Shown: piece by piece, positions 1 through 64,000 of the stretch
How the letters are laid out: every line of letters starts with the position of its first letter
How positions within the stretch are numbered: position 1 is the stretch's first letter
The notes under the pieces: model-generated
The model's database searches: none
The model's input: only the letters and a program-made list of their open reading frames with translations
Told to the model about the DNA's origin: nothing
Translations under genes and position numbers: made by a program
Assembly: GCA_019749895.1 (NCBI GenBank)
Contig: JAIEPG010000002.1
Coordinates: forward strand, 133,750 to 197,749
From: Candidatus Babeliales bacterium
Lineage (GTDB): Bacteria > Babelota > Babeliae > Babelales > RVW-14
Reading direction: 5' to 3'
Length of the DNA: 64,000 bases

Positions 1-2
1 GC

Positions 3-3000
3 TCTGGCACTGGTAGCATAACTCTTGATACATCACAAGAAGTTATAGACAGCTTGAAAGAAGTAGAACAAACCGAAACTGAAAAAAAAATAGCAGAACT
101 TGAAGCCCCTACCGAATCAGAAACAGGAAAAGAATTAGCAAAAGAGCATAAAAATAAAGAAAAAAAGTCAGCAAAAAAAACAAAAACTAAAAGCAAAAAA
201 AATAGCTCCGTACAAGCACAAGATAAACGTCAAGATCTTGGTTGTTTTTTTAGTATTACCTGGGCACAAGACGATACATCAAACAACGTTATTAACTTTG
301 GCGATACCGTAACTATTTGGTCGCTATATGCTGTTGAGGGAAATCTTAAAAAAGCTGGCTCACTGAGCAAAGAATGGAAATGGTGGGTAAGCGACAGCCA
401 CTTCTTGTGGAAGCCTGATCAGCTTGATATTCGGGTGTCGTTGCTCAATCATCCACACGCTCAAGATGGCTGGCAAACATTTAAACTGATAAGTCCATAC
501 AATCAAACGGGCCCAATTCGTTCAAACGACACAATTATTATTCAAAGTATGGCCCCGCACGCTCAAGAACGTAACCTCTGGGTAAATCAATACAGCTGGG
601 TTAATGCCAAGGAACATTTTGAAATAATAGTTCCTGCTATCAATACAGGATCTTGGCAGCCAGATTTTTATGGCCAACAAGATCTTGGCGGCGCACAGTA
701 TTTTACACTGCAAGCAGTAAACTCAGAAGCCGATATCCCTGATACCGGTATTTCAATTAATACTAACGACTTCAAGAAAACCGCACGCGATATTTTTGGC
801 GCAATTAAGGGAACACAATTTTGGTATGATAAAAAATTAGCAACAGCATCAGCAGCAAAATCACTCGTTAAATCTGAGTTAACAGCAGGCCTTGGTGTTG
901 TAAAAGAAATACGCAACAATACGGACTATCTTTTGACAACCAATAAACTTGGCGTTATCAAAAAGCATGACGCACTACATAACCAACGCTATGAACTCCT
1001 TGAACGACTAACACTTGAAGGCTTTGCAAAAGAAGCACCAATTACTGATTTTGGACCAGATCGCATGATTACTCTGAACAAAATGTTTAGCAAAGGATTT
1101 GCTTGGCTTGATACACCACTTGAACAACCAGGACAAGCCACAATAACATTCCTTGCTCGCGCGACTGACCATGGTGGCATAGAAGTTGCGTTTAACACAC
1201 AAGGAGATACCCAAGCAAATTGGCAGATTATTATTGGCGGCCTCAACAATACAACTTCTCAAATACTGCTTAATGGCAAACTTATGGCAGAAGCACCACT
1301 TGTTCGTGCAATACCTGGCCGATTTATTCCCTACTGGGTTTCAGTTAATAACGGCTTAATCTTAGTTGGTGAAGGCACACCTGGCTATGGCGTCTTAATG
1401 TCTGCTTACATGCCTGAAGCTATGCAAGTCACTCACGTTGGCTTTGGTTCACACGATGGACCGGTTGATTACGCGGAAATTCAAGTTGGTAAAGCACTGC
1501 GCGTGATTGCAGAAAAAGAAATTTATACCAAGCTTGATCATGATCTTACCCTACCAGCTGGAAGCAACAATGTTACTTTTATCGACGATCTTAAAGTTCG
1601 TATTCCAAATGAAACAACTATTGCCTTTACCGCTCAAGCAAAACATTCAGTTGCAGTAGTCTTACAAAATCAAAAAGGAGACCGATACAAGGTCGTTATT
1701 GGCGCCAATAATAATAAATTCTTGGAAATTGAACGTAATGGTATTGTCGTACATCAACTACTTACTGAGTTACTCCCTACCGCACGCGTATACTCCGACA
1801 AACCTACTGATTTTTGGGTAAGCATTCTTGGCGGCATGCTTATGCTAGGCCAAGGGAAAATTGGTGACAACTTATTTATGGCATGGCAAGACCCCGAGAG
1901 CCTAGAAAACATTACACTAATTGGCTTTCAGCCTTCAGATCACGAACAAAAAATTAGCAATGTAGAAATTGCACCACCCGTTACCATTGACATAGAAAAA
2001 GGATCAAATATTCAACAACAACTCCAAGGTTTTCCTTACAAAGGCTCTATGACTCTTCATAGACCTTACCGCTATGATTTTATTCAAACAGGCCAATTTG
2101 TAACCATGAAAGATATGGTAAGTGGCAAAATTTTTAGCGTTTTAAGTACGCCACAACAACAAGCTGAATACCAATTTTTAATTGATATTGACGCTCAAGG
2201 GGCCCCCACCGTACAAATTATGCAACAACCAGCGGAAGCAAAAGCAAAAATATTACTCCAACAAGGAGCCTTTCTTAAAGAAATAGAAGCTAATAAAATA
2301 GCAAAAATAGGTGAAGCAACCGCAGGTATTTTTCAAGCCGGAAGCCAAATAGCTTTAATGGTTGCAGGTTCTGCGGCAATGTCTCCAGACCCTATTTCAA
2401 TGATTGTTGCAGGCGTTTCAGCAGGCGTTGGAATATCTACCGCAACAGCGGGCGCCGGCATAAAAGCTGCTGCTGAAATTAAAGCTGAAGGACTTAAGGA
2501 TGAAGCACAAAAAATGCGAGTTGACGCACAATATGGATTTCGCGCTCAAAATAGTTATGTTTATGTTGAAGAGCCAAAAACAGAACGTGGAGCTACAGAA
2601 TCAATCCCTATTGAAGCACAACAAAATGCTGCAGCAGTGGTAAAGCAACTCAGCGAAGCAGAGAAATTCGCCTTTCAGGACCCAAGCCACTATTCTGTAC
2701 TATTAAAAATTTATACCGATATTTTACGTAGTCTTACTCATCCATTTGTTATTAACAGCACAGCAGATACTAAGAAGAAGATTTTTTATGGACTGGAACA
2801 AATCAAAAAATATTACCCAAAAAACCCAGATAAACTGATTATCATTCTTGATGTATTTGTACGCGCTTACTTAAATTATTATCTTGTTGATGCACAAAAT
2901 AAGGACGATGTTAAAGCAAAAGACAGTTGGTACTTTACTATTGCAGACATTGGCAAAACATTATTAAATGCCTCAGCACAAGATGAAGATTTTGTATTTA

Positions 3001-3803
3001 CTATTCCTGCGCTTTATGGCGAATACATTTGGATCCCATGGCAACTAAAAACTCCAAATCTCGGCTGGATAATTTTTGAAGCCCGCGGACCAAGCGACAT
3101 TTTTATATGTTTCTCAGAAGATGCCGTAAGTGTACGTAATACCGACACAGAACTTTATGAAACTATTATTGGTGGATGGAACAACAGTAAACATGTAATT
3201 CGTACAAAAAGTCTTGGCCGTTCAGCAGCAGAAATTAAAACCACTCGTTCATCGCAACTTTCTTTGCGAGAATTTAAAACATATTGGGTTGGCCTTAACG
3301 ATGGCATGATCAGCCTGGGAACTGGCGAACAAGTTGGCAAAAATATTATTATGCAATGGCAGGATCCATATCCTTGGAAAACTATTAAATTTATTGGCAT
3401 TAGCACGTGGGACGTACCGATAGAGCTTAAAAATGTTTATACCATGGAAACACTAGAGAGCCTGAAAAAGCTATCAGAAAATTTGCCCGCTTCTCTCGCT
3501 CAACAACTACAACCCGCAAGCCCAGAGCAACTACAAAAAGAACAAGAAGCCTTGGCAAAATACAAACCTGCGAACATAACCGCCCCACAAGCAGTTGCTA
3601 CACACGGTGCCACAAAAACAACACAAGCCCAAGGCAGAGATACTCAACGGGCTTACTACCAAGCAGATGTTGCACAAACTGGCTATTTACGCCCAGTTGC
3701 TCCCCCAGGAATGATGGGCATGCCAGGAATGGGTTACCCTGGGGCTTACCCTCCAGGAACAGGCTATATTATGCCACCAAATCAACAACAACCTACTCGC
3801 TAA
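3..3803 (+). CDS. Large multidomain protein, 5'-partial (ORF open to the window edge). It has three FAMeT/Methyltransf_FA-like modules, a central bilobed hydrophobic segment and a P/G/M/Y-rich C-tail.
   Basis: The reading frame of the 54..3803 ORF has no stop codon back to base 3, so the real start is probably upstream of the window. The region is Lys-rich at the N-terminus. Three internally homologous ~115-aa modules lie at nt 1137-1490, 1614-1970 and 3063-3437. A Gly/Ala-rich hydrophobic pair lies at nt 2307-2474. The TAA stop is followed by a strong hairpin terminator. Confidence 0.85.
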   Translation, partial: SGTGSITLDTSQEVIDSLKEVEQTETEKKIAELEAPTESETGKELAKEHKNKEKKSAKKTKTKSKKNSSVQAQDKRQDLGCFFSITWAQDDTSNNVINFGDTVTIWSLYAVEGNLKKAGSLSKEWKWWVSDSHFLWKPDQLDIRVSLLNHPHAQDGWQTFKLISPYNQTGPIRSNDTIIIQSMAPHAQERNLWVNQYSWVNAKEHFEIIVPAINTGSWQPDFYGQQDLGGAQYFTLQAVNSEADIPDTGISINTNDFKKTARDIFGAIKGTQFWYDKKLATASAAKSLVKSELTAGLGVVKEIRNNTDYLLTTNKLGVIKKHDALHNQRYELLERLTLEGFAKEAPITDFGPDRMITLNKMFSKGFAWLDTPLEQPGQATITFLARATDHGGIEVAFNTQGDTQANWQIIIGGLNNTTSQILLNGKLMAEAPLVRAIPGRFIPYWVSVNNGLILVGEGTPGYGVLMSAYMPEAMQVTHVGFGSHDGPVDYAEIQVGKALRVIAEKEIYTKLDHDLTLPAGSNNVTFIDDLKVRIPNETTIAFTAQAKHSVAVVLQNQKGDRYKVVIGANNNKFLEIERNGIVVHQLLTELLPTARVYSDKPTDFWVSILGGMLMLGQGKIGDNLFMAWQDPESLENITLIGFQPSDHEQKISNVEIAPPVTIDIEKGSNIQQQLQGFPYKGSMTLHRPYRYDFIQTGQFVTMKDMVSGKIFSVLSTPQQQAEYQFLIDIDAQGAPTVQIMQQPAEAKAKILLQQGAFLKEIEANKIAKIGEATAGIFQAGSQIALMVAGSAAMSPDPISMIVAGVSAGVGISTATAGAGIKAAAEIKAEGLKDEAQKMRVDAQYGFRAQNSYVYVEEPKTERGATESIPIEAQQNAAAVVKQLSEAEKFAFQDPSHYSVLLKIYTDILRSLTHPFVINSTADTKKKIFYGLEQIKKYYPKNPDKLIIILDVFVRAYLNYYLVDAQNKDDVKAKDSWYFTIADIGKTLLNASAQDEDFVFTIPALYGEYIWIPWQLKTPNLGWIIFEARGPSDIFICFSEDAVSVRNTDTELYETIIGGWNNSKHVIRTKSLGRSAAEIKTTRSSQLSLREFKTYWVGLNDGMISLGTGEQVGKNIIMQWQDPYPWKTIKFIGISTWDVPIELKNVYTMETLESLKKLSENLPASLAQQLQPASPEQLQKEQEALAKYKPANITAPQAVATHGATKTTQAQGRDTQRAYYQADVAQTGYLRPVAPPGMMGMPGMGYPGAYPPGTGYIMPPNQQQPTR

Positions 3804-3827
3804 TACTTTGCTATAATTATTCGCATT

Positions 3828-3859
3828 AAAAAAGGCCCCGAAGATTCGGGGCCTTTTTT
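3828..3859. terminator. Bidirectional rho-independent terminator between the convergent giant ORF and gyrB
   Basis: The element reads A6 - GGCCCCG - aagatt - CGGGGCC - T6. It is a perfect 7-bp GC-rich stem flanked by an A-run and a T-run, and it sits exactly between two convergent stop codons (3803 and 3874). Confidence 0.75.
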
Positions 3860-3873
3860 AAAATAGAATCGTT

Positions 3874-6351
<2,478 letters not shown>

Positions 6352-6468
6352 TCAAAAAGAAGCTTTAATTTTGAAAGAAATTTTTTGTATTATTAAAACA
6401 CAGGCACTAGTATAGCACCATTAAGAGTATCTATCAAAATTTGAAAACAAAAAGATGCGTTAAGTACT

Positions 6469-6945
6469 ATGAAAACAGAAAAAAAGACCTTTTTTATGAA
6501 CGAGGCCCTCAAACAAGCTCAAAAAGCTTTAGACAACCAAGAAGTACCCATCGGCGCTATAATTGTGGGACCCGACAATACTATTATTGCACGTGCCTAT
6601 AATAAGATTGAAATGATGCAGTCTCAAACAGCACACGCAGAGATCTTAGCTATCCAGAAAGCTTATAAAAAGGTTGGCAATTGGAGGTTGAACGGATGTT
6701 GGATCTATGTTACCCTTGAGCCTTGTTTAATGTGCCTGGGCTTAATTAAACTGAGTAGGCTAAAGGGAATAGTATTTGGAGCAAAATCAACCTTGTTCGG
6801 CATAGGGCTTGATGAAATAGAAAATCATATACCGTTTTACATTCAGAATTTAAGCATTGAGGGCGGGGTGGAACATGAAGCAAGTCTTTCCCTCTTAAAA
6901 TTGTTTTTCAAAAAGATTAGAAAAAAAGAGAAAGGGCAGCCATGA
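6469..6945 (+). CDS. tadA: tRNA-specific adenosine deaminase (CMP/dCMP deaminase fold)
   Basis: Zinc motifs HAE(ILAI) and PCLMC are present. The protein is 158 aa, typical of TadA in size and layout. Confidence 0.85.
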   Translation: MKTEKKTFFMNEALKQAQKALDNQEVPIGAIIVGPDNTIIARAYNKIEMMQSQTAHAEILAIQKAYKKVGNWRLNGCWIYVTLEPCLMCLGLIKLSRLKGIVFGAKSTLFGIGLDEIENHIPFYIQNLSIEGGVEHEASLSLLKLFFKKIRKKEKGQP

Positions 6946-7286
6946 AACAACGAACAGATGCGCTTCATAGAATTAAGGATAGACTTCTACAAAGAAAAGT
7001 AGAAATGACTATGCTTCTTTCTTCGTCAACAAATGAAAAGTTTGCCGACGATCAAATTCAAGATAGTGGCGATGAGGCACTTTCTCTTACCATGGAAAAC
7101 CTCAAAAACTCACTTGAACAAAATGAAATTGATGAATTACGCTTGATAGATAACGCACTTATGCGCATAGATCGCGGAGAATATGGCTCATGCCTTGACT
7201 GCGAAGAGCATATTTCAGAACGACGCTTAGAAAATTTTCCGTATGCTGCTCGTTGCATTGTTTGCCAAGAAGCTCTTGAAGGATAA
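6942..7286 (+). CDS. DksA/TraR-family C4 zinc-finger protein
   Basis: The C-terminus carries CLDC-x17-CIVC after a coiled-coil-like N-region. The start overlaps the tadA stop by 4 nt (ATGA). Confidence 0.75.
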   Translation: MKQRTDALHRIKDRLLQRKVEMTMLLSSSTNEKFADDQIQDSGDEALSLTMENLKNSLEQNEIDELRLIDNALMRIDRGEYGSCLDCEEHISERRLENFPYAARCIVCQEALEG

Positions 7287-7338
7287 GTTTTTTCAGGATA
7301 GAATACACTAAGAATTACCTAGTAAAACCTGAAGAAAT

Positions 7339-7413
7339 GCCGATGTAGCTCAGTGGTAGAGCAACTGATTCGTAATCAGTAGGCCGTCGGTTCAACTCCG
7401 ATCATCGGCTCCA
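7339..7413 (+). tRNA. tRNA-Thr (anticodon CGT)
   Basis: Manual cloverleaf: acceptor GCCGATG/CATCGGC, D-arm GCTC..GAGC, anticodon stem ACTGA/TCAGT with loop TTCGTAA, T-loop TTCAACT, encoded CCA. Confidence 0.9.
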
Positions 7414-7568
7414 GTATTTTCTAGCTGAAATTCTACTTGTTTGTTTTTTAATGATTTTTGTCATTTTTGCTCCTTTTTGACAAAATGAGCTTTTATGACT
7501 ACTCTATTGTATTAATTAGCACAGTTTTAGTTATAACTTTAGTCCTTTTAGCTTAGGTTTACGGATTT

Positions 7569-7979
7569 ATGAAAGACGCTCAAAAAAGCAAAACTAGCTC
7601 TTCCATTCATGGTGTTGGACGAAGAAAAAAAGCTGTTGCACGTGTTTGGCTGAGCAAAGGCAGCGGAACAATTACCGTCAACGGTTTAAATCATGAAGAA
7701 TATTTCGATACGTTGATCAATCGCAGTAGCCTTTCCATTCCATTCAAAGTTGCTAATCAAAAAGGCTTTGATGCAAAGGTTAGTGTTAACGGCGGCGGCA
7801 TGAAAGGCCAAGCAGATGCTATTCGTCTTGGGATTGCGCGAGCACTTCTTGAGTCTGATGAAACATTAAGAGCTACATTGCGTAAAAACGATCTCCTTAC
7901 CGTTGACTCTCGCGTTAAAGAACGTAAAAAATACGGTCAACGTGGCGCACGCAGAAAGTTCCAATTCGTCAAAAGATAA
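7569..7979 (+). CDS. rpsI: 30S ribosomal protein S9
   Basis: GVGRRKKAVARVWL, GGGMKGQADAIRLGIARAL and the C-terminal RRKFQFVKR are typical of uS9. Confidence 0.95.
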   Translation: MKDAQKSKTSSSIHGVGRRKKAVARVWLSKGSGTITVNGLNHEEYFDTLINRSSLSIPFKVANQKGFDAKVSVNGGGMKGQADAIRLGIARALLESDETLRATLRKNDLLTVDSRVKERKKYGQRGARRKFQFVKR

Positions 7980-8097
7980 TCTTTCTGGCTTTACCATTCA
8001 TTTACTGCTAAGGTACCACTTAGTGGATCCTTATCTTTGTGCAGCATCATAAAAGGTAATAAGAAATGTTATTATTAACGCAATTGACTAAAATATC

Positions 8098-9987
8098 ATG
8101 TGTGGCATAGTTTCGTACGTCGGCAATAAGTCTTGCCGGCAATTTATTCTTGATGGCTTAACACGACTTGAATACAGAGGCTATGACTCCGCTGGAATTA
8201 TTTGTATTGATAGCAAACATAAGCATTTTAGCTATCAAAAAGAAGCCGGCGGTATTTCTCTGCTTAAAAAATTAGTAAAAACTACTAAGTTTGATGGTTT
8301 CATTGGCATGGGGCACACGCGCTGGGCAACGCATGGCGTTGTTGATAAAGCAAATGCACACCCACACTTCAACTGTCATAAAAGCGTCGCCGTTATCCAC
8401 AATGGTATTGTTGAAGGGTACGAAAAAATTCGTGAAGAGCTTATTAAAGAAAACCACGAGTTTTATTCAACAACCGATACCGAAGTCATTGCTCACTTAT
8501 TCAGTTCACTTTTAACTAAGCACAAAAATATTATTCCAGCAGTTTTAGAACTTACGCAAAAGCTCCATGGAGCTTTTGCGCTTGTCATTATGATGGAAGA
8601 ATATCCAGATCAGCTCTTATTAATCAGAAGACGCTCACCATTGGTTATTGGCATTGGACAAGATGAAATGTTTGCAGCTTCTGACTACATGGCTTTTTCA
8701 GATCAAACAAAAACGGTACTTTTCTTGCCAGACAATAGCTTTGCGCTTGTAAAAAAAGACGCTCTTGCGCTCTATGATTTTACTGGAAACACCGTTACAG
8801 CCCAAACGCAAACAATCGACCAAACATTCAGCTCGACAGACAAGCAGGGCTTTGAACATTACATGCTCAAAGAAATCTACGAACAAAAGCGGGCGATTAA
8901 TAGAACCATTTCTTTTTTTAAGATTATTGGCAATAACACTGAATCCAATTCCTTTTCCTCCAAAGAAGAATATAACGAAGGCATTTGGCGCCAACTAGGC
9001 CTTACCGCAGATCAGGTTAAAAACTTAAAATCTTTAAACCTCATTGCTGCAGGCACTTCATGGCATGCTGCACGCATTGCTCAGTTCTTTTTTGAAATAA
9101 TTTGTAAAATTCCAACGCGAGTTTCTTTGGCATCAGAATTTCAACATATGCCATTTTTTCCTGATGCAAACAGTGTTTATATATTAATTTCTCAATCTGG
9201 AGAAACTGCAGACACACTGCAAGCGCTACGTTTAATTACAACCGCTAGTTTACAAACTATTGCTCTTACCAACGTTGCCTCAAGTACCATTGTACGCGAA
9301 GCTGATGGCTTTATGCCTATGCAAGCAGGACCAGAAATTTCAGTTGCTTCAACAAAAGCGTTTTCTACTCAAGTCGCCTCACTTTATTGGCTTGCCAACC
9401 GCATAGCACTTGAGCGAGGCATAATTAGCCAAGGAGAAATGCACGAAGCAGAAGAAGATCTCTTCATAACCGCTGAAATTTTAGAAACGGTTATAGAAAC
9501 CTACAAATTGACTATCTCCCAAACATTGGCTCAAAAATATAGCACGTACAACCGCTTTATTTTTCTTGGCCGCCATATTAGCTATCCCTTTGCTTTAGAA
9601 GCTTCGCTTAAACTCAAAGAGATTTCTTATATCTTTTCGCAATGCTATCCAGCTGGCGAGCTTAAGCACGGCCCCATTGCATTAATCGACGACCAAACAC
9701 CTGTCGTTATTTTTTCAGTACTCGACGAGATAATTTACTGGAAAATTTTGGCAAACGCACAAGAAGTTAAAGCGCGCCACGGCCACTTGATTGTGTTTGC
9801 ATTTGAAGGACAAAAAGAACTGATCAACCTTGCAGACACAGCTTTTATTATCCCTCTGGTCAAACCACTTCTTGCCCCTCTTGCCATGACTGGCATTATG
9901 CAATATTTTGTTTACGAAATTACACGAGCTCTTGACCGACCCATTGACAAGCCCAGAAACCTGGCAAAATCAGTTACTGTTGAGTAA
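8098..9987 (+). CDS. glmS: Glutamine--fructose-6-phosphate aminotransferase
   Basis: N-terminal MCGIV (Ntn nucleophile Cys2), a GATase-2 domain, two SIS domains and the C-terminal VTVE. Confidence 0.95.
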   Translation: MCGIVSYVGNKSCRQFILDGLTRLEYRGYDSAGIICIDSKHKHFSYQKEAGGISLLKKLVKTTKFDGFIGMGHTRWATHGVVDKANAHPHFNCHKSVAVIHNGIVEGYEKIREELIKENHEFYSTTDTEVIAHLFSSLLTKHKNIIPAVLELTQKLHGAFALVIMMEEYPDQLLLIRRRSPLVIGIGQDEMFAASDYMAFSDQTKTVLFLPDNSFALVKKDALALYDFTGNTVTAQTQTIDQTFSSTDKQGFEHYMLKEIYEQKRAINRTISFFKIIGNNTESNSFSSKEEYNEGIWRQLGLTADQVKNLKSLNLIAAGTSWHAARIAQFFFEIICKIPTRVSLASEFQHMPFFPDANSVYILISQSGETADTLQALRLITTASLQTIALTNVASSTIVREADGFMPMQAGPEISVASTKAFSTQVASLYWLANRIALERGIISQGEMHEAEEDLFITAEILETVIETYKLTISQTLAQKYSTYNRFIFLGRHISYPFALEASLKLKEISYIFSQCYPAGELKHGPIALIDDQTPVVIFSVLDEIIYWKILANAQEVKARHGHLIVFAFEGQKELINLADTAFIIPLVKPLLAPLAMTGIMQYFVYEITRALDRPIDKPRNLAKSVTVE

Positions 9988-10061
9988 TGTGGTTTATCAG
10001 CAATCGCACAAAAGCGATTGTTCTCGAGCAGTCAGTTGTTCATTAAATTAAAGGACTTGTC

Positions 10062-11492
10062 ATGAATCTTGCTTATTTTATTTCATTTTTTTTGTACTTT
10101 GCAATTTTGCTCGTCGTTGGCATTCTTTTTTACAACAGACAAAAAGATGCCGGTGACTTTATGGTTGGCAGCCGGTCACTTAATTACTGGGTAACCGCCA
10201 TTGCCACACACGCAACCGACATGAGCACCTGGCTCTTTATGGCCTACCCAGGCTTAGTTTACCGCGAAGGAATGCCAGGTTGTTTAATTGCTATTGCCCT
10301 TACACTAGGTATGCATTTTACGTGGAAATATATTGCACCACAATTGCGTATTGCAACCGAAAAAACCAACAGTCCAACGCTCATCAGTTATTTTGAAAAA
10401 CGATTTAACGATCCCGCTGGCCATATCAGACTGCTCGGCGCTGTTATTTCGCTCGTTTTTTTCACACTTTATATTTCTGCAGGTATTGTAGGCCTTGGCC
10501 GCGCGGTAGAAGCAGCGTTTGCCGTTAATTACCACATTGCTATTTCGATTGGCACCCTGGGCATTGTTGCCTACACCCTGCTGGGCGGCTTTATTGCAAT
10601 TGCCTGGAACGACTTTATTCAAGGTATGTTTGTACTCTTCATTTTGCTTTTTGTGCCAATTTATGCTTGCTGGTTTTTAGGCGGACCTTCTACTATTATT
10701 AATGCTTTAGTCAGTAAAAATATTGCACTCACACCATTTCCAGATTTTTCATGGCACAGTTTTTTGAAAAATGTTGTACCTGCTGTAGGCTGGGGACTTG
10801 GTTATTTTGGGATGCCACATATTTTAGTTAATTTTATGGGCATTGATAACGTAAAAAATATTAAAAAAGCACACACCCTTGGTATTATGTGGCAAATATT
10901 AACTACCATTTTTTCGGCAACACTTATTGGCTTAATTGGTATTATATTTTTTGCACAAACAGGCTTGGCTGACAGCGAACTAGTATTTGTAGGTATGGCG
11001 CAACAAATGTTCCCACCATACTTATCTGGATTTATTTTGTGCGGTATTTTGGCAGCAGCAATCACAACTATGGACTCACAAATTCTTGTTGCAGCTTCCA
11101 CCATTGCTCAAGATGTTTATCGCAAGTTTTTCAATCAAAAAGTCTCGTCACACAATCTCATGCAAATTTCTCGTCTTGGCGGGCTTGGCATAACATTTAT
11201 TGCATTTTTGTTTGCATTCAATAACCACGATTCAATTTTAGATCTGGTGTATCACGCATGGTCTGGCTTGGGTGGTTCGTTTGGCCCACTCCTACTTGCT
11301 TCATTTTATTGGAAATCAACCATCACCAAACACGGTGCTTTTACCGGTATTTTAGTTGGCGGGTTGGTTGCTGGCAGCTGGCGTTACCTAGAAACAGGCT
11401 TTAACGCACCTCTTATTCCCGCATTTATTTTGAGCTTTTTAAGTATTTATGTTGTTTCAAGAATGACTGAAAAAGTCGGTAACAACGCTTAA
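10062..11492 (+). CDS. Sodium:solute symporter family transporter (PutP/PanF-like)
   Basis: The 476-aa protein is hydrophobic throughout, with about 12-13 TM segments and an SSF-like pattern (N-terminal FxxYxxxLxxVG, GSRSLN, multiple GG/GxxxG helices). Substrate is not assignable. Its 3' end overlaps the radA 3' end by 4 nt. Confidence 0.75.
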   Translation: MNLAYFISFFLYFAILLVVGILFYNRQKDAGDFMVGSRSLNYWVTAIATHATDMSTWLFMAYPGLVYREGMPGCLIAIALTLGMHFTWKYIAPQLRIATEKTNSPTLISYFEKRFNDPAGHIRLLGAVISLVFFTLYISAGIVGLGRAVEAAFAVNYHIAISIGTLGIVAYTLLGGFIAIAWNDFIQGMFVLFILLFVPIYACWFLGGPSTIINALVSKNIALTPFPDFSWHSFLKNVVPAVGWGLGYFGMPHILVNFMGIDNVKNIKKAHTLGIMWQILTTIFSATLIGLIGIIFFAQTGLADSELVFVGMAQQMFPPYLSGFILCGILAAAITTMDSQILVAASTIAQDVYRKFFNQKVSSHNLMQISRLGGLGITFIAFLFAFNNHDSILDLVYHAWSGLGGSFGPLLLASFYWKSTITKHGAFTGILVGGLVAGSWRYLETGFNAPLIPAFILSFLSIYVVSRMTEKVGNNA

Positions 11493-12859
11493 GAATCTTC
11501 CGGAAATAACTGTAACAATTCGTAAACATTTTTAAAAGTCACCAGATTGCAAGAACTGGTGACTTTTTGATTTTTAGCCACAAAAACATGTTCCAAACCA
11601 AATTTTTCAACCTCTTTTATGCACGCAGAAACTTGATTTGCAGGCTTAACTTGCCCCGTCAAACTTAACTCTGCAATAGCCACAGAATGGCCTGGGAGCG
11701 GTTTTTGAAAATAACTTGAAAGCAGCGCAAGCGCTATCCCGAGATCGCTGGAGCTTTCTTTAATTTTAAAGCCCCCACTCACTTTAAAAAAGATATCTTG
11801 GCTGCTAAATTTTATATGCAAATATTTTTCAAGAATAGCAGCAATCAGCACTACACGCTTTTGATCAAGACCGGTTACCACACGCTGCGGCATCCCAAAC
11901 TTTGAACTAACAACTAACGCTTGTAACTCAAGCACCAAGGGACGCGAACCCTCAACACTACATACTAAAACTGAACCAGGGGTACTAGAACTTTCAGAAA
12001 TAAGCTGCTGATTGATATTGGTAACTTCTGCCAAGCCATGCTCTTCCATTTGAAAGAAACCAACTTCATTAATAGCACCAAAACGGTTTTTAACCGAACG
12101 TAAAACGCGCGTTTGCCAACGATCTTCAGCATTCAAGTAAAAAACCGCATCCACAATATGCTCTAAAACCTTGGGACCTGCCATCTGACCTTCTTTGGTC
12201 ACATGACCGGTAACCAACACAGCAACATTGTTTTCTTTGGCAAATTTCATAAGCCTAAAACCAACCTCACGCAACTGGGCAACAGTACCGGGAATAACAT
12301 GAGAATCAAATGAAAGATGACAGTTTTGAATTGAGTCTAAAATAAGTAAATCTGGTTTATGCTCCAAACCAGTAGCAATAATACTTTCTAAATCTGGCTG
12401 ATCAGAAAAGAGTAAATTTGTGGTGCCCACACCAAGTCTACTGGCTCTATTTTTTACTTGGTGCAAGGCCTCTTCAGAAGAAATATAAATAACTTTGTGG
12501 CGCTGCGCAATGCGATTGGCTACCTGCATTAAGAGCGTAGATTTTCCAATGCCTGGGTCGCCCGTCAAAATAATAAACGAGCCTGGCAACACACCACCAC
12601 CAAGCACCCGGTCCCACTCTTGCATACCAGAACACATGCGCTCTTGCGCTTCATCTTCAATTTGGCTCAAATTTACCAAACTAGTGGGCTTGGCCGCAAC
12701 AACACGAGCTCCTTTTGCCAACGACCCGCTCGAAATAGCCGAAATTTGCCGCTCAATGAAACTGTTCCATTCGCTGCACCCAGGACAACACCCAACCCAT
12801 TTTACGCTTACATAATGGCAATTGGTACATGAATACGTTAATTTTTGCTTAACTGCCAA
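11489..12859 (-). CDS. radA: DNA repair protein RadA/Sms
   Basis: N-terminal C4 zinc finger (CTNC...CPGC), Walker A GDPGIGKST, the KNRFG motif and a Lon-protease-like C-domain. Confidence 0.95.
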   Translation of the reverse strand: MAVKQKLTYSCTNCHYVSVKWVGCCPGCSEWNSFIERQISAISSGSLAKGARVVAAKPTSLVNLSQIEDEAQERMCSGMQEWDRVLGGGVLPGSFIILTGDPGIGKSTLLMQVANRIAQRHKVIYISSEEALHQVKNRASRLGVGTTNLLFSDQPDLESIIATGLEHKPDLLILDSIQNCHLSFDSHVIPGTVAQLREVGFRLMKFAKENNVAVLVTGHVTKEGQMAGPKVLEHIVDAVFYLNAEDRWQTRVLRSVKNRFGAINEVGFFQMEEHGLAEVTNINQQLISESSSTPGSVLVCSVEGSRPLVLELQALVVSSKFGMPQRVVTGLDQKRVVLIAAILEKYLHIKFSSQDIFFKVSGGFKIKESSSDLGIALALLSSYFQKPLPGHSVAIAELSLTGQVKPANQVSACIKEVEKFGLEHVFVAKNQKVTSSCNLVTFKNVYELLQLFPEDS

Positions 12860-12867
12860 GAATATTC

Positions 12868-13509
12868 CTAATTAGTTATTTGAGTTGCGGAATATTTTTT
12901 GCGATAAACAGGGAACTTATCAATTTCAAAACAATTTCTGCACCGGGCTTCATAGCATTCTTCTGCACCAACCAAAATAATTGGATCTTCATACCGCGCA
13001 GACTTACCATTAACTATTCGCTGCGTATGATAAGCATCGCGCCCGCATTTAACACAAATCGCTTTGAGCTTGGTTACTTCATCGGCAACGGCCATGAGCA
13101 AGGGCGTTATGCCAAAAGGTTCACCACGAAAGTCAAGATCAAGGCCGGCAACAATTACACGCTTACCTTTATCAATAAGCTTACAAATAACATCAATAAC
13201 TTCATTGGGGAAAAATTGAATCTCATCAAAACCAACAACATCAACAGCATCACTAGCCAAATCCAAAATCTTTTCAACACCAGAGTCAATGGGAAAAGCA
13301 AGGCGCTCGCGGCCGTCATGAGAAACAATACATGATTCATTTTTGCGCGTATCTATTGAATGTTTAATCACCAAAACCGACTGCTTGGCAAATTCTGCAC
13401 GCTTTAAGCGGCGCATGAGTTCTTCAGTTTTTCCTGAAAACATTGAGCCACAAACAACTTCCAATCTGCCTTTTTTATTATTGTTATGCAACATACGCCG
13501 GTTCTCCAT
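12868..13509 (-). CDS. tdk: Thymidine kinase
   Basis: P-loop GSMFSGKTEEL and C-terminal zinc-binding cysteines (CVKCG ... CRNC). The start could instead be the internal Met 5 codons downstream. Confidence 0.9.
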   Translation of the reverse strand: MENRRMLHNNNKKGRLEVVCGSMFSGKTEELMRRLKRAEFAKQSVLVIKHSIDTRKNESCIVSHDGRERLAFPIDSGVEKILDLASDAVDVVGFDEIQFFPNEVIDVICKLIDKGKRVIVAGLDLDFRGEPFGITPLLMAVADEVTKLKAICVKCGRDAYHTQRIVNGKSARYEDPIILVGAEECYEARCRNCFEIDKFPVYRKKYSATQITN

Positions 13510-13626
13510 TCGTTACAAAATTTAAGTTTTTTTCATTCACAACCAGAGTATAGCAAGCTTTAGGATCAACAAAAAGAAACTGGTTGGACATTATCTACAA
13601 ACGTCCAACCAGGTATAAAAACTTCT

Positions 13627-15489
13627 CTAGCATTTTGTTTCAGTATCTGTTGGCAATGGCGCCATCTTCTTCAAAGCCCATTCCATACCATTTAAGGTTT
13701 TGTGCCAAGCTGTCCCAACCATGTTCCTAAACCATGATGATTTTTGTGCTGGTGCAGTAGCTTTAGTTGTCAGATTTTCCGACGATATTTGTTGCTGAGA
13801 AATCTCCCTCACCAGAGAAGGGCGAGATGATGACAAGGACGAGTTGACTGAAGACGATGTGGCAACCGCTACCCTTTGATCTGTTAAATTTTGGGAACTA
13901 GGCGATGAATTGGCACTTGAATTACTGCCATATTGGGGCAATAACGGTGCAGTTGTTGTTTGACCACTGTTCACACGTTGAGAACTTGACGATTGCTGAG
14001 TAACCACGACCTCAGTAGGTGGTTGCGTCACGGTAACTACCTGCGCTGTCTGCGTAGACGGTGGCGTCTCACGCGTCGACTGTGTTGGTACTGGTACCAA
14101 CGGTGTTGTTTGCGCTGGAATTACCCCTTTCTTCACCACAGGTAGCGCCCGAGCTATAAGCTTTTGTGGCCAATTAAGTGGGTTTAATGACGAACCTTGA
14201 TCAGCTCTGCGTTTATATTCCTCAAAAGTTTCAACTCTATCCGCAAGATTTTTCAACTTGGTTACCTTCTCATTAAGCCCGACTTTTTCATCAAGCTGAT
14301 CGATTAAGCTACTTGCTAAACCTTGACGCGCCGAGCCAGGCTTAGCTTTTGGCTTGGCAACAACAGTTTGCTTGTTTCCAGTATCAGAAGGCCTACTTTT
14401 TGGTTGCTCTGTCGTTGATGGCACCACAGGCTCATTTGATTTATTTTCGACAGGAGCTGGGGATGACAACAAAGAATCTCTACCCGTTTGCGAAATTGGC
14501 TCGGCTTCTTCTACTTGAGCCCCATTAACAAGAACACCAATATCATTAATTGCTCTATCAATAACCTCATCAACCTTATCAGACATTTTTTTTGCAGCTT
14601 CTTCAACTTTTTTGTTGCTCATAAAGCGCTCTGTAATAACATCACTTACTGACTCAACAGCTGTCTTCCACACATCATTAATGTGACCCTTAATTGCTTT
14701 AACACCAACTTTATTAACGTAATAGCCAATAACACTAGCAACTACCACTACCACAGAACCAATAAGTAGCCACTTTGTTATATTGCGTGCCTCAACCAAC
14801 GGCTCTTGTAATGCATACACTTGCACACCAGAAATAAAATCAGCAATAACTCTGTCGTCAAGCCCATTAGTCTGCAAAACATTGTTAATATCGCGCAATT
14901 CTTTCTTAATTTTTTCAAGATAATATACTAACGCCTCTTTCTTTTGGTCGTATCTCAACTCGCTATATGAAATAATAAAAATAAAAATAATAGCTTTAGT
15001 TAAAGTAGCCCGAAACGGCTTAATTACTTGATCATCAAAAGCAACTTCATGGCTATGAAGACGCGAAAAACCATCCCATAAAGAACCTTGGTACTTTTTA
15101 GGTGTTTCCATTTTGCAGAGTAGTTTATGAAATTGTAAGCAAAAAAACTTGCTCATGCGCTTGAGTAAAAATGCGCTATCAAAATCACTTTGTTGTTGGA
15201 GCCATTCAACCAAACAGAGCAATGTAGCACCATTTTCAGTAAAATGATCATCTATGATTGGATCAATAATAAGATTATTATTATAATAATTGCCAAAGTG
15301 ACCTTTTTTTACCAATTCATAATAAACATCTTCAAAGGATGCTTGAGCTTGATGATGTTTTTCTTTAAAATCAAGAATCATTTCTGAAGAAACGCGATAT
15401 TCGGCAAACCCAAATGGCGTAAAAATTGTAGTAATCAATCCAACTAACAAAAACAAACAAACATTGCTTGTTCTATTTTTAGTATTCAT
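13627..15489 (-). CDS. Hypothetical membrane-anchored protein with a long S/T/P/Q-rich tail
   Basis: The 620-aa ORF has an N-terminal signal/anchor (NVCLFLLVGLITTIFTPFGFA) and a second TM segment (WLLIGSVVVVVASVIGYYV). The C-terminal ~300 aa are low-complexity Ser/Thr/Pro/Gln. I recognised no family motif. Confidence 0.6.
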   Translation of the reverse strand: MNTKNRTSNVCLFLLVGLITTIFTPFGFAEYRVSSEMILDFKEKHHQAQASFEDVYYELVKKGHFGNYYNNNLIIDPIIDDHFTENGATLLCLVEWLQQQSDFDSAFLLKRMSKFFCLQFHKLLCKMETPKKYQGSLWDGFSRLHSHEVAFDDQVIKPFRATLTKAIIFIFIISYSELRYDQKKEALVYYLEKIKKELRDINNVLQTNGLDDRVIADFISGVQVYALQEPLVEARNITKWLLIGSVVVVVASVIGYYVNKVGVKAIKGHINDVWKTAVESVSDVITERFMSNKKVEEAAKKMSDKVDEVIDRAINDIGVLVNGAQVEEAEPISQTGRDSLLSSPAPVENKSNEPVVPSTTEQPKSRPSDTGNKQTVVAKPKAKPGSARQGLASSLIDQLDEKVGLNEKVTKLKNLADRVETFEEYKRRADQGSSLNPLNWPQKLIARALPVVKKGVIPAQTTPLVPVPTQSTRETPPSTQTAQVVTVTQPPTEVVVTQQSSSSQRVNSGQTTTAPLLPQYGSNSSANSSPSSQNLTDQRVAVATSSSVNSSLSSSRPSLVREISQQQISSENLTTKATAPAQKSSWFRNMVGTAWHKTLNGMEWALKKMAPLPTDTETKC

Positions 15490-15700
15490 CTGTGTTCCTT
15501 CCGCTTACAAAAGATCAGTAGTGATCTATCAAAAGTTCATTATCAATGTCCTGCCTTGATGCAAATGAGCGGCTCACTATATTAGCCCGCCTTTCATTTA
15601 TGTCAATGAGGCACACATTTACTATAATAAAACAATAGCCAAGAAGGGAAGAATCTTACTAATTATTCAAATTGTAACTTACACAGCAAGGTATTTGCTT

Positions 15701-16453
15701 TTATCTTAAGTTTGCAGTCTGAGCATATTGCTCAGCCAAAAGCATATCTTCGTAGGTATTTACCTCGGCTGCATCATGAACCGTCTCATGAATGCCAATC
15801 TTAAGACCATGTTGCAGCGAACGCAAAACTTCTATACTTTCTGCCAACTCCAGCGGCGTCTGTTTAAAACAAGCAATACGCTCAAGCGCTGCTGGCGTAT
15901 AAGCATAAATACCAATGTGTTGGTAATAAAATTGCTCAAGATTTTTTTCACGATAAAAAGGGATTGGGCTTCGCGAAAAATAAAGCGCTTTGCCAGTAAT
16001 ATCACTAACCACTTTAACAACGTTTGGAGAAAAAATAACACTATCTTCAAAAATGCGCTTTTTAAGCGTCCACATATCAGCACCATCGTGCAAACAACTT
16101 TGCAAAAGCGCATCAATCATCATGGAAGTTATAAAGGGCTCGTCACATTGCCATAAAACCCAAATATCTGCTTTTATAGTACCTTGTTGGACAACTTCAA
16201 TCAAACGATCGGTACCAGTTGGGCATTCAACTGAAGTCATAATGTAGGGAGCTCCAATTGCCTCAACATACGCGGCGGTAACCATTGAATCTATGGCAAA
16301 AACAACATGATCGAAAAGCTTTACTTGCTGAGTCGCCTCCCACACCCACTGCAATAACGGCTTACCAAGTAAAGGTGCTATAACCTTGTTAGGAAAACGA
16401 GTTGAAGCCAGGCGAGCAGGAATTACACATGCAACAGTTTTATTGCCGATCAT
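15701..16453 (-). CDS. kdsB: 3-deoxy-manno-octulosonate cytidylyltransferase (CMP-Kdo synthetase)
   Basis: The N-terminal IPARLASTRFPNKVIAPLLGKPLLQWV is typical of KdsB. 250 aa. Confidence 0.9.
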   Translation of the reverse strand: MIGNKTVACVIPARLASTRFPNKVIAPLLGKPLLQWVWEATQQVKLFDHVVFAIDSMVTAAYVEAIGAPYIMTSVECPTGTDRLIEVVQQGTIKADIWVLWQCDEPFITSMMIDALLQSCLHDGADMWTLKKRIFEDSVIFSPNVVKVVSDITGKALYFSRSPIPFYREKNLEQFYYQHIGIYAYTPAALERIACFKQTPLELAESIEVLRSLQHGLKIGIHETVHDAAEVNTYEDMLLAEQYAQTANLR

Positions 16454-16551
16454 TTTTGTCCTTTTTCTTCTCTTAGCTTTTTTTTGGTGATATTATGACG
16501 CGTTACTATTTGAATAACGTACTATTCTAAAATCTTCTTAAAAAAATAACT

Positions 16552-17913
16552 ATGAACAAAGAATACCTTATTCTCCAACAATCATCAAATTTACAAGGCA
16601 CTGTCAATGTTTCGGGCGCTAAAAATGCCGTCCTTGTGATCATTATTTCGCTCATCTTAACGCGCGGCAAATCTACCCTGCATCACGTGCCAAACTCAGC
16701 CGACGTGTTAATCCTTCTTCATGTCCTACAAAAATTAGGTGCGTTAGTCGAATTTGATACCGAAGACAAAATTCTACGCGTTGACACTAACTCCATTAAT
16801 AGCTACGCGATTGAACCTGAAATCATGAACAAAATGCGCGCGTCTATTTTATTTATGGGTCCACTTTTGGGCCGTTTTGGCAAAGCACACGTTGCGCTAC
16901 CCGGCGGCGACCTAATTGGCGCACGACCAATCAACTACCATCTACAAGGCTTTAAAAAACTTGGTGTACAAATCACCGAAAAACGCCCGTTCATTGAAGC
17001 CTGCCTGCAAACAGAACAGTCAGACCAACCTGTCAGAATTGTTTTAGAATACCCAAGTGTTGGCGCAACCGAAAATCTTATCATGTTTGCTGCCGCTCGA
17101 GCTGGTGAAACGGTTATTATTAACGCCGCTATTGAGCCTGAAGTGCTCGACTTAATTGATGTACTTAAAAAAATGGGAGCAAACATTACCTGCTATCCAG
17201 GGCTCATGATAAAGATTATTGGCGTTGCCACACTCAACCCCATAACACATGCCATCATTCCAGACCGCATAGAAACAGGCTCTCTCTTGCTGGCTGCCGC
17301 AATTACCAAGGGCTCTATAAAATTACCTAACGCACGAGCAGACCACTTAGACATGTTCTTGGAAAAATTAAAAGAAATGGGGCACACCGTAAAAACAGGC
17401 ACTAATCCAACCGACGACTACCCATTGCAAGGCATTAGCTTGTACGCATGTCAAAATCCAAGAGCTTTAAGCATAAAAACGGGTACCTACCCAGGGTTTC
17501 CTACTGACTTACAACCACTCATGATGACCGCATTATGTTTGGCAAATGGCACCAGTACAATTGAAGAAACGGTTTTTGAAAATCGCTTCATTCACGTTAA
17601 AGAATTACAAAAAATGGGTGCCGAAATTGCTATTAATGGCTCTGTTGCAACAATTCGACGTGTCGATTCGTTTTATGGCTGCGAAGTTATAGCCAATGAT
17701 ATCAGGGCCTCATGCGCGCTTGCTCTAGCTGGCCTTGTAGCTGTTGGTGAAACAAAAATGACGGGAATTTATCATTGGAAACGCGGATACGATCAACTAG
17801 AAAAAAAGTTGGCGCATCTTGGTGCAAACATTACACTTGTTGAACATGAACAGCAAGAAATAATTGTTTCTATGGCCCCATGCCTGCAGACAACTCAGAA
17901 ACCTCTCGAGTAA
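16552..17913 (+). CDS. murA: UDP-N-acetylglucosamine 1-carboxyvinyltransferase
   Basis: Full-length MurA pattern (GAKNAVL, LPGGDLIGARPINYHL, GATENL, GFPTDLQ, HWKRGYD). The active-site position has Asp instead of Cys (see findings). A ~25-aa C-terminal extension overlaps the atpG 3' end. Confidence 0.95.
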   Translation: MNKEYLILQQSSNLQGTVNVSGAKNAVLVIIISLILTRGKSTLHHVPNSADVLILLHVLQKLGALVEFDTEDKILRVDTNSINSYAIEPEIMNKMRASILFMGPLLGRFGKAHVALPGGDLIGARPINYHLQGFKKLGVQITEKRPFIEACLQTEQSDQPVRIVLEYPSVGATENLIMFAAARAGETVIINAAIEPEVLDLIDVLKKMGANITCYPGLMIKIIGVATLNPITHAIIPDRIETGSLLLAAAITKGSIKLPNARADHLDMFLEKLKEMGHTVKTGTNPTDDYPLQGISLYACQNPRALSIKTGTYPGFPTDLQPLMMTALCLANGTSTIEETVFENRFIHVKELQKMGAEIAINGSVATIRRVDSFYGCEVIANDIRASCALALAGLVAVGETKMTGIYHWKRGYDQLEKKLAHLGANITLVEHEQQEIIVSMAPCLQTTQKPLE

Positions 17914-18775
17914 TGGCCGATTGCCGTTGCTTGTTATAATGCAAAATAAGCTTTTCAAGATATTTATCAGCATTAGTTGTTGCGCTGTCCATAGCCAAAA
18001 ACCGCGCGGCCTGCTCGGCTAACAATGACTGAAAGAGAATATTCATAACAAAAACTTTTATGTAAGAAACCGCCAAACTATCTAAAACATCTTGTGGTTC
18101 TTGTTCCCAAACATAATCAATAGTCGTTTTTTTTTGATCAATAGACTCATCATTTTTATTTTGAGTGCTAGTCATTTTTGAAAAATTTTCCTCCAAAGAA
18201 AGCGGCGTAAAAACGGTCTTTCTCGGCTCTTGAATAAAAAATGATTTTAAAAAACTATTAAAAAAAACAATCGACGATGGAACTGATTTACTCGTAACAA
18301 TTTTATTGACTAAATCATTAGCAATACTTATGTAATTGCCCGAATTAAGTTCACCATAATGGCAAATTACATCACCCCACGACTTGTCATTAATAAAGCG
18401 CATGGCCTTTTGCCCAACAATAATAAACCGCGGACTTTGATGCTCTTCAATAAATAACGAGCGCTCTATATAGCGAAATAATGACGAGTTAAAAGAGCCA
18501 CACAAACCCTTAGCACTGGAAATAATAATGTATAAAGGCGTTGAATCTAAAATATCTTCAGGAAACAACAAATCATTTTTCCAATCAATACCCAAACGAC
18601 CTACTGCAAGATCAAGCAAGCTCCGCTTAATACTGTCCATATAATAGCCAAGCCCAGTATTTTGCTTCTCAAACCGCGCATACAAAGACATAGAGACAAG
18701 TCGAACGGCATGCGTAATTTTGCGTGTCGTCTGAATCGATTTTATTTGTTGCTTAAGTCTTACTAATTCACTCAT
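17870..18775 (-). CDS. atpG: F-type ATP synthase gamma chain, stand-alone
   Basis: N-terminal LKQQIKSIQTTRKITHAVRLVSMS and C-terminal YNKQRQSAITREVSELSAG match the conserved gamma-subunit termini. I moved the start to the ATG at 18775 (MSELVRLK). The track start is 18820. Confidence 0.85.
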   Translation of the reverse strand: MSELVRLKQQIKSIQTTRKITHAVRLVSMSLYARFEKQNTGLGYYMDSIKRSLLDLAVGRLGIDWKNDLLFPEDILDSTPLYIIISSAKGLCGSFNSSLFRYIERSLFIEEHQSPRFIIVGQKAMRFINDKSWGDVICHYGELNSGNYISIANDLVNKIVTSKSVPSSIVFFNSFLKSFFIQEPRKTVFTPLSLEENFSKMTSTQNKNDESIDQKKTTIDYVWEQEPQDVLDSLAVSYIKVFVMNILFQSLLAEQAARFLAMDSATTNADKYLEKLILHYNKQRQSAITREVSELSAGMGP

Positions 18776-18883
18776 GAAAAAACCCTCGTTTACCTGACAA
18801 GTACCCCCTAAGCTAAACAAAAAATTGTGGTTTTACAACAAATTAACCTATAATTAAAAATAAGAACAATAATAGAAAGCATT

Positions 18884-19552
18884 GTGGACTACTGGAGCAA
18901 AAACGTGATCATTGTTATAGATGGCTACAACCTCTTACGACACATTTTCCCAAAAGCAAAGGGACTGCTAGACAAACAACGGCAGCAATTAATAAAACAA
19001 TTGGGCTTGTATAAGGCAAAAAAAAAAGAGGGCGCCAAAGAAATAGTAGTCGTTTTTGACGGTGGCACCTTTGGTCACGCCTCGCGGGAAGTAAGAAATG
19101 GTATTGTCATTATTTTTTCTGGCCAAAAATCATCGGCCGACGACTGGATTATTGAATACACCGAAAAGAAAAAAGGAGAAGAGATACTCCTAGTAAGTCT
19201 AGATAGAAAACTTATTCAAGCCTGCGAAAAATACCAAGCCCACTCTATCGACGTTTTTGAGTTCTATACCATTGTTCAAGATATCTTACTCGACACAACC
19301 TCTTTCCAAAACCCTTCACCCTCAACGTCAATAATCCAAAAATATGAACCACTGGAAGACCTAGAAGACTTTTCAGCCACCATCGACCAAAAATCGCTCG
19401 ATGCACTGATGGAAGCAGCCAGCATGGACACAAACCCCAAAGAGACAGGGAAAAGCTCAATTGTGACAAATAGAAAAGATCGCTCAAGCCCTTCAAAAAA
19501 GCTTTCAAAACAAGAAAAAAACATTTATCATAAAATAAAAAAGCTTCATTAA
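18884..19552 (+). CDS. YacP-like NYN/PIN-domain protein (predicted RNase) with a low-complexity C-tail
   Basis: The N-terminal VIDGYNLLRH, VVFDG and SADDWI pattern is typical of the YacP/Rae1-type NYN domain. It starts at a GTG; an alternative GTG lies at 18905. Confidence 0.65.
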   Translation: MDYWSKNVIIVIDGYNLLRHIFPKAKGLLDKQRQQLIKQLGLYKAKKKEGAKEIVVVFDGGTFGHASREVRNGIVIIFSGQKSSADDWIIEYTEKKKGEEILLVSLDRKLIQACEKYQAHSIDVFEFYTIVQDILLDTTSFQNPSPSTSIIQKYEPLEDLEDFSATIDQKSLDALMEAASMDTNPKETGKSSIVTNRKDRSSPSKKLSKQEKNIYHKIKKLH

Positions 19553-19577
19553 TCATCGATATTTACTAAAAATCCCT

Positions 19578-20015
19578 ATGTTTTACGAATTTAGCGCCGA
19601 CCAAATCATTCATTTTGTTCAAACAATACTGGTACCGCTCACGCAAAAATGTACTGTTTTTACCTTAACAGGACCATTAGGAGCTGGGAAAACAACTCTG
19701 GTTAAAGAAATTTTGCGTCAATGTGGCGTAACAGACACCGTCACAAGTCCAACATTTGGCTACGTTAACAGCTACAGAAATGCCGAAGAAACAACGTTTC
19801 ATCATTTCGATTTGTACAGAATAGGCTCGCTTGAAGAGTTTATAGACGCAGGATTTGATGAATATCTTAACACGCCAAATTCCTTGTGTTTTATTGAATG
19901 GCCAGAAGTCATAAAACCACTACTAGATCAACTTATTGAACAAAAAAAAGTCTGTCACATAACACTGTCTTATGACCCAGAAAGCATAGAAAAGAGACGT
20001 TGCGTCTTAAAATAA
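19578..20015 (+). CDS. tsaE: tRNA threonylcarbamoyladenosine biosynthesis protein TsaE
   Basis: P-loop GPLGAGKTT plus SPTF, HFDLYR and the EW motif of the TsaE/YjeE family. 145 aa. Confidence 0.85.
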   Translation: MFYEFSADQIIHFVQTILVPLTQKCTVFTLTGPLGAGKTTLVKEILRQCGVTDTVTSPTFGYVNSYRNAEETTFHHFDLYRIGSLEEFIDAGFDEYLNTPNSLCFIEWPEVIKPLLDQLIEQKKVCHITLSYDPESIEKRRCVLK

Positions 20016-20120
20016 TTAAAATTTTTTTCGAAAAAAGTTGAAATCTTTAGTAAAATAACTATGATAATTCTCACTATCACGTGTAAACTACGGGATAGGG
20101 CTTTATTGAAATGAATACAA

Positions 20121-20205
20121 GGGGAGGTTCCCGAGCGGTCAAAGGGGACGGACTGTAAATCCGTTGGCGACGCCTTCACAGGTTCGAATCCTGTTCTCCC
20201 CACCA
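20121..20205 (+). tRNA. tRNA-Tyr (anticodon GTA), long variable arm
   Basis: Acceptor GGGGAGG/TCTCCCC, anticodon stem ACGGA/TCCGT with loop CTGTAAA, a long extra arm, T-loop TTCGAAT, encoded CCA. Confidence 0.9.
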
Positions 20206-20229
20206 TAATAATTAGAGCGCGGATAATGC

Positions 20230-20306
20230 GCGGGAATAGCTCAATTGGCTAGAGCGACAGCCTTCCAAGCTGTAGGTTGCGGGTTCGAGCCCCGTTTCCC
20301 GCTCCA
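20230..20306 (+). tRNA. tRNA-Gly (anticodon TCC)
   Basis: Acceptor GCGGGAA/TTCCCGC, anticodon stem ACAGC/GCTGT with loop CTTCCAA, T-loop TTCGAGC, encoded CCA. Confidence 0.9.
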
Positions 20307-20318
20307 GAAGAGAATTTT

Positions 20319-20394
20319 GCTGGCATAGCTCAGTTGGTAGAGCAGCTGATTTGTAATCAGCAGGTCACTGGTTCAAGTCCAGTTGCCAGCTCCA
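20319..20394 (+). tRNA. tRNA-Thr (anticodon TGT)
   Basis: Acceptor GCTGGCA/TGCCAGC, anticodon stem GCTGA/TCAGC with loop TTTGTAA, T-loop TTCAAGT, encoded CCA. Confidence 0.9.
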
Positions 20395-20537
20395 TTTTTT
20401 ATAACATTTTGCCCATTATGTGATGCAATTTGTAAAATTTGTGAAAAAACGAAAGTTAAGGTAAGCTAACAATAAGCTGAATTAACATACACAGCCCACT
20501 GAAATAAAGATCGATTAAAGTAATACGAGAGACAAAC

Positions 20538-20613
20538 GCCCACGTAGCTCAGTTGGTAGAGCACTTCCTTGGTAAGGGAGAGGTCACCGGTTCAATCCCG
20601 GTCGCGGGCTCCA
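20538..20613 (+). tRNA. tRNA-Thr (anticodon GGT)
   Basis: Acceptor GCCCACG/CGCGGGC (one A-C mismatch at pair 5), anticodon stem CTTCC/GGGAG with loop TTGGTAA, T-loop TTCAATC, encoded CCA. Confidence 0.85.
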
Positions 20614-20652
20614 GTTCACAAACCTCACGCTAGTTTTGATGAAAGTTCGACT

Positions 20653-20811
20653 ATGGCTAAAAATAGAATAATAATGCATCTTGAATGCAAAGATTGTAAC
20701 CTTAGAAATTATAGTAAAAAAGTTTCTAAGAAGCGAGCTTTCGGCAAGTTGGCATTGAACAAGTATTGTTCAACATGCAAAAAGCATTCAACACATAAAG
20801 AAACTAAGTAG
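20653..20811 (+). CDS. rpmG: 50S ribosomal protein L33 (Cys4 zinc-binding form)
   Basis: MAKNRIIMHLECKDCNLRNY...CSTCKKHSTHKETK. The track ORF start at 20569 runs across the tRNA-Thr, so I used the ATG at 20653 instead. Confidence 0.9.
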   Translation: MAKNRIIMHLECKDCNLRNYSKKVSKKRAFGKLALNKYCSTCKKHSTHKETK

Positions 20812-20817
20812 ATCTGT

Positions 20818-20893
20818 AGGTCAGTAGCTCCAATGGTAGAGCAGCGGACTCCAAATCCGCGTGTTGGGGGTTCGAATCCCTCCTGACCTGCCA
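20818..20893 (+). tRNA. tRNA-Trp (anticodon CCA)
   Basis: Acceptor AGGTCAG/CTGACCT, anticodon stem GCGGA/TCCGC with loop CTCCAAA, T-loop TTCGAAT, encoded CCA. Confidence 0.9.
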
Positions 20894-20930
20894 ATCTTAC
20901 AGGGTGAAGAAAAAGGTAAAGAGTGCGAAA

Positions 20931-21113
20931 ATGAATAAGATTCTCTTGTTTGTTAACGAAGTAAAAAATGAGCTAAGAAAGATCTCTTGGCCAAGTCGAG
21001 ATGAGCTTGTGGGAGCAACTATTATTGTTTGTATCCTTGTGTTAGTCCTTTCCACAATACTTGGCTCCATGGACTTTTTCTTTAGCTTTGTTATAAAAAA
21101 ATTTATTATGTAG
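20931..21113 (+). CDS. secE: Preprotein translocase subunit SecE
   Basis: FVNEVKNELRKISWPSRDEL is followed by a single TM helix. The position between tRNA-Trp and nusG is canonical. I preferred the ATG at 20931; the GTG at 20904 (track start) remains an alternative. Confidence 0.85.
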   Translation: MNKILLFVNEVKNELRKISWPSRDELVGATIIVCILVLVLSTILGSMDFFFSFVIKKFIM

Positions 21114-21181
21114 CCTTTTGGGCTTCAAATTAATGCTTTTTTAAAGTAAACTCTATAACTACGTGGGGCTAGATTTAGGCT

Positions 21182-21700
21182 ATGAAACGTTGGTATGTCG
21201 TCCAGGTTTATACCGGATACGAAGATATTGTAAAAACCGATTTAGAAAAACGCGTCCAGGAAGAGAATCTGACTGAATTATTCGGTGAAATTCTGGTTCC
21301 AACGGGCGAGGTGGCAAGTTTCTTTGCTGAGGAAAAATCCAAGAAGGAAAAAATTTTTCCTGGGTATTTACTTATCAACATGGATATGACTGGCGAAACA
21401 TTCAGACTTGTTGCATCAAACCCTCGCGTTACAAGATTTTTAGGTGGAGAAAGTCCTGCTCCTCTTTCTGATAAAGAAGTTGGGCGCATTTTCTCTCAAA
21501 TGTCTGGAGAGCTGGCTATTGCGACAGAGAAAGAAGCCTTTGTTGTTGGCAGCGAAGTTAATATTTGTAGCGGACCTTTTTCAGGGTTTGTGGGCATTAT
21601 TGACAAAACAGACGATGAAAAAGAACGACTTACCGTTATGGTAAGCATTTTTGGTAGATTAACTCCAGTAGAATTGGGATTTGATCAAGTAAAGAAATAG
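21182..21700 (+). CDS. nusG: Transcription termination/antitermination factor NusG
   Basis: N-terminal KRWYVVQVYTGYE (NGN domain) and a C-terminal KOW motif (GSEVNICSGPFSGFVGII). Confidence 0.95.
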   Translation: MKRWYVVQVYTGYEDIVKTDLEKRVQEENLTELFGEILVPTGEVASFFAEEKSKKEKIFPGYLLINMDMTGETFRLVASNPRVTRFLGGESPAPLSDKEVGRIFSQMSGELAIATEKEAFVVGSEVNICSGPFSGFVGIIDKTDDEKERLTVMVSIFGRLTPVELGFDQVKK

Positions 21701-21751
21701 CAATGGGATCGCTAAAGAGCAATAACAGAAGGTAGATTGTTAGGTAAAAGC

Positions 21752-22177
21752 ATGTCAAAAAAAATAAAAGCTAATGTTAGAATACGTCTTCAAGGAGGCG
21801 CCGCGACTCCTGCTCCACCAGTAGGTTCGATGCTTGGTCAACATGGTGTTAATCTTATGGACTTTTGTAAGAAGTTTAACGCCGCTACTGCAAATCAAAA
21901 GGGCGAAACAGTGCCTCTCGTTGTTACTGTTTACGTTGATAAAACTTTTGATTTTGTTACCAAAACTGCACCAGTGTCAGAGTTGCTCAGAAAAAAAGCA
22001 AACATCAAAAAAGGCTCCAGTAATCCTGGTAAGGATTCCGCTGGAACAATTCAGATGAAAGACATTGAAGAAATTGCTAAAATGAAAATGGTCAACTTAA
22101 ATGCTGCAGACCTTGAAGCAGCAAAAAAGACCATTGCTGGCAGCGCTCGCAGCATGGGCCTTAAGGTTATTGAGTAA
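21752..22177 (+). CDS. rplK: 50S ribosomal protein L11
   Basis: ATPAPPVGSMLGQHGVNLMDFCKKFN is present. I set the start to the ATG at 21752 (MSKKIK...). Confidence 0.95.
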   Translation: MSKKIKANVRIRLQGGAATPAPPVGSMLGQHGVNLMDFCKKFNAATANQKGETVPLVVTVYVDKTFDFVTKTAPVSELLRKKANIKKGSSNPGKDSAGTIQMKDIEEIAKMKMVNLNAADLEAAKKTIAGSARSMGLKVIE

Positions 22178-22234
22178 TATAACGTCGTTATAACTGGTTC
22201 ATCTTAAAATTAATTATTGTAGTAGGATCGATAC

Positions 22235-22927
22235 ATGGGTAACGTTAGTAAAAATCATAAAAAGGTACAAGAGCTGCTGGCAAAAACCGAAATAACTAAT
22301 TGGAAATCAGCGCTTGATTTTGTTACCAAAAATACATACACCAAATTTGATGAATCAGTTGATGCAGACATTACACTGGGCATTGATGCATCAAAGGGTG
22401 ATCAAACCGTTCGTGGTTCAGTTCTTTTGCCTCATGGCCTTGGCAAGAAAGTTCGCGTTCTTGTTTTTGCTAAAGGACAATACGAAGAAGATGCAAGAAA
22501 AGCCGGCGCTGATTTTGTTGGTGCTGATGATCTTGTAGAGAAAATTGAAGGTGGATGGATGGACTTTGATGCAGCTGTTGCAACACCTGATTTAATGGGC
22601 CTTGTAGGTAAAGTAGCAAAAGTTTTGGGACCTCGAGGTTTGTTGCCAAATAAAAAAATTGGCACCGTTACTTTTGATGTTGCAGACATTGTTTCTGATC
22701 TGAAAAAAGGACGTTTATCTTTCCGTAATGATAAGGGTGGCGTATTGCATGCACCGTTTGGAAAGGCTTCTTTTGGCTCAGAAAAGCTTATAGAAAACCT
22801 TGCAGCACTTATTAAAGCTATTCAATCCTGCAAACCTGCGTCATCAAAAGGTAAATTCTTAAGAAAAATTACCATCTCATCTACGATGGGCGTTGGCGTA
22901 ATAATTAATCCTGACGAAATTGGCTAA
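22235..22927 (+). CDS. rplA: 50S ribosomal protein L1
   Basis: FDESVDADITLGID...QTVRGSVLLPHGLGK and GADDLVEKIEGGWMDFD are typical of uL1. Confidence 0.95.
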   Translation: MGNVSKNHKKVQELLAKTEITNWKSALDFVTKNTYTKFDESVDADITLGIDASKGDQTVRGSVLLPHGLGKKVRVLVFAKGQYEEDARKAGADFVGADDLVEKIEGGWMDFDAAVATPDLMGLVGKVAKVLGPRGLLPNKKIGTVTFDVADIVSDLKKGRLSFRNDKGGVLHAPFGKASFGSEKLIENLAALIKAIQSCKPASSKGKFLRKITISSTMGVGVIINPDEIG

Positions 22928-22956
22928 ATAGGCATACAAGCAAAAGGAATCGAACA

Positions 22957-23466
22957 ATGAACCGTCAACAAAAAGAAAGTGTAATTTCTGATTTTGCAAA
23001 GATGCTTTCAGAATCACAAAGCACTATTCTTGTTAAATATAAAGGTCTCAGTGTTGACCGCATGCAGTCACTCAGAAAAGATCTGCGTGAAGATGGTGGC
23101 AGTCTAAAAGTTACCAAAGCACGTCTTATGAAGATTGCTGCACAACAAGTTACTGCAAACATTCAAGGGCTTACTGAGTTCCAAGAACATTTTCATGATC
23201 AAGTAGGCCTTGTTTTTAGCAAAGAAGACAATATTTCGGCATTGGCAAAAAGACTTGTTGATTTCTCAAAAAATAACGAATCTTTTGGGATGATCGCAGG
23301 CCTTTATGAGGCTCGTCTTGTTTCAATCAATGAGCTCAAGACATTAGCTTCATTGCCTTCTCGAGATGTATTGTTGGCTATTGTTGCCGGTACATTAAAA
23401 GAGCCAATTGCGCGATTTGCACGAGCATTGCAATTGATTGTTGAAAGCCGAAAAGAAAATATATAA
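22957..23466 (+). CDS. rplJ: 50S ribosomal protein L10
   Basis: The call rests on its position in rplKAJL and a uL10-like N-terminus (KESVISDFAKML...ILVKYKGLSVDRMQSLRKDLRE). Confidence 0.9.
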   Translation: MNRQQKESVISDFAKMLSESQSTILVKYKGLSVDRMQSLRKDLREDGGSLKVTKARLMKIAAQQVTANIQGLTEFQEHFHDQVGLVFSKEDNISALAKRLVDFSKNNESFGMIAGLYEARLVSINELKTLASLPSRDVLLAIVAGTLKEPIARFARALQLIVESRKENI

Positions 23467-23650
23467 AGAAAAAGCCTTTAAATATGGGCAAATGTCTTGT
23501 ATATTGTCAATCTGTGTGGTAACATGATCGTTACTATTCAGACAATAATGGCAAATTTAAAATGATCAAAAAAGCAGATTTTTGAGTAGATTTTGATTGT
23601 TGAATAAGTTTTTATTAATGGTAATTCGTTAGTTGTTAGGGAGTTGTCTC

Positions 23651-24019
23651 ATGGCGTCAAGATTGGTTGAAGAAATAAGCAAAATGTCCGTAATGGAACT
23701 TGCTGAACTTGTTAAAGAAATTGAAGAGTTTTTTGGTGTTTCAGCAGCAGCTCAAGCGGTAGCAGCAGCTCCAGCAGCAGGTGGCGCAGCTCCAGCAGCA
23801 GAAGCTAAAACTGAATTTAAAGTAATCCTCAAAGATGGTGGTAGCGAAAAGATTAAAGTTATTAAAGCTCTTCGCACAGTAACTACGCTTTCCCTTGGTG
23901 ATGCTAAAAAAGCAGTTGATGAAGTACCATTTACTGTTTCAGAAGCTGCTCCTAAAGAAGAAGCAGAAAAAATAAAGAAAGCTCTTGAAGAAGCCGGCGC
24001 AAAGGTTGAGCTCTCTTAA
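23651..24019 (+). CDS. rplL: 50S ribosomal protein L7/L12
   Basis: [19 protein letters not shown], an Ala/Pro-rich hinge and a C-terminal domain ([21 protein letters not shown]...[18 protein letters not shown]). Start set to the ATG at 23651. Confidence 0.95.
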
Positions 24020-24062
24020 TTCTTCTTTGTTACTTTTTTATTTTTTATTTTAGTGCATTTTT

Positions 24063-24109
24063 GAGAATGCCCATTTTTAAACAAGACATTGTTTTAAAAT
24101 GGGATTCTC
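24063..24109 (+). terminator. Possible attenuator hairpin in the rplL-rpoB spacer
   Basis: Imperfect inverted repeat GAGAATgCCCATTTT ... AAAATGGGATTCTC with one bulge. No clean T-run follows it, so this is at best a partial terminator like the one known at this position in E. coli. Confidence 0.3.
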
Positions 24110-24172
24110 TCGTCATTAGGCGTTTTTGTTCAGATAAGTTGCTAGTGCTTTTTTAGGGTTAGGAGCAATTGG

Positions 24173-28495
<4,323 letters not shown>

Positions 28496-28499
28496 TAGA

Positions 28500-31400
28500 A
28501 TGCTTGAACGATTTCGTGAATACATCAATACAACACAGTTTAATGCGATCAGAATAGGCATTGCTTCACCAGAAAAGATTCGCTCTCTTTCGTATGGTGA
28601 AGTAAAAAAGATTGAAACCATTAACTATCGTACGCTTAAACCTGAACGTGATGGTTTATTTTGCGCTCGCATTTTTGGTCCAGTAAAAGACTGGGAATGT
28701 AATTGCGGTAAATATAAGCGCATGAAACATCGTGGTGTTACCTGTGAAAAATGTGGTGTTGAAGTTATTCAATCACGTGTACGTCGTGAACGGATGGGAC
28801 ATATCAATCTTGTTTCTCCTGTTTGCCATATTTGGTTTTTAAAGGGTATTCCAAGCTATTTAAGCTTGATTATAGGCATGACTGTTCGTGACCTTGAACG
28901 TATTATCTATTTTGATAGTTACATAGTTATCAATCAAGGTAACTCTCCATATCCTCAAAAAACGCTGCTCAACAGCCAAGAATATGAAGAATATGTCAGT
29001 TCACATGCCGAAGATATCACCTTTAATGCAGGTATGGGCGCAGAAGCAATCAGAACACTGCTCACCGGCATTGACCTGAACTTTGAAGTCAGAAAAATAG
29101 AAGAAGAATATAAAAAAACAACATCGATTGCCGTTAAGCATAGACTTGCAAAACGTTACAAAGTTCTTTACAGCATGCTTCAAGCAACTATTCGTCCAGA
29201 ATGGGTTTGTTTTGAGGTGCTGCCAGTAATTCCACCAGATTTACGTCCTCTTGTTCCTCTTGAAGGCGGACGCTTTGCCAGCTCAGACTTGAACGATCTT
29301 TATCGACGTGTTTTAAATAGAAACATTCGTCTCAGAAGACTTATTGAACTTGAAGCTCCAGACGTTATTATCAAAAACGAAAAACGTATGCTTCAAGAAT
29401 CAGTTGATGCGTTGATAGACAACGGTCGTAGAGGCCAACCAGTAAGAGGTTCAAACCGTCGCCCTCTTAAATCATTAAGCGAAATGCTTCGTGGTAAGCA
29501 AGGTCGATTCCGTCAAAACTTGCTCGGTAAGCGCGTAGACTATTCAGGTCGTTCTGTTATTGTGGTAGAACCAGAACTTGAAATGCATCAATGCGGATTA
29601 CCAAAATTAATGGCACTTGAACTCTTTAAACCTTATGTTTATGTTGAGTTGCAAAAGCGAGAACTCGCTACAAACTTACGCGTTGCAAAACGCATGGTTG
29701 AAGAAATGACTGCTGAAGTCTGGGAAGCATTGGAAGAAGTTGTTAAAGACCGCGCAGTACTATTAAACCGTGCTCCAACATTGCATCGTTTGGGTATTCA
29801 AGCCTTCTATCCAATTTTAGTAGAAGGTAAATCTATTAAGATTCATCCACTCGTTTGCGCAGCATTTAACGCCGACTTTGACGGTGACCAAATGGCAGTG
29901 CACGTACCGTTGAGCAAAAAAGCTCGAACAGAGGCAGTTAATCTTATGCTTTCTGTTAACAACTTGCTTTCCCCTGCAAACGGACGCCCACTTTCTACAC
30001 CAACCAAAGACATGGTACTTGGCCTGTACTACATGACCAAAGGACGCAAAAATGTATCTGGTGAAGGCTTAGTTTTCTCAAGTATTCATGAGGTTATTTA
30101 CGCTTACCAACATGAACAAGTCAGTATTCATGCACCAATTAAAGTACGTTTAAAAAACAACATTCTTGTTGAAACAACGGTTGGTCGCGTTATTGTATAC
30201 GAAGCACTTCCTGAAGGATCTGACTTCAACTGGGTAAATAAAGCAGTTAAGAAAAAAGATCTTGGAACATTGGTTGCTTCGCTCCATAAGTATTTTGGTA
30301 GCCATGCAACAGTTAAGACATTAGATAAAATTAAAAAACTTGGTTTTTCGTATGCTACATTTGGCGGCGTTTCATTGTCTATTGATAACTTAATTATTCC
30401 TGATGAAAAACAAAGCATCCTTAACGACAGCAAAAAACAAGTAGAAAAAGCTGAGCAACTTTATGTTGACGGTATTATTACCAACGGTGAACGTCTCAAT
30501 AAAATTATTCAAATTTGGGCGCGTGCCACTGAAGACGTAGCTAACAAAATGTTAAATGTTCTTGAGAAAGAAGATCGTGCAGCAGCTACTAACACCGACA
30601 AAAACAATAAGCCTTTCAACTCAGTCTTTTTGATGCTTGATTCAGGAGCTCGTGGTTCTAAACAACAAATTCAACAGCTGGCCGGTATGCGAGGACTAAT
30701 GGCTCGACCATCTGGTGAAATTATGGAAACACCGGTTTTGGCAAACTTTAAAGAAGGCTTAAGTGTATTTGAATACTTCGTATCAACACACGGGGCTCGT
30801 AAAGGTTTGGCAGATACAGCTCTTAAAACAGCTGACTCTGGTTATTTAACTCGTCGACTTGTTGACGTTGCACAAGATATGGTAATTACTCAGGCAGATT
30901 GTCAAACTCTTGGTTATATTGGCTTATGTGATATTGCTGAATCAGGTGAAATTATAGAATCTATTGGCAAACGAGCATATGGTCGTATTGCTGCAGAAGA
31001 TATAAAGGATCCATTCACCGGAAAACTAATCGCAACCCAAGACTCATTACTTACTGAAAGCATTGTTGAACAAATCAACGATTCAGCTGTGAACAAAATA
31101 AATGTTCGATCAGCATTAACGTGTCAAGCAAAACGTGGCATGTGTGCTAAGTGCTATGGTATGGATCTTTCAACCCAAAGATTGGTTGATATCGGTACAG
31201 CTGTAGGTATTCTTGCTGCACAGTCAATTGGTGAACCAGGTACACAGCTTACCATGAGAACTTTCCACATCGGGGGTACAGCAAGCGGTCTGGTAGAACA
31301 ATACCACTACAAGGCTCGTTTTGACGGTAAAGTTGCTTATCGCGATGTTCACGCAGTAAAAAATCGTGATGGTTTGTGGACAGTAATGAATCGTAAATCA

Positions 31401-32612
31401 AAAGTTGTTATCATACAAGAAGATGGTCGCGAACTAGAAGAATACAAACTAGAATACGGTTCTCTTATCTTTGTTAACGACAATGCAACGATTAAAGCTG
31501 GCGAAAAAATTGCTGAATGGGAACCTCATAAAGTAATTATGTCTGAAAAGGCTGGTTGCGCTCAGTTTATTGACTTGATTGAAAACGTTACTTATCAGGA
31601 ACGGTTCGACGAAACAACAGGGATGTCTCTTAAGATTATTCTTGAACGTCGTGATGAAAAACGCCAACCATGCGTTGTGGTATTTGACAAAGAAGGCGGT
31701 GAAGAAGCTCGTTATTATCTTCCAACCGGCGCTATATTAATTGTTAAGCCAAATGCAATGGTACTTCCTGGTGATGCACTTGCAAAGCTACCTCGTGAAG
31801 AAACAAGAACTAAGGATATTACCGGTGGCTTGCCACGTATTGCAGAATTGTTTGAAGCACGTATTCCAAAAGATACCGCAATTATCAGTGAAGTAGATGG
31901 TATTGTTAGATTCGGTGGTCTTCATAGAGGCCAACGTCGCGTTACCGTAACCACTGAAGAAGGCGAAGTTTTCGAATATAGTATTCCAAGAAACAAACAA
32001 CTTCTCGTTGAAGACAACGAAGCTATTAAAGCTGGTGACCCACTCTGTTCTGGTGTTCTCAACGTTCATGATATTTTGAGAATTTTAGGACCAGACGAAG
32101 TACAAAAATATCTTGTAAAAGAAGTGCAAGAAATTTACACCTTACAAGGTATTGAGATTAACGATAAGCATATTGAGTTGATTGTTAAGCAAATGCTTCG
32201 CAAAGTTCGTATCATAGATGCTGGCGACACTAACTTTGTTGTTGGCGATCGTGTTGATAAAAACCATCTTCAAGCAGTTAACAAGCTTATTGCTCAAGCA
32301 GGTAAAAAGATTGCTACAACAAAGCCTATTTTAATGGGTATTACTAAAGCATCTTTGGGAACAGAAAGCTTCTTGTCAGCAGCATCGTTCCAAAATACAA
32401 CACACGTATTGACTGAAGCATCGTTAGCTGGACAAATTGACTATCTTTACGGATTGAAAGAAAACATACAAATTGGTAAACTTATTCCGGCAGGAACAGG
32501 AGTCCCTTCCTTTAGGCTTCAGCATATTGGGGAAGAGATTTCTGACCTTGAACGACAAGCACGAGAAGAAGAAAGACTTGAAATTGGCCTTGATGAAATT
32601 TCTCTTAGCTAA
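28500..32612 (+). CDS. rpoC: DNA-directed RNA polymerase beta' subunit
   Basis: Zinc motif CNCGKYK...CEKCG, catalytic NADFDGDQM, and a trigger-loop region with a large insertion as in Gram-negative lineages. I preferred the ATG at 28500, 4 nt after the rpoB stop. The track GTG at 28488 would overlap rpoB by 8 nt. Confidence 0.97.
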
Positions 32613-32622
32613 ATAGGTTTGT

Positions 32623-32698
32623 AGGCACGTAGCTCAGTTGGTAGAGCATTGCTTTGACGTAGCAGAGGTCAGCGGTTCGACTCCGCTCGTGCCTACCA
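32623..32698 (+). tRNA. tRNA-Val (anticodon GAC)
   Basis: Acceptor AGGCACG/CGTGCCT, D-arm GCTC..GAGC, anticodon stem TTGCT/AGCAG with loop TTGACGT, T-loop TTCGACT, encoded CCA. Confidence 0.85.
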
Positions 32699-32719
32699 TT
32701 TAGACAAGAGAAGTTGTTC

Positions 32720-32748
32720 TTGATTAAAATAGAAATAAACGATATTAT
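32720..32748 (+). promoter_or_regulatory. Candidate sigma70-type promoter for rpsO-pnp
   Basis: TTGATT-N17-TATTAT lies about 70 nt upstream of the rpsO start. Such matches also occur by chance in AT-rich DNA. Confidence 0.35.
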
Positions 32749-32819
32749 AGATTTGTGTATTTTTAGAAGTTAAATTGACTATTTGTAATCAAAAATAGTT
32801 TTAAATTTGAGGTTCTCGA

Positions 32820-33086
32820 ATGTTAAATAAAGAGGAAAAAAGCAACATCATTGCAAAGTTTGCTAAATCAGCAAATGACACTGGTTCATGTGAAGTGCAA
32901 ATAGCGCTTATCTCTAAGCGAATTAGCCAACTTTCAGAACATTTGCAAAAGTTTCCTAAAGACAATCATTCCCGCAGAGGACTTCTGTGTATGCTTGGAC
33001 GTCGCAAAGCGTTTCTCAAGTATTTGGAAAGAACTGACTTTAAGAGCTACAGCACTATTTCTCAATCCATGAAAGAATTGAGCTAA
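32820..33086 (+). CDS. rpsO: 30S ribosomal protein S15
   Basis: TGSCEVQIALISKRISQLSEHLQKFPKDNHSRRGLLCMLGRRKAFLKYL is typical of uS15. 88 aa. Confidence 0.95.
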   Translation: MLNKEEKSNIIAKFAKSANDTGSCEVQIALISKRISQLSEHLQKFPKDNHSRRGLLCMLGRRKAFLKYLERTDFKSYSTISQSMKELS

Positions 33087-33151
33087 ATCGTTAATTCTTT
33101 CATGCTACTATTATCTAAAGTCTTTTCTTTTTACTGAGAGGTACGATTATA

Positions 33152-35242
33152 ATGCACATGAAATTCAGCCTACCTGAGTTGGGTATTGAAGTTGAAATTG
33201 GTAAGTTTGCCCGACAAGCTCATGGTGCTGCCTGGGTTAAAATTGGCAACAACGTCGTGCTTTCCACTGCCGTTGCAGCTCGTGCAACAAAAGATTTTGC
33301 GGGCTTTTTTCCGTTAACTGTTGAATATCGCGAAAGACTTTCTGCTGCAGGTAAAATCCCTGGCGGCTACTTAAAACGAGAAGGTCGATTGTCTGATCAC
33401 GAAGTGCTTATTTCACGCATTATTGATCGTCCAATTCGTCCGCTGTTTCCAAGCTATTACTTCGATGAAGTACAGCTCCTTTCAACAGTCTATTCTTCAG
33501 ACGGATCGTTCCCTGCAAGCATGCTTGCCTTAATCGGTTCATCAATTGCGTTAACTATCTCTGAGATTCCATTCTTAGGGCCTGTGGGCGGTGTACAAAT
33601 TGGCCGCGTTAACGGTGAATGGAAATTTAATCTCAGCCACGAAGAAATAGAAAAATCAGACACCAACATCATTGTTGCAGGAACCAAGACCGGTATTTCT
33701 ATGGTCGAAGGAAACTGTAACGATTTGTCTGAAAAAGAATTAATAGATGTTTTGTTTTTAGCGCATGAAAAAATTAAAGCACAGGTAGACTGGCAGCTTG
33801 AAATTCAAAAAGAAATCGGCAAGCAAAAACTTGAGCTTTCAAGTACTTTTGACTGGGATGCTTTGCAAGCAAAAGTTGACGGTTTTGTTGTCGAACAAGA
33901 TATGACAAGCGTTTTTGCTGAAACAAAAAAAGAACGCAGTCTTGCTATGGACGCACTTAAAGAAAAAGTTGTTCAAAACTTTGCAGCCGACATTGAAGCT
34001 GGCACTATTTCTGAAGATATTGTAAGTCATCTCTTTGAAAATCGCGCCAAGGTTCTTCTTTCCGATATGATTGGAAAACAGCAAACGCGTATTGACGGCA
34101 GAAAACTTGATCAAGTAAGGCCTATTTCTGTTGAAACAAGCCTTTTGCCATGCGTACATGGTTCTTCTATTTTTATGCGCGGTGAAACACAAGCATTATC
34201 AAGCGTGACCCTGGGCACCTCGCAAGATGCTCAAAAGGTTGACTCACTTTTTGGGGCAACACAAGAACGCTCATTCATGCTTCACTACAACTTCCCACCA
34301 TTTTCTGTTGGTGAAGTCCGACCAATTCGCGGCGTAGGTCGTCGAGAAATTGGACATGGATTTTTAGCAGAAGCATCATTCCGCAATGTTTTGCCAACTG
34401 AAGAAGCTTTTCCTTACACCATTCGTTCAGTTGTTGATATTTTAGAATGCAACGGCTCCTCGTCAATGGCAACAGTCTGTGCAACAAGTATGGCCCTTAT
34501 GGATGCAGGGGTACCAATCAGTCAAATGGTTGGTGGTATTGCTATGGGTCTTGTAAAAGACTCTCAAGGCGGTTATCACGTTTTGACAGACATTCTTGGC
34601 ACAGAAGATGCTCTTGGCTTAATGGACTTTAAGGTAACTGGCACCACTAAAGGTATTATGGCTTTCCAGCTTGATATCAAGGATAAAGTCGGCTTATCTC
34701 GCGATCTTTTGCTCAAGGCTCTTGAACAAGCACGCACAGCTCGTTTGCACATTTTGAATAAAATGGCAGAGGTTCTTGAAAAACCGCGTGAGGAAATTTC
34801 CAGTCTTGCGCCACGCATTTTCTCATTCAAGGTTCCACAAGATAAAATTGGTGCGATCATTGGGCCCAGTGGCAAAGTTATTAAAGAAATTATTGCCAAG
34901 ACAAAAACACAAATTGATATCGATGACGATGGCACTGTTAAAATTTTCTCCAAAGATGAAGCTGCTGCAAAAGAAGCTGGCAACTGGATTAAAACCATTG
35001 TTGGAGATATTGAACCAGGAAGTTGCTACGATGGTATAGTTCGTCGTGTTGTTGATTTTGGTATCTTTGTCGAGCTGGTACCTGGCAAAGAAGGCCTCGT
35101 GCATATTTCTTCAATAGCTCGCGACAAACAACGCGACCTTGAGCGTATGTACAAAATAAATGACATTATCAAAGTTAAAGTGATTCATTTTGACAAAGAA
35201 ACTGGACGCATTCGTTTGATTGCACCAGAACTTGAAAAATAA
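33152..35242 (+). CDS. pnp: Polyribonucleotide nucleotidyltransferase (PNPase)
   Basis: Two RNase PH-like domains, KH (GAIIGPSGKVIKEI) and S1 (GIVRRVVDFGIFVEL). The rpsO-pnp synteny is canonical. Confidence 0.95.
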   Translation: MHMKFSLPELGIEVEIGKFARQAHGAAWVKIGNNVVLSTAVAARATKDFAGFFPLTVEYRERLSAAGKIPGGYLKREGRLSDHEVLISRIIDRPIRPLFPSYYFDEVQLLSTVYSSDGSFPASMLALIGSSIALTISEIPFLGPVGGVQIGRVNGEWKFNLSHEEIEKSDTNIIVAGTKTGISMVEGNCNDLSEKELIDVLFLAHEKIKAQVDWQLEIQKEIGKQKLELSSTFDWDALQAKVDGFVVEQDMTSVFAETKKERSLAMDALKEKVVQNFAADIEAGTISEDIVSHLFENRAKVLLSDMIGKQQTRIDGRKLDQVRPISVETSLLPCVHGSSIFMRGETQALSSVTLGTSQDAQKVDSLFGATQERSFMLHYNFPPFSVGEVRPIRGVGRREIGHGFLAEASFRNVLPTEEAFPYTIRSVVDILECNGSSSMATVCATSMALMDAGVPISQMVGGIAMGLVKDSQGGYHVLTDILGTEDALGLMDFKVTGTTKGIMAFQLDIKDKVGLSRDLLLKALEQARTARLHILNKMAEVLEKPREEISSLAPRIFSFKVPQDKIGAIIGPSGKVIKEIIAKTKTQIDIDDDGTVKIFSKDEAAAKEAGNWIKTIVGDIEPGSCYDGIVRRVVDFGIFVELVPGKEGLVHISSIARDKQRDLERMYKINDIIKVKVIHFDKETGRIRLIAPELEK

Positions 35243-35284
35243 ACTACTTAGTTTTTGTACTTAATCTTTTTAAATGGAAGCATC

Positions 35285-36157
35285 ATGGAATCGGCAAAGC
35301 AGCGTGTTGAACGTATTGATGGACGAAGCGTTCATCAGGTAAGACCTATCAGGGCCTACTACGACATAATCGGTTTCGCAGATGCTTCCATTTTATTCGA
35401 ACTCGGAAAAACAAAAATTCTCGTCTCAGTAACACTGCAAGACGGCGTTCCTCGCTTTTTGAAAGGCCAAAAAACTGGCTGGTTAAACGCAGAATACGCT
35501 ATGCTGCCTTGTTCAACGCAACAACGCGCTCAACGCGAAATTATGGCAGGTAAGAGAAATTCTCGAAATGTCGAAATTTCACGCTTAATTGGCCGCTGTT
35601 TACGAACTATTCTTGATCTTGATTTCATTCCGGACAAAACGATCACCGTTGATTGTGACGTATTACAAGCTGATGGCGGAACTCGCGTGGCAAGTATTAC
35701 GGCAGCAAGCTTAGCGCTTAACTTGGCTGCTAAGCGCTGGCGAGAACGTGGTGTTACTCGCGATGGATTGGTCAAAGAATCTATTGCAGCAATATCCGTT
35801 GGAATGGTACAAAACGAGCCCATGATCGATTTAAATTATAGAGAAGACTCACAAGCACAAGCAGATTTCAATGTCGTTATGACACAATCTGGCAAGCTTA
35901 TTGAGCTACAAGGGACCGCTGAAACAAATCCCGTTGATTGGCAAAGCTTTGAGCAACTCAAAGAAATGGCAATCAACGGCATTAGTAATCTCTTTCTAAC
36001 AACAGCAAGTATCACACCAGCTCTTGTTGCACAACAACAGGATATGCTGCCAATAACAAGTCATTCTGATCTTGAAAACAAAGCAACTGTTTCTCATTCC
36101 GCTCGCGTAAACCCTTTTAGCATTGCAGGCAGAATCAATGCTCATGTCCAAAAATAG
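35285..36157 (+). CDS. rph: Ribonuclease PH with a ~50-aa C-terminal extension
   Basis: RIDGRSVHQVRPI, VPRFLKGQKTGWLNAEYAMLP and CDVLQADGGTR. Start set to the ATG at 35285 (MESAKQ...). Confidence 0.9.
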   Translation: MESAKQRVERIDGRSVHQVRPIRAYYDIIGFADASILFELGKTKILVSVTLQDGVPRFLKGQKTGWLNAEYAMLPCSTQQRAQREIMAGKRNSRNVEISRLIGRCLRTILDLDFIPDKTITVDCDVLQADGGTRVASITAASLALNLAAKRWRERGVTRDGLVKESIAAISVGMVQNEPMIDLNYREDSQAQADFNVVMTQSGKLIELQGTAETNPVDWQSFEQLKEMAINGISNLFLTTASITPALVAQQQDMLPITSHSDLENKATVSHSARVNPFSIAGRINAHVQK

Positions 36158-36671
36158 TAACAGTAAAACTTTAAGTAGAGTTTTAATTTTGTGTGGTACT
36201 ATTTTTTTAGCAGCATGCTTTCCCAAGCAACAAATTTCGCAAAATTCACACGTTCCACTCTTTATTCCAGTACCACTCAGTAAATTCACTTTTCGTGATA
36301 TATCGACACTTATTTATCAGTCTATGAGCGACCATTGCGCACGGGTTGGCCATACACTGGTTACCCAAGCCCAAAACGGTTATTCGTTGCATATTGAAGT
36401 CAAAGATTTATCTTCCTTAAGAAAATTTGTCTCTCCTGATGTCTTACTTTTTCACACAACAGTTCGGCTTGAACTAGCTTGTTCGCTCTATAATTTTACA
36501 CAAGAGCTTATTGCACAAAAAACATTTCATTTTTCGACCTTGATATCTAAGGCAAGAAATCCTATTATTAACAGTAGTTTTTTAACATTTGAATACAAAC
36601 AATTAATGAACCAAGCAGCGCCAAAAATTGAACGCTACTTCAGGCGATTTCTGAAAAAAGATGGATTTTAA
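36138..36671 (+). CDS. Lipoprotein, possibly LptE-like (LPS-assembly lipoprotein)
   Basis: A lipobox is present (LILCGTIFLAAC). The gene sits immediately upstream of the holA-like gene, as lptE does in E. coli. I recognised no diagnostic sequence motif, so this is a positional inference. It overlaps the rph 3' end. Confidence 0.4.
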   Translation: MLMSKNSNSKTLSRVLILCGTIFLAACFPKQQISQNSHVPLFIPVPLSKFTFRDISTLIYQSMSDHCARVGHTLVTQAQNGYSLHIEVKDLSSLRKFVSPDVLLFHTTVRLELACSLYNFTQELIAQKTFHFSTLISKARNPIINSSFLTFEYKQLMNQAAPKIERYFRRFLKKDGF

Positions 36672-37638
36672 AAATTTTCTCAAACAAGCCCTTACTCACG
36701 ATTTTTGGCAACAAAACAAAAGTTACTGTTTTCAAGGATCTGTCTACCCATACTTTTTTTTCAGAACACTTTTTGCTCAATTAAGTAAAACTAACTGCTT
36801 ACCAGCGAATTTAGCAAAAACATGGGCAACAGTTTTGGATGAAAAAAAAATCCAAGTTATGTTAGCGCAAAATATGCTTGGCATAAATTCGTTTTATTGG
36901 TTCGGCGATAGCATTAACACATTACCTGAAAAGACAAAAAAGAACTTAATCGAATTTTTTTGCCTGTACAGAGGGCCAAACAGTATCAGCTTTTTTGTTG
37001 ATCTTGAAACGAATATTTCTACATACCCATGCACCTTAATTGCGATACCTAGTACTATTGATTACACAGATCTTCAACTACTGTTATCTTTTTATGGGAA
37101 AAATATTCCTGAAAAAAAAATGGCTTTGCTCAAAAAAATATTTGCTCGAACGCCATCGTTACCACTCGACACCTGTTGCAACATTTTGAATATGCTTGAT
37201 CTTGTAAGCGTTCAATTACTGGACCAATTATTTACCTATCTTGAAAAATCACTTGAAACACAACCTGCATTTGCACAACTTTCAGAATATTTTTTTTCAG
37301 GAAACGCATCAGCATTTTTTTCTGTCTGGAGTAAGGTCAGTCAAGAATATCCAGAAATATTTTGGCTATCATATTGGTCTGAACAAGTGTGGCGCGCATA
37401 TCATACTAAAAAATTTCTACAAAAAAATGACTTTGTTCAAGCAAAAAAGATGGGCTACCGCCTTCCCTATTCATTCATGAATCGATATTGGAAAAATTTT
37501 AAACTTCAAGATCTATCCGAATTGCATGAACAATTGTATACTATCGACTACGCATTAAAAACAGGATCGACATTTTGCTTGCTCGACCAATTTTATTTGA
37601 ATCATTTTTTGAAGTATACACAACAAAAGGGGATGTAG
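36661..37638 (+). CDS. holA: Probable DNA polymerase III delta subunit (divergent)
   Basis: The size (325 aa), helical C-terminal half and position after an lptE-like lipoprotein gene fit holA. Sequence similarity judged by eye is weak. Confidence 0.45.
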   Translation: MDFKNFLKQALTHDFWQQNKSYCFQGSVYPYFFFRTLFAQLSKTNCLPANLAKTWATVLDEKKIQVMLAQNMLGINSFYWFGDSINTLPEKTKKNLIEFFCLYRGPNSISFFVDLETNISTYPCTLIAIPSTIDYTDLQLLLSFYGKNIPEKKMALLKKIFARTPSLPLDTCCNILNMLDLVSVQLLDQLFTYLEKSLETQPAFAQLSEYFFSGNASAFFSVWSKVSQEYPEIFWLSYWSEQVWRAYHTKKFLQKNDFVQAKKMGYRLPYSFMNRYWKNFKLQDLSELHEQLYTIDYALKTGSTFCLLDQFYLNHFLKYTQQKGM

Positions 37639-37643
37639 ATTTT

Positions 37644-37907
37644 ATGGCGCTATCATTGTACGATCTTTTAAAACGAGAAATAAAACGCATGATTGTTGGC
37701 ATTGGAAAAGATGGTGCTGGCAACATTCACCCACTCATTATGAACGAAACAGAACGTTACGTCATTGAGCAAGTTTTACGAGAAACGAATAATAATTATT
37801 TACTCGCTTCAAAAATGCTGGGTATTAGCAGAAGTACTTTATATAGAAAAATAGATACGCTCAGTATTGTCACCAATAAAAATAATCCTGAAAAATTAAC
37901 TTTTTAA
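37644..37907 (+). CDS. Fis-family helix-turn-helix DNA-binding protein
   Basis: The C-terminal NYLLASKMLGISRSTLYRKI is a Fis-type HTH (HTH_8). Start set to the ATG at 37644, because the track start at 37575 overlaps holA. Confidence 0.7.
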   Translation: MALSLYDLLKREIKRMIVGIGKDGAGNIHPLIMNETERYVIEQVLRETNNNYLLASKMLGISRSTLYRKIDTLSIVTNKNNPEKLTF

Positions 37908-37911
37908 GTGA

Positions 37912-38949
37912 TTATTTCATTAACGCATCTTTAAAGAAGTTGAGTTCATCAAGCACTTTGCCTGCACCAAGCACCACACACAAGAGTGGATCTTCAGCAA
38001 CGCGCACCGGCAAACCAGTTTCTTTGGAAACAAGAACATCCAGCTTTTTCAATAATGAACCACCACCAGACATTACAATACCACGATCAACCAAATCTGA
38101 CGAAAGTTCTGGCGGTGTGTTTTCAAGAGCTGAACGAACTGCATCAATGATAACTGAAATAGGCTCAGTCAATGACTCAAAAACTTCAGCATCGGTGAGC
38201 GTTAATGTTTTTGGAACGCCGGTTATCAAATCGCGACCCTTAATTTCCATTTGCTGAGATTCATCTGACAAAATAGCGGTACCAATTTTTATTTTGATAT
38301 CTTCTGCGGTTTTTTCGCCAATCAATAAATTGTACTTGCGCTTCACATACTGCACAATTGCGCGGTCCATTTCATCGCCACCAACACGCACTGACTTGCA
38401 ATAGACAATGTCTTTAAGCGAAATAATAGCAACTTCTGTTGTTCCACCGCCAATATCTACAATCATATTGCCCGTTGGTTCACCAACAGGAAGCCCCGCC
38501 CCGATTGCCGCAGCCATTGGCTCCATAATAGTATACACTTCACGAGCTCCTGCTTGCTTGGCAGAATCTTCTACCGCACGTTTTTCAACTTGCGTAATAC
38601 CAGAAGGAACACCAATAATCATGCGTGGACGTACGAGCGTTTTGCGATTATTGTGCACTTCGCGAATAAAATAGCGCAACATACTTTCGGTCAATTCAAA
38701 ATTTGCAATTACACCATCACGCATGGGTCTACTTGCAATAATACTTTCTGGTGTTTTACCAAGCATTAATTTTGCTTTATTGCCAGCCGCAAGTACTTCA
38801 TTTGTTGAAGATTTAATAGCCACTACTGAGGGCTGATCAAGAACAATGCCTTGATCTTTAACATAAATCACGGTATTTGCTGTTCCAAGATCGATTGCCA
38901 TATCATTGGAAAAAAAGCTAAAAAGCTTTCTAGCTGGCCAATATTTCAT
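37912..38949 (-). CDS. mreB: Rod shape-determining protein MreB
   Basis: FSNDMAIDLGTANTVIYVK, DIGGGTTEVAIISL and MSGGGSLL are actin-like MreB motifs. No mreCD genes are adjacent. Confidence 0.95.
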   Translation of the reverse strand: MKYWPARKLFSFFSNDMAIDLGTANTVIYVKDQGIVLDQPSVVAIKSSTNEVLAAGNKAKLMLGKTPESIIASRPMRDGVIANFELTESMLRYFIREVHNNRKTLVRPRMIIGVPSGITQVEKRAVEDSAKQAGAREVYTIMEPMAAAIGAGLPVGEPTGNMIVDIGGGTTEVAIISLKDIVYCKSVRVGGDEMDRAIVQYVKRKYNLLIGEKTAEDIKIKIGTAILSDESQQMEIKGRDLITGVPKTLTLTDAEVFESLTEPISVIIDAVRSALENTPPELSSDLVDRGIVMSGGGSLLKKLDVLVSKETGLPVRVAEDPLLCVVLGAGKVLDELNFFKDALMK

Positions 38950-38968
38950 TATGTATCCTTACCTCAAA

Positions 38969-40315
38969 TTAAAAGTGCAGTTCTACACCACATGAAACCT
39001 GATGTGTTTTACAAATCGCGCTACCACCTATAGGAATGTCGTATGCAACATAAATAGTAGGATCAAAAGACCAATTATTCAAGGCTTTTTTTGTATCATA
39101 CAAAAATTGTAAAGTCACATAATGCGATCGACGACTTGTTTTATTTTCTTTGTCAGCAATATTAGCATTAATTGCTTCCTGATTAATATCAACTGTTGGT
39201 ATACGACTCAAATAACTTGCTATTGTTTTATCTTTACGCGCATCACGAAATGTATCGTGTTCATGACGAACATAGGTATAACGACCCTGTAAACTCAAGC
39301 CGTCAGTTAAATTTTCAAGAATTACATACGGCGAAATTTTAAACGTAAAACCTGGATCAACCTGAATTTTACCAATCAAAGAACTAAAAATGTCCGGTTC
39401 TTGGTAAGTTGCCATGCGCCTCAACCTTGTTTCTTTAAACTGATGCAAGAAACCAAACATAAATCCTACTTTTAAATCTTGTTTTAATTCAAACTCTGGA
39501 ACAAAGTCGAAATATAAACCCCAGTGGCCATTTCCCATAAATGACACCGATGTTGGAACATCATTGTCGGCAAACGCCCCGGTTGGCAGAATCAGCCCAA
39601 GGCGCGCATTAAGATTAATACTACGCATAAGCAACTTATGATCGGTAAAAAAATTATACTGAGCAAAAATATCAATATCTCCCAAACCACCTTTTTGCCA
39701 TGAGTTTTGAGTAAAACCAATAACATCATGCGTTTGTCGACGAAATTTATCCATGTCTTGGCTCAAGGTACGTTTTTCGTTATCAGTCAAAACCCGCGGC
39801 AAAGACGGCTCGGTCTGTTCTTGAAAGTCTTTACTCAAAAATTGGTAGCGCGCCGTTGTGTCCAAATGCATAATGGGCGCCCATAAGCCAAAAAGAAAAC
39901 GATGCTCTTCTGTTATTTTATAAGGATATTTGTACGAAAGAACAAGGCCGCGCGATCTAATCCGTTGGCTTACTTTAAAAGGAGCCTTAACGGTATCAAA
40001 ACCAGGACCATATTTTCCAATCAATGGGTTGACATATGCGGGATTCACCGCTTGCAAAGAAAAGATGATATCATTTAAATCATACTTTCCCCACAGCTCT
40101 GGAATACCAACCGTGCCACGCGAACGACTAAATGCCGTCGAAGCAAAGGTCATAAAAAACGATGTATCAACAACATGTTTGTCGTTATACCCATAATCTT
40201 CAGGTTTTTCAAAAAAAGGAAAATAGCGACTTCCATTATGAGTTGCACAAAGGCTATCGATTATTGTGAGAAAAAAAGCTGCTAAAAATAAAAAACGCTT
40301 TATGTGAGGCATCAT
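38969..40315 (-). CDS. Putative outer-membrane beta-barrel protein
   Basis: Signal peptide (FLFLAAFFLTIIDSLCA), alternating amphipathic strands rich in aromatic/Gly residues, and a C-terminal ...GVELHF ending in Phe, as in OMP sorting signals. Family not recognised. Confidence 0.5.
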   Translation of the reverse strand: MMPHIKRFLFLAAFFLTIIDSLCATHNGSRYFPFFEKPEDYGYNDKHVVDTSFFMTFASTAFSRSRGTVGIPELWGKYDLNDIIFSLQAVNPAYVNPLIGKYGPGFDTVKAPFKVSQRIRSRGLVLSYKYPYKITEEHRFLFGLWAPIMHLDTTARYQFLSKDFQEQTEPSLPRVLTDNEKRTLSQDMDKFRRQTHDVIGFTQNSWQKGGLGDIDIFAQYNFFTDHKLLMRSINLNARLGLILPTGAFADNDVPTSVSFMGNGHWGLYFDFVPEFELKQDLKVGFMFGFLHQFKETRLRRMATYQEPDIFSSLIGKIQVDPGFTFKISPYVILENLTDGLSLQGRYTYVRHEHDTFRDARKDKTIASYLSRIPTVDINQEAINANIADKENKTSRRSHYVTLQFLYDTKKALNNWSFDPTIYVAYDIPIGGSAICKTHQVSCGVELHF

Positions 40316-40563
40316 TTTTCCACCATGTCGTTAAGGTGTTATGATACAAAATTGCAATGCAAAAACACGCTTGAATGCAAGTTTTGAGATTACTTCAAAT
40401 TCAAGTTTAGTCAAGGAAACTATTGGTAGTTGTTTGATAATTTTCTGACAAAAATAAAAGCATGCCACTTTATCATCACAATTGGTTCTATGCTAAAGAT
40501 TAAAATTGAGGTACAGTTAATTCAATAAAAAGGAAAGTGCAACCCCGTAAGTGAGAATTACTC

Positions 40564-41358
40564 ATGGATGCAATGAAAAAATCGTCGACCAAAAATCACC
40601 AGATTTTTGTTGCAAACTGGAAGATGTATACATCAGCCGACGAAGAAATTCGTATTGGGTCTGAAAATTATGACAATTTTATAGATCTTGCTCGCAACCC
40701 AAATCATGAAATTATTTTGTGTCCTTCTTTTTTATCGTTGCACACACTCAGTAATATTTTTAAAGAAACTCCAGTTCAGCTGGGCGCACAAGATTGCTCC
40801 GAACATAACAAAGGCGCCTTTACCGGCCAAGTTTCAGCAAAAAGCCTCAAAGCAGCTGGCTGTTCTTATTGCATTATTGGCCACAGCGAGCGTCGCCAGT
40901 TTAACGCTGAAAACAATCAACAAATATCCCTCAAATTCCAACACCTACTGGACCAAGGCATTGCGCCAATTGTATGCGTTGGAGAAAACGAAACTGAATA
41001 TCAAGAACACAGAGCCCTTCAGGTCTTAGAAGATCAGCTTAAAGAAATTTTCTCTTTGATGCGCTCAAGTAAATATACATTGCGAGATTTGCCTATTTGT
41101 ATCGCTTACGAACCAATTTGGGCTATTGGTACCGGCAATGTTGCTCAACCCGAACATTTGAATACCGTGTTTGCTTGGCTTGCCAATCAAACCAAAAATA
41201 TCGATCCATCAATCAATTGGAAGTTTTTGTACGGCGGCAGTGTAAAAGCAAATAATGCCGCCTGGCTGAAAGAAATTGAATATTTGGACGGTTTTTTGAT
41301 TGGTGGTGCAAGTTTGGATTTTCAAGAGTTTGAAAAAATAGTATACTGTACTAATTAG
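40564..41358 (+). CDS. tpiA: Triosephosphate isomerase
   Basis: The ANWKM, GHSERR and AYEPIWAIGTG motifs are present. Confidence 0.95.
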   Translation: MDAMKKSSTKNHQIFVANWKMYTSADEEIRIGSENYDNFIDLARNPNHEIILCPSFLSLHTLSNIFKETPVQLGAQDCSEHNKGAFTGQVSAKSLKAAGCSYCIIGHSERRQFNAENNQQISLKFQHLLDQGIAPIVCVGENETEYQEHRALQVLEDQLKEIFSLMRSSKYTLRDLPICIAYEPIWAIGTGNVAQPEHLNTVFAWLANQTKNIDPSINWKFLYGGSVKANNAAWLKEIEYLDGFLIGGASLDFQEFEKIVYCTN

Positions 41359-41431
41359 AGACGAGTTATTAGTTTAGTTTAAATGAAAGCACCCGGCCCC
41401 TTACCATGCCTGGAGCAACTTGCGAGGAATT

Positions 41432-41782
41432 ATGTTTACTCTTTTGATGACACTATTTATCTTTTCATCACTCATTCTTGCTATCTTAATTTTAATTCAA
41501 CAAGGCAAAGGCGACATGGGCATGGGAAGTCTTGGCGGCAGCACACAGATGTTGTTTGGCGGCTCGGGCGGTCAGAATTTTTTTGAAAAAGCAACCTGGA
41601 TTCTTGGCGCTATCTTTTTGTTTGGCTCACTTGGCCTTACCGTTTTGAAAGCAAAAGAAACAAGAGAATCAAGCCTTAAAGGTTTTGTAAGTAAGAAACA
41701 AGCAAGCAAGCAACCAACTCAAGAATCTAAATCTCTTGATCTTGACATGGACTTGTCAAAAGACAGCAAAGAAACTGCTTAA
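41432..41782 (+). CDS. secG: Preprotein translocase subunit SecG with an extended polar C-tail
   Basis: LAILILIQQGKGDMG...GGSTQMLFGGSG is followed by a second TM helix. The tpiA-secG synteny is canonical. I preferred the ATG at 41432 over the track TTG at 41420. Confidence 0.85.
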   Translation: MFTLLMTLFIFSSLILAILILIQQGKGDMGMGSLGGSTQMLFGGSGGQNFFEKATWILGAIFLFGSLGLTVLKAKETRESSLKGFVSKKQASKQPTQESKSLDLDMDLSKDSKETA

Positions 41783-41865
41783 TAGATAAATTAATTATAA
41801 AAGAATTTTAGTGCGATTAACAGCAACGTAACACACCACCTTGAAAAATAGGAAATAGGAGATCG

Positions 41866-42639
41866 GTGTTAATTAAACTTGCTGACTACATTGGCGCAAA
41901 GTCAATTCATCTTTCTGAACGCCTGGGAAAAATTGGCCTTTTTCTTGGTGATTCAGTTATTACTTTGTTTACAACAAAGCTCAAGCTCAAAAAGTTTTTT
42001 TATTATATGAACTACATCGGCGTCAATTCGCTTGGTGTTGTTGGCCTGATTGGTGTTACCGGCGGAGCAGTTCTTGCCCTGCAAAGCTATATCGGCCTTC
42101 ATCGTTTTGGCGCAGAGCGCTTCATAGGCCCGGTAGTATTTCTTTCAATGACTCGCGAGCTTGGACCTGTCTTTACCGCAATTATGGTCATTGGACGCGC
42201 TGGTTCTGCTATTACTGCCGAAATTGGCACCATGCGGATTACGGAACAAATTGACGCTCTTCAAACACTCTGCATTAATGTTAAACAATATTTGGTGATT
42301 CCACGCATTTTAGCAGGAACTTTTATCTTACCTTTTCTTTCGATTATTTGCTCATTATCAGGAATTCTTGCTGGTTACATTACTGCTGTTTATGTTTTGG
42401 GCATTAATCCTGAAGTTTATATGGAAGCAATTCGCGAAAGCTCAGAACTTTCTGACATCACCATTGGACTTTTAAAAGCATGTGTATTTGGTTTTTTAAT
42501 TACGTTGGTAAGTACTTATAAAGGATACACTACCAGCGGCGGCTCAAAAGGCGTTGGCATTGCAACCACACAAAGCGTAGTTTTTTCTAACGTTACCATC
42601 TTTATTGCAAATTATATCTTAACCTCTTTACTGTTTTAA
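41866..42639 (+). CDS. mlaE: MlaE-family ABC transporter permease
   Basis: RELGPVFTAIMVIGRAGSAITAEIGTMRITEQIDAL is the signature region of MlaE/Ttg2B permeases. GTG start with AGGAG upstream. Confidence 0.9.
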   Translation: MLIKLADYIGAKSIHLSERLGKIGLFLGDSVITLFTTKLKLKKFFYYMNYIGVNSLGVVGLIGVTGGAVLALQSYIGLHRFGAERFIGPVVFLSMTRELGPVFTAIMVIGRAGSAITAEIGTMRITEQIDALQTLCINVKQYLVIPRILAGTFILPFLSIICSLSGILAGYITAVYVLGINPEVYMEAIRESSELSDITIGLLKACVFGFLITLVSTYKGYTTSGGSKGVGIATTQSVVFSNVTIFIANYILTSLLF

Positions 42640-42641
42640 TT

Positions 42642-43439
42642 ATGATACAGCTTACTGGTTTAAAAAAAGCATTCGGATCAAAAGAAATTACGCGCGGGCT
42701 TGATTTAACTATCAACACCGGCGAATTTATTGCTATCATTGGCAAATCTGGCGAAGGAAAATCTGTTTTACTTAAACAGATTATTGGTTTAATTAAACCA
42801 GACGCCGGCGAAGTAATTATTGATAATGAAGACGTAACCAAACTAAAAGGCAGAAAACAACAGGAAGTTTTTAAAAAATGCGGCTATGTTTTTCAGTTTG
42901 CCGCTCTTTTAGACTCATTAACCGTTTTTGAAAATATTGGCATTACGCTTTTGGAAGAAAATATTCCACAAGAAAAAGTTTTGCCCCTTGTCATTGAGAA
43001 GCTTAACAGCGTTGGACTAAGCCAAGATGTTTTGGACCGATACCCAGCAGAGCTTTCTGGTGGTATGAAAAAACGTGTTGGCCTTGCCCGAACACTCATG
43101 CTCACCCCAAAAATTCTGTTGTACGACGAACCAACAACGGGGCTAGACCCCATGACCACACGCCTTATTCATGAATTAATTTTAGACACGCATCAAAAAT
43201 TTAATATCACCACTGTTGTTATTTCGCACGATATTGAAGTATTTAAATTTGCTACCCATGTTGCCATGCTTTATGAAGGTAAAATTGTTTATAAAGGCGA
43301 TGCTAAAACAATTTGGGAATGCGATAATCCGTATATTTATCAGTTTATTCGCGGGCTACCTGAAGGACCTATTGAACAGGTAGGAACGCAGCAAACAAAC
43401 CAACCAGGTACTCCAACCAACGAAGACTCTCAACAATGA
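42642..43439 (+). CDS. mlaF: MlaF-family ABC transporter ATP-binding protein
   Basis: Walker A GKSGEGKS, signature LSGGMKKR, Walker B LLYDEPT, H-loop ISHD. Confidence 0.9.
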   Translation: MIQLTGLKKAFGSKEITRGLDLTINTGEFIAIIGKSGEGKSVLLKQIIGLIKPDAGEVIIDNEDVTKLKGRKQQEVFKKCGYVFQFAALLDSLTVFENIGITLLEENIPQEKVLPLVIEKLNSVGLSQDVLDRYPAELSGGMKKRVGLARTLMLTPKILLYDEPTTGLDPMTTRLIHELILDTHQKFNITTVVISHDIEVFKFATHVAMLYEGKIVYKGDAKTIWECDNPYIYQFIRGLPEGPIEQVGTQQTNQPGTPTNEDSQQ

Positions 43440-44725
43440 TTTATGAAAAACCATTTATTTTAATTATCGACGACGAAACAGCAATTCTAAAAACACTCAA
43501 AGAAGCTTTAGAAGATGAAGACTTTCGCGTACAAACACTAGCAGAACCCCGTCAAGCTCTTGAGCTGATTGGCCAATTAGTGCCCGACCTCATTTTACTC
43601 GACATTTCTATGCCTCACGTCAACGGCATTGATTTGTTAGAAAATATTAAAAAAGAATACCCTCAACAAAAAATCATCATGATTTCTGGCTACGGCAATA
43701 TACAACTCGCTCTTGAAGCAATACGCAAGGGCGCTTACGATTTTATAGAAAAGCCACTTAATTTGGACGAAGTTTTACCTAAAATTGAATTCTTAAAAAC
43801 CAGTTCAACTGCATGGCCACAACAACAAATCACGCCAAATAAGTTTTATGAACAACAAGGCATTGTAGGGAAAAGCTATTTTTTTCAAGAATTTATTGAT
43901 CAAATACAACGCGTAGCTCCTTTAAAACTTCCATTGCTCATTTATGGCCACCACGGCACTGGTAAAAGCATGATGGCACGCTACACACACACGCTCAGCA
44001 GCATTGCGCAACTCCCTTTTCATATATTTAACTGCGGTTCAGACGATAACGCTAAAAATTTTGATGAGTTTCTTGCACAAACCGGAACGCTCTTTGTTAA
44101 AAATATTGATATGCTTTCACTACCATTGCAAAAAAATCTAGCTGCTCATCTTGAAAATAAAAGTATGGAAAATCAGCGCCTTATTGCATCAGCAAACTCT
44201 TCTCTTATTTCGCGCGTACAAAACGGCACCTTCAACAGCCTCCTCTTTTTTAAACTCAATGTAACCCCACTCGAAATTCCCGCACTCAACAAGCGGCCCT
44301 ACGATATTCCATTATTGATCGAACATTTTGTTGAAGAAAACAAAAAAAGACATCATAAAACAATCGTTTTTCCAACAACAACCGTACGCCTTTTGCGCAA
44401 CCACCCGTGGACCGGAAACGTGCGCGAACTTGAGCAGTTTATTGAAAAGGTCACACTGCTCGCACCTGAAGACCATTATGTTGTTACCCAAGACAAGCTT
44501 GAAATGTATTTGCAAGAAAAAGACATATCATTTGTTGAAGAACAAAGTTTTACCTTTTTTAATTCTCTTAATGAAGCAACATCGATGTTTGAAAAAAAAT
44601 TTCTGTTGTATCTTTTGAGAAAAAATAAATATGATCTTGATCAGGTTTCAAGCAAACTAAGTATCAATACTTCACAGCTGCGATCAAAGATGCTGGATCT
44701 TAACATTGATCTAAAAAGTTCTTGA
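43436..44725 (+). CDS. NtrC-family response regulator with a degenerate AAA+ domain (no GAFTGA, Walker B lost) and a Fis-type HTH
   Basis: The REC domain looks intact (IIDDE, LILLDISMP, FIEKP). In the AAA+ core, Walker A reads GHHGTGKS, the Walker B region reads LFVKNID instead of LFLDEI, and the GAFTGA segment is absent. WTGNVRELEQ is retained and a C-terminal HTH is present. The start overlaps the mlaF stop by 4 nt (ATGA). Confidence 0.8.
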   Translation: MIYEKPFILIIDDETAILKTLKEALEDEDFRVQTLAEPRQALELIGQLVPDLILLDISMPHVNGIDLLENIKKEYPQQKIIMISGYGNIQLALEAIRKGAYDFIEKPLNLDEVLPKIEFLKTSSTAWPQQQITPNKFYEQQGIVGKSYFFQEFIDQIQRVAPLKLPLLIYGHHGTGKSMMARYTHTLSSIAQLPFHIFNCGSDDNAKNFDEFLAQTGTLFVKNIDMLSLPLQKNLAAHLENKSMENQRLIASANSSLISRVQNGTFNSLLFFKLNVTPLEIPALNKRPYDIPLLIEHFVEENKKRHHKTIVFPTTTVRLLRNHPWTGNVRELEQFIEKVTLLAPEDHYVVTQDKLEMYLQEKDISFVEEQSFTFFNSLNEATSMFEKKFLLYLLRKNKYDLDQVSSKLSINTSQLRSKMLDLNIDLKSS

Positions 44726-44836
44726 TTCTCAAGTAAAAAAATTCACTTAGACATTCGTTAATTACCTGCTAAAATACCAACATGAAGTGTAATACATTAC
44801 GACTCATAAGGTTATTGATAATAGTGAGGAGTTACC

Positions 44837-45820
44837 ATGGACAACATAACTAATCCAGCAGCCGAACAAATTAAAGAACACAGTCTTAAATGGCAAACAC
44901 TCAAAAGTGAAATTCAAAAGGCTATTGTTGGTCAAGATTATGTTATTGATCGCGTTTTTATTGGCCTTTTGTGCGGCGGACACATTTTACTTGAAGGCGT
45001 ACCAGGCCTTGCAAAAACAACATTAATAAAAACAATTTCCCAAGCAATTGGTCTTGATTTTAAACGTATTCAATTTACGCCAGACCTTTTGCCAGCTGAC
45101 TTGCTGGGCACGCTGGTTTACAATCCAAAAACTCAAGAATTCCAGACCCGAAAAGGTCCAATTTTTACCAATCTCTTGCTGGCCGACGAAATCAACCGCG
45201 CCCCTGCCAAAGTACAGTCGGCATTGCTTGAAGCTATGCAAGAACGACAAATAACAATTGGCGACAACACATTTTATCTTGAAGACAACTTTTTGGTTTT
45301 AGCAACACAAAACCCGATTGACCAAGAGGGCACCTACCGCCTTCCTGAAGCACAGGTCGACCGGTTTATGTTTAAGCTCTTAATGGGCTACCCAACCATG
45401 CAAGAAGAAAAAGAGATTGTTTACAAAGCAAGCAACCCGCAAAAAATTACTACCGTTTTGGATAAAGAAGAAATTAACGCAGCAAAAAGTCTGGTCAACC
45501 AAGTTTATATCGACGACAAAGTTATTGAATACACTCTTAAACTTGTTTTTGCATCGCGCACACCACAAGACTTTAATTTGGATGATATTCATTTTTTCAT
45601 TCAGTACGGAGCCTCGCCCCGCGCAACATTGGCAATTAATCAAGCAGCTCGCGCTCATGCCTTTTTACGCAAACGCCACTTTGTAATTCCAGACGATGTT
45701 AAAGCAGTAGCTCCCGATATTTTGCGCCATCGTATTTTACTTACGTATGAAGCCGAGGCGGAAAATATTACCACCGACCAGATCATACAACAAATTTTAC
45801 GGACAATCCCAACTCCCTAA
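44837..45820 (+). CDS. MoxR-family AAA+ ATPase
   Basis: Walker A EGVPGLAKT, Walker B LLADEINRAPAKVQSALLEAMQE, and GASPRA in the C-terminal lid. 327 aa, typical MoxR size. Confidence 0.9.
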   Translation: MDNITNPAAEQIKEHSLKWQTLKSEIQKAIVGQDYVIDRVFIGLLCGGHILLEGVPGLAKTTLIKTISQAIGLDFKRIQFTPDLLPADLLGTLVYNPKTQEFQTRKGPIFTNLLLADEINRAPAKVQSALLEAMQERQITIGDNTFYLEDNFLVLATQNPIDQEGTYRLPEAQVDRFMFKLLMGYPTMQEEKEIVYKASNPQKITTVLDKEEINAAKSLVNQVYIDDKVIEYTLKLVFASRTPQDFNLDDIHFFIQYGASPRATLAINQAARAHAFLRKRHFVIPDDVKAVAPDILRHRILLTYEAEAENITTDQIIQQILRTIPTP

Positions 45821-45870
45821 CAGCAAGCCCAGCGCACTACGAGATGTATGGAGGTTTTATTATGTTTTGC

Positions 45871-45900
45871 TTGACAGACAAGAAATGGTAACAGTATCTT
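45871..45900 (+). promoter_or_regulatory. Candidate sigma70-type promoter of the secretin operon
   Basis: TTGACA-N18-TATCTT lies about 27 nt upstream of the gspC-like ATG (RBS AAGAGGA at 45910-45916). This is a sequence match only. Confidence 0.3.
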
Positions 45901-45926
45901 CGTAGTCTAAAAGAGGATATTTGGCT

Positions 45927-47231
45927 ATGAAGCAGCAATTATGGATACTGAACAGTTCACTCCTGGCAACTTTTTTTGCAATTTTAGTAATTGCAAAGCT
46001 TTTAAAGGTAGAACCACCTCGAGTTCGCATGAGACGAAGCTTTGCAGAAAAAATTGAAAAAAAAAAAGAAACACTCCCTGCATCATCATGGGAAAAAATT
46101 TATCAAAACGACGTATTTAAAACATACGTAGCCAAAGAATTTAAACCAGAAAAGGTTTCTTTGGTAACCCCAATCCCCGAACCTACTTCCCCAGAAGTCA
46201 AACCAGCTCCCGAACCTAAAAAACAAGAATTTATTGATGCGCTCAACATAACCCTCAAAGGTATCATTATATCTTCCGACGAACTTAAAAGCGTTGTTAT
46301 GATTGAAGATGAAACCCAAAAAGAGGGGCTTTATCATTTGGGGGACAAAGTTAAAGACGCACAAATTATTAAAATTTCTCGCAATCGCGTTGTATTATTA
46401 CGCGCCAACGGTCAACAGGAAGTATTCTTTTTGCGCAAAGACGACCCCGAGCTAGAGCTTGATGCGCAAGGCATGGACAAATGGCAGTATGTTGTTAAAA
46501 AAATTGACGATACTACCTACCATGTTGACCCTCATAATTTTAAACAAGCAATTGACTCACTGGGCAACTTTATTGAACGCGCCAGCATTGTTGGCACGGC
46601 ATACCAAAAGAATGTACCAATTGGCATTCGTGTGGGCGCTTTAGAAAAAGATGAGCTTGGGCACGCGCTTGGTTTGCAAAGTTATGATATAGTATTAGCC
46701 ATTAACGATATGAACACCGCCGATGTTAAAAATAGAATTAAAATTTACGATACCATTACCGCCATGAAGCTGAACAGCGAATTTACGGTAAAACTTAAAC
46801 GTAAAGAAGAAGATCTTGTTTATACGTATAAATTATCAACAATCAGCAAAGCAAAGAAAAAAATCTTCACCGGCAAAAAGCCAGACGAAGAAGGTAAGAA
46901 AAAAGAAGAAGCCGAAAAATTGAAAATGAGTAAAACGCAAGAACGTGAAAACTTAATTCGTGAATTCCGAAAACGGCACCCTCAAAATGACCAACGTTCA
47001 GCCATTGCAAAGATTAGACAGCGATTATTAGAAAATTTACGCGAACGCTTGAAAAATACTCGCACACGAGCACAAGATAGGCCTAACGATAGAACGCGAG
47101 GCAACAACCAAGCACCAAGCAACAACGGACCAGTAAAACAACAGAGCGCTCAAGCACAATCTGAAAGCACCAAGCAGCAGACAGCGCCCTCAGCGCCAGC
47201 ACAACAAGCGACCACACAAAAGAAAAAATAA
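45927..47231 (+). CDS. GspC-like protein (TM anchor + HR/PilP-like domain + PDZ) with a long charged tail
   Basis: N-terminal TM helix (LWILNSSLLATFFAILVIAKLL), an HR-like beta domain (ITLKGIIISSDELKSVVMIEDETQKEGLYHLGDKV..AQIIKISRNRVVLL) and a PDZ-like segment (GIRVGALEKDELGHALGLQSYDIVLAINDMN). The last ~130 aa are K/E/R/Q-rich. Confidence 0.65.
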   Translation: MKQQLWILNSSLLATFFAILVIAKLLKVEPPRVRMRRSFAEKIEKKKETLPASSWEKIYQNDVFKTYVAKEFKPEKVSLVTPIPEPTSPEVKPAPEPKKQEFIDALNITLKGIIISSDELKSVVMIEDETQKEGLYHLGDKVKDAQIIKISRNRVVLLRANGQQEVFFLRKDDPELELDAQGMDKWQYVVKKIDDTTYHVDPHNFKQAIDSLGNFIERASIVGTAYQKNVPIGIRVGALEKDELGHALGLQSYDIVLAINDMNTADVKNRIKIYDTITAMKLNSEFTVKLKRKEEDLVYTYKLSTISKAKKKIFTGKKPDEEGKKKEEAEKLKMSKTQERENLIREFRKRHPQNDQRSAIAKIRQRLLENLRERLKNTRTRAQDRPNDRTRGNNQAPSNNGPVKQQSAQAQSESTKQQTAPSAPAQQATTQKKK

Positions 47232-47248
47232 AAAGGAAGTAATTCCAC

Positions 47249-50200
47249 ATGAAAGAAAATAGGAACCAAGTAACCATGATTATTATCTTTTTCATGGCCT
47301 TACTAACCTTTACCACTTCAACAACCTGGCTAACCGCCATGCCGCCAGCAGCACCCGAAACTACTTCTGAAGAAGAAGAAGAGGTAGTAACTGCAGAGCC
47401 AGAAACTGACGATACAGCACCAACTGACAAACCTGAAGTTGGGGCTGAAGCTGAAGAAGCAACAGAACCAACAGACGAAACTGCCAACGAACCAGAAGAA
47501 GCGGCAGAGCCTGAAAAAACAGCAAAAAAGAAAAAAAAAGAAAAAAAAGTTGGCATGCCTGAGGCTGACGAAGAACCAGACATCGAACCCGCACCAGAGG
47601 ATCTTGAAGAGCTTGAAGAACCCTATCGAGAAAATACTGAAAAAGATCAAGAAGAAGCTGCCACAGAAAGCGAAGAACAAAATATTTATCTCAATTTTGA
47701 CAACACCGAGCTTTCAAATTTTATTAACTACATGGCGGACCTGAAAAAAATTAACTTAATCCCTGACAAGTCACTTGAAGGTAATAAAGTTTCGCTCACA
47801 ATTCGCGAACCACTCACCGTTGACGGGGCATGGAACATCTTTTTAACCGTTTTGGAAATGGCAGGCTTTAGCATTATTAAAGTTGGCGACGTTCACAAAA
47901 TTGTTCCTAAAGACCAAAAATTAACCCAGCCTCTGCCGTCCTTCATAAACGTCCCGGCAGACAGCCTGCCCGACAGCGATCTTTTGATTCGTTATGTTAT
48001 TTTCCTTGAAAACATTAAGGTTGAAAGCTTAACCGATCTCTTAAAAAGCATGCTGAGTATGACATCAGACGCTATTCCCCAAAATGATGTAAACGGCTTT
48101 ATTATTACCGACAAAGCATACAACATTAAAGCTGCTGTCAAACTGATTCAAGAACTTGACCAAACCGGCGAACTTGAAACCGTTGAAGTAATTCGCTTAA
48201 AACAAGCAAATGCTGAAGATGTTAAAACGTTGCTCAATTCATTAATTGAGCAACCTGAAGGCGGCGCTGGTGCGCTAGCCCGCTTGCTGGGCAAAGCATC
48301 TGAGGGAACCACTAAATACTTCCCTGCTGGCACTAAAATTATTGCAGAACCACGGACTAACTCTATTATTTTGATGGGCGCTCCAGGACCTATAAAAAAA
48401 ATAGAAGAATTTATTATTAACAATGTGGACACTACCCTCAAATCTGCCGCATCACCGCTTCATATTTTTGAATTGCAATATGCCGATGCCACACAAATTG
48501 CCGAAATTTTACAAGCGGTTACCGCCCCACCAGAAGGCGGACCTGGCCAACAAGCAACACAATACGGGGCTATTCGAGGCGGCGTAAAGTATTTTAAAAG
48601 TATGAAATTTTCGGTCGACAAAGAAGGCAACCGTTTAATTGTTTCAAGTACCGACAAAGAAGATTGGCACCTGCTCAAAAAAACAATACAAGATTTAGAT
48701 AAACCACAACCACAAATTGCCGTAGAAACATACATAGTTTCAGTAAACGCCGACGACGTTAAAGGTTTTGGCGGCATGTTACGCAATAAAAAACATGGCC
48801 AAATTGGTAATCACCTTGATTTTCAGTCAACGCCATTGACCGGAAATTCTGAACTAGAATACGACAGTGCTTCAAAACCGGTCAGCTTACTCGGTAATTT
48901 ACTCAACCAACTAGTTGCAAATCAAGGAGCTTCGTTGCTCACTATTGGTAAAGCCAGCAATATTTGGTCAGTATTCCAAGCAATAAATTCAGTTACTAAT
49001 GCTACTATTCTTACCCAACCATTCTTAACAGTTGCCAATAAAAAGAAAGCTTCGTTAGCTGTTGGCCGCACGGTCAGAGTAATTCAAGAACAAGCTGGCG
49101 ATGCCAAAGGTTTTGTCCCTATCGATGCTTCAACAAAAATTGATGTTGAGCCACAAATCAACCTTGATGGCATTATCAAAATGAATATCCAAACCACCAT
49201 CGAAGATTTTACTAATCCAGAATTGGGAAACAAGCAAATTAAAAAACTTGATACTAATGTTACCATTGCCGACGGGCAAGTACTGGTACTTGGTGGCTTT
49301 GTTCAAACAAAAGTTGAAGAAAGCAATGCAAAAACACCGCTTCTTGGCGATATTCCCATTGTTGGATGGCTGTTCAAAAATCAAAGCAGAAAAATTACCC
49401 GTACCTACATTTTTATTTTTATGTGCCCAACCATCATAAAACCGCGCCAACTGCCAGGCATGGAACTTTATACCAAAATGAAACTTCATGACGTAACTAA
49501 AGATATTGAAGAAAGCATACAAACAACCCACAGCCGTGATCCTATTTTCAACTGGTTCTTTAATCCAAAAAGCGGCAAGTATGCTGAAAATTATTCTCAT
49601 AAAGTTATCGATTTTGCCAATGCGCGCTATCAACCAACAACCGTTGATATTAAAAATGATTCATTTTATAGATCGTACACACAACGAGAAGAACTTGCCG
49701 GCAGTGATACCAATGAAGATTTAGTAAACCCGGAGCAAACACTCGCAGAAACACCAAGAACCTCAATGCCGGAATCAGCGACGAGTAATCAAGAAAAACT
49801 TGTTAAAGAACCAATACTACCCACAACACCCCGCCAACGTGCACCACAACCAGAACAACAATCTAAAATAACAGAAAAGAAAACACTGGCTGAGCAGGTT
49901 GAAAAATCTGAACAAAAGCCACGCAAATCAATGATGTCGAACAAAAACCTTGAAAACCGTCGACAAAAATTAAAAAATATTATTTCGGAAGAATTTGCCG
50001 GAAAAACATCAGAGCCGGTAAAGAAAAATACAGTCAAGGCTGCACTTAAAAATGAGTCACTCAAAGAGTTTATAGCCCCACAGTCCAAACGAGAGCAACT
50101 CAAAAAAGTACTTGATACAGAAAATGTTGCTCCTACGGCCAACCGAGCATCTTCAGAACCAGAAGAAAATCAACGTAAACGAAGAAGCCTCAAAGAGTTT

Positions 50201-50269
50201 TTTTCACAAAACCAACCCATAAAAAGACGCAAACCAACAACAACTGACCTAGAGGAAGAATTGGCATGA
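47249..50269 (+). CDS. Secretin A (GspD/PilQ family) with an acidic N-terminal region and a ~270-aa C-terminal extension
   Basis: An N0 domain (NIYLNFDNTELSNFINYMADLKKINLIPD...VSLTIREPLTVDGAWNIFLTVLEMAGFSIIKVGDVHKIVP), N1-N3-like repeats and a secretin core (VLVLGGFVQ...TPLLGDIPIVGWLFKNQ...IFIFMCPTIIKP) are present. Confidence 0.9.
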   Translation: MKENRNQVTMIIIFFMALLTFTTSTTWLTAMPPAAPETTSEEEEEVVTAEPETDDTAPTDKPEVGAEAEEATEPTDETANEPEEAAEPEKTAKKKKKEKKVGMPEADEEPDIEPAPEDLEELEEPYRENTEKDQEEAATESEEQNIYLNFDNTELSNFINYMADLKKINLIPDKSLEGNKVSLTIREPLTVDGAWNIFLTVLEMAGFSIIKVGDVHKIVPKDQKLTQPLPSFINVPADSLPDSDLLIRYVIFLENIKVESLTDLLKSMLSMTSDAIPQNDVNGFIITDKAYNIKAAVKLIQELDQTGELETVEVIRLKQANAEDVKTLLNSLIEQPEGGAGALARLLGKASEGTTKYFPAGTKIIAEPRTNSIILMGAPGPIKKIEEFIINNVDTTLKSAASPLHIFELQYADATQIAEILQAVTAPPEGGPGQQATQYGAIRGGVKYFKSMKFSVDKEGNRLIVSSTDKEDWHLLKKTIQDLDKPQPQIAVETYIVSVNADDVKGFGGMLRNKKHGQIGNHLDFQSTPLTGNSELEYDSASKPVSLLGNLLNQLVANQGASLLTIGKASNIWSVFQAINSVTNATILTQPFLTVANKKKASLAVGRTVRVIQEQAGDAKGFVPIDASTKIDVEPQINLDGIIKMNIQTTIEDFTNPELGNKQIKKLDTNVTIADGQVLVLGGFVQTKVEESNAKTPLLGDIPIVGWLFKNQSRKITRTYIFIFMCPTIIKPRQLPGMELYTKMKLHDVTKDIEESIQTTHSRDPIFNWFFNPKSGKYAENYSHKVIDFANARYQPTTVDIKNDSFYRSYTQREELAGSDTNEDLVNPEQTLAETPRTSMPESATSNQEKLVKEPILPTTPRQRAPQPEQQSKITEKKTLAEQVEKSEQKPRKSMMSNKNLENRRQKLKNIISEEFAGKTSEPVKKNTVKAALKNESLKEFIAPQSKREQLKKVLDTENVAPTANRASSEPEENQRKRRSLKEFFSQNQPIKRRKPTTTDLEEELA

Positions 50270-51966
50270 TAAAAAAAATATTCTTTCCTGCAAAAGTTGG
50301 TTCCCGTCGTCTGTATCCGGAATATATTCTTGGTGTTTCAATTGACGAACACAAAGTCTATGGTGCTCTTGTGTATGCTAAAAGTTCTCAAAATTTTGTT
50401 GAAAATTTGTTTGAGCAAACTATAGAAAAACAAGAAAACAATACGCACGAGCAAGCAACAGCACAGGCATTAAAAAAACTTGTTGCTGAGGTAAAAAATT
50501 ATGATCAGCTCAACGTTGCCATACCCTCTTCAATTGTTGTCTTTAAAGAACTTGAAGTGCCGTTTATTGATGAAGACAAAATACGCATGGTGCTTGAGTA
50601 CGAAATTGAAGAAAAATTACCTTTCTCAGTCAATGATGCGGTTGTTGATTTTATTATCACTAAAAAAAATAAAAGTCTTAATACTTCGCAAATTTTGGTG
50701 GCAGCCGTACGAAACCAAGACCTTCAAACTATTATTGATATTTACACAGCAGCTGACATTGCGCCACATCATATAACCATTGATTTATTTGCGCTGTACG
50801 GACTTTACTTGCAAATGCCAGAATTTAACAATAACGAAGAAACCAACGCACTGATTGAGCTTGATTTACATTCATCACGCATATCTCTGATCCACCACAA
50901 TGAACTGCGCATGACACGCCATGTCCCACGGGGTATTGCCACCGTTGCACAAGAAGTAAGCAAAGAAATTAATATACCGGTAGAAAAGACACTTGAAAAA
51001 TTGTTTAAATTTGGCCTCAAGCCAACCGGCGATGATACGTTTGATAAAAGCTTGCAGCAACATATGATCAATTTTTTTTATGATATTCAGTTTACGCTTA
51101 ATTCATTCAGTCTTAAACTGACTAGCTACAAAGGTATTAATAAGCTTTTATTTTGCGGACAAGCGGTAACTATTAATAACCTAATGCGCTTTTGTGGCGA
51201 TTTAATGCAACTACCCTGCATCATTTTTGATCCTTCCAATATCTTTACCAACAAAAGTATTAAGAAAAAACGCTTCAAACAAGAAACTATTGAATGGCAT
51301 GAATATGCAACCGTTTTGGGCGTTGCCTTGGTACCACCAGCACACGAACATTTTGACTTGCGCCGTAAAAAGTTTGAGTTAATTGATTATTCTTTAATCA
51401 AGAAGCAACTTATTGCCGGCCTTGTTTTAACGCTCGTACTTTTTACCACCATCAGTGTGCAAGGGTATTTTCAAATGAGCACCTTGGCCGCAACAGCCAA
51501 CGATCTTGAAAGTCATGAAATTGGTAAAATTATTGATATGATCCCGCGCCAAGACCGCCCGCGCACCAAGCAACTTAACCCAGTAATTGCACGAGCCGAA
51601 AAAGTTTTAAATGAAAAAATAGAACTCTGGGCGCCTTTTAAAAAAGAACGCATTCAACCGCTGGAAATATTACTCGAACTGACCAGCATTATGGACAATA
51701 AATTATTTATGATTGATGTTGAAGGCATAACTATTGATACAGCAGCACGAGGGTCTGATACGTTAAAAGTAGAAGTTGATGGTTACTTTAAATCTAAAAA
51801 GGGAACCGGTTCCCACTTTGCAGAATTTACCGAACTACAAAGACGGTTTGACAGCTCTAACCTGCTTAAGCCAGCAAAATACACCGAACACCCTGCTGGC
51901 GAAAAAGGCATCCAATTTAATGTTGAATTAAAAAAACATGACGAAGCTGGCGAAGAACAAGTATGA
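50266..51966 (+). CDS. PilM::PilN fusion (GspL-like): cytoplasmic actin-like domain + TM + periplasmic domain
   Basis: A PilM-like pattern is present (LGVSIDEHKVYG..., VAIPSSIVVFKELEVPFIDEDKIRMVLEYEIEEKLPFSVNDAVVDF, ILVAAVRNQDLQTIIDIYTAADIAPHHITIDLFAL). It is followed by one TM helix (LIAGLVLTLVLFTTISVQGYF) and a ~170-aa periplasmic part. The start overlaps the secretin A stop by 4 nt. Confidence 0.7.
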   Translation: MIKKIFFPAKVGSRRLYPEYILGVSIDEHKVYGALVYAKSSQNFVENLFEQTIEKQENNTHEQATAQALKKLVAEVKNYDQLNVAIPSSIVVFKELEVPFIDEDKIRMVLEYEIEEKLPFSVNDAVVDFIITKKNKSLNTSQILVAAVRNQDLQTIIDIYTAADIAPHHITIDLFALYGLYLQMPEFNNNEETNALIELDLHSSRISLIHHNELRMTRHVPRGIATVAQEVSKEINIPVEKTLEKLFKFGLKPTGDDTFDKSLQQHMINFFYDIQFTLNSFSLKLTSYKGINKLLFCGQAVTINNLMRFCGDLMQLPCIIFDPSNIFTNKSIKKKRFKQETIEWHEYATVLGVALVPPAHEHFDLRRKKFELIDYSLIKKQLIAGLVLTLVLFTTISVQGYFQMSTLAATANDLESHEIGKIIDMIPRQDRPRTKQLNPVIARAEKVLNEKIELWAPFKKERIQPLEILLELTSIMDNKLFMIDVEGITIDTAARGSDTLKVEVDGYFKSKKGTGSHFAEFTELQRRFDSSNLLKPAKYTEHPAGEKGIQFNVELKKHDEAGEEQV

Positions 51967-52502
51967 TGGAATTTTTTACTCATTTTACCAATTTTATTGC
52001 CCACCTAGCGCCCAAGCAGCTCAAAAAATATCTATTGGGCGTTTTGCTCATTGTTGGCTTGCTAACCATTTCACTTAAATATTTTATTTACACCAAAAGT
52101 CACGATCTGGTTACACGCATTAAACGACTTGAAAAGCTTGATGGCAAAATAAGCGACATGCAAGATAAATACGAAATGTTGCTGGGGGAAGAAGAGCGCA
52201 TTCAAGGGCTTTTAAACAAACACAAAGATTTTAATATTAAAAGTTACTTTGAAGCTTTTTATAAAGAACAACATATCTCGCCAGAAGCGGGATGGGACAC
52301 CGACGTACGTTCAATTAATGAAAAATTTGATGAAATTGCATTGTCAGCAACGTTTAAAGATCAAACAACAGAAAAATTAGTAAAAATCCTTGAAGAAATC
52401 GAAAAAAAAGAAATACTGTCAGTGAAAAGCTTGAACGTTAAAACCGATAAAGATAAAAAAATTAGTTTCGATATAGTAATTGCCACGATTAAAGCTAAGT
52501 AA
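51963..52502 (+). CDS. PilO/GspM-like bitopic membrane protein
   Basis: The 179-aa protein has an N-terminal TM helix (LLGVLLIVGLLTISLKYFIY), a coiled-coil segment and a small C-terminal alpha/beta domain. The call rests on position and architecture only. The start overlaps the upstream stop by 4 nt. Confidence 0.5.
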   Translation: MMEFFTHFTNFIAHLAPKQLKKYLLGVLLIVGLLTISLKYFIYTKSHDLVTRIKRLEKLDGKISDMQDKYEMLLGEEERIQGLLNKHKDFNIKSYFEAFYKEQHISPEAGWDTDVRSINEKFDEIALSATFKDQTTEKLVKILEEIEKKEILSVKSLNVKTDKDKKISFDIVIATIKAK

Positions 52503-52513
52503 GGAAACGGCCA

Positions 52514-55024
52514 ATGCGATGCACAATCAATCATTTTTTTCATGTGATTGCCAAAGCAATCTTATTGGTATTTTTGCTATGCGCTCCAGCATGGGCAGCT
52601 CCAAAGGCATCGCTAGCACAACCAGCAGCAAAGCGTGCAAATGTTAGCGTCAATTTTGACGCACCCAGCACTAATGACAAAAAAACAGAAGAAGCACCAA
52701 CTGCAACAACACAAGAAAATAAGAGCCTGCCTGCGAAAAAACAAAACGACACAAATACAGATTTTTATAACAAAGAAAATAAAGAAAACCAAGATCAAGC
52801 AAATATTTACCTCAACTTTGAAAATGCAAGCTTGGGAAGCGTTTTAAATTATTTAGCCGAACAAAAAAAGATTAACGTGTTACCACAAGGCGATCTTGAA
52901 GAACAAAAGGTCTCGCTGACCACGCGCAACCCGCTCACACTCGATCGCGCATGGAACGTGCTGCTTACGCTGCTAGAAATGAATGGCTTTAGCATTGTTA
53001 AAGTTGGCGATTTGCATCGCGTGATCTCCAATAAAGACAATGGACACGAACCATTACCAAGTTATTCGTCGCGCAAAGGAACCGAGCCTGAAGATCTACC
53101 AGACAGTGATTTAGTAGTTCGTTACATCTATTTCTTCAAAAATATGCAGGCCGAAGTTGCACAAAGCATTTTGACAACCATGCTTGAAGGCGACGGCGCG
53201 GTGCAAGTAAACCAAGACTTGCAAGTGTGCATTATGAAAGAAAAGTGCTTTAACATTAAAGCCGCGATGCGCATTGTTAAAGAGCTCGACATTGGCGGTT
53301 TGCGTGAAGGTATTAAAATTATTCAGCTTCAAGAAGCTGATTCTGAAGCCGTAGAAACATTATTTAAAGAAGTTTTGGGTAGCGAAGACGAATCGCGCAG
53401 AATTCGTTTTATTAATAAAGCTTCCCAGCAAGGAAAATCATATTTCTCTTCAGCAACAAAAATTTTTGCATATCCTGCTAAAAATTCCATTATCTTACTT
53501 GGCATGCAAAAAAATATTGAACGCATTACTGACTTTATTTATAAACACATCGACGTACCAATTGGTACTGCTCAATCGCGTATTCACATCAAAGAAGTGC
53601 GCTATGCAAAGTCAGAAAATCTTAAACCAATTCTTGAAAATATTGTTAAACCACCAGCAGGCCAAGGCTCTGAAAAAAGCCCAGTTGTTGGTAAATTTAA
53701 ATTTTTTGAAGACGTTATTATTGCTGCTGAAGGCGAAGGACAAGAAGCTGGGCGCGGCAGCGGCAACCGCTTAATTGTTGCGTGCAACCAAGAAGACTGG
53801 GTACGTCTTGAAAAATTTATTGATAAATTAGACAAACCACAAGCTCAAGTAGCCTTTGAAGTTATGATCATTGACGTTACGCTTGACCAAGCAAAAGAAC
53901 TTGGCGCTCAATTTCAAAATAAACAAGGCAATCAAATAGGCTTGGGCCTCAACAGCATTGAACTTACAAATCTTAGCTCAGGTGCAGATCTAACTCGAAA
54001 TCAAGTACCAGCAGGATCAGAAGAAATTGGTATGAAAAATTTAATTGATCTTACAACAAAAGAGAATTTGGGCCAAGGCTATCCAAGCTTTTTAACACTT
54101 GGTAAAACAGGCATTATTAATGGTATGCGCGAAAGCAATATTTGGGCAATAGTTCGCAGTGTTTTTAAAACAGACAATGCCCACATTATTGGCCAACCTT
54201 ACATTGTAACTAACAATGGCCAACCTTGCTTTATTGAAGTTACCGAACAACGACGCGTTGACGCAGGCTTGCGTTCAGAACGTGGTGAACAAGTGCGTAC
54301 AACCAAAGAATCTCTCGATGCTGCAACCCGCGTTGATTTAACACCTCAAATAAATTCTGACGGAATTATTGACCTTTCAATTAAAATACAACTCGACAGC
54401 TTTGAAAGCACTGACCCAAACAAAGAAGCGAACAAAAGCACGCGTAATATTGAAACACGCGCTAACATAGCTGCTGGCGAGGTATTGGTACTTGGCGGAC
54501 TAAAGGTAAGCGGGCAAACAATTAATTTATGGAAAACCCCAATTTTAGGAGACATTCCAATTCTTGGTAATTTATTTAAAAGCAAAACAAAAGCAAAAAC
54601 AGAAAAGAATTTGTATGTCTTTATCCGCCCTTCAATAATCAAACCAAAATTTGAAGGAGCACCAGACGAATACACGCAACTTAAACTTGATTATGCAAAA
54701 CTACAAATGATGAAGAACGATCTTTATATTAAAGATAGCGATCCAATTCAACGCTGGTTTTTTAGACCAACTAACTATTCAGTAAAACAAACTATTGCTG
54801 ACGCTAAAAATGGCCGCATGCGACCAATTGATAAATTTACCTACGGACAAAACACGCCAAAACTAGTCAACATTCAAGAAGATCCGTATTTTAAAGATGC
54901 TGAAAGTCTTGCAAAACAACGAGAGTTAAAACAACGCCGACGTAACAGGTTTGCCGGCGCCAAGGTTGCATCGATTGACCAAGACCCTCTTGATCAGCTA
55001 AAGTCACGAAAAAAGAAAGCTTAA
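52514..55024 (+). CDS. Secretin B (GspD/PilQ family), paralog of secretin A
   Basis: Signal peptide (LLCAPAWA-AP), an N0 domain (NIYLNFENASLGSVLNYLAEQKKINVLPQ...VSLTTRNPLTLDRAWNVLLTLLEMNGFSIVKVGDLHRVIS) and a secretin core (VLVLGGLKV...TPILGDIPILGNLFKSK...LYVFIRPSIIKP). Confidence 0.9.
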   Translation: MRCTINHFFHVIAKAILLVFLLCAPAWAAPKASLAQPAAKRANVSVNFDAPSTNDKKTEEAPTATTQENKSLPAKKQNDTNTDFYNKENKENQDQANIYLNFENASLGSVLNYLAEQKKINVLPQGDLEEQKVSLTTRNPLTLDRAWNVLLTLLEMNGFSIVKVGDLHRVISNKDNGHEPLPSYSSRKGTEPEDLPDSDLVVRYIYFFKNMQAEVAQSILTTMLEGDGAVQVNQDLQVCIMKEKCFNIKAAMRIVKELDIGGLREGIKIIQLQEADSEAVETLFKEVLGSEDESRRIRFINKASQQGKSYFSSATKIFAYPAKNSIILLGMQKNIERITDFIYKHIDVPIGTAQSRIHIKEVRYAKSENLKPILENIVKPPAGQGSEKSPVVGKFKFFEDVIIAAEGEGQEAGRGSGNRLIVACNQEDWVRLEKFIDKLDKPQAQVAFEVMIIDVTLDQAKELGAQFQNKQGNQIGLGLNSIELTNLSSGADLTRNQVPAGSEEIGMKNLIDLTTKENLGQGYPSFLTLGKTGIINGMRESNIWAIVRSVFKTDNAHIIGQPYIVTNNGQPCFIEVTEQRRVDAGLRSERGEQVRTTKESLDAATRVDLTPQINSDGIIDLSIKIQLDSFESTDPNKEANKSTRNIETRANIAAGEVLVLGGLKVSGQTINLWKTPILGDIPILGNLFKSKTKAKTEKNLYVFIRPSIIKPKFEGAPDEYTQLKLDYAKLQMMKNDLYIKDSDPIQRWFFRPTNYSVKQTIADAKNGRMRPIDKFTYGQNTPKLVNIQEDPYFKDAESLAKQRELKQRRRNRFAGAKVASIDQDPLDQLKSRKKKA

Positions 55025-55049
55025 AAAACAGACAAACACTCGCGTGTAT

Positions 55050-55757
55050 TTACTTTTGATTATTGCAGTCATGCATCTTGCTGCAATGTTCTTTGATAAT
55101 GTGAAATGCCGTTTGAACGGTATCAACCACTTGTATAATATTGCGATCTTCTGGAATTATTAAGTTTTCTGCCAAAGATTTTTCTTCTATCCACTGAATA
55201 ATTGGCTGCCAATAAGCGCTTTCAACAAGTAAAATGGGCGCTCTTTGCATATAACCTGTTTGCATCAGTGTTACAATTTCAAACAATTCATCCAGTGTTC
55301 CAAACCCACCAGGAAATATTGCAAAGCCAACAGAATAGCGCACAAGCAACCATTTACGTGTAAAGAAATGGTCCATAATAATACTTTCTTGAACGTAGGG
55401 ATTGGGTTTTTCTTTGTTCAAGCGAACCAAACCAATACCAGCAGAAACAATTGGTTGGCAATGTGCACCATTTTTGATATTACATTCACGCAAGTAATCA
55501 ATAGCTCCTTCATTTGCTGCTTCCATAATACCCGGCCCGCCACCAGTGATAATAGAAAAACCCGCCTCTACTAACATTTTTGAAAGCTCGCGCGCTTTTT
55601 GTGCATAAATACTGTTGGCATCAATGCGCGAACCACCAAAGATGGTAATTGTTGGTTGCGGCAATTTGGTAAGCTTCCACATACCCCACAAAAGACGAAT
55701 GTTAATGTGAAACAAACTTCCTAAAAATCGCATGTAATATTTTAAGCGTCGCAACAT
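55050..55757 (-). CDS. LOG-family (TIGR00730) nucleotide phosphoribohydrolase-like protein
   Basis: The GGGPGIMEAANEGA and PGGFGTLDELFE motifs are present. Confidence 0.85.
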   Translation of the reverse strand: MLRRLKYYMRFLGSLFHINIRLLWGMWKLTKLPQPTITIFGGSRIDANSIYAQKARELSKMLVEAGFSIITGGGPGIMEAANEGAIDYLRECNIKNGAHCQPIVSAGIGLVRLNKEKPNPYVQESIIMDHFFTRKWLLVRYSVGFAIFPGGFGTLDELFEIVTLMQTGYMQRAPILLVESAYWQPIIQWIEEKSLAENLIIPEDRNIIQVVDTVQTAFHIIKEHCSKMHDCNNQK

Positions 55758-55786
55758 AGTCCTATCTCCTCACGCAAACCAAGCTA

Positions 55787-56725
55787 TTATCCTTTTAACA
55801 ACGCTTTTGCCTTTTCAACATCTGCATCGTCGATAACTATTTTTGCAACAGCAGAACAGAAATTTAAGGCCTCTTTGAGTGGCTTTTGAAAAATGTTGCG
55901 ACCAATGGCAACACCACTGGTACCGCCGGTATGAATTTGATGATACAAATCTTCAAGAAACGAATGTGCGTTTTTTTGTGGACCGCCAGCACAAATAACT
56001 TTGGTGCGACCAGCAGCCGTTGTAGCTTGTACCAGGCGCTGCGCACTTTCAAAACCACTGCTCGCGTCAGGAATATTAACTTTTACAAAATCTACACCCA
56101 GAGCCGCGCCCACACCTGCCGCGCCCGCAATAATACTTTCGTGACGTTCTTGCGTAACCGCTTTGCCACGCGGGTAGCACCACAAAATAGTTACCAACCC
56201 ATTTCGCTGTGCTTGATACATAACATGCGCTGCCTCGGCCAACATGGCCGATTCATGCAAACTGCCCAAATAAACGGTATACCCAACGCCCGCAATGTTT
56301 AAGCCGGAGTTTTTTTTGAATTCTAAAACATCGTCAATCGTATACAACAAGCGACTAATCGGATCGCCATTTTGAGCAGAAACTAAATTTGTTTTGCTGT
56401 TCATTTTTACGATGTAAGAAACGTTAGCATAATCTTTACCATACTTACTAATCAAGCCAAGCTGCGTGGCAAAAGCACCAATGCGGGCCTTGCTCGCAAT
56501 TTCAAACAAATGCTCGGGGTCTGCAGCTTCGCTTGCAATGCCCTTGCCATAAAAATCTTGATTTAAATGCTCTATCTTTTGGTCAGCCGCAAAAAGAAAT
56601 AACCGGCCAGAACTGGCGGTTACGTTTAAATAATTTTTTTCATATTCCTGATGCAAAGCCTGTGAAACAGCAGCAGGAATTTGTACTGATTTTTCTTCAA
56701 CAATTCTTCGTATCGACTTTGCCAT
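55787..56725 (-). CDS. Class I fructose-bisphosphate aldolase-like protein (DeoC/LacD / DhnA-type family)
   Basis: TIM-barrel aldolase pattern: ...DFVKVNIP (candidate Schiff-base Lys), ...VICAGGP... and GVAIGRNIFQ at the C-terminus. 312 aa. The exact substrate is not assignable by eye. Confidence 0.65.
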   Translation of the reverse strand: MAKSIRRIVEEKSVQIPAAVSQALHQEYEKNYLNVTASSGRLFLFAADQKIEHLNQDFYGKGIASEAADPEHLFEIASKARIGAFATQLGLISKYGKDYANVSYIVKMNSKTNLVSAQNGDPISRLLYTIDDVLEFKKNSGLNIAGVGYTVYLGSLHESAMLAEAAHVMYQAQRNGLVTILWCYPRGKAVTQERHESIIAGAAGVGAALGVDFVKVNIPDASSGFESAQRLVQATTAAGRTKVICAGGPQKNAHSFLEDLYHQIHTGGTSGVAIGRNIFQKPLKEALNFCSAVAKIVIDDADVEKAKALLKG

Positions 56726-56804
56726 GGCCTACCTGCTCCTCTTTTTTAACCTTTTCTTATCTGGCACCAAGCTTAGTCAATCAAAAACTAACTATCAAAG
56801 CAAT

Positions 56805-57641
56805 CTAAAAATTTCCCTGAAAAACACAGGTAGCCTGAGCCTTTAAAAAAATCTCGCCTTGCTCGTTGCACCAGCCAAGCACCGCACCACCCGGCATACT
56901 TATGCGCACCACATTGCCAGCCACCAACTCTTTTTGTTGCATCAAAACACGGAGCACCGCTGCCGCACCAGAACTACATGCCTGCGTCATACCACACCCG
57001 CGCTCGTGCACCAACAGATGGTAAAGATCAGGCTCTTTGTCATCGCGCCACACAAACTCAACGTTGGTACCATGCGCAAAACTCTTATGCCGCTCAATTG
57101 CCTGCCCATGCTGTAAAAGCCACGCACGATCTTTTTGTTGCATCACCACAAAATGTGGATTGCCCACGTCAACACAATGTCCCTGAAGCGATTCGTTTTC
57201 AATTTTGATTGAGCAGGTATCTTGATAATGTGCCACGCCAACATTGGTAGTTATCGTCAAGTCTTCAAGCTTGTCACGCGCGCCTTCAACCTGATTAGTA
57301 ATAATGCGCTGACCAACCCGCAGAGCAATAGTATTGCTCTGCCCGTACTGCGTAAATAAATAATGCACCATACACCGCAAGCCATTTAAACACATCTGCG
57401 CTTGCGATCCATCGGCATTAAAAATCAGCATCTCGTGCAAATGACGGCTTGGGTCTGTTTTTAAAACTAAAACACCATCGGCACCAACGCCAGTATTTCT
57501 ATTGCAAACGCTCACCACAAAGTCATGCCAGCGCTGACTGCCTAGCATACTTTGAATGTACATATCGGGCTTTTTGTACCAGTCTAAAATAATAAAATCG
57601 TTGCCCAACGATTGATATTTAAGAAAATTTTTTAGTAACAT
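56805..57641 (-). CDS. dapF: Diaminopimelate epimerase
   Basis: QSLGNDFIILD, CLNGLRC, VGNPHFV and ERGCGMTQACSSGAAA (the two catalytic-Cys regions). Confidence 0.9.
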   Translation of the reverse strand: MLLKNFLKYQSLGNDFIILDWYKKPDMYIQSMLGSQRWHDFVVSVCNRNTGVGADGVLVLKTDPSRHLHEMLIFNADGSQAQMCLNGLRCMVHYLFTQYGQSNTIALRVGQRIITNQVEGARDKLEDLTITTNVGVAHYQDTCSIKIENESLQGHCVDVGNPHFVVMQQKDRAWLLQHGQAIERHKSFAHGTNVEFVWRDDKEPDLYHLLVHERGCGMTQACSSGAAAVLRVLMQQKELVAGNVVRISMPGGAVLGWCNEQGEIFLKAQATCVFQGNF

Positions 57642-57643
57642 AA

Positions 57644-58186
57644 TTATTGATCAACTGGATGATTTTTGCGCCATTCAACCTCTGCATTCTGCAACGCTTG
57701 CGCCCATTTCAAAAATCCTTTACTTGCAGCAACCATTGCAGGCGTTACTCCGTTATTATCTTCCAGCGTTGGATTAGCTCCTCTTGCAAAAAGCAGCTTT
57801 ATCGCTTCAATATTTTCCCAATAGACTGCCCAATGCAGGGGTGATCGGCCATACTTACTATCTCGAACATTGGGATCAACAACAAGATTAAAAAGAATCT
57901 CTGAATGCTCGCTATATCCTTTGCAAGAAGAGATATGCGCAAGCGTATTACTTATTGATTGTGGAGAAATACACCCTGACCGATGCCCCAAACCACTACA
58001 AAAAGAGCTCGGGCTGAATCTTAATTCATGCTGATTACGCGGCGTAAAAATAGTGTAAAAATGCTGAAGAACCGACGTTACTTCATCAGATATATAATCC
58101 GAAGTAAGCATCGGCGCAGCACTCGAACTCGCCGAACCTGCCAGCAAAAAAGAAGTAAAGAAAAGTACAAATGATTTTTTAATCAT
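57644..58186 (-). CDS. Secreted ankyrin-repeat protein
   Basis: Sec-type signal peptide (MIKKSFVLFFTSFLLAGSASSSAAP) plus ANK repeat sequence (GRSPLHWAVYWENIEAIKLLFARGANPTLEDNNGVTPAMVAA). It overlaps the cysK stop by 8 nt and ends 2 nt before the dapF start. Confidence 0.8.
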   Translation of the reverse strand: MIKKSFVLFFTSFLLAGSASSSAAPMLTSDYISDEVTSVLQHFYTIFTPRNQHELRFSPSSFCSGLGHRSGCISPQSISNTLAHISSCKGYSEHSEILFNLVVDPNVRDSKYGRSPLHWAVYWENIEAIKLLFARGANPTLEDNNGVTPAMVAASKGFLKWAQALQNAEVEWRKNHPVDQ

Positions 58187-59156
58187 GTGCTACTTCTCCC
58201 ACAACTTGAAAAGCTGTTTTTTTTGCTTCTTCAGCCATAAAAACCTTTTTCAAGTACGAACGGCCAGAGTCTGCCAATATGACAACAACCACGTCATTTT
58301 CATCAAGTCCTTTGGCATATTCAAGCGCAACGTGCAACACAGCCCCGCTGCTAATACCAACCAGCAAACCGTAATCTTGCGCAGCTCTGCGCGTCATAGC
58401 AAAAGCATCTTCGTCGGTGATGGGCACAATGGTATCAATCAGTGATTCAACAAAAACATCGCTCATCACGTCAATGCCCAACCCCTCAACTTTATAAGCC
58501 TTTGGATTTGGCGAGGAGTAAAACGAGGTTGCCGCATCAACGCCAACAACTTTAATATTTTTGTTTTGTTCTTTCAGGTACTGCGCAATGCCGCACATGG
58601 TACCGGTGGTGCCAGCGCCAGCAATAACATGCGTTACGCTGCCATTGGTTTGCTGCCAAATTTCAGGACCAGTTGAAGCATAATGCGCCATCCGGTTGAG
58701 CGGATTGAAATATTGGTTGGGCATAAATGCGCCCGGCGTTTGAGCCAAAATAGCTTCGGCGCGCGCATGGTACCCACGCGGGTCGTGATGCGAATCAGCA
58801 TTTGGGCACACATGTACTTCGGCACCATAAGCACGCAAAATTGCTATTTTTTCTTCGGCGGTTCTGTCTGGCACGGTAATAATAACGCGATAGCCTTTGA
58901 CCGCGCCAATCATGGCCAGTGCTATGCCTTGGTTACCCGACGTTGCTTCAACAATAGTGCCACCCGGTTTAAGCTTACCGGTGCGCTCAGCTTCTTCCAC
59001 CATAAACAAAGCACTACGGTCTTTAATGCTACCGCCTGGATTTAAAAATTCCAGCTTGGCAAGAACCGTTGGGCGCACGCCAAGATCAAGCTTAACGATT
59101 GGCGTATTGCCAATCATATCAAGCATACTCTTATATCTTTTGGTTGTTTCATTCAT
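58179..59156 (-). CDS. cysK: Cysteine synthase / O-acetylserine sulfhydrylase family PLP enzyme
   Basis: NPGGSIKDRSA (PLP lysine), TSGNQGIALA and the GAGTTGT loop. The 325-aa protein has no CBS-pair domain. Confidence 0.8.
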   Translation of the reverse strand: MNETTKRYKSMLDMIGNTPIVKLDLGVRPTVLAKLEFLNPGGSIKDRSALFMVEEAERTGKLKPGGTIVEATSGNQGIALAMIGAVKGYRVIITVPDRTAEEKIAILRAYGAEVHVCPNADSHHDPRGYHARAEAILAQTPGAFMPNQYFNPLNRMAHYASTGPEIWQQTNGSVTHVIAGAGTTGTMCGIAQYLKEQNKNIKVVGVDAATSFYSSPNPKAYKVEGLGIDVMSDVFVESLIDTIVPITDEDAFAMTRRAAQDYGLLVGISSGAVLHVALEYAKGLDENDVVVVILADSGRSYLKKVFMAEEAKKTAFQVVGEVAHD

Positions 59157-59336
59157 AATTAAAATCCTACTTTTTTGACGATCTACAGGACTAAAAAAGG
59201 TATCGCTTAGTGTAAAACCTTTTTTTAATTCTTGCCACCTCGATCTTATGCCAGTTGCAATTATGCGAGATTAGCGCGATAATTAATCGTACAGAACAAT
59301 GATGTTTGACGGTATCACTGAAAAAAGAGGTCGCTC

Positions 59337-60764
59337 ATGGCTGAAAAAATTCGCGTTCGCTTTGCACCATCACCAACCGGATTTATGCATTTAGGTAATG
59401 TTCGAGCAGCACTCATGAATTATCTTTTTGCCAAAAACCAAAATGGTACATTTATTTTGCGCATTGAAGACACGGACGAAAAAAGAAATCTTGACGAAGC
59501 ACGCGCAAAAATTTTGAGCGATCTTGAATGGCTTGGACTTGAGTACACAGAAGGTCCCTACAAAGGGGGTCCTTACGAGCCATACCTACAATCTGAACGC
59601 GAACATCTTTACCAAGAAAAATTAGCGCTCCTTATCGACATGAAGCGCGCTTACCGCTGCTTTTGTACCATTGAAGAGCTCGAGCACAAGCGCGCTCGCC
59701 AAATTGCACTCAAACAACCACCACGCTACGACCGCACCTGCCTGCGCTACACCGAAGCTCAAATTCAAGAAAAGCTTGCTGCTGCACTCCCATTCATTTG
59801 GCGCTGCAAAATTGAAGAAGGGCACTCTGTCACTATCTCTGACATGGCAAAAGGCAACGTTCTTTTTGATATGAAAAACTTTTCAGACTTTGCGCTGACC
59901 AGAACAAGCGGTACTTCAACGTTTATGTTTGCCAACTTTGTTGACGACTGGCTTATGGAAATTTCGCATGTTATTCGCGGCGAAGATCACTTAACAAATA
60001 CAGCCATGCAAGCAGAGCTCTATCACGCATTTTCTTTGCCTTTACCAATATTTTGGCACTTGCCAATTATTTGTAACAGCACCGGAGAAAAACTCTCTAA
60101 ACGTGACTTTGGCTTCAGCCTTGAAGATTTAAAAGAAGCCGGCTTCTTGCCTGCTGCTATTGTTAATTATTTGGCAATTATTGGAGCATCATTTAAAGAA
60201 GAAATTCAATCACTTGAAGAGTTGGGCAAAAATTTCGATTTCTCACACCTGCACGCCAGCAGCTCAATGAAATATGACCTTGAAAAGTTGACGTGGATTA
60301 ACCATCAATGGATATCACGCACTAATTCTTATGAAATGATGGAACAATTAAAAGGCTTGTTGCACAAAGAAATTCCTGCAAGCAGTGAGACAAACCCACA
60401 AGAGCTTGAAAATTTAATTACGCTTTTAAAACCAGAATTGAAGACGTTGAACGATATTGTTTCATTAGCTGCCTTTTATTTTGACACACCAATCGTTCAC
60501 AAAGAAGACCTTGTGGCACATGTTGGCGCAGAAAAAACAGAACATATTTTGCGCAGCATTGAAGCGTGTAAACAATACCTACCCAATACCGAACTTTTTC
60601 TCGAACACCTAAAAACACTTGGGAAAGAACACGGGATTAGCATGAAAGAACTCTTTGGCTCAATACGATACCTGCTAACCGGTCAGTTCCAAGGTATTGG
60701 CATTAAAGATCTTCTCAATGTACTGCAGCCTGCTCTTGTTGAACAACGTTTATCTATGAACTAA
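59337..60764 (+). CDS. gltX: Glutamyl-tRNA synthetase
   Basis: RFAPSPTGFMHLGNVR (HIGH-class motif) and KLSKRD (KMSKS-class motif). 475 aa. Confidence 0.95.
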   Translation: MAEKIRVRFAPSPTGFMHLGNVRAALMNYLFAKNQNGTFILRIEDTDEKRNLDEARAKILSDLEWLGLEYTEGPYKGGPYEPYLQSEREHLYQEKLALLIDMKRAYRCFCTIEELEHKRARQIALKQPPRYDRTCLRYTEAQIQEKLAAALPFIWRCKIEEGHSVTISDMAKGNVLFDMKNFSDFALTRTSGTSTFMFANFVDDWLMEISHVIRGEDHLTNTAMQAELYHAFSLPLPIFWHLPIICNSTGEKLSKRDFGFSLEDLKEAGFLPAAIVNYLAIIGASFKEEIQSLEELGKNFDFSHLHASSSMKYDLEKLTWINHQWISRTNSYEMMEQLKGLLHKEIPASSETNPQELENLITLLKPELKTLNDIVSLAAFYFDTPIVHKEDLVAHVGAEKTEHILRSIEACKQYLPNTELFLEHLKTLGKEHGISMKELFGSIRYLLTGQFQGIGIKDLLNVLQPALVEQRLSMN

Positions 60765-61015
60765 CTAATGGCCAGATCATCCTCTTTGATCCTGTTTGGC
60801 TTTTCTTCACAAGAAAGAATAGCCCCTTTTTCCATTAAACAGTCAATAACGTGCAGAAATTGTTCCTCTTGGCTGTCGGGAACAAAGAACTCGATAACGT
60901 TTCTGCGGCCTTCCAAGGCACGCGCAAAAGCAACGTTATCTTCATTGCGGAAAACACCTATGACCAACCATGTCTTTTCTTTAAGCACTTGTGCTTGATA
61001 ATATTTGCAATACAT
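60761..61015 (-). CDS. Hypothetical small protein
   Basis: 84-aa ORF with an ATG start. It fills the gap after gltX, with a 4-nt convergent overlap. I recognised no motif. Confidence 0.45.
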   Translation of the reverse strand: MYCKYYQAQVLKEKTWLVIGVFRNEDNVAFARALEGRRNVIEFFVPDSQEEQFLHVIDCLMEKGAILSCEEKPNRIKEDDLAIS

Positions 61016-61105
61016 GATCTCATACCCCCACGGCTATAAAGGCCCTATTTTTCCGTCCTTGTTATGTACCAGTGTACTTGGCATGGCCTCAATTGTAAAA
61101 GTCTT

Positions 61106-61146
61106 AAAAAAATGCCTCACTTTATCCCTAAAGTGAGGCATTTTTT
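61106..61146 (-). terminator. Rho-independent terminator downstream of the acidic secreted protein gene
   Basis: A7 - TGCCTCACTTT - atccct - AAAGTGAGGCA - T6. This is a perfect 11-bp stem. The A-run supplies the U-tract for the minus-strand transcript. Confidence 0.7.
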
Positions 61147-61195
61147 GATACTATATTTTTTTAAAAAACAGGACAAATCGCGCCTATTTGGCCCC

Positions 61196-61837
61196 TTATT
61201 CTGCTGCTTCTTCTGTTTCTGGTGCGGGAGCAACTACTTCTTCTACTTCTGGCGCGCTTTCTTCAGCTGGCTCTTGAACAACTTCTTCTTCGACTAATTC
61301 TTCTTCACTTGGCGCTTCTTCTGGTTCATTAGCCCCACTCATGCCAAGTGCCTCAGTTTCTTCTTCTGGAGCTGCTTCTTCTTCAGTTGATCCTTCTTCA
61401 GTTGTCGCATCTTCTTCTTCAACAGCAGTTTCTTCTTCTGGTTCTTCAGCTGTTTCAGCTTTTGGTATTTCAGGGATTTTTGGTGCTTCAGGAACCACAA
61501 CTGCCAGTTTTGCAGCAGGTAGCTCTGACGGCTTTTCTACCGGAACAGCAACCACAGCGGGCTTACTTGTTTGTTTCAACTGCTCTGGATATAAATCACC
61601 AAACCGTTTTAACGCAGCCGTTGCATCTTGATAATACCGCGCTAACGTACTCCAGTCTGTCCACTCAACAACTGCCAAAAACCTGAGCAACTCATCTTTT
61701 GAATCTTTGACACGCTCAACAACTCCCTGGCCAATTTCAGTTGACTGCTGGCTAGACAAATCACGAATATCAACTCCCTGACATTGATAACTCATCACCA
61801 AAAACAAAGAAACCAAACTTAAACTACGAACATTCAT
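61196..61837 (-). CDS. Secreted protein with a highly acidic E/A/P/V-rich C-terminal half
   Basis: Signal peptide (MNVRSLSLVSLFLVMSYQCQG), a ~90-aa globular N-region and then ~110 aa dominated by Glu/Ala/Pro/Val. A terminator lies downstream. Confidence 0.7.
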   Translation of the reverse strand: MNVRSLSLVSLFLVMSYQCQGVDIRDLSSQQSTEIGQGVVERVKDSKDELLRFLAVVEWTDWSTLARYYQDATAALKRFGDLYPEQLKQTSKPAVVAVPVEKPSELPAAKLAVVVPEAPKIPEIPKAETAEEPEEETAVEEEDATTEEGSTEEEAAPEEETEALGMSGANEPEEAPSEEELVEEEVVQEPAEESAPEVEEVVAPAPETEEAAE

Positions 61838-62078
61838 TTTAACTCCTTTTCCTCAAACCCTCAGATTCCCCAACCTTACCAGCTAAAAATAATATAAATT
61901 TGCTACCTGAGTCAATAAAAGACTGATTCTGTGCAGCAGATAATAAAGGGAGCACAGCTTTTATTTCAAAACCATTGTACAAACAGAAGGCGAATGCTAA
62001 GATCAAAAAAATCAAAAACGAAATGGCGCAAATAACGCATTGTCAATTTTTGATTAAAAAAAAAGGAAAAAAAGAGAG

Positions 62079-63863
62079 ATGAAGAATTATTTTTGTAAAA
62101 TATTTTTTGTTTTTTTATGCGTCATAATAACAACTCCTTCACAACTTTTCTGCCTTCTAGATTTTGCCAATCGCGATACTAACCTTATCATTAATAGCAA
62201 TGCTGGAACATCCGCACTTCGACTTGGTAGCGTATCAGGAATCACTGGCTGGACACAAGACTCTATCGTTCTTTCATACGGTAATAACGCTCCTTCAAGT
62301 TGGACAGAGGCTTACTCTGCGGGCACACTTATTGGAACAGGCGGCACGGCAGCACCCACAAACTTGGTTTACAACAACAGTAACGCCATCAACGCGCTTG
62401 CACGCTTTGTCCGCACCACCAGTAATGCCATGGTTTATCTCGTTCGAGTTAACAGTAACGCCATTAATGGCATTTACCCACTTGTTAAACAAACTAGTAA
62501 TACTATTAACCGCTACTCAACGCTCGTCAAACAAAACAGTGCTGCTATCAACGCCATGGGCCCTATCGTCAGAACTACTAGTAACTTAATTAACGTTCTA
62601 ACTCCTCTTGTTAAACAAACTAGTAATACTATTAACCGCTACTCAACACTCGTCAAACAAAACAGTGCCGCTATCAACGCCATGGGGCCTATCGTTAGAA
62701 CTACCAGTAACGCTGTTAATGCTGGAGGCACCTCTCAGTTATCCATTCAAAACAGTAATGCGATTATTCTTAAATGCATGCAAATAACAGCAAACAGTAA
62801 TGCTATTATTACATTGAAGAGCCAAGTAAGAACTAACAGTAATGCATTTGCTGCCGGTTCAGTACCATCGGCATTGGCAAAACAAAACAGTAGCGCAATA
62901 ATAACCCTTGAACGCATAGCACACATCTTCACCAACCATTCAAATTTTCTAGCATCAACCAATATTTGCGCCCTCAATTACTACAAAGCAGGGTTAAGTG
63001 TTACCGCTGGCAAAACACTAACATTTAACGATCCTCTTCCAATAAGCGGCAAAATAAACCTGAACAACACCGGCGTATTATCATTTGGCAGTGATGTTTA
63101 TTTTGGAGCCGATGTTTACTTTACCAATGGCGGGCTCTTAAAAGGGAATGGGTACACATTAATTTTGACAGGCAGCTTGACCATTCCTGTAAATAAAACA
63201 GTTCGTATCGATACTAATACCATTATCGATGCTCAAGGTAACAACATAATCCTTGATACAGGTTCAAAATTTGTAGTTTCAGCTGGCGTTACCTTCACAC
63301 TCAAAAACGTCAACCTCAAGAACTTGTCGAGCGTTCAAATAGACTTAGAAGGAGCGGGAACTGCGGCTCTGGCTCTGGCAAACTCAACAATTTTCTTGGA
63401 TCAAAACTTCAACTTTGCCGATGGTAAGTTATTTATTCATGAAGATGTTAATTTATGCGGTACCAATAAGTTTATTTACGAATCAATGTATCCTATGTAT
63501 ATCGCTTCAAATTCAGCGCTCATCTGTAATCCTGCTTCAATATTCAGATACATCCCTGGCGGAGGAGCCAGTCATACTGACAGAACACTGATGCGCTTTG
63601 CTGATACAACATCATTCTTTTATTTGGATAATGCAACACTGGAAGCCCCTGTTAATGGGCTACAAGTTGTCCGCGGAACCATGGCTTTTGATAATAAGTG
63701 CACCATTAAAAACTTCTTAGCAGATGGCACAACTCCTAATATTTCCCGTACTGAAGCGGTAACATTTGGAGACAATACAACCAATAATGATGCTACACTC
63801 TATGTCTTTAGCGGCGCACGTGTTGAAGTAAGTGGATATTTGGACTATAACAATGCAAACTAA
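62079..63863 (+). CDS. Secreted repeat protein: about thirteen 14-residue SNAIN-type repeats followed by a beta-helix-like C-terminal domain
   Basis: Signal peptide (MKNYFCKIFFVFLCVIITTPSQLFC). Tandem 14-aa units follow (SNAINALARFVRTT, SNAINGIYPLVKQT, SNTINRYSTLVKQN, SAAINAMGPIVRTT ...). The C-terminal ~290 aa has a short-strand Gly/Asn-rich pattern. Confidence 0.8.
   Translation: MKNYFCKIFFVFLCVIITTPSQLFCLLDFANRDTNLIINSNAGTSALRLGSVSGITGWTQDSIVLSYGNNAPSSWTEAYSAGTLIGTGGTAAPTNLVYNNSNAINALARFVRTTSNAMVYLVRVNSNAINGIYPLVKQTSNTINRYSTLVKQNSAAINAMGPIVRTTSNLINVLTPLVKQTSNTINRYSTLVKQNSAAINAMGPIVRTTSNAVNAGGTSQLSIQNSNAIILKCMQITANSNAIITLKSQVRTNSNAFAAGSVPSALAKQNSSAIITLERIAHIFTNHSNFLASTNICALNYYKAGLSVTAGKTLTFNDPLPISGKINLNNTGVLSFGSDVYFGADVYFTNGGLLKGNGYTLILTGSLTIPVNKTVRIDTNTIIDAQGNNIILDTGSKFVVSAGVTFTLKNVNLKNLSSVQIDLEGAGTAALALANSTIFLDQNFNFADGKLFIHEDVNLCGTNKFIYESMYPMYIASNSALICNPASIFRYIPGGGASHTDRTLMRFADTTSFFYLDNATLEAPVNGLQVVRGTMAFDNKCTIKNFLADGTTPNISRTEAVTFGDNTTNNDATLYVFSGARVEVSGYLDYNNAN
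62481..62711 (+). repeat. Direct duplication with a 126-bp period inside the repeat-protein gene
   Basis: The 105-nt copies at 62481-62585 and 62607-62711 differ at 5 positions, all synonymous. Both encode the identical 35-aa string LVKQTSNTINRYSTLVKQNSAAINAMGPIVRTTSN. Confidence 0.9.
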
Positions 63864-63888
63864 AACAGTATTTGATAACTAAAATAGT

Positions 63889-64000
63889 ATGGTTATTACC
63901 AAAGAAATGCTTATAAAAATCTCTGATATTTTATGGGAAATTCCAAAAACAACTAGTCTTGACATGCGTGTACCAGCGCGCATTTTTGCAACTGAAAAAA
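63889..64000 (+). CDS. rtcB: RNA ligase RtcB, 5' end only (runs off the window)
   Basis: The translation MVITKEMLIKISDILWEIPKTTSLDMRVPARIFATEK resembles the conserved RtcB N-terminus (...W.IP....MRVP.RIFA...). Only 37 codons are visible. Confidence 0.55.
   Translation, partial: MVITKEMLIKISDILWEIPKTTSLDMRVPARIFATEK

Follow-up and report, generated by a model that had tools for sequence, protein, structure and literature searches.

The window analyzed here, a stretch of 64,000 nucleotides from a metagenome-assembled Candidatus Babeliales genome, opens inside a very large gene. On the forward strand an open frame runs from base 3 to a TAA stop at 3801-3803 (3..3803; 1,266 codons and the stop), and its translation is 100% identical to residues 510-1775 of a protein of 1,775 aa, hereafter P0001. 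The window carries the 3' 71% of this gene and, given the complete identity to the C-terminus of P0001, the gene leaves the window uninterrupted at its 5' end. A sequence-only reading of the window had described a giant, 5'-truncated protein and had considered that the frame might be broken upstream and be a pseudogene. The former was right, as the gene begins upstream of the window, and no interruption was found. Recovering the upstream sequence, as that reading had suggested, also gave the true N-terminus, which shows a signal peptide. Downstream lies a convergent gyrB gene on the reverse strand (3874..6351; Pfam DNA_gyraseB, Toprim and HATPase_c), an arrangement that is the same in L001, L004 and L005; gyrB serves as a synteny anchor and is no functional part of P0001. 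All P0001 features given below by window coordinates are on the forward strand.

From its N-terminus, P0001 comprises a Sec-type signal peptide, a Lys-rich linker, a Tectonin-like beta-propeller and a Trp-rich duplicated domain, followed by two ConA/galectin-like FAMeT sandwiches, a small beta domain and a helical hairpin with an uncharged Gly/Ala-rich tip, and finally a helical bundle, a third FAMeT sandwich and a disordered tail. It is predicted to be an exported multi-lectin protein and belongs to a large family, for which our literature search found no description. The propeller (P0001 aa ~200-510) and a tandem paralogue lie upstream of the window and were thus invisible to the sequence-only reading. 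Within the propeller, aa 223-325 match the solved lectin Tectonin 2 (5fsb, E=3.8e-5) over two blade sets. P0001 itself gave no hit to Pfam Tectonin (PF19193) at E<=0.1 (threshold 30 bits), and its close relative P0005 (63-64% identity) scores 42.8 bits to the same model. Tectonin-family lectins bind O-methylated sugars (PMC5238581). The propeller is joined to the Trp-rich domain by a low-complexity linker rich in Lys, Glu and Thr (6..218; P0001 aa 511-581), recognized by its composition and only 25% identical between paralogues.

The Trp-rich domain (219..755; P0001 aa 582-760) contains 10 Trp in 179 aa and is a real internal two-fold duplication. In an hhalign profile self-comparison, residues 1-91 of the domain aligned with residues 77-165 (probability 95%, E=3.5e-8), so that the first repeat spans nt 219-491 and the second nt 447-713. 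The two copies of a D-T-[VI]-[TI]-I-[WQ]-S motif that had been noticed from the letters alone are present at nt 303-323 and 528-548, and fall into the same columns of this self-alignment. No other part of the protein is as conserved (93% identity between paralogues versus 66% overall), and the domain was found in about 27 of the retrieved family members. The proposal of a beta-trefoil for this region did not hold, as the repeat is two-fold with units of ~85 aa and not three-fold with units of ~45 aa. We accordingly rejected beta-trefoil lectins of the MIR, Fascin and ricin-B types, for which we found neither a three-fold repeat of ~40-45 aa nor a Pfam or PDB match. In another family member, P0029, a sub-threshold Fascin hit does not overlap the match to the Trp-rich domain. 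Because 16 diverse copies gave no Pfam match, a profile search gave no PDB match, and AF2 failed to fold the domain (pLDDT below 50), calling it lectin-like is still a guess.

The three PF12248 (FAMeT-like) modules, which the sequence-only reading had named correctly, are clear. The whole protein matches the Pfam model at E=6.7e-46 (156 bits, gathering score 24.2), and each copy exceeds the gathering score: module 1 at 1098..1472 (43.8 bits, E=2.8e-11), module 2 at 1572..1937 (51.2 bits, E=1.4e-13) and module 3, the copy nearest to the Pfam model, at 3069..3425 (75.2 bits, E=5.7e-21), where the coordinates are approximate Pfam envelopes in nucleotides. All six peptides quoted for these repeats were recovered inside the ranges first given for them (nt 1221-1271 and 1329-1451 in module 1, 1686-1736 and 1809-1931 in module 2, 3156-3206 and 3279-3410 in module 3). 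The modules share 26-28% pairwise identity and 23 invariant columns in a three-module alignment. We searched for the ordered motifs IGG.xN, [FY]W[VI]S...G.I.[VL]G.G and W.DP, and the alignment shows invariant I-G..N-N, W-V, G...G.G and P columns; over 30 family members these motifs hardly vary, and PF12248 matched in 30 out of 30 diverse relatives. The three-fold repeat is far beyond chance. The modules had also been described as beta-sandwiches of a eukaryotic type, and both descriptions agree with our results. The AF2 model of modules 1 and 2 is a galectin/LamG/ConA-like jelly roll that matches tandem galectins and laminin-G (LG) pairs (Foldseek E about 1e-7, probability 1.0), and module 3 matches the galectin-8 N-domain (Foldseek E=1.7e-3, probability 1.0). 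PF12248 is otherwise mainly eukaryotic, and repeat proteins from Lingula and EukProt were among the hits. A viral library search returned only ConA/LamG modules of phage receptor-binding proteins.

Because the AlphaFold models resemble the concanavalin-A-like sandwich of tandem galectins and laminin-G pairs, the name methyltransferase is misleading, and the modules of P0001 would act in binding and not in methyl transfer. That P0001 is a genuine O-methyltransferase of farnesoic acid or another small molecule is suggested only by the PF12248 family name and the historical crustacean FAMeT annotation, and we regard it as barely credible. The predicted sandwich is not a SAM-binding fold, and the signal peptide would place the protein outside the cytoplasm, without SAM. 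Extracellular animal proteins, among them thioester and alpha2-macroglobulin proteins, are reported to carry PF12248. FAMeT, described in arthropods, has never had its activity reliably shown, and fly mutants have normal hormone levels (PMC10015273). An arthropod-type architecture (1-4 PF12248 plus DUF3421/DM9, no signal peptide) was also rejected for P0001, which gave no DUF3421 hit and has a signal peptide.

A linker and beta-rich segment precede module 1 (756..1097; AF2 predicts strands from model residue 228 on, pLDDT 72-90), and a small beta domain conserved family-wide follows module 2 (1956..2225; strands in the AF2 model, pLDDT about 55-84). The interval from module 2 to module 3 also contains a long helical hairpin (2226..2549; helices 86-131 and 136-183 of AF2 model B, pLDDT 40-67) and a helical bundle (2550..3005; AF2 pLDDT 80-93), neither of which appeared in the sequence-only reading. 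By composition and Kyte-Doolittle profile, the hairpin tip (nt 2322-2462), AGIFQAGSQIALMVAGSAAM-SPDP-ISMIVAGVSAGVGISTATAGAGI, is two-lobed, uncharged, Gly/Ala-rich and hydrophobic. Its Kyte-Doolittle value of 1.59 over 19 residues falls in the borderline range (1.3-1.9), and in several members the second lobe is as hydrophobic as a typical transmembrane segment. Across 95 members, the median uncharged run at the tip is 29 aa versus 13 in control windows, and its G/A/S/T content is 62% family-wide versus a background of 28.6%. The bundle HMM matches 126 of the 161 retrieved proteins, and neither Foldseek by fold nor a profile search gave a significant PDB relative. The protein ends in a disordered tail rich in Ala, Gln, Pro, Gly and Met (3456..3800; AF2 pLDDT below 50; ending ...PPGMMGMPGMGYPGAYPPGTGYIMPPNQQQPTR). 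Across the family, tails range from 0 to 680 aa with variable composition, and the tail is therefore not a conserved sorting domain.

A signal-peptide-like N-terminus occurs in P0001 and in nearly all full-length relatives. TM6 genomes are reported to encode Sec and a type II system in which gspD is present twice, and the bacteria to have a degenerate outer membrane (PMC4776705); in Chromulinavorax, 44% of the proteins carry signal peptides (PMC6561590). At 45.9-55.0 kb, 42 kb from the P0001 gene, the window contains GspC-like, two GspD and PilM/GspL-like genes. Their presence is the single basis on which we infer that P0001 probably crosses the outer membrane by type II export.

The Babeliales are part of the widespread phylum Dependentiae (TM6), whose members are obligate parasites of protists. 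In such a bacterium the adhesin or effector role first proposed for this protein is reasonable. Our preferred interpretation is that P0001 is an exported, host-glycan-binding protein whose hairpin inserts into a membrane or serves as an anchor, a proposal for which we see the balance as even. Sec would carry the protein through the inner membrane, and the type II system whose genes lie in this window would probably take it through the degenerate outer one. The targets of its several lectin-type modules could be glycans displayed on the surface of the protist host or at the luminal side of its food vacuole, and together these modules would provide multivalent attachment. The marginally hydrophobic hairpin might anchor P0001 to a membrane or, after binding, insert into that of the host. 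Because the hairpin model has a pLDDT of 40-67 and the hydrophobicity is borderline, membrane insertion and the choice of target membrane are speculative.

The family encompasses at least 138 clusters and consists of a conserved core of ~820 aa under shuffled lectin heads. The family-wide core starts at about nt 1000, and alignments to distant relatives begin at query residue ~260. Among 30 diverse members, 19 carry Pfam Tectonin (PF19193), and MIR, Fascin and TECPR occur in others; in L006, a separate Tectonin gene lies directly upstream of a core-only member. The named relatives come from Candidatus Babeliales, Candidatus Dependentiae or an unclassified 'bacterium', and the restriction of the family to Dependentiae rests on few named members; one relative is in a metagenome-assembled genome labelled Pseudomonadota. 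The locus is stable, between uvrB/HhH-GPD and gyrB/tadA/dksA/rpsI/glmS. This deep synteny among housekeeping genes and a core widely conserved across the lineage would also suit a structural or housekeeping envelope protein, periplasmic or tethered to the inner membrane by a stop-transfer hairpin, whose sandwich and propeller modules bind the cell's own peptidoglycan or lipopolysaccharide and organize its degenerate envelope. The strongly purifying, not diversifying, selection on the Trp-rich domain in the paralogue comparison and the transmembrane-like second hairpin lobe of several members point the same way, as does the reported binding of bacterial LPS by tectonins (PMC2707011). However, the heads are swapped between clades and differ in order, and the tails are highly variable, which speaks for a host-interaction type and not for an envelope scaffold; the modules are mainly of eukaryotic type, and genomes encode several paralogues each. 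We consider an envelope role rather unlikely and favor the binding of host glycans.

The P0001 gene stems from an ancient tandem duplication, of which it is the downstream ('B') copy. At least three genomes retain the A/B pair in unchanged order and synteny, a pair is also present in a divergent genome, and adjacent copies were seen in at least five contexts. Together the two copies might constitute a two-component complex, guided by its lectins, that inserts into membranes or forms pores by means of alpha-helices; the lectins would dock on glycans of the vacuolar or plasma membrane of the host, and the Gly/Ala-rich hairpins would co-insert, leading to entry, food-vacuole escape or lysis. Besides the adjacency of the copies, the long hairpin with its uncharged tip rich in small residues is kept family-wide, and its marginal hydrophobicity would permit passage through Sec followed by conditional insertion. 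The hairpin is also the domain most divergent between A and B (51%), yet shows 80-85% within each orthologue group. Foldseek showed a weak likeness in architecture to BoNT/NTNH (probability 0.82) and Cry1 toxins (0.6-0.77), in which helices for insertion are paired with jelly-roll binding domains. Against such a complex, the TM-scores to these toxins are 0.07-0.17, there was no significant structure or sequence match to pore-forming families, the hairpin model is of low confidence, and some members are single or core-only. Both the complex and the docking and co-insertion that it implies seem to us quite unlikely. A further-reaching version, in which the pair is a new class of lectin-guided two-component helical membrane-insertion machine, the FAMeT modules bind glycans or lipids and the Trp-rich domain is a new lectin fold, strikes us as very doubtful; if true, the A/B machine would let Dependentiae dock on glycans at the food-vacuole or plasma membrane of the protist and then breach that membrane.

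Exported host-glycan binding by P0001 would matter because, to our knowledge, there are only a handful of Dependentiae isolates and no known host-attachment or entry factor. The P0001 family is large, exported and composed of lectin-type modules, and its tandem pair is retained in the genomes checked; it is therefore a concrete candidate for attachment or entry that can be tested in cultured isolates. The function of the FAMeT domain has been questioned since its description in crustaceans, and a bacterial, extracytoplasmic protein with three PF12248 copies of predicted galectin-like fold adds to the evidence that such domains serve in binding and not in catalysis. Good targets for structure determination are the Trp-rich domain and the helical bundle, both without recognizable relatives.

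P0001 can be compared with several known systems. It shares a module of ~130 aa with arthropod FAMeT and other eukaryotic PF12248 proteins (CPAMD8, thioester-containing proteins and the Lingula repeat proteins), in which the module likewise occurs in tandem and with lectin-type partners, the arthropod partner being DM9/DUF3421 (PMC10015273). In contrast to arthropod FAMeT, P0001 is bacterial, exported, about six times longer and without DM9/DUF3421. The eukaryotic proteins in our hit list also lack the hairpin and bundle of the core, and match only via repeated FAMeT stretches. Modules 1 and 2 have the fold and the two-domain arrangement of tandem-repeat galectins (galectin-8 and galectin-9) and of laminin-G/LNS pairs, and by analogy may be ligand-binding sandwiches. 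They share 8-13% identity with galectins and LamG domains, and P0001 gave no Pfam galectin (PF00337) or LamG match and no recognizable galectin sugar-binding signature. The upstream propeller resembles Tectonin 2 of Laccaria (PDB 5fsb) and the Physarum tectonins, with the difference that tectonins are free-standing lectins whereas the P0001 propeller is a head module of a giant multidomain protein.

With botulinum neurotoxin/NTNH and Cry1, the likeness consists of long helices, a hydrophobic hairpin and lectin-like sandwiches (Foldseek probability 0.6-0.82). Membership of P0001 among these toxins is not supported, as the TM-scores stay at 0.07-0.17 with no significant E-value and no sequence relation, and P0001 is without protease or catalytic domains. 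Two-component alpha-pore-formers of the XaxAB/YaxAB type are encoded by adjacent genes, and P0001 likewise has two adjacent paralogues. As candidates, alpha-helical pore-forming toxins (ClyA/Hbl/XaxAB, colicin and Cry domain I) were rejected: no PDB fold hit other than galectin-type ones was obtained at E<=0.001, and the profile search gave nothing significant. A type V autotransporter adhesin was rejected as well, as P0001 ends in a FAMeT sandwich and a disordered tail, and neither Pfam nor the AF2 model shows a barrel. The chlamydial Pmp autotransporters are polymorphic surface adhesins of obligate intracellular bacteria. Although the P0001 family has no autotransporter beta-barrel and an entirely different domain content, both families consist of large, signal-peptide-bearing paralogues in the reduced genome of a host-dependent bacterium, with a presumed role in attachment.

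The giant ORF at window 3-3803 (+) runs for 1,266 stop-free codons to a TAA, and its translation agrees at every position with the C-terminal 1,266 residues of P0001, a database protein of 1,775 aa from a 387-kb contig. The nearest relatives of P0001 (61-74% identical) are hypothetical proteins of Candidatus Babeliales MAGs and of a 1.45-Mb complete genome. The more distant relatives that carry names are labelled Candidatus Dependentiae or unclassified 'bacterium', and the taxonomy of the family is based on these few named members. We rejected the possibility of a pseudogene or an artefact, as the reading frame is unbroken and other Babeliales genomes carry close relatives of comparable length. 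The GC content of the window is 0.35-0.45.

The portion of P0001 outside the window (509 residues) has three parts: a signal-peptide-like N-terminus (MKPNRIYQMVNFVLILSLLLTTHSIIFA/TD), a linker rich in Lys, Asp and Glu, and a region whose match to the solved lectin Tectonin 2 (5fsb, E=3.8e-5) extends over two sets of propeller blades. The giant protein is exported, with an N-terminus like that of a signal peptide, and nearly all full-length members of the family start in the same way. The Pfam Tectonin domain scored above threshold in two relatives, P0005 and P0007, and in 19 members of a diverse set of 30 from the family. The other heads identified among the 30 were MIR (two members), Fascin, TECPR and a ConA domain like that of 3-keto-disaccharide hydrolases (one member each). 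The heads of the family are shuffled lectin-type modules, and clades differ in domain order.

Downstream of the head, the window product contains three copies of PF12248 (Methyltransf_FA, here FAMeT modules 1-3), with a whole-protein E-value of 6.7e-46 and 156 bits against a Pfam gathering score of 24.2. The sequence-only reading had assigned the modules to this family and was correct; all the peptides it quoted are present, each within a PF12248 envelope. The Pfam envelopes cover approximately nt 1098-1472, 1572-1937 and 3069-3425 (all +), and the isolated modules scored 43.8, 51.2 and 75.2 bits, respectively. The three copies are 26-28% identical in pairwise comparisons and share 23 invariant columns. 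An NCBIfam scan of the window product returned only noise.

To compare folds, we built two AlphaFold2 models, each from a shallow alignment of seven sequences, and searched them with Foldseek. The beta-rich region (~nt 890-2225, +) was modelled confidently (pLDDT mostly 70-90). Modules 1 and 2 together superpose on tandem-repeat galectins (galectin-9 3wv6, galectin-8 4han and a Toxascaris galectin) and likewise on laminin LG4-5 pairs, in both cases with E ~1e-7 and a probability of 1.0. Module 3 matched the N-domain of galectin-8 (E=1.7e-3, probability 1.0). The protein therefore has at least four lectin-fold modules, one Tectonin-like propeller and three ConA/galectin-like sandwiches. These modules would bind multivalently to glycans of the protist host, displayed either by the cell surface or by the food vacuole on its luminal side.

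The name of the Pfam family would suggest a methyltransferase. We rejected this literal reading because the fold is wrong, the protein is extracytoplasmic, farnesoic acid methyltransferase activity is itself doubtful and the domain occurs in extracellular animal proteins. The activity was never reliably demonstrated, and hormone levels were unaffected in a fly mutant (PMC10015273); the extracellular animal occurrences are those indicated by the titles of papers. Two giant eukaryotic proteins were also retrieved: in that of Lingula anatina (XP_013402294.1, P0071, 3,814 aa) the query aligned with 14 distinct stretches, suggestive of many PF12248-like repeats, and in a EukProt protein of 7,735 aa (P0151) it aligned with five. 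The PF12248 module is a repeat unit of animal and protist proteins, remote from juvenile-hormone biology. Our literature search found no paper in which Dependentiae were connected with PF12248 or farnesoic acid.

No part of the protein is more conserved than a Trp-rich domain (nt 219-755, +): the two paralogues in this genome share 93% identity there, compared with 66% overall. AlphaFold2 failed to produce a fold for this domain (pLDDT below 50 with the seven-sequence alignment), and neither a Pfam scan of 16 copies nor a PDB search with a 16-sequence profile gave a match. Comparison of the profile with itself showed that the domain is internally duplicated (residues 1-91 against 77-165, probability 95%, E=3.5e-8), so it is a strongly conserved double domain. 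This duplication accounts for the two DT[VI][TI]I[WQ]S motifs that had been noticed in the sequence. The accompanying guess of a beta-trefoil does not hold, as the repeat is two-fold, with units of ~85 aa, and not trefoil-like. Kinship with Fascin or MIR domains was also rejected. The domain is restricted to ~27 of the retrieved family proteins.

Between modules 2 and 3 lie two helical elements. The first, a hairpin of two long helices (nt 2226-2549, +), was modelled with pLDDT 40-67, and the second, a helical bundle (nt 2550-3005, +), was modelled confidently (pLDDT 80-93). The tip of the hairpin, AGIFQAGSQIALMVAGSAAM-SPDP-ISMIVAGVSAGVGISTATAGAGI, consists of two lobes that are free of charge and rich in small residues; it is borderline hydrophobic (Kyte-Doolittle 1.59 over 19 residues). 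In order to assess this feature across the family, we analyzed the 110 residues that precede the bundle in 95 members. Uncharged runs there have a median of 29 aa, compared with 13 aa in control windows drawn from these proteins, and in 68% of the members no more than 5% of the control windows reach the length of the run. Gly, Ala, Ser and Thr make up 62% of the run, against a background of 28.6%. A helical hairpin with an apolar, small-residue-rich tip is thus family-wide, and the tip is conserved as a feature and not as a sequence. The hairpin may anchor the protein or insert into a membrane conditionally. Searches of the PDB by fold and by profile, and of a viral structure library, found no significant relative of the hairpin and bundle. 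Matches to BoNT and Cry proteins had poor TM-scores, and we did not accept them as evidence of membership.

The protein ends in a disordered tail rich in Ala, Gln, Pro, Gly and Met (nt 3456-3800, +). Tails across the family range from 0 to 680 aa and are acidic, Lys-rich or Ala/Pro-rich; given this variation in length and composition, we rejected the tail as a conserved sorting signal or domain.

To delimit the family, we searched 1.84 billion cluster representatives exhaustively with HMMER, taking residues 75-1170 of the window product as the query. This retrieved 735 proteins at E<=1e-3, 138 of them at E<=1e-30. Many matches span query residues ~260-1075 as one stretch, which delineates a conserved core of ~820 aa, from the beta segment preceding the FAMeT modules to module 3. 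Proteins matched in many short stretches are eukaryotic and contain only FAMeT repeats, such as that of the brachiopod L. anatina. An HMM of the helical bundle matched 126 of 161 retrieved proteins. A scan of species genomes with two very narrow peptide patterns gave two loci.

On its 3' side the giant ORF is followed by a convergent gyrB and then by tadA, dksA, tRNA-Thr, rpsI, glmS and a sodium:solute symporter gene. Only 70 bp (window 3804-3873) separate its stop codon from that of gyrB, and we detected no terminator-like hairpin and no promoter-like site in this gap. Two genomes, one from a sister member of Babeliales (L001) and the other the complete CP064957 (L004), have the gene order uvrB, HhH-GPD glycosylase, paralogue A, paralogue B, gyrB(-), tadA, dksA, rpsI, with A of 1,700-1,795 aa and B of 1,644-1,702 aa. 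From this synteny we infer that P0003, which is 66-68% identical to P0001 and whose contig (387,128 bp) we take to be the same, represents the A copy, upstream of P0001, in the genome of the window. A neighbour-joining tree separates the upstream copies (P0003, P0004, P0006) from the downstream ones (P0001, P0002, P0005). The duplication is therefore ancient: it is older than these genomes, and neither copy has since been lost. A much more divergent genome, that of P0007 (35% identity), likewise has a tandem pair near gyrB-tadA-dksA.

No domain differs more between A and B than the hairpin (51%), which is 80-85% identical inside each orthologue group. A and B could be a lectin-guided, two-component pair that breaches membranes; we consider this unlikely.

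Other loci show variants of this arrangement. In the divergent genome, a 647-aa ankyrin-repeat protein is encoded directly 5' of the tandem pair (L005 3249-5192, SRR31089950); ankyrin proteins are suspected host-manipulation effectors of Dependentiae (PMC6561590). Locus L006 (JGI 3300021091) has two family members within 10 kb. At 8813-13972, a 512-aa Tectonin protein has a gene of its own immediately 5' of a 1,201-aa core-only member, and three rRNA/SAM-methyltransferase-like genes separate this pair from another member of 1,528 aa. At L003 (CAYSDC010000037.1, 40-8514), two adjacent copies are each split into two or three ORFs, which may reflect frameshifts, pseudogenes or assembly errors. 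The MAG is labelled 'uncultured Pseudomonadota', but with a local GC of 0.33-0.40 it may have been misbinned or misclassified.

The window also encodes a possible export route. A type II secretion/type IV pilus-like cluster (window 45921-55024, +) comprises a GspC-like gene (45921-47231), a first GspD secretin (47249-50269), a PilM/GspL-like gene (50266-51966), a small ORF without a Pfam match (51963-52502) and a second GspD secretin (52514-55024), all on the + strand. The cluster agrees with a report that every TM6 genome encodes a type II system with two gspD copies and that the outer membrane is degenerate (PMC4776705). Signal peptides are present on 44% of the proteins of Chromulinavorax destructans, whose effectors are proposed to be exported by Sec (PMC6561590). 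P0001 would use Sec first and the type II system after it. An exported lectin-fold protein could instead be structural, residing in the envelope and binding the bacterium's own glycans; we regard this as unlikely and favour binding to host glycans.

Elsewhere in the window, five tRNA genes (Tyr, Gly, Thr-TGT, Thr-GGT, Trp) lie at 20121-20893 (+), and 3' of them two very long ORFs, 1,440 and 1,374 aa (24173-32612, +), are probably rpoB and rpoC, judging by size and position. The GC skew switches sign twice, near 20 kb and near 36 kb, and the AT skew is unusually high (0.20-0.30) at 46-50 kb, overlapping the secretion cluster. Three ORFs of 620, 448 and 594 aa (13627-15489, -; 38969-40315, -; 62079-63863, +) had no Pfam match at E<=0.001 and may encode lineage-specific proteins.

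The PF12248 and Tectonin domains were already known, and the architecture of the ~820-aa core, the helical bundle and the Trp-rich domain are without described relatives. Because the function is inferred and the best-understood parts are familiar folds, we do not consider the protein categorically new; it belongs with the large exported lectin-module proteins of host-dependent bacteria.

What the first reader, a model, noticed from the sequence alone, without database searches (positions are those of the whole stretch)
45927..55024. Secretin operon with two paralogous secretins and no motor or pilin genes: gspC-like, secretin A, PilM::PilN (GspL-like), PilO/GspM-like, secretin B
Five same-strand genes are packed with 4-nt start/stop overlaps (50266/50269 and 51963/51966) or gaps of 11-17 nt, so they almost certainly form one operon.

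- **Parts present:** the operon encodes only the outer-membrane and alignment parts of a T2SS/T4P-class machine. These are a TM+HR+PDZ GspC-like protein, a fused PilM-TM-PilN protein with GspL topology, a PilO/GspM-like protein and two full-length secretins.
- **Paralogy:** the two secretins are clearly paralogs. Their N0 domains align residue for residue (NIYLNFDNTELSNFINYMADLKKINLIPD.. versus NIYLNFENASLGSVLNYLAEQKKINVLPQ..), as do their secretin cores.
- **Parts missing:** the canonical gsp order is C-D-E-F-G-H-I-J-K-L-M. Here the whole E-K block (ATPase, platform, pseudopilins) is missing between D and L, and a second D follows M. No GspE/PilB, GspF/PilC, pilin or prepilin peptidase gene occurs within ~9 kb on either side.

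Two secretins co-transcribed around one alignment complex suggests a hetero-oligomeric channel, two channels sharing one inner-membrane scaffold, or a secretin conduit powered by something other than a GspE-type ATPase. I do not know of a described system with this layout.
Basis: partly seen in the sequence, partly recalled or inferred. Interest (0 to 1): 0.85.

Follow-up and report, generated by a model that had tools for sequence, protein, structure and literature searches.

The report
Two-secretin secretion operon of Dependentiae
This is the outer-membrane and scaffold half of the type II secretion / type IV pilus-like machine of a Dependentiae (TM6) parasite; its two co-transcribed secretin paralogues are real and occur across the phylum. 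The motor and pilin genes are reported elsewhere in related genomes rather than missing.

Summary
Five tightly packed same-strand genes encode a GspC-like protein, secretin A, a PilM–TM–PilN-like fusion with GspL topology, a PilO/GspM-fold protein and secretin B. Both secretins are full-length GspD-type proteins, 36% identical to each other.

- **Organism:** a Dependentiae/Babeliales (TM6) bacterium.
- **Conservation:** the same C-D-L-M-D order occurs in all 53 Dependentiae loci I fetched. A conserved sigma-70-like promoter lies upstream in 39 of 45 loci.
- **Paralogy:** A and B form two separate orthologue groups, so the duplication predates the sampled radiation. One lineage has four secretins (A-A-L-M-B-B).
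- **Missing parts:** no ATPase, platform, pilin or prepilin peptidase gene lies in the 64-kb window or within 10 kb of any related locus.

"No motor" is a property of the locus, not shown for the genome. The published COG table for Babela and TM6SC1 lists two PulE, two PulF, pilins and PulO, but only one PilM. I confirmed one solitary Babela PulF.

Two gspD copies in all TM6 genomes were already noted in 2015. The operon layout, the A/B groups and the four-secretin variant appear undescribed in what I could search. My verdict is a new variant of a known kind, of moderate interest.

The parts
45871..45900 (+). Promoter-like site, TTGACA-N18-TATCTT, followed by the conserved CGTAGTCT, 26 nt upstream of the gspC-like start
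   Evidence: Consensus scan scores it 10 of 12. The motif CTTGACA-N17/18-TATCTT(CGTAGTCT) occurs at the same place in 39 of 45 Dependentiae loci, and no sigma-54-type motif occurs in any.
45927..47231 (+). GspC-like protein: N-terminal TM anchor, HR (T2SSC) domain, PDZ domain and a low-complexity basic tail
   Evidence: Pfam T2SSC 7.8e-9 and weak PDZ_2. NCBIfam GspC_delta 9.5e-24 over its full length, but 84.7 bits against a cut-off of 150. Orthologues carry clear PDZ hits.
47249..50269 (+). Secretin A (1006 aa): signal peptide, acidic disordered spacer, N0-N1-N2-N3, secretin core and a long basic C-terminal tail
   Evidence: Pfam N0, Secretin_N x3 and Secretin. Best solved-structure matches are full-length GspD (5zdh 4.4e-41). 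TIGR02517 gspD gives 303 bits against PilQ 155. The A orthologue group is found in 49 sequences.
50266..51966 (+). PilM-like cytoplasmic actin-fold domain fused through one TM helix to a PilN/GspL-type periplasmic domain (GspL topology)
   Evidence: PilM_2 2.8e-22 and T2SSL 2e-6. By sequence it matches only PilM structures in the PDB. The AF2 model of residues 360-566 shows a TM/coiled coil plus an alpha-beta-beta-alpha-beta-beta domain, pLDDT 81.8, and its top Foldseek hit is PilO 2rjz at a borderline E = 2.3e-3. At least 199 homologues were found; the 120 listed are about 550-575 aa and all that carry an organism name are Dependentiae/Babeliales/TM6.
51963..52502 (+). PilO/GspM-fold bitopic inner-membrane protein (179 aa)
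   Evidence: No Pfam, NCBIfam or PDB sequence match. The AF2 model has pLDDT 85.8. Foldseek top hits are PilO 3jc8_O (2.1e-4) and 2rjz (TM-target 0.63, rmsd 2.9 A), plus EpsM 1uv7 (TM-target 0.73).
52514..55024 (+). Secretin B (836 aa): signal peptide, spacer, N0-N3, secretin core and a basic tail
   Evidence: Pfam N0, Secretin_N and Secretin. It matches full-length GspD structures (5zdh 4.3e-33). TIGR02517 gives 263 bits against PilQ 144. It is 36% identical to A. The B orthologue group is found in 41 sequences.

Best explanation
The operon encodes the outer-membrane and alignment sub-complex of the single type II secretion / type IV filament-class machine of a Dependentiae (Babeliales) intracellular parasite.

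**Proposed parts and roles.**
- GspC (TM-HR-PDZ) anchors in the inner membrane and docks through its HR domain on the N0 domain of the secretins.
- The PilM-TM-PilN fusion plays the GspL role. With the PilO/GspM-fold protein it forms the inner-membrane scaffold that links the cytoplasmic ATPase and platform to the periplasmic ring.
- Two ancient GspD paralogues, A and B, form the outer-membrane channels.
- The ATPases (GspE/PilB type), platform proteins (GspF/PilC type), pilins or pseudopilins and the prepilin peptidase are encoded singly elsewhere in the genome.

**Most likely arrangement.** A and B each form a channel, and both dock on the one C/L/M scaffold. Each would be served by one of the two E/F pairs. 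This would give a protein-secretion mode and possibly a fibre mode.

**Shown here:** domain identities, folds, operon structure, phylum-wide conservation, the age of the duplication, and the absence of motor genes at the locus.

**Taken from the literature on relatives:** the presence of motors elsewhere in the genome.

**Inferred:** the docking, the stoichiometry, and what is exported.
For: - **Domain and fold assignments:**
- **Operon structure:** the 4-nt overlaps and short gaps are conserved in relatives; the secretin A stop overlaps the PilMN start in most loci.
- **Own promoter:** a promoter-like motif lies upstream of gspC in 39 of 45 loci.
- **Conservation:** the same gene order is found in all 53 Dependentiae loci, at 29-96% PilMN identity.
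- **Two orthologue groups:** mean identity is 51% within A, 44% within B and 32% between A and B. The nearest neighbour is always of the same type, and a neighbour-joining tree splits them.
- **Shared partner:** N0 is the domain most alike between the paralogues (57% in the window, 44% on average, against 25-39% for other domains). This fits one docking partner for both.
- **Motors elsewhere:** the Babela/TM6SC1 COG table gives PulE 2/2, PulF 2/2, PulG 3/0, PilE 1/1, PulO 1/1, PilM 1/1 and PilT 0/0. Babela PulF, P0121 (Pfam T2SSF), stands alone at 517.9 kb of HG793133.1. A canonical pilin lies next to PulO in Babela.
[quoted passage not shown] T2SS and possibly T4P components are in the TM6 core gene set (PMC4776705).
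Against: - The source genome of this window could not be searched beyond its 64 kb. Motors elsewhere are inferred from other Dependentiae, not shown for this organism.
- I could not show GspE/GspF and the secretin operon on the same contig in any genome.
- I did not confirm that Babela carries this same operon layout.
- No pili were seen on Babela by electron microscopy (Yeoh et al.).
- The L-like protein resembles PilM far more than GspL in sequence. The M-like protein has no sequence match to GspM or PilO. The GspC, GspD and PilM matches all fall below NCBIfam's cut-offs. The system is therefore not a textbook T2SS.
- Nothing here tests which protein binds which, or what is secreted.
Confidence: 0.72

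Rival explanations
1. A and B work as an obligate pair. They would form a mixed (hetero-oligomeric) ring, or two stacked or concentric rings making one conduit, rather than two independent channels.
For: - The two genes are always co-transcribed in the same operon, in all loci long enough to show both.
- Both have been kept since before the sampled radiation.
- In locus L051 both paralogues were tandemly duplicated in parallel (A-A-L-M-B-B, each pair 48-50% identical), which keeps a 1:1 ratio.
- There is a single GspC, L and M for both.
Against: - To my knowledge (not a tool result) no hetero-oligomeric secretin has been described, and solved secretin structures are homo-oligomers.
- The COG table gives three PulD in Babela, not an even number.
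- Two PulE and two PulF per genome fit two parallel machines equally well.
- No interaction data or multimer modelling were available.
Confidence: 0.25
2. The locus builds a secretin conduit that does not use a GspE-type motor and is driven or assembled by another ATPase. The obvious candidate is the MoxR-type AAA+ protein encoded just upstream.
For: - No GspE/F gene lies in the window or within 10 kb of any of the 53 loci.
- MoxR lies directly upstream in 38 of 41 loci, with a typical gap of about 90 nt.
Against: - PulE and PulF homologues are listed in the two Dependentiae genomes tabulated, and one solitary PulF was confirmed.
- The operon keeps a PilM/GspL-type domain, whose known role is to couple to GspE/PilB-type ATPases (established knowledge).
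- MoxR is missing at this position in 3 of 41 loci (L033-L035).
- A conserved promoter-like site separates MoxR from the operon.
- The conserved block also contains unrelated housekeeping genes (tpiA, secG, mlaEF), so neighbourhood alone says little.
Confidence: 0.04
3. The locus is a decaying or redundant duplicate of a complete gsp or pil cluster located elsewhere.
For: Only the incompleteness of the locus relative to the canonical gspC-M order supports this.
Against: - All five genes are intact, and both secretins are full-length and conserved, in nearly all loci whose contigs reach them. A few loci (L015, L036, L049) show split or shortened secretin ORFs that I did not follow up.
- Only one PilM-type gene is counted in Babela and in TM6SC1.
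- The COG table of the Babela paper shows no entry for PulC, PulL, PulM, PilN, PilO or PilQ in the text held.
Confidence: 0.01

Closest known systems
Type II secretion system (Gsp/Pul/Eps), e.g. E. coli, Vibrio and Klebsiella gspC-M
   Same: - It has a GspC with HR and PDZ domains.
- Both secretins align over their full length (N0-N3 plus core) with solved GspD structures.
- It has an L-type bitopic protein with a cytoplasmic actin-like domain and a periplasmic ferredoxin-like domain.
- It has an M-type bitopic partner.
- No PilT is counted in relatives.
   Different: - It has two co-transcribed GspD paralogues (up to four in one lineage).
- The E-K block is not in the operon, and related genomes carry those genes scattered singly.
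- The L protein is PilM-like in sequence (PilM_2 79.5 bits against T2SSL 27.8).
- The M protein has no sequence match to T2SSM.
- The gene order is C-D-L-M-D.
- All NCBIfam equivalog scores are below their cut-offs.
Type IVa pilus alignment/secretin operon pilMNOPQ (Pseudomonas, Neisseria, Myxococcus)
   Same: - It is a stand-alone operon for the alignment complex plus secretin, with the ATPases, platform, pilins and peptidase encoded elsewhere.
- It has a PilM-type cytoplasmic domain.
- It has PilN/PilO-type folds.
   Different: - PilM and PilN are fused into one protein.
- A GspC (TM + HR + PDZ) takes the place of the lipoprotein PilP.
- The secretins are GspD-type with N0-N3 and have no AMIN domains.
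- There are two secretins rather than one.
- The COG table counts no PilT in the two relatives tabulated.
Published notes on Dependentiae/TM6 genomes (Yeoh et al. 2015, PMC4776705; Pagnier et al. 2015, PMC4378268; Deeg et al. 2019, PMC6561590)
   Same: - They concern the same genes.
- They report two gspD copies in all TM6 genomes and no pilQ.
- They report T2SS and possibly T4P components in the core gene set.
- They report a T2SS as the only secretion system in Babela.
[quoted passage not shown]
   Different: In the text I could read, those papers do not describe:
- the operon layout;
- the PilM-N fusion;
- the PilO-fold protein;
- the separate A and B orthologue groups;
- the four-secretin variant;
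- the conserved promoter-like motif.
Akkermansia muciniphila Amuc_1098-1102 pilus-like cluster
   Same: - The fusion protein has a weak NCBIfam match to the roughly 600-residue PilM-like Amuc_1101 family.
- Both secretin C-termini have weak matches to the Amuc_1098 family.
- The Amuc_1100 structure (6kny) appears among the Foldseek hits of both ferredoxin-like domains.
   Different: - Scores are far below the family cut-offs (62 bits against 650, and 52-61 against 750).
- Amuc_1098 has a TPR/BAM-like N-terminus rather than N0-N3.
- That cluster is described with a single secretin.

Membership tests
Type II secretion system (T2SS) | GspC with HR domain (and PDZ) | tested here: met
   Pfam T2SSC 35.9 bits against a cut-off of 27. 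PDZ is clear in orthologues. NCBIfam GspC_delta matches over its full length but reaches 84.7 bits against a cut-off of 150.
Type II secretion system (T2SS) | GspD secretin with N0-N1-N2-N3 plus secretin core | tested here: met
   Both A and B align over their full length to GspD structures and to positions 1-593 of 600 in TIGR02517. They score 303 and 263 bits against an equivalog cut-off of 351.
Type II secretion system (T2SS) | GspL: cytoplasmic actin-like domain, one TM helix and a periplasmic ferredoxin-like domain | tested here: met
   Pfam T2SSL scores 27.8 bits against a cut-off of 25.5, and PilM_2 scores much higher. The C-terminal model shows a TM helix plus an alpha-beta-beta-alpha-beta-beta domain. 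TIGR01709 gspL gives only 24.8 bits against a cut-off of 65. The topology is met, but the sequence family is PilM-like.
Type II secretion system (T2SS) | GspM | tested here: inconclusive
   There is no sequence match; one of 26 orthologues hits T2SSM at 0.0044. The fold matches PilO and EpsM, which cannot tell GspM from PilO.
Type II secretion system (T2SS) | GspE ATPase, GspF platform, pseudopilins G-K and prepilin peptidase in the genome | not testable with these tools
   These are absent from the 64-kb window and from 53 related loci. They are reported for Babela and TM6SC1, and one Babela PulF was confirmed. The rest of the source genome was not available.
Type II secretion system (T2SS) | One contiguous gsp cluster with a single secretin | tested here: not met
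   The order is C-D-L-M-D with two secretins and no E-K block.
Type IVa pilus machine (PilMNOPQ) | PilM actin-like ATP-binding protein | tested here: met
   PilM_2 scores 79.5 bits against a cut-off of 27. The PDB sequence hits are PilM only. TIGR01175 gives 93.9 bits against a cut-off of 133. Nucleotide binding was not examined.
Type IVa pilus machine (PilMNOPQ) | Separate PilN, and a PilP lipoprotein | tested here: not met
   The PilN-like part is fused to PilM. The HR-domain protein is GspC-type with a TM anchor and a PDZ domain.
Type IVa pilus machine (PilMNOPQ) | PilQ secretin with AMIN domains | tested here: not met
   No AMIN hit was found. PilQ structures and TIGR02515 match only the C-terminal part and at about half the GspD score.
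Type IVa pilus machine (PilMNOPQ) | PilT retraction ATPase | not testable with these tools
   COG2805 is counted 0 in Babela and 0 in TM6SC1. It could not be tested for the source genome.

The most novel reading that the evidence does not exclude
The two GspD paralogues are obligate partners. They would form a mixed or two-layer secretin assembly on a single GspC / PilM-N / PilO scaffold, which would be the first heteromeric secretin.

The architecture has been kept throughout a phylum of intracellular parasites. In one lineage it was duplicated pairwise to A-A-L-M-B-B.

The PilM-N fusion would then also be a living intermediate between type IVa pilus PilM/PilN and T2SS GspL.
Probability: 0.25. 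Interest if true: 0.75.

Novelty: new variant of a known kind. Interest (0 to 1): 0.5.

Why it matters
Dependentiae are a widespread phylum of obligate intracellular parasites of protists. The published analysis of Babela found this to be the only dedicated secretion system across the outer membrane, so it is the likely export route for their large sets of ankyrin-repeat and other host-directed proteins.

For the secretion field, it offers three things:
- A natural case of two (up to four) co-transcribed GspD paralogues sharing one GspC/L/M set. This makes it directly testable whether secretins can be heteromeric or can share a scaffold.
- A chimeric part list (GspC + GspD + PilM-N fusion + PilO-fold) that bears on how T2SS and type IVa pili diverged.
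- A conserved promoter-like motif that may help define Dependentiae transcription signals.

Tried and rejected
1. **Motor or pilin genes nearby.** Pfam on window ORFs of at least 150 aa, a six-frame prepilin-motif scan, and tblastn with E. coli GspE-K/O and Babela PilE/PulO/PulF all found nothing. This holds for the window and for 53 related loci. Caveat: E. coli GspF did not detect the Babela PulF control, so divergent platform genes could be missed. Babela PulF itself did detect both controls.
2. **Same-contig proof.** I tried to show GspE/GspF and the operon on one contig by searching with Babela PulF. Only a few Dependentiae homologues came back, and no contig was shared with the PilMN or PilO hits. 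I could not obtain a Dependentiae GspE sequence because the Babela supplement is truncated.
3. **Sigma-54 promoter.** I looked for one in front of the operon because an NtrC-type activator lies upstream. None was found in 45 loci.
4. **The 179-aa protein by sequence.** Pfam, NCBIfam and a PDB profile search gave no credible hit. Only the predicted fold was informative.
5. **Literature.** Searches for two secretins or hetero-oligomeric secretins, and for 'Dependentiae' with 'secretin' or 'T2SS', returned nothing relevant.
6. **Decaying duplicate.** Rejected on conservation.
7. **MoxR as motor.** Considered and judged unlikely.
8. **Not used.** I left the metagenome and viral-contig scans and the representative-protein search unused, because their outputs carry no taxonomy and would be swamped by Dependentiae paralogues or by other phyla.

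Full report

Yes. The ORF list shows five same-strand genes at 45921/45927-47231, 47249-50269, 50266-51966, 51963-52502 and 52514-55024. They have the two 4-nt overlaps and the 17- and 11-nt gaps described.

Pfam gives the following:
- Gene 1: T2SSC above the gathering threshold, plus a weak PDZ match.
- Both large proteins: GspD-N0, Secretin_N and Secretin.
- Gene 3: PilM_2 (2.8e-22) plus T2SSL (2e-6).
- The 179-aa protein: nothing.

Secretins A and B align collinearly over 704 residues at 36% identity, E = 2e-132.

No ATPase, platform, pilin or prepilin peptidase gene was found anywhere in the 64-kb window. This rests on three tests:
- Pfam on ORFs of at least 150 aa.
- A six-frame prepilin-motif scan.
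- tblastn with E. coli GspE-K/O and Babela PilE/PulO/PulF.

**2. Whose genome is it?**

Homologues of the fusion protein number at least 199. The 120 listed are about 550-575 aa, and every one that carries an organism name is from Dependentiae, Babeliales or candidate division TM6. The best hit is 96% identical.

The window otherwise carries housekeeping genes (gyrB, tpiA, mlaEF, mreB, PNPase, ribosomal proteins) and an ankyrin-repeat protein.

**3. What are the parts?**

*Secretins.* Both match full-length solved GspD structures best (A: 5zdh 4.4e-41; B: 4.3e-33). PilQ, pIV, InvG and RcpA match only the C-terminal core and more weakly. NCBIfam gives type_II_gspD 303 and 263 bits over positions 1-593 of 600, against PilQ 155 and 144. 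The gspD scores are below the equivalog cut-off of 351. No AMIN domain was found. Both secretins are therefore divergent GspD-type proteins.

*The gene-3 protein.* By sequence it hits only PilM structures in the PDB. An AlphaFold2 model of its last 207 residues has pLDDT 81.8. It shows a long TM/coiled-coil helix followed by an alpha-beta-beta-alpha-beta-beta domain. Its best Foldseek hit is PilO 2rjz, at a borderline E = 2.3e-3 with probability 1.00. That is the fold shared by PilN, PilO, GspM and the periplasmic part of GspL. The protein has GspL topology with PilM-like sequence.

*The 179-aa protein.* It has no sequence match. Its model (pLDDT 85.8) has the same layout. Its top hits are PilO (3jc8_O 2.1e-4; 2rjz TM-target 0.63, rmsd 2.9 A) and EpsM/GspM (1uv7 TM-target 0.73).

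*Gene 1.* It matches NCBIfam GspC_delta over its full length, E = 9.5e-24, but below the cut-off.

**4. How widespread is the layout?**

Three look-ups of distant homologues (37-47% identity) showed the same arrangement inside a larger conserved block: tpiA, secG, mlaE, mlaF, an NtrC-like regulator, MoxR, then C-D-L-M-D.

A scan of one genome per species returned 50 more loci, at 29-96% identity. All those with an informative title are labelled Dependentiae, Babeliales or TM6. The rest are labelled generically ("bacterium"), and several are labelled "uncultured Pseudomonadota", which I take to be mislabelled.

- Every locus long enough shows GspC, secretin A, PilMN, the PilO-like gene and secretin B in that order.
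- The overlap between the secretin A stop and the PilMN start is kept in most loci.
- None of the 53 loci (0.93 Mb) has a GspE, F, G-K or O homologue within 10 kb.

Upstream of gspC, 39 of 45 loci carry the motif CTTGACA-N17/18-TATCTT, often followed by CGTAGTCT, at a similar distance from the start codon. The window copy is at 45871-45900. None carries a sigma-54-type motif. The five genes therefore look like a transcription unit of their own.

**5. How old are the two secretins?**

I compared 49 A-position and 41 B-position proteins.
- Mean identity is 51% within A, 44% within B and 32% between A and B.
- The nearest neighbour of every sequence is of the same type.
- A neighbour-joining tree rooted on E. 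coli GspD separates the two groups. Bootstrap support is only moderate (40 and 70 of 100).

The duplication therefore predates the sampled radiation, and both copies have been kept intact.

Between the paralogues, N0 is the most similar domain: 57% in the window and 44% on average, against 25-39% for the other folded domains. This is what one expects if both dock on the same partner, the single GspC. That reading is an inference.

In locus L051 there are four full-length secretin genes. The two upstream of PilMN are A-type and 48% identical to each other. The two downstream are B-type and 50% identical. Both paralogues were thus duplicated in parallel in that lineage.

**6. Where is the motor?**

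The literature answers this for relatives.
- Yeoh et al. 2015 state that T2SS and possibly T4P components belong to the TM6 core gene set. They also state that pilQ is absent and that two gspD copies occur in all genomes, and they ask whether one replaces PilQ.
- Pagnier et al. 2015 predict a T2SS as the only secretion system of Babela.
- Their COG table gives these counts for Babela / TM6SC1:

| COG name | Babela | TM6SC1 |
|---|---|---|
| PulD | 3 | 2 |
| PulE | 2 | 2 |
| PulF | 2 | 2 |
| PulG | 3 | 0 |
| PilV | 2 | 0 |
| PilE | 1 | 1 |
| PulO | 1 | 1 |
| PilM | 1 | 1 |
| PilT | 0 | 0 |

- Their gene table shows a canonical pilin next to PulO near 301 kb and a PulF at 517.9 kb.
- I confirmed that PulF (P0121, Pfam T2SSF) in HG793133.1. 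It has no other secretion gene within 10 kb. A 35%-identical homologue on another contig is equally solitary.

"No motor" is therefore a statement about the locus. I could not test it for this window's own genome, which is the main gap in the argument. I also did not confirm that Babela has this same operon layout.

Separately, a stand-alone operon for the alignment complex plus secretin is the normal state of pilMNOPQ in type IVa pilus systems (established knowledge).

**7. Most likely mechanism.**

The operon supplies the envelope-spanning stator of a T2SS-class type IV filament machine.
- GspC and the PilM-N/PilO pair sit in the inner membrane.
- GspD rings sit in the outer membrane.
- ATPase, platform and (pseudo)pilin parts encoded elsewhere complete the machine.

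The counts of two E, two F and two D against one C, one L and one M suggest two channels and two motors sharing one scaffold. I rank this first. An obligate A/B pairing is the main rival and is hinted at by the parallel duplication in L051. A conduit without a GspE-type motor, or one driven by MoxR, is unlikely. MoxR is directly upstream in 38 of 41 loci but absent in three, and it is separated from the operon by the conserved promoter-like site. A decaying duplicate is excluded by conservation.

**8. Comparison and novelty.**

The system works like a T2SS and partly like a pilMNOPQ module, but it fails the strict membership tests of both.
- It is not a contiguous gsp cluster.
- It has two secretins.
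- Its L protein is PilM-like.
- It has no separate PilN or PilP and no AMIN-PilQ.
- All NCBIfam equivalog scores are below their cut-offs.

The existence of two gspD genes in TM6 genomes has been known since 2015. In what I could search, the following appear undescribed:
- the C-D-L-M-D operon and its universality in the sampled phylum;
- the A and B orthologue groups;
- the four-secretin variant;
- the PilM-N fusion and the PilO-fold protein;
- the promoter-like motif.

I rate it a new variant of a known kind, with interest 0.5.

Noticed in passing
L051:3417-16811 (JARLHJ010000034.1, Ca. Babeliales MAG_BO39): The operon here has four full-length secretin genes: MoxR, GspC, D, D, PilMN, PilO-like, D, D. 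The first two are A-type (48% identical) and the last two are B-type (50% identical), so both paralogues were duplicated in parallel.
   Followed up: yes
window 45871-45914, and the same position in 39 of 45 related loci: A strongly conserved motif, CTTGACA-N17/18-TATCTTCGTAGTCT, lies upstream of gspC. It is probably a sigma-70-type promoter plus a conserved leader or operator, and it may reflect the general Dependentiae promoter consensus.
   Followed up: partly
window 43436-44725 and 44837-45820: An NtrC-type response regulator (receiver plus sigma-54-interaction AAA+ domain) and a MoxR AAA+ ATPase lie just upstream on the same strand. MoxR is directly upstream of gspC in 38 of 41 loci and the regulator is present in 32 of 41. 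No VWA partner for MoxR and no sigma-54 promoter were seen. Any functional link to the secretin operon is unknown.
   Followed up: partly
window 40564-45820, and L001-L003: A larger syntenic block, tpiA-secG-mlaE-mlaF-regulator-MoxR-operon, is kept between genomes whose PilMN proteins are only about 40% identical. That is unusually stable gene order for such divergence.
   Followed up: partly
window 47249-47680, 49650-50269, 46850-47231 and 54700-55024: Secretin A has an acidic, glutamate-rich N-terminal spacer of about 140 residues and a basic C-terminal tail of about 200 residues. Secretin B and the GspC-like protein also end in lysine/arginine-rich low-complexity tails. These regions are poorly conserved (column conservation 0.29-0.37). 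A short block just after the secretin core (DPIFNWFFNP in A, DPIQRWFFRP in B) is conserved in both paralogues, and its role is unknown.
   Followed up: partly
window 54-3803: A 1249-aa ORF carries three stretches matching Pfam Methyltransf_FA (farnesoic acid O-methyltransferase domain, E = 6.3e-46). I recall that domain as mostly eukaryotic, so this may be a host-like or horizontally acquired protein.
   Followed up: no
window 57644-58186: A small ankyrin-repeat protein, of the kind greatly expanded in Dependentiae and proposed as host-directed effectors (PMC4378268).
   Followed up: no
window 13627-15489, 36123-37638, 38969-40315 and 62079-63863: Several sizeable ORFs (182-620 aa) have no Pfam match at E <= 1e-5.
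   Followed up: no
L006, L010, L012, L013, L018, L023, L025, L038, L040, L041, L045, L048 and L049: Many third-party-annotated MAGs titled 'uncultured Pseudomonadota bacterium' carry this Dependentiae-type locus with the same flanking synteny. Their taxonomic labels are probably wrong.
   Followed up: no
L055 (Babela HG793133.1 507874-529073) and L056: The solitary T2SSF (PulF) gene is preceded in both genomes by a small PF1765-like/COG1872 gene, a conserved pairing of unknown meaning.
   Followed up: no
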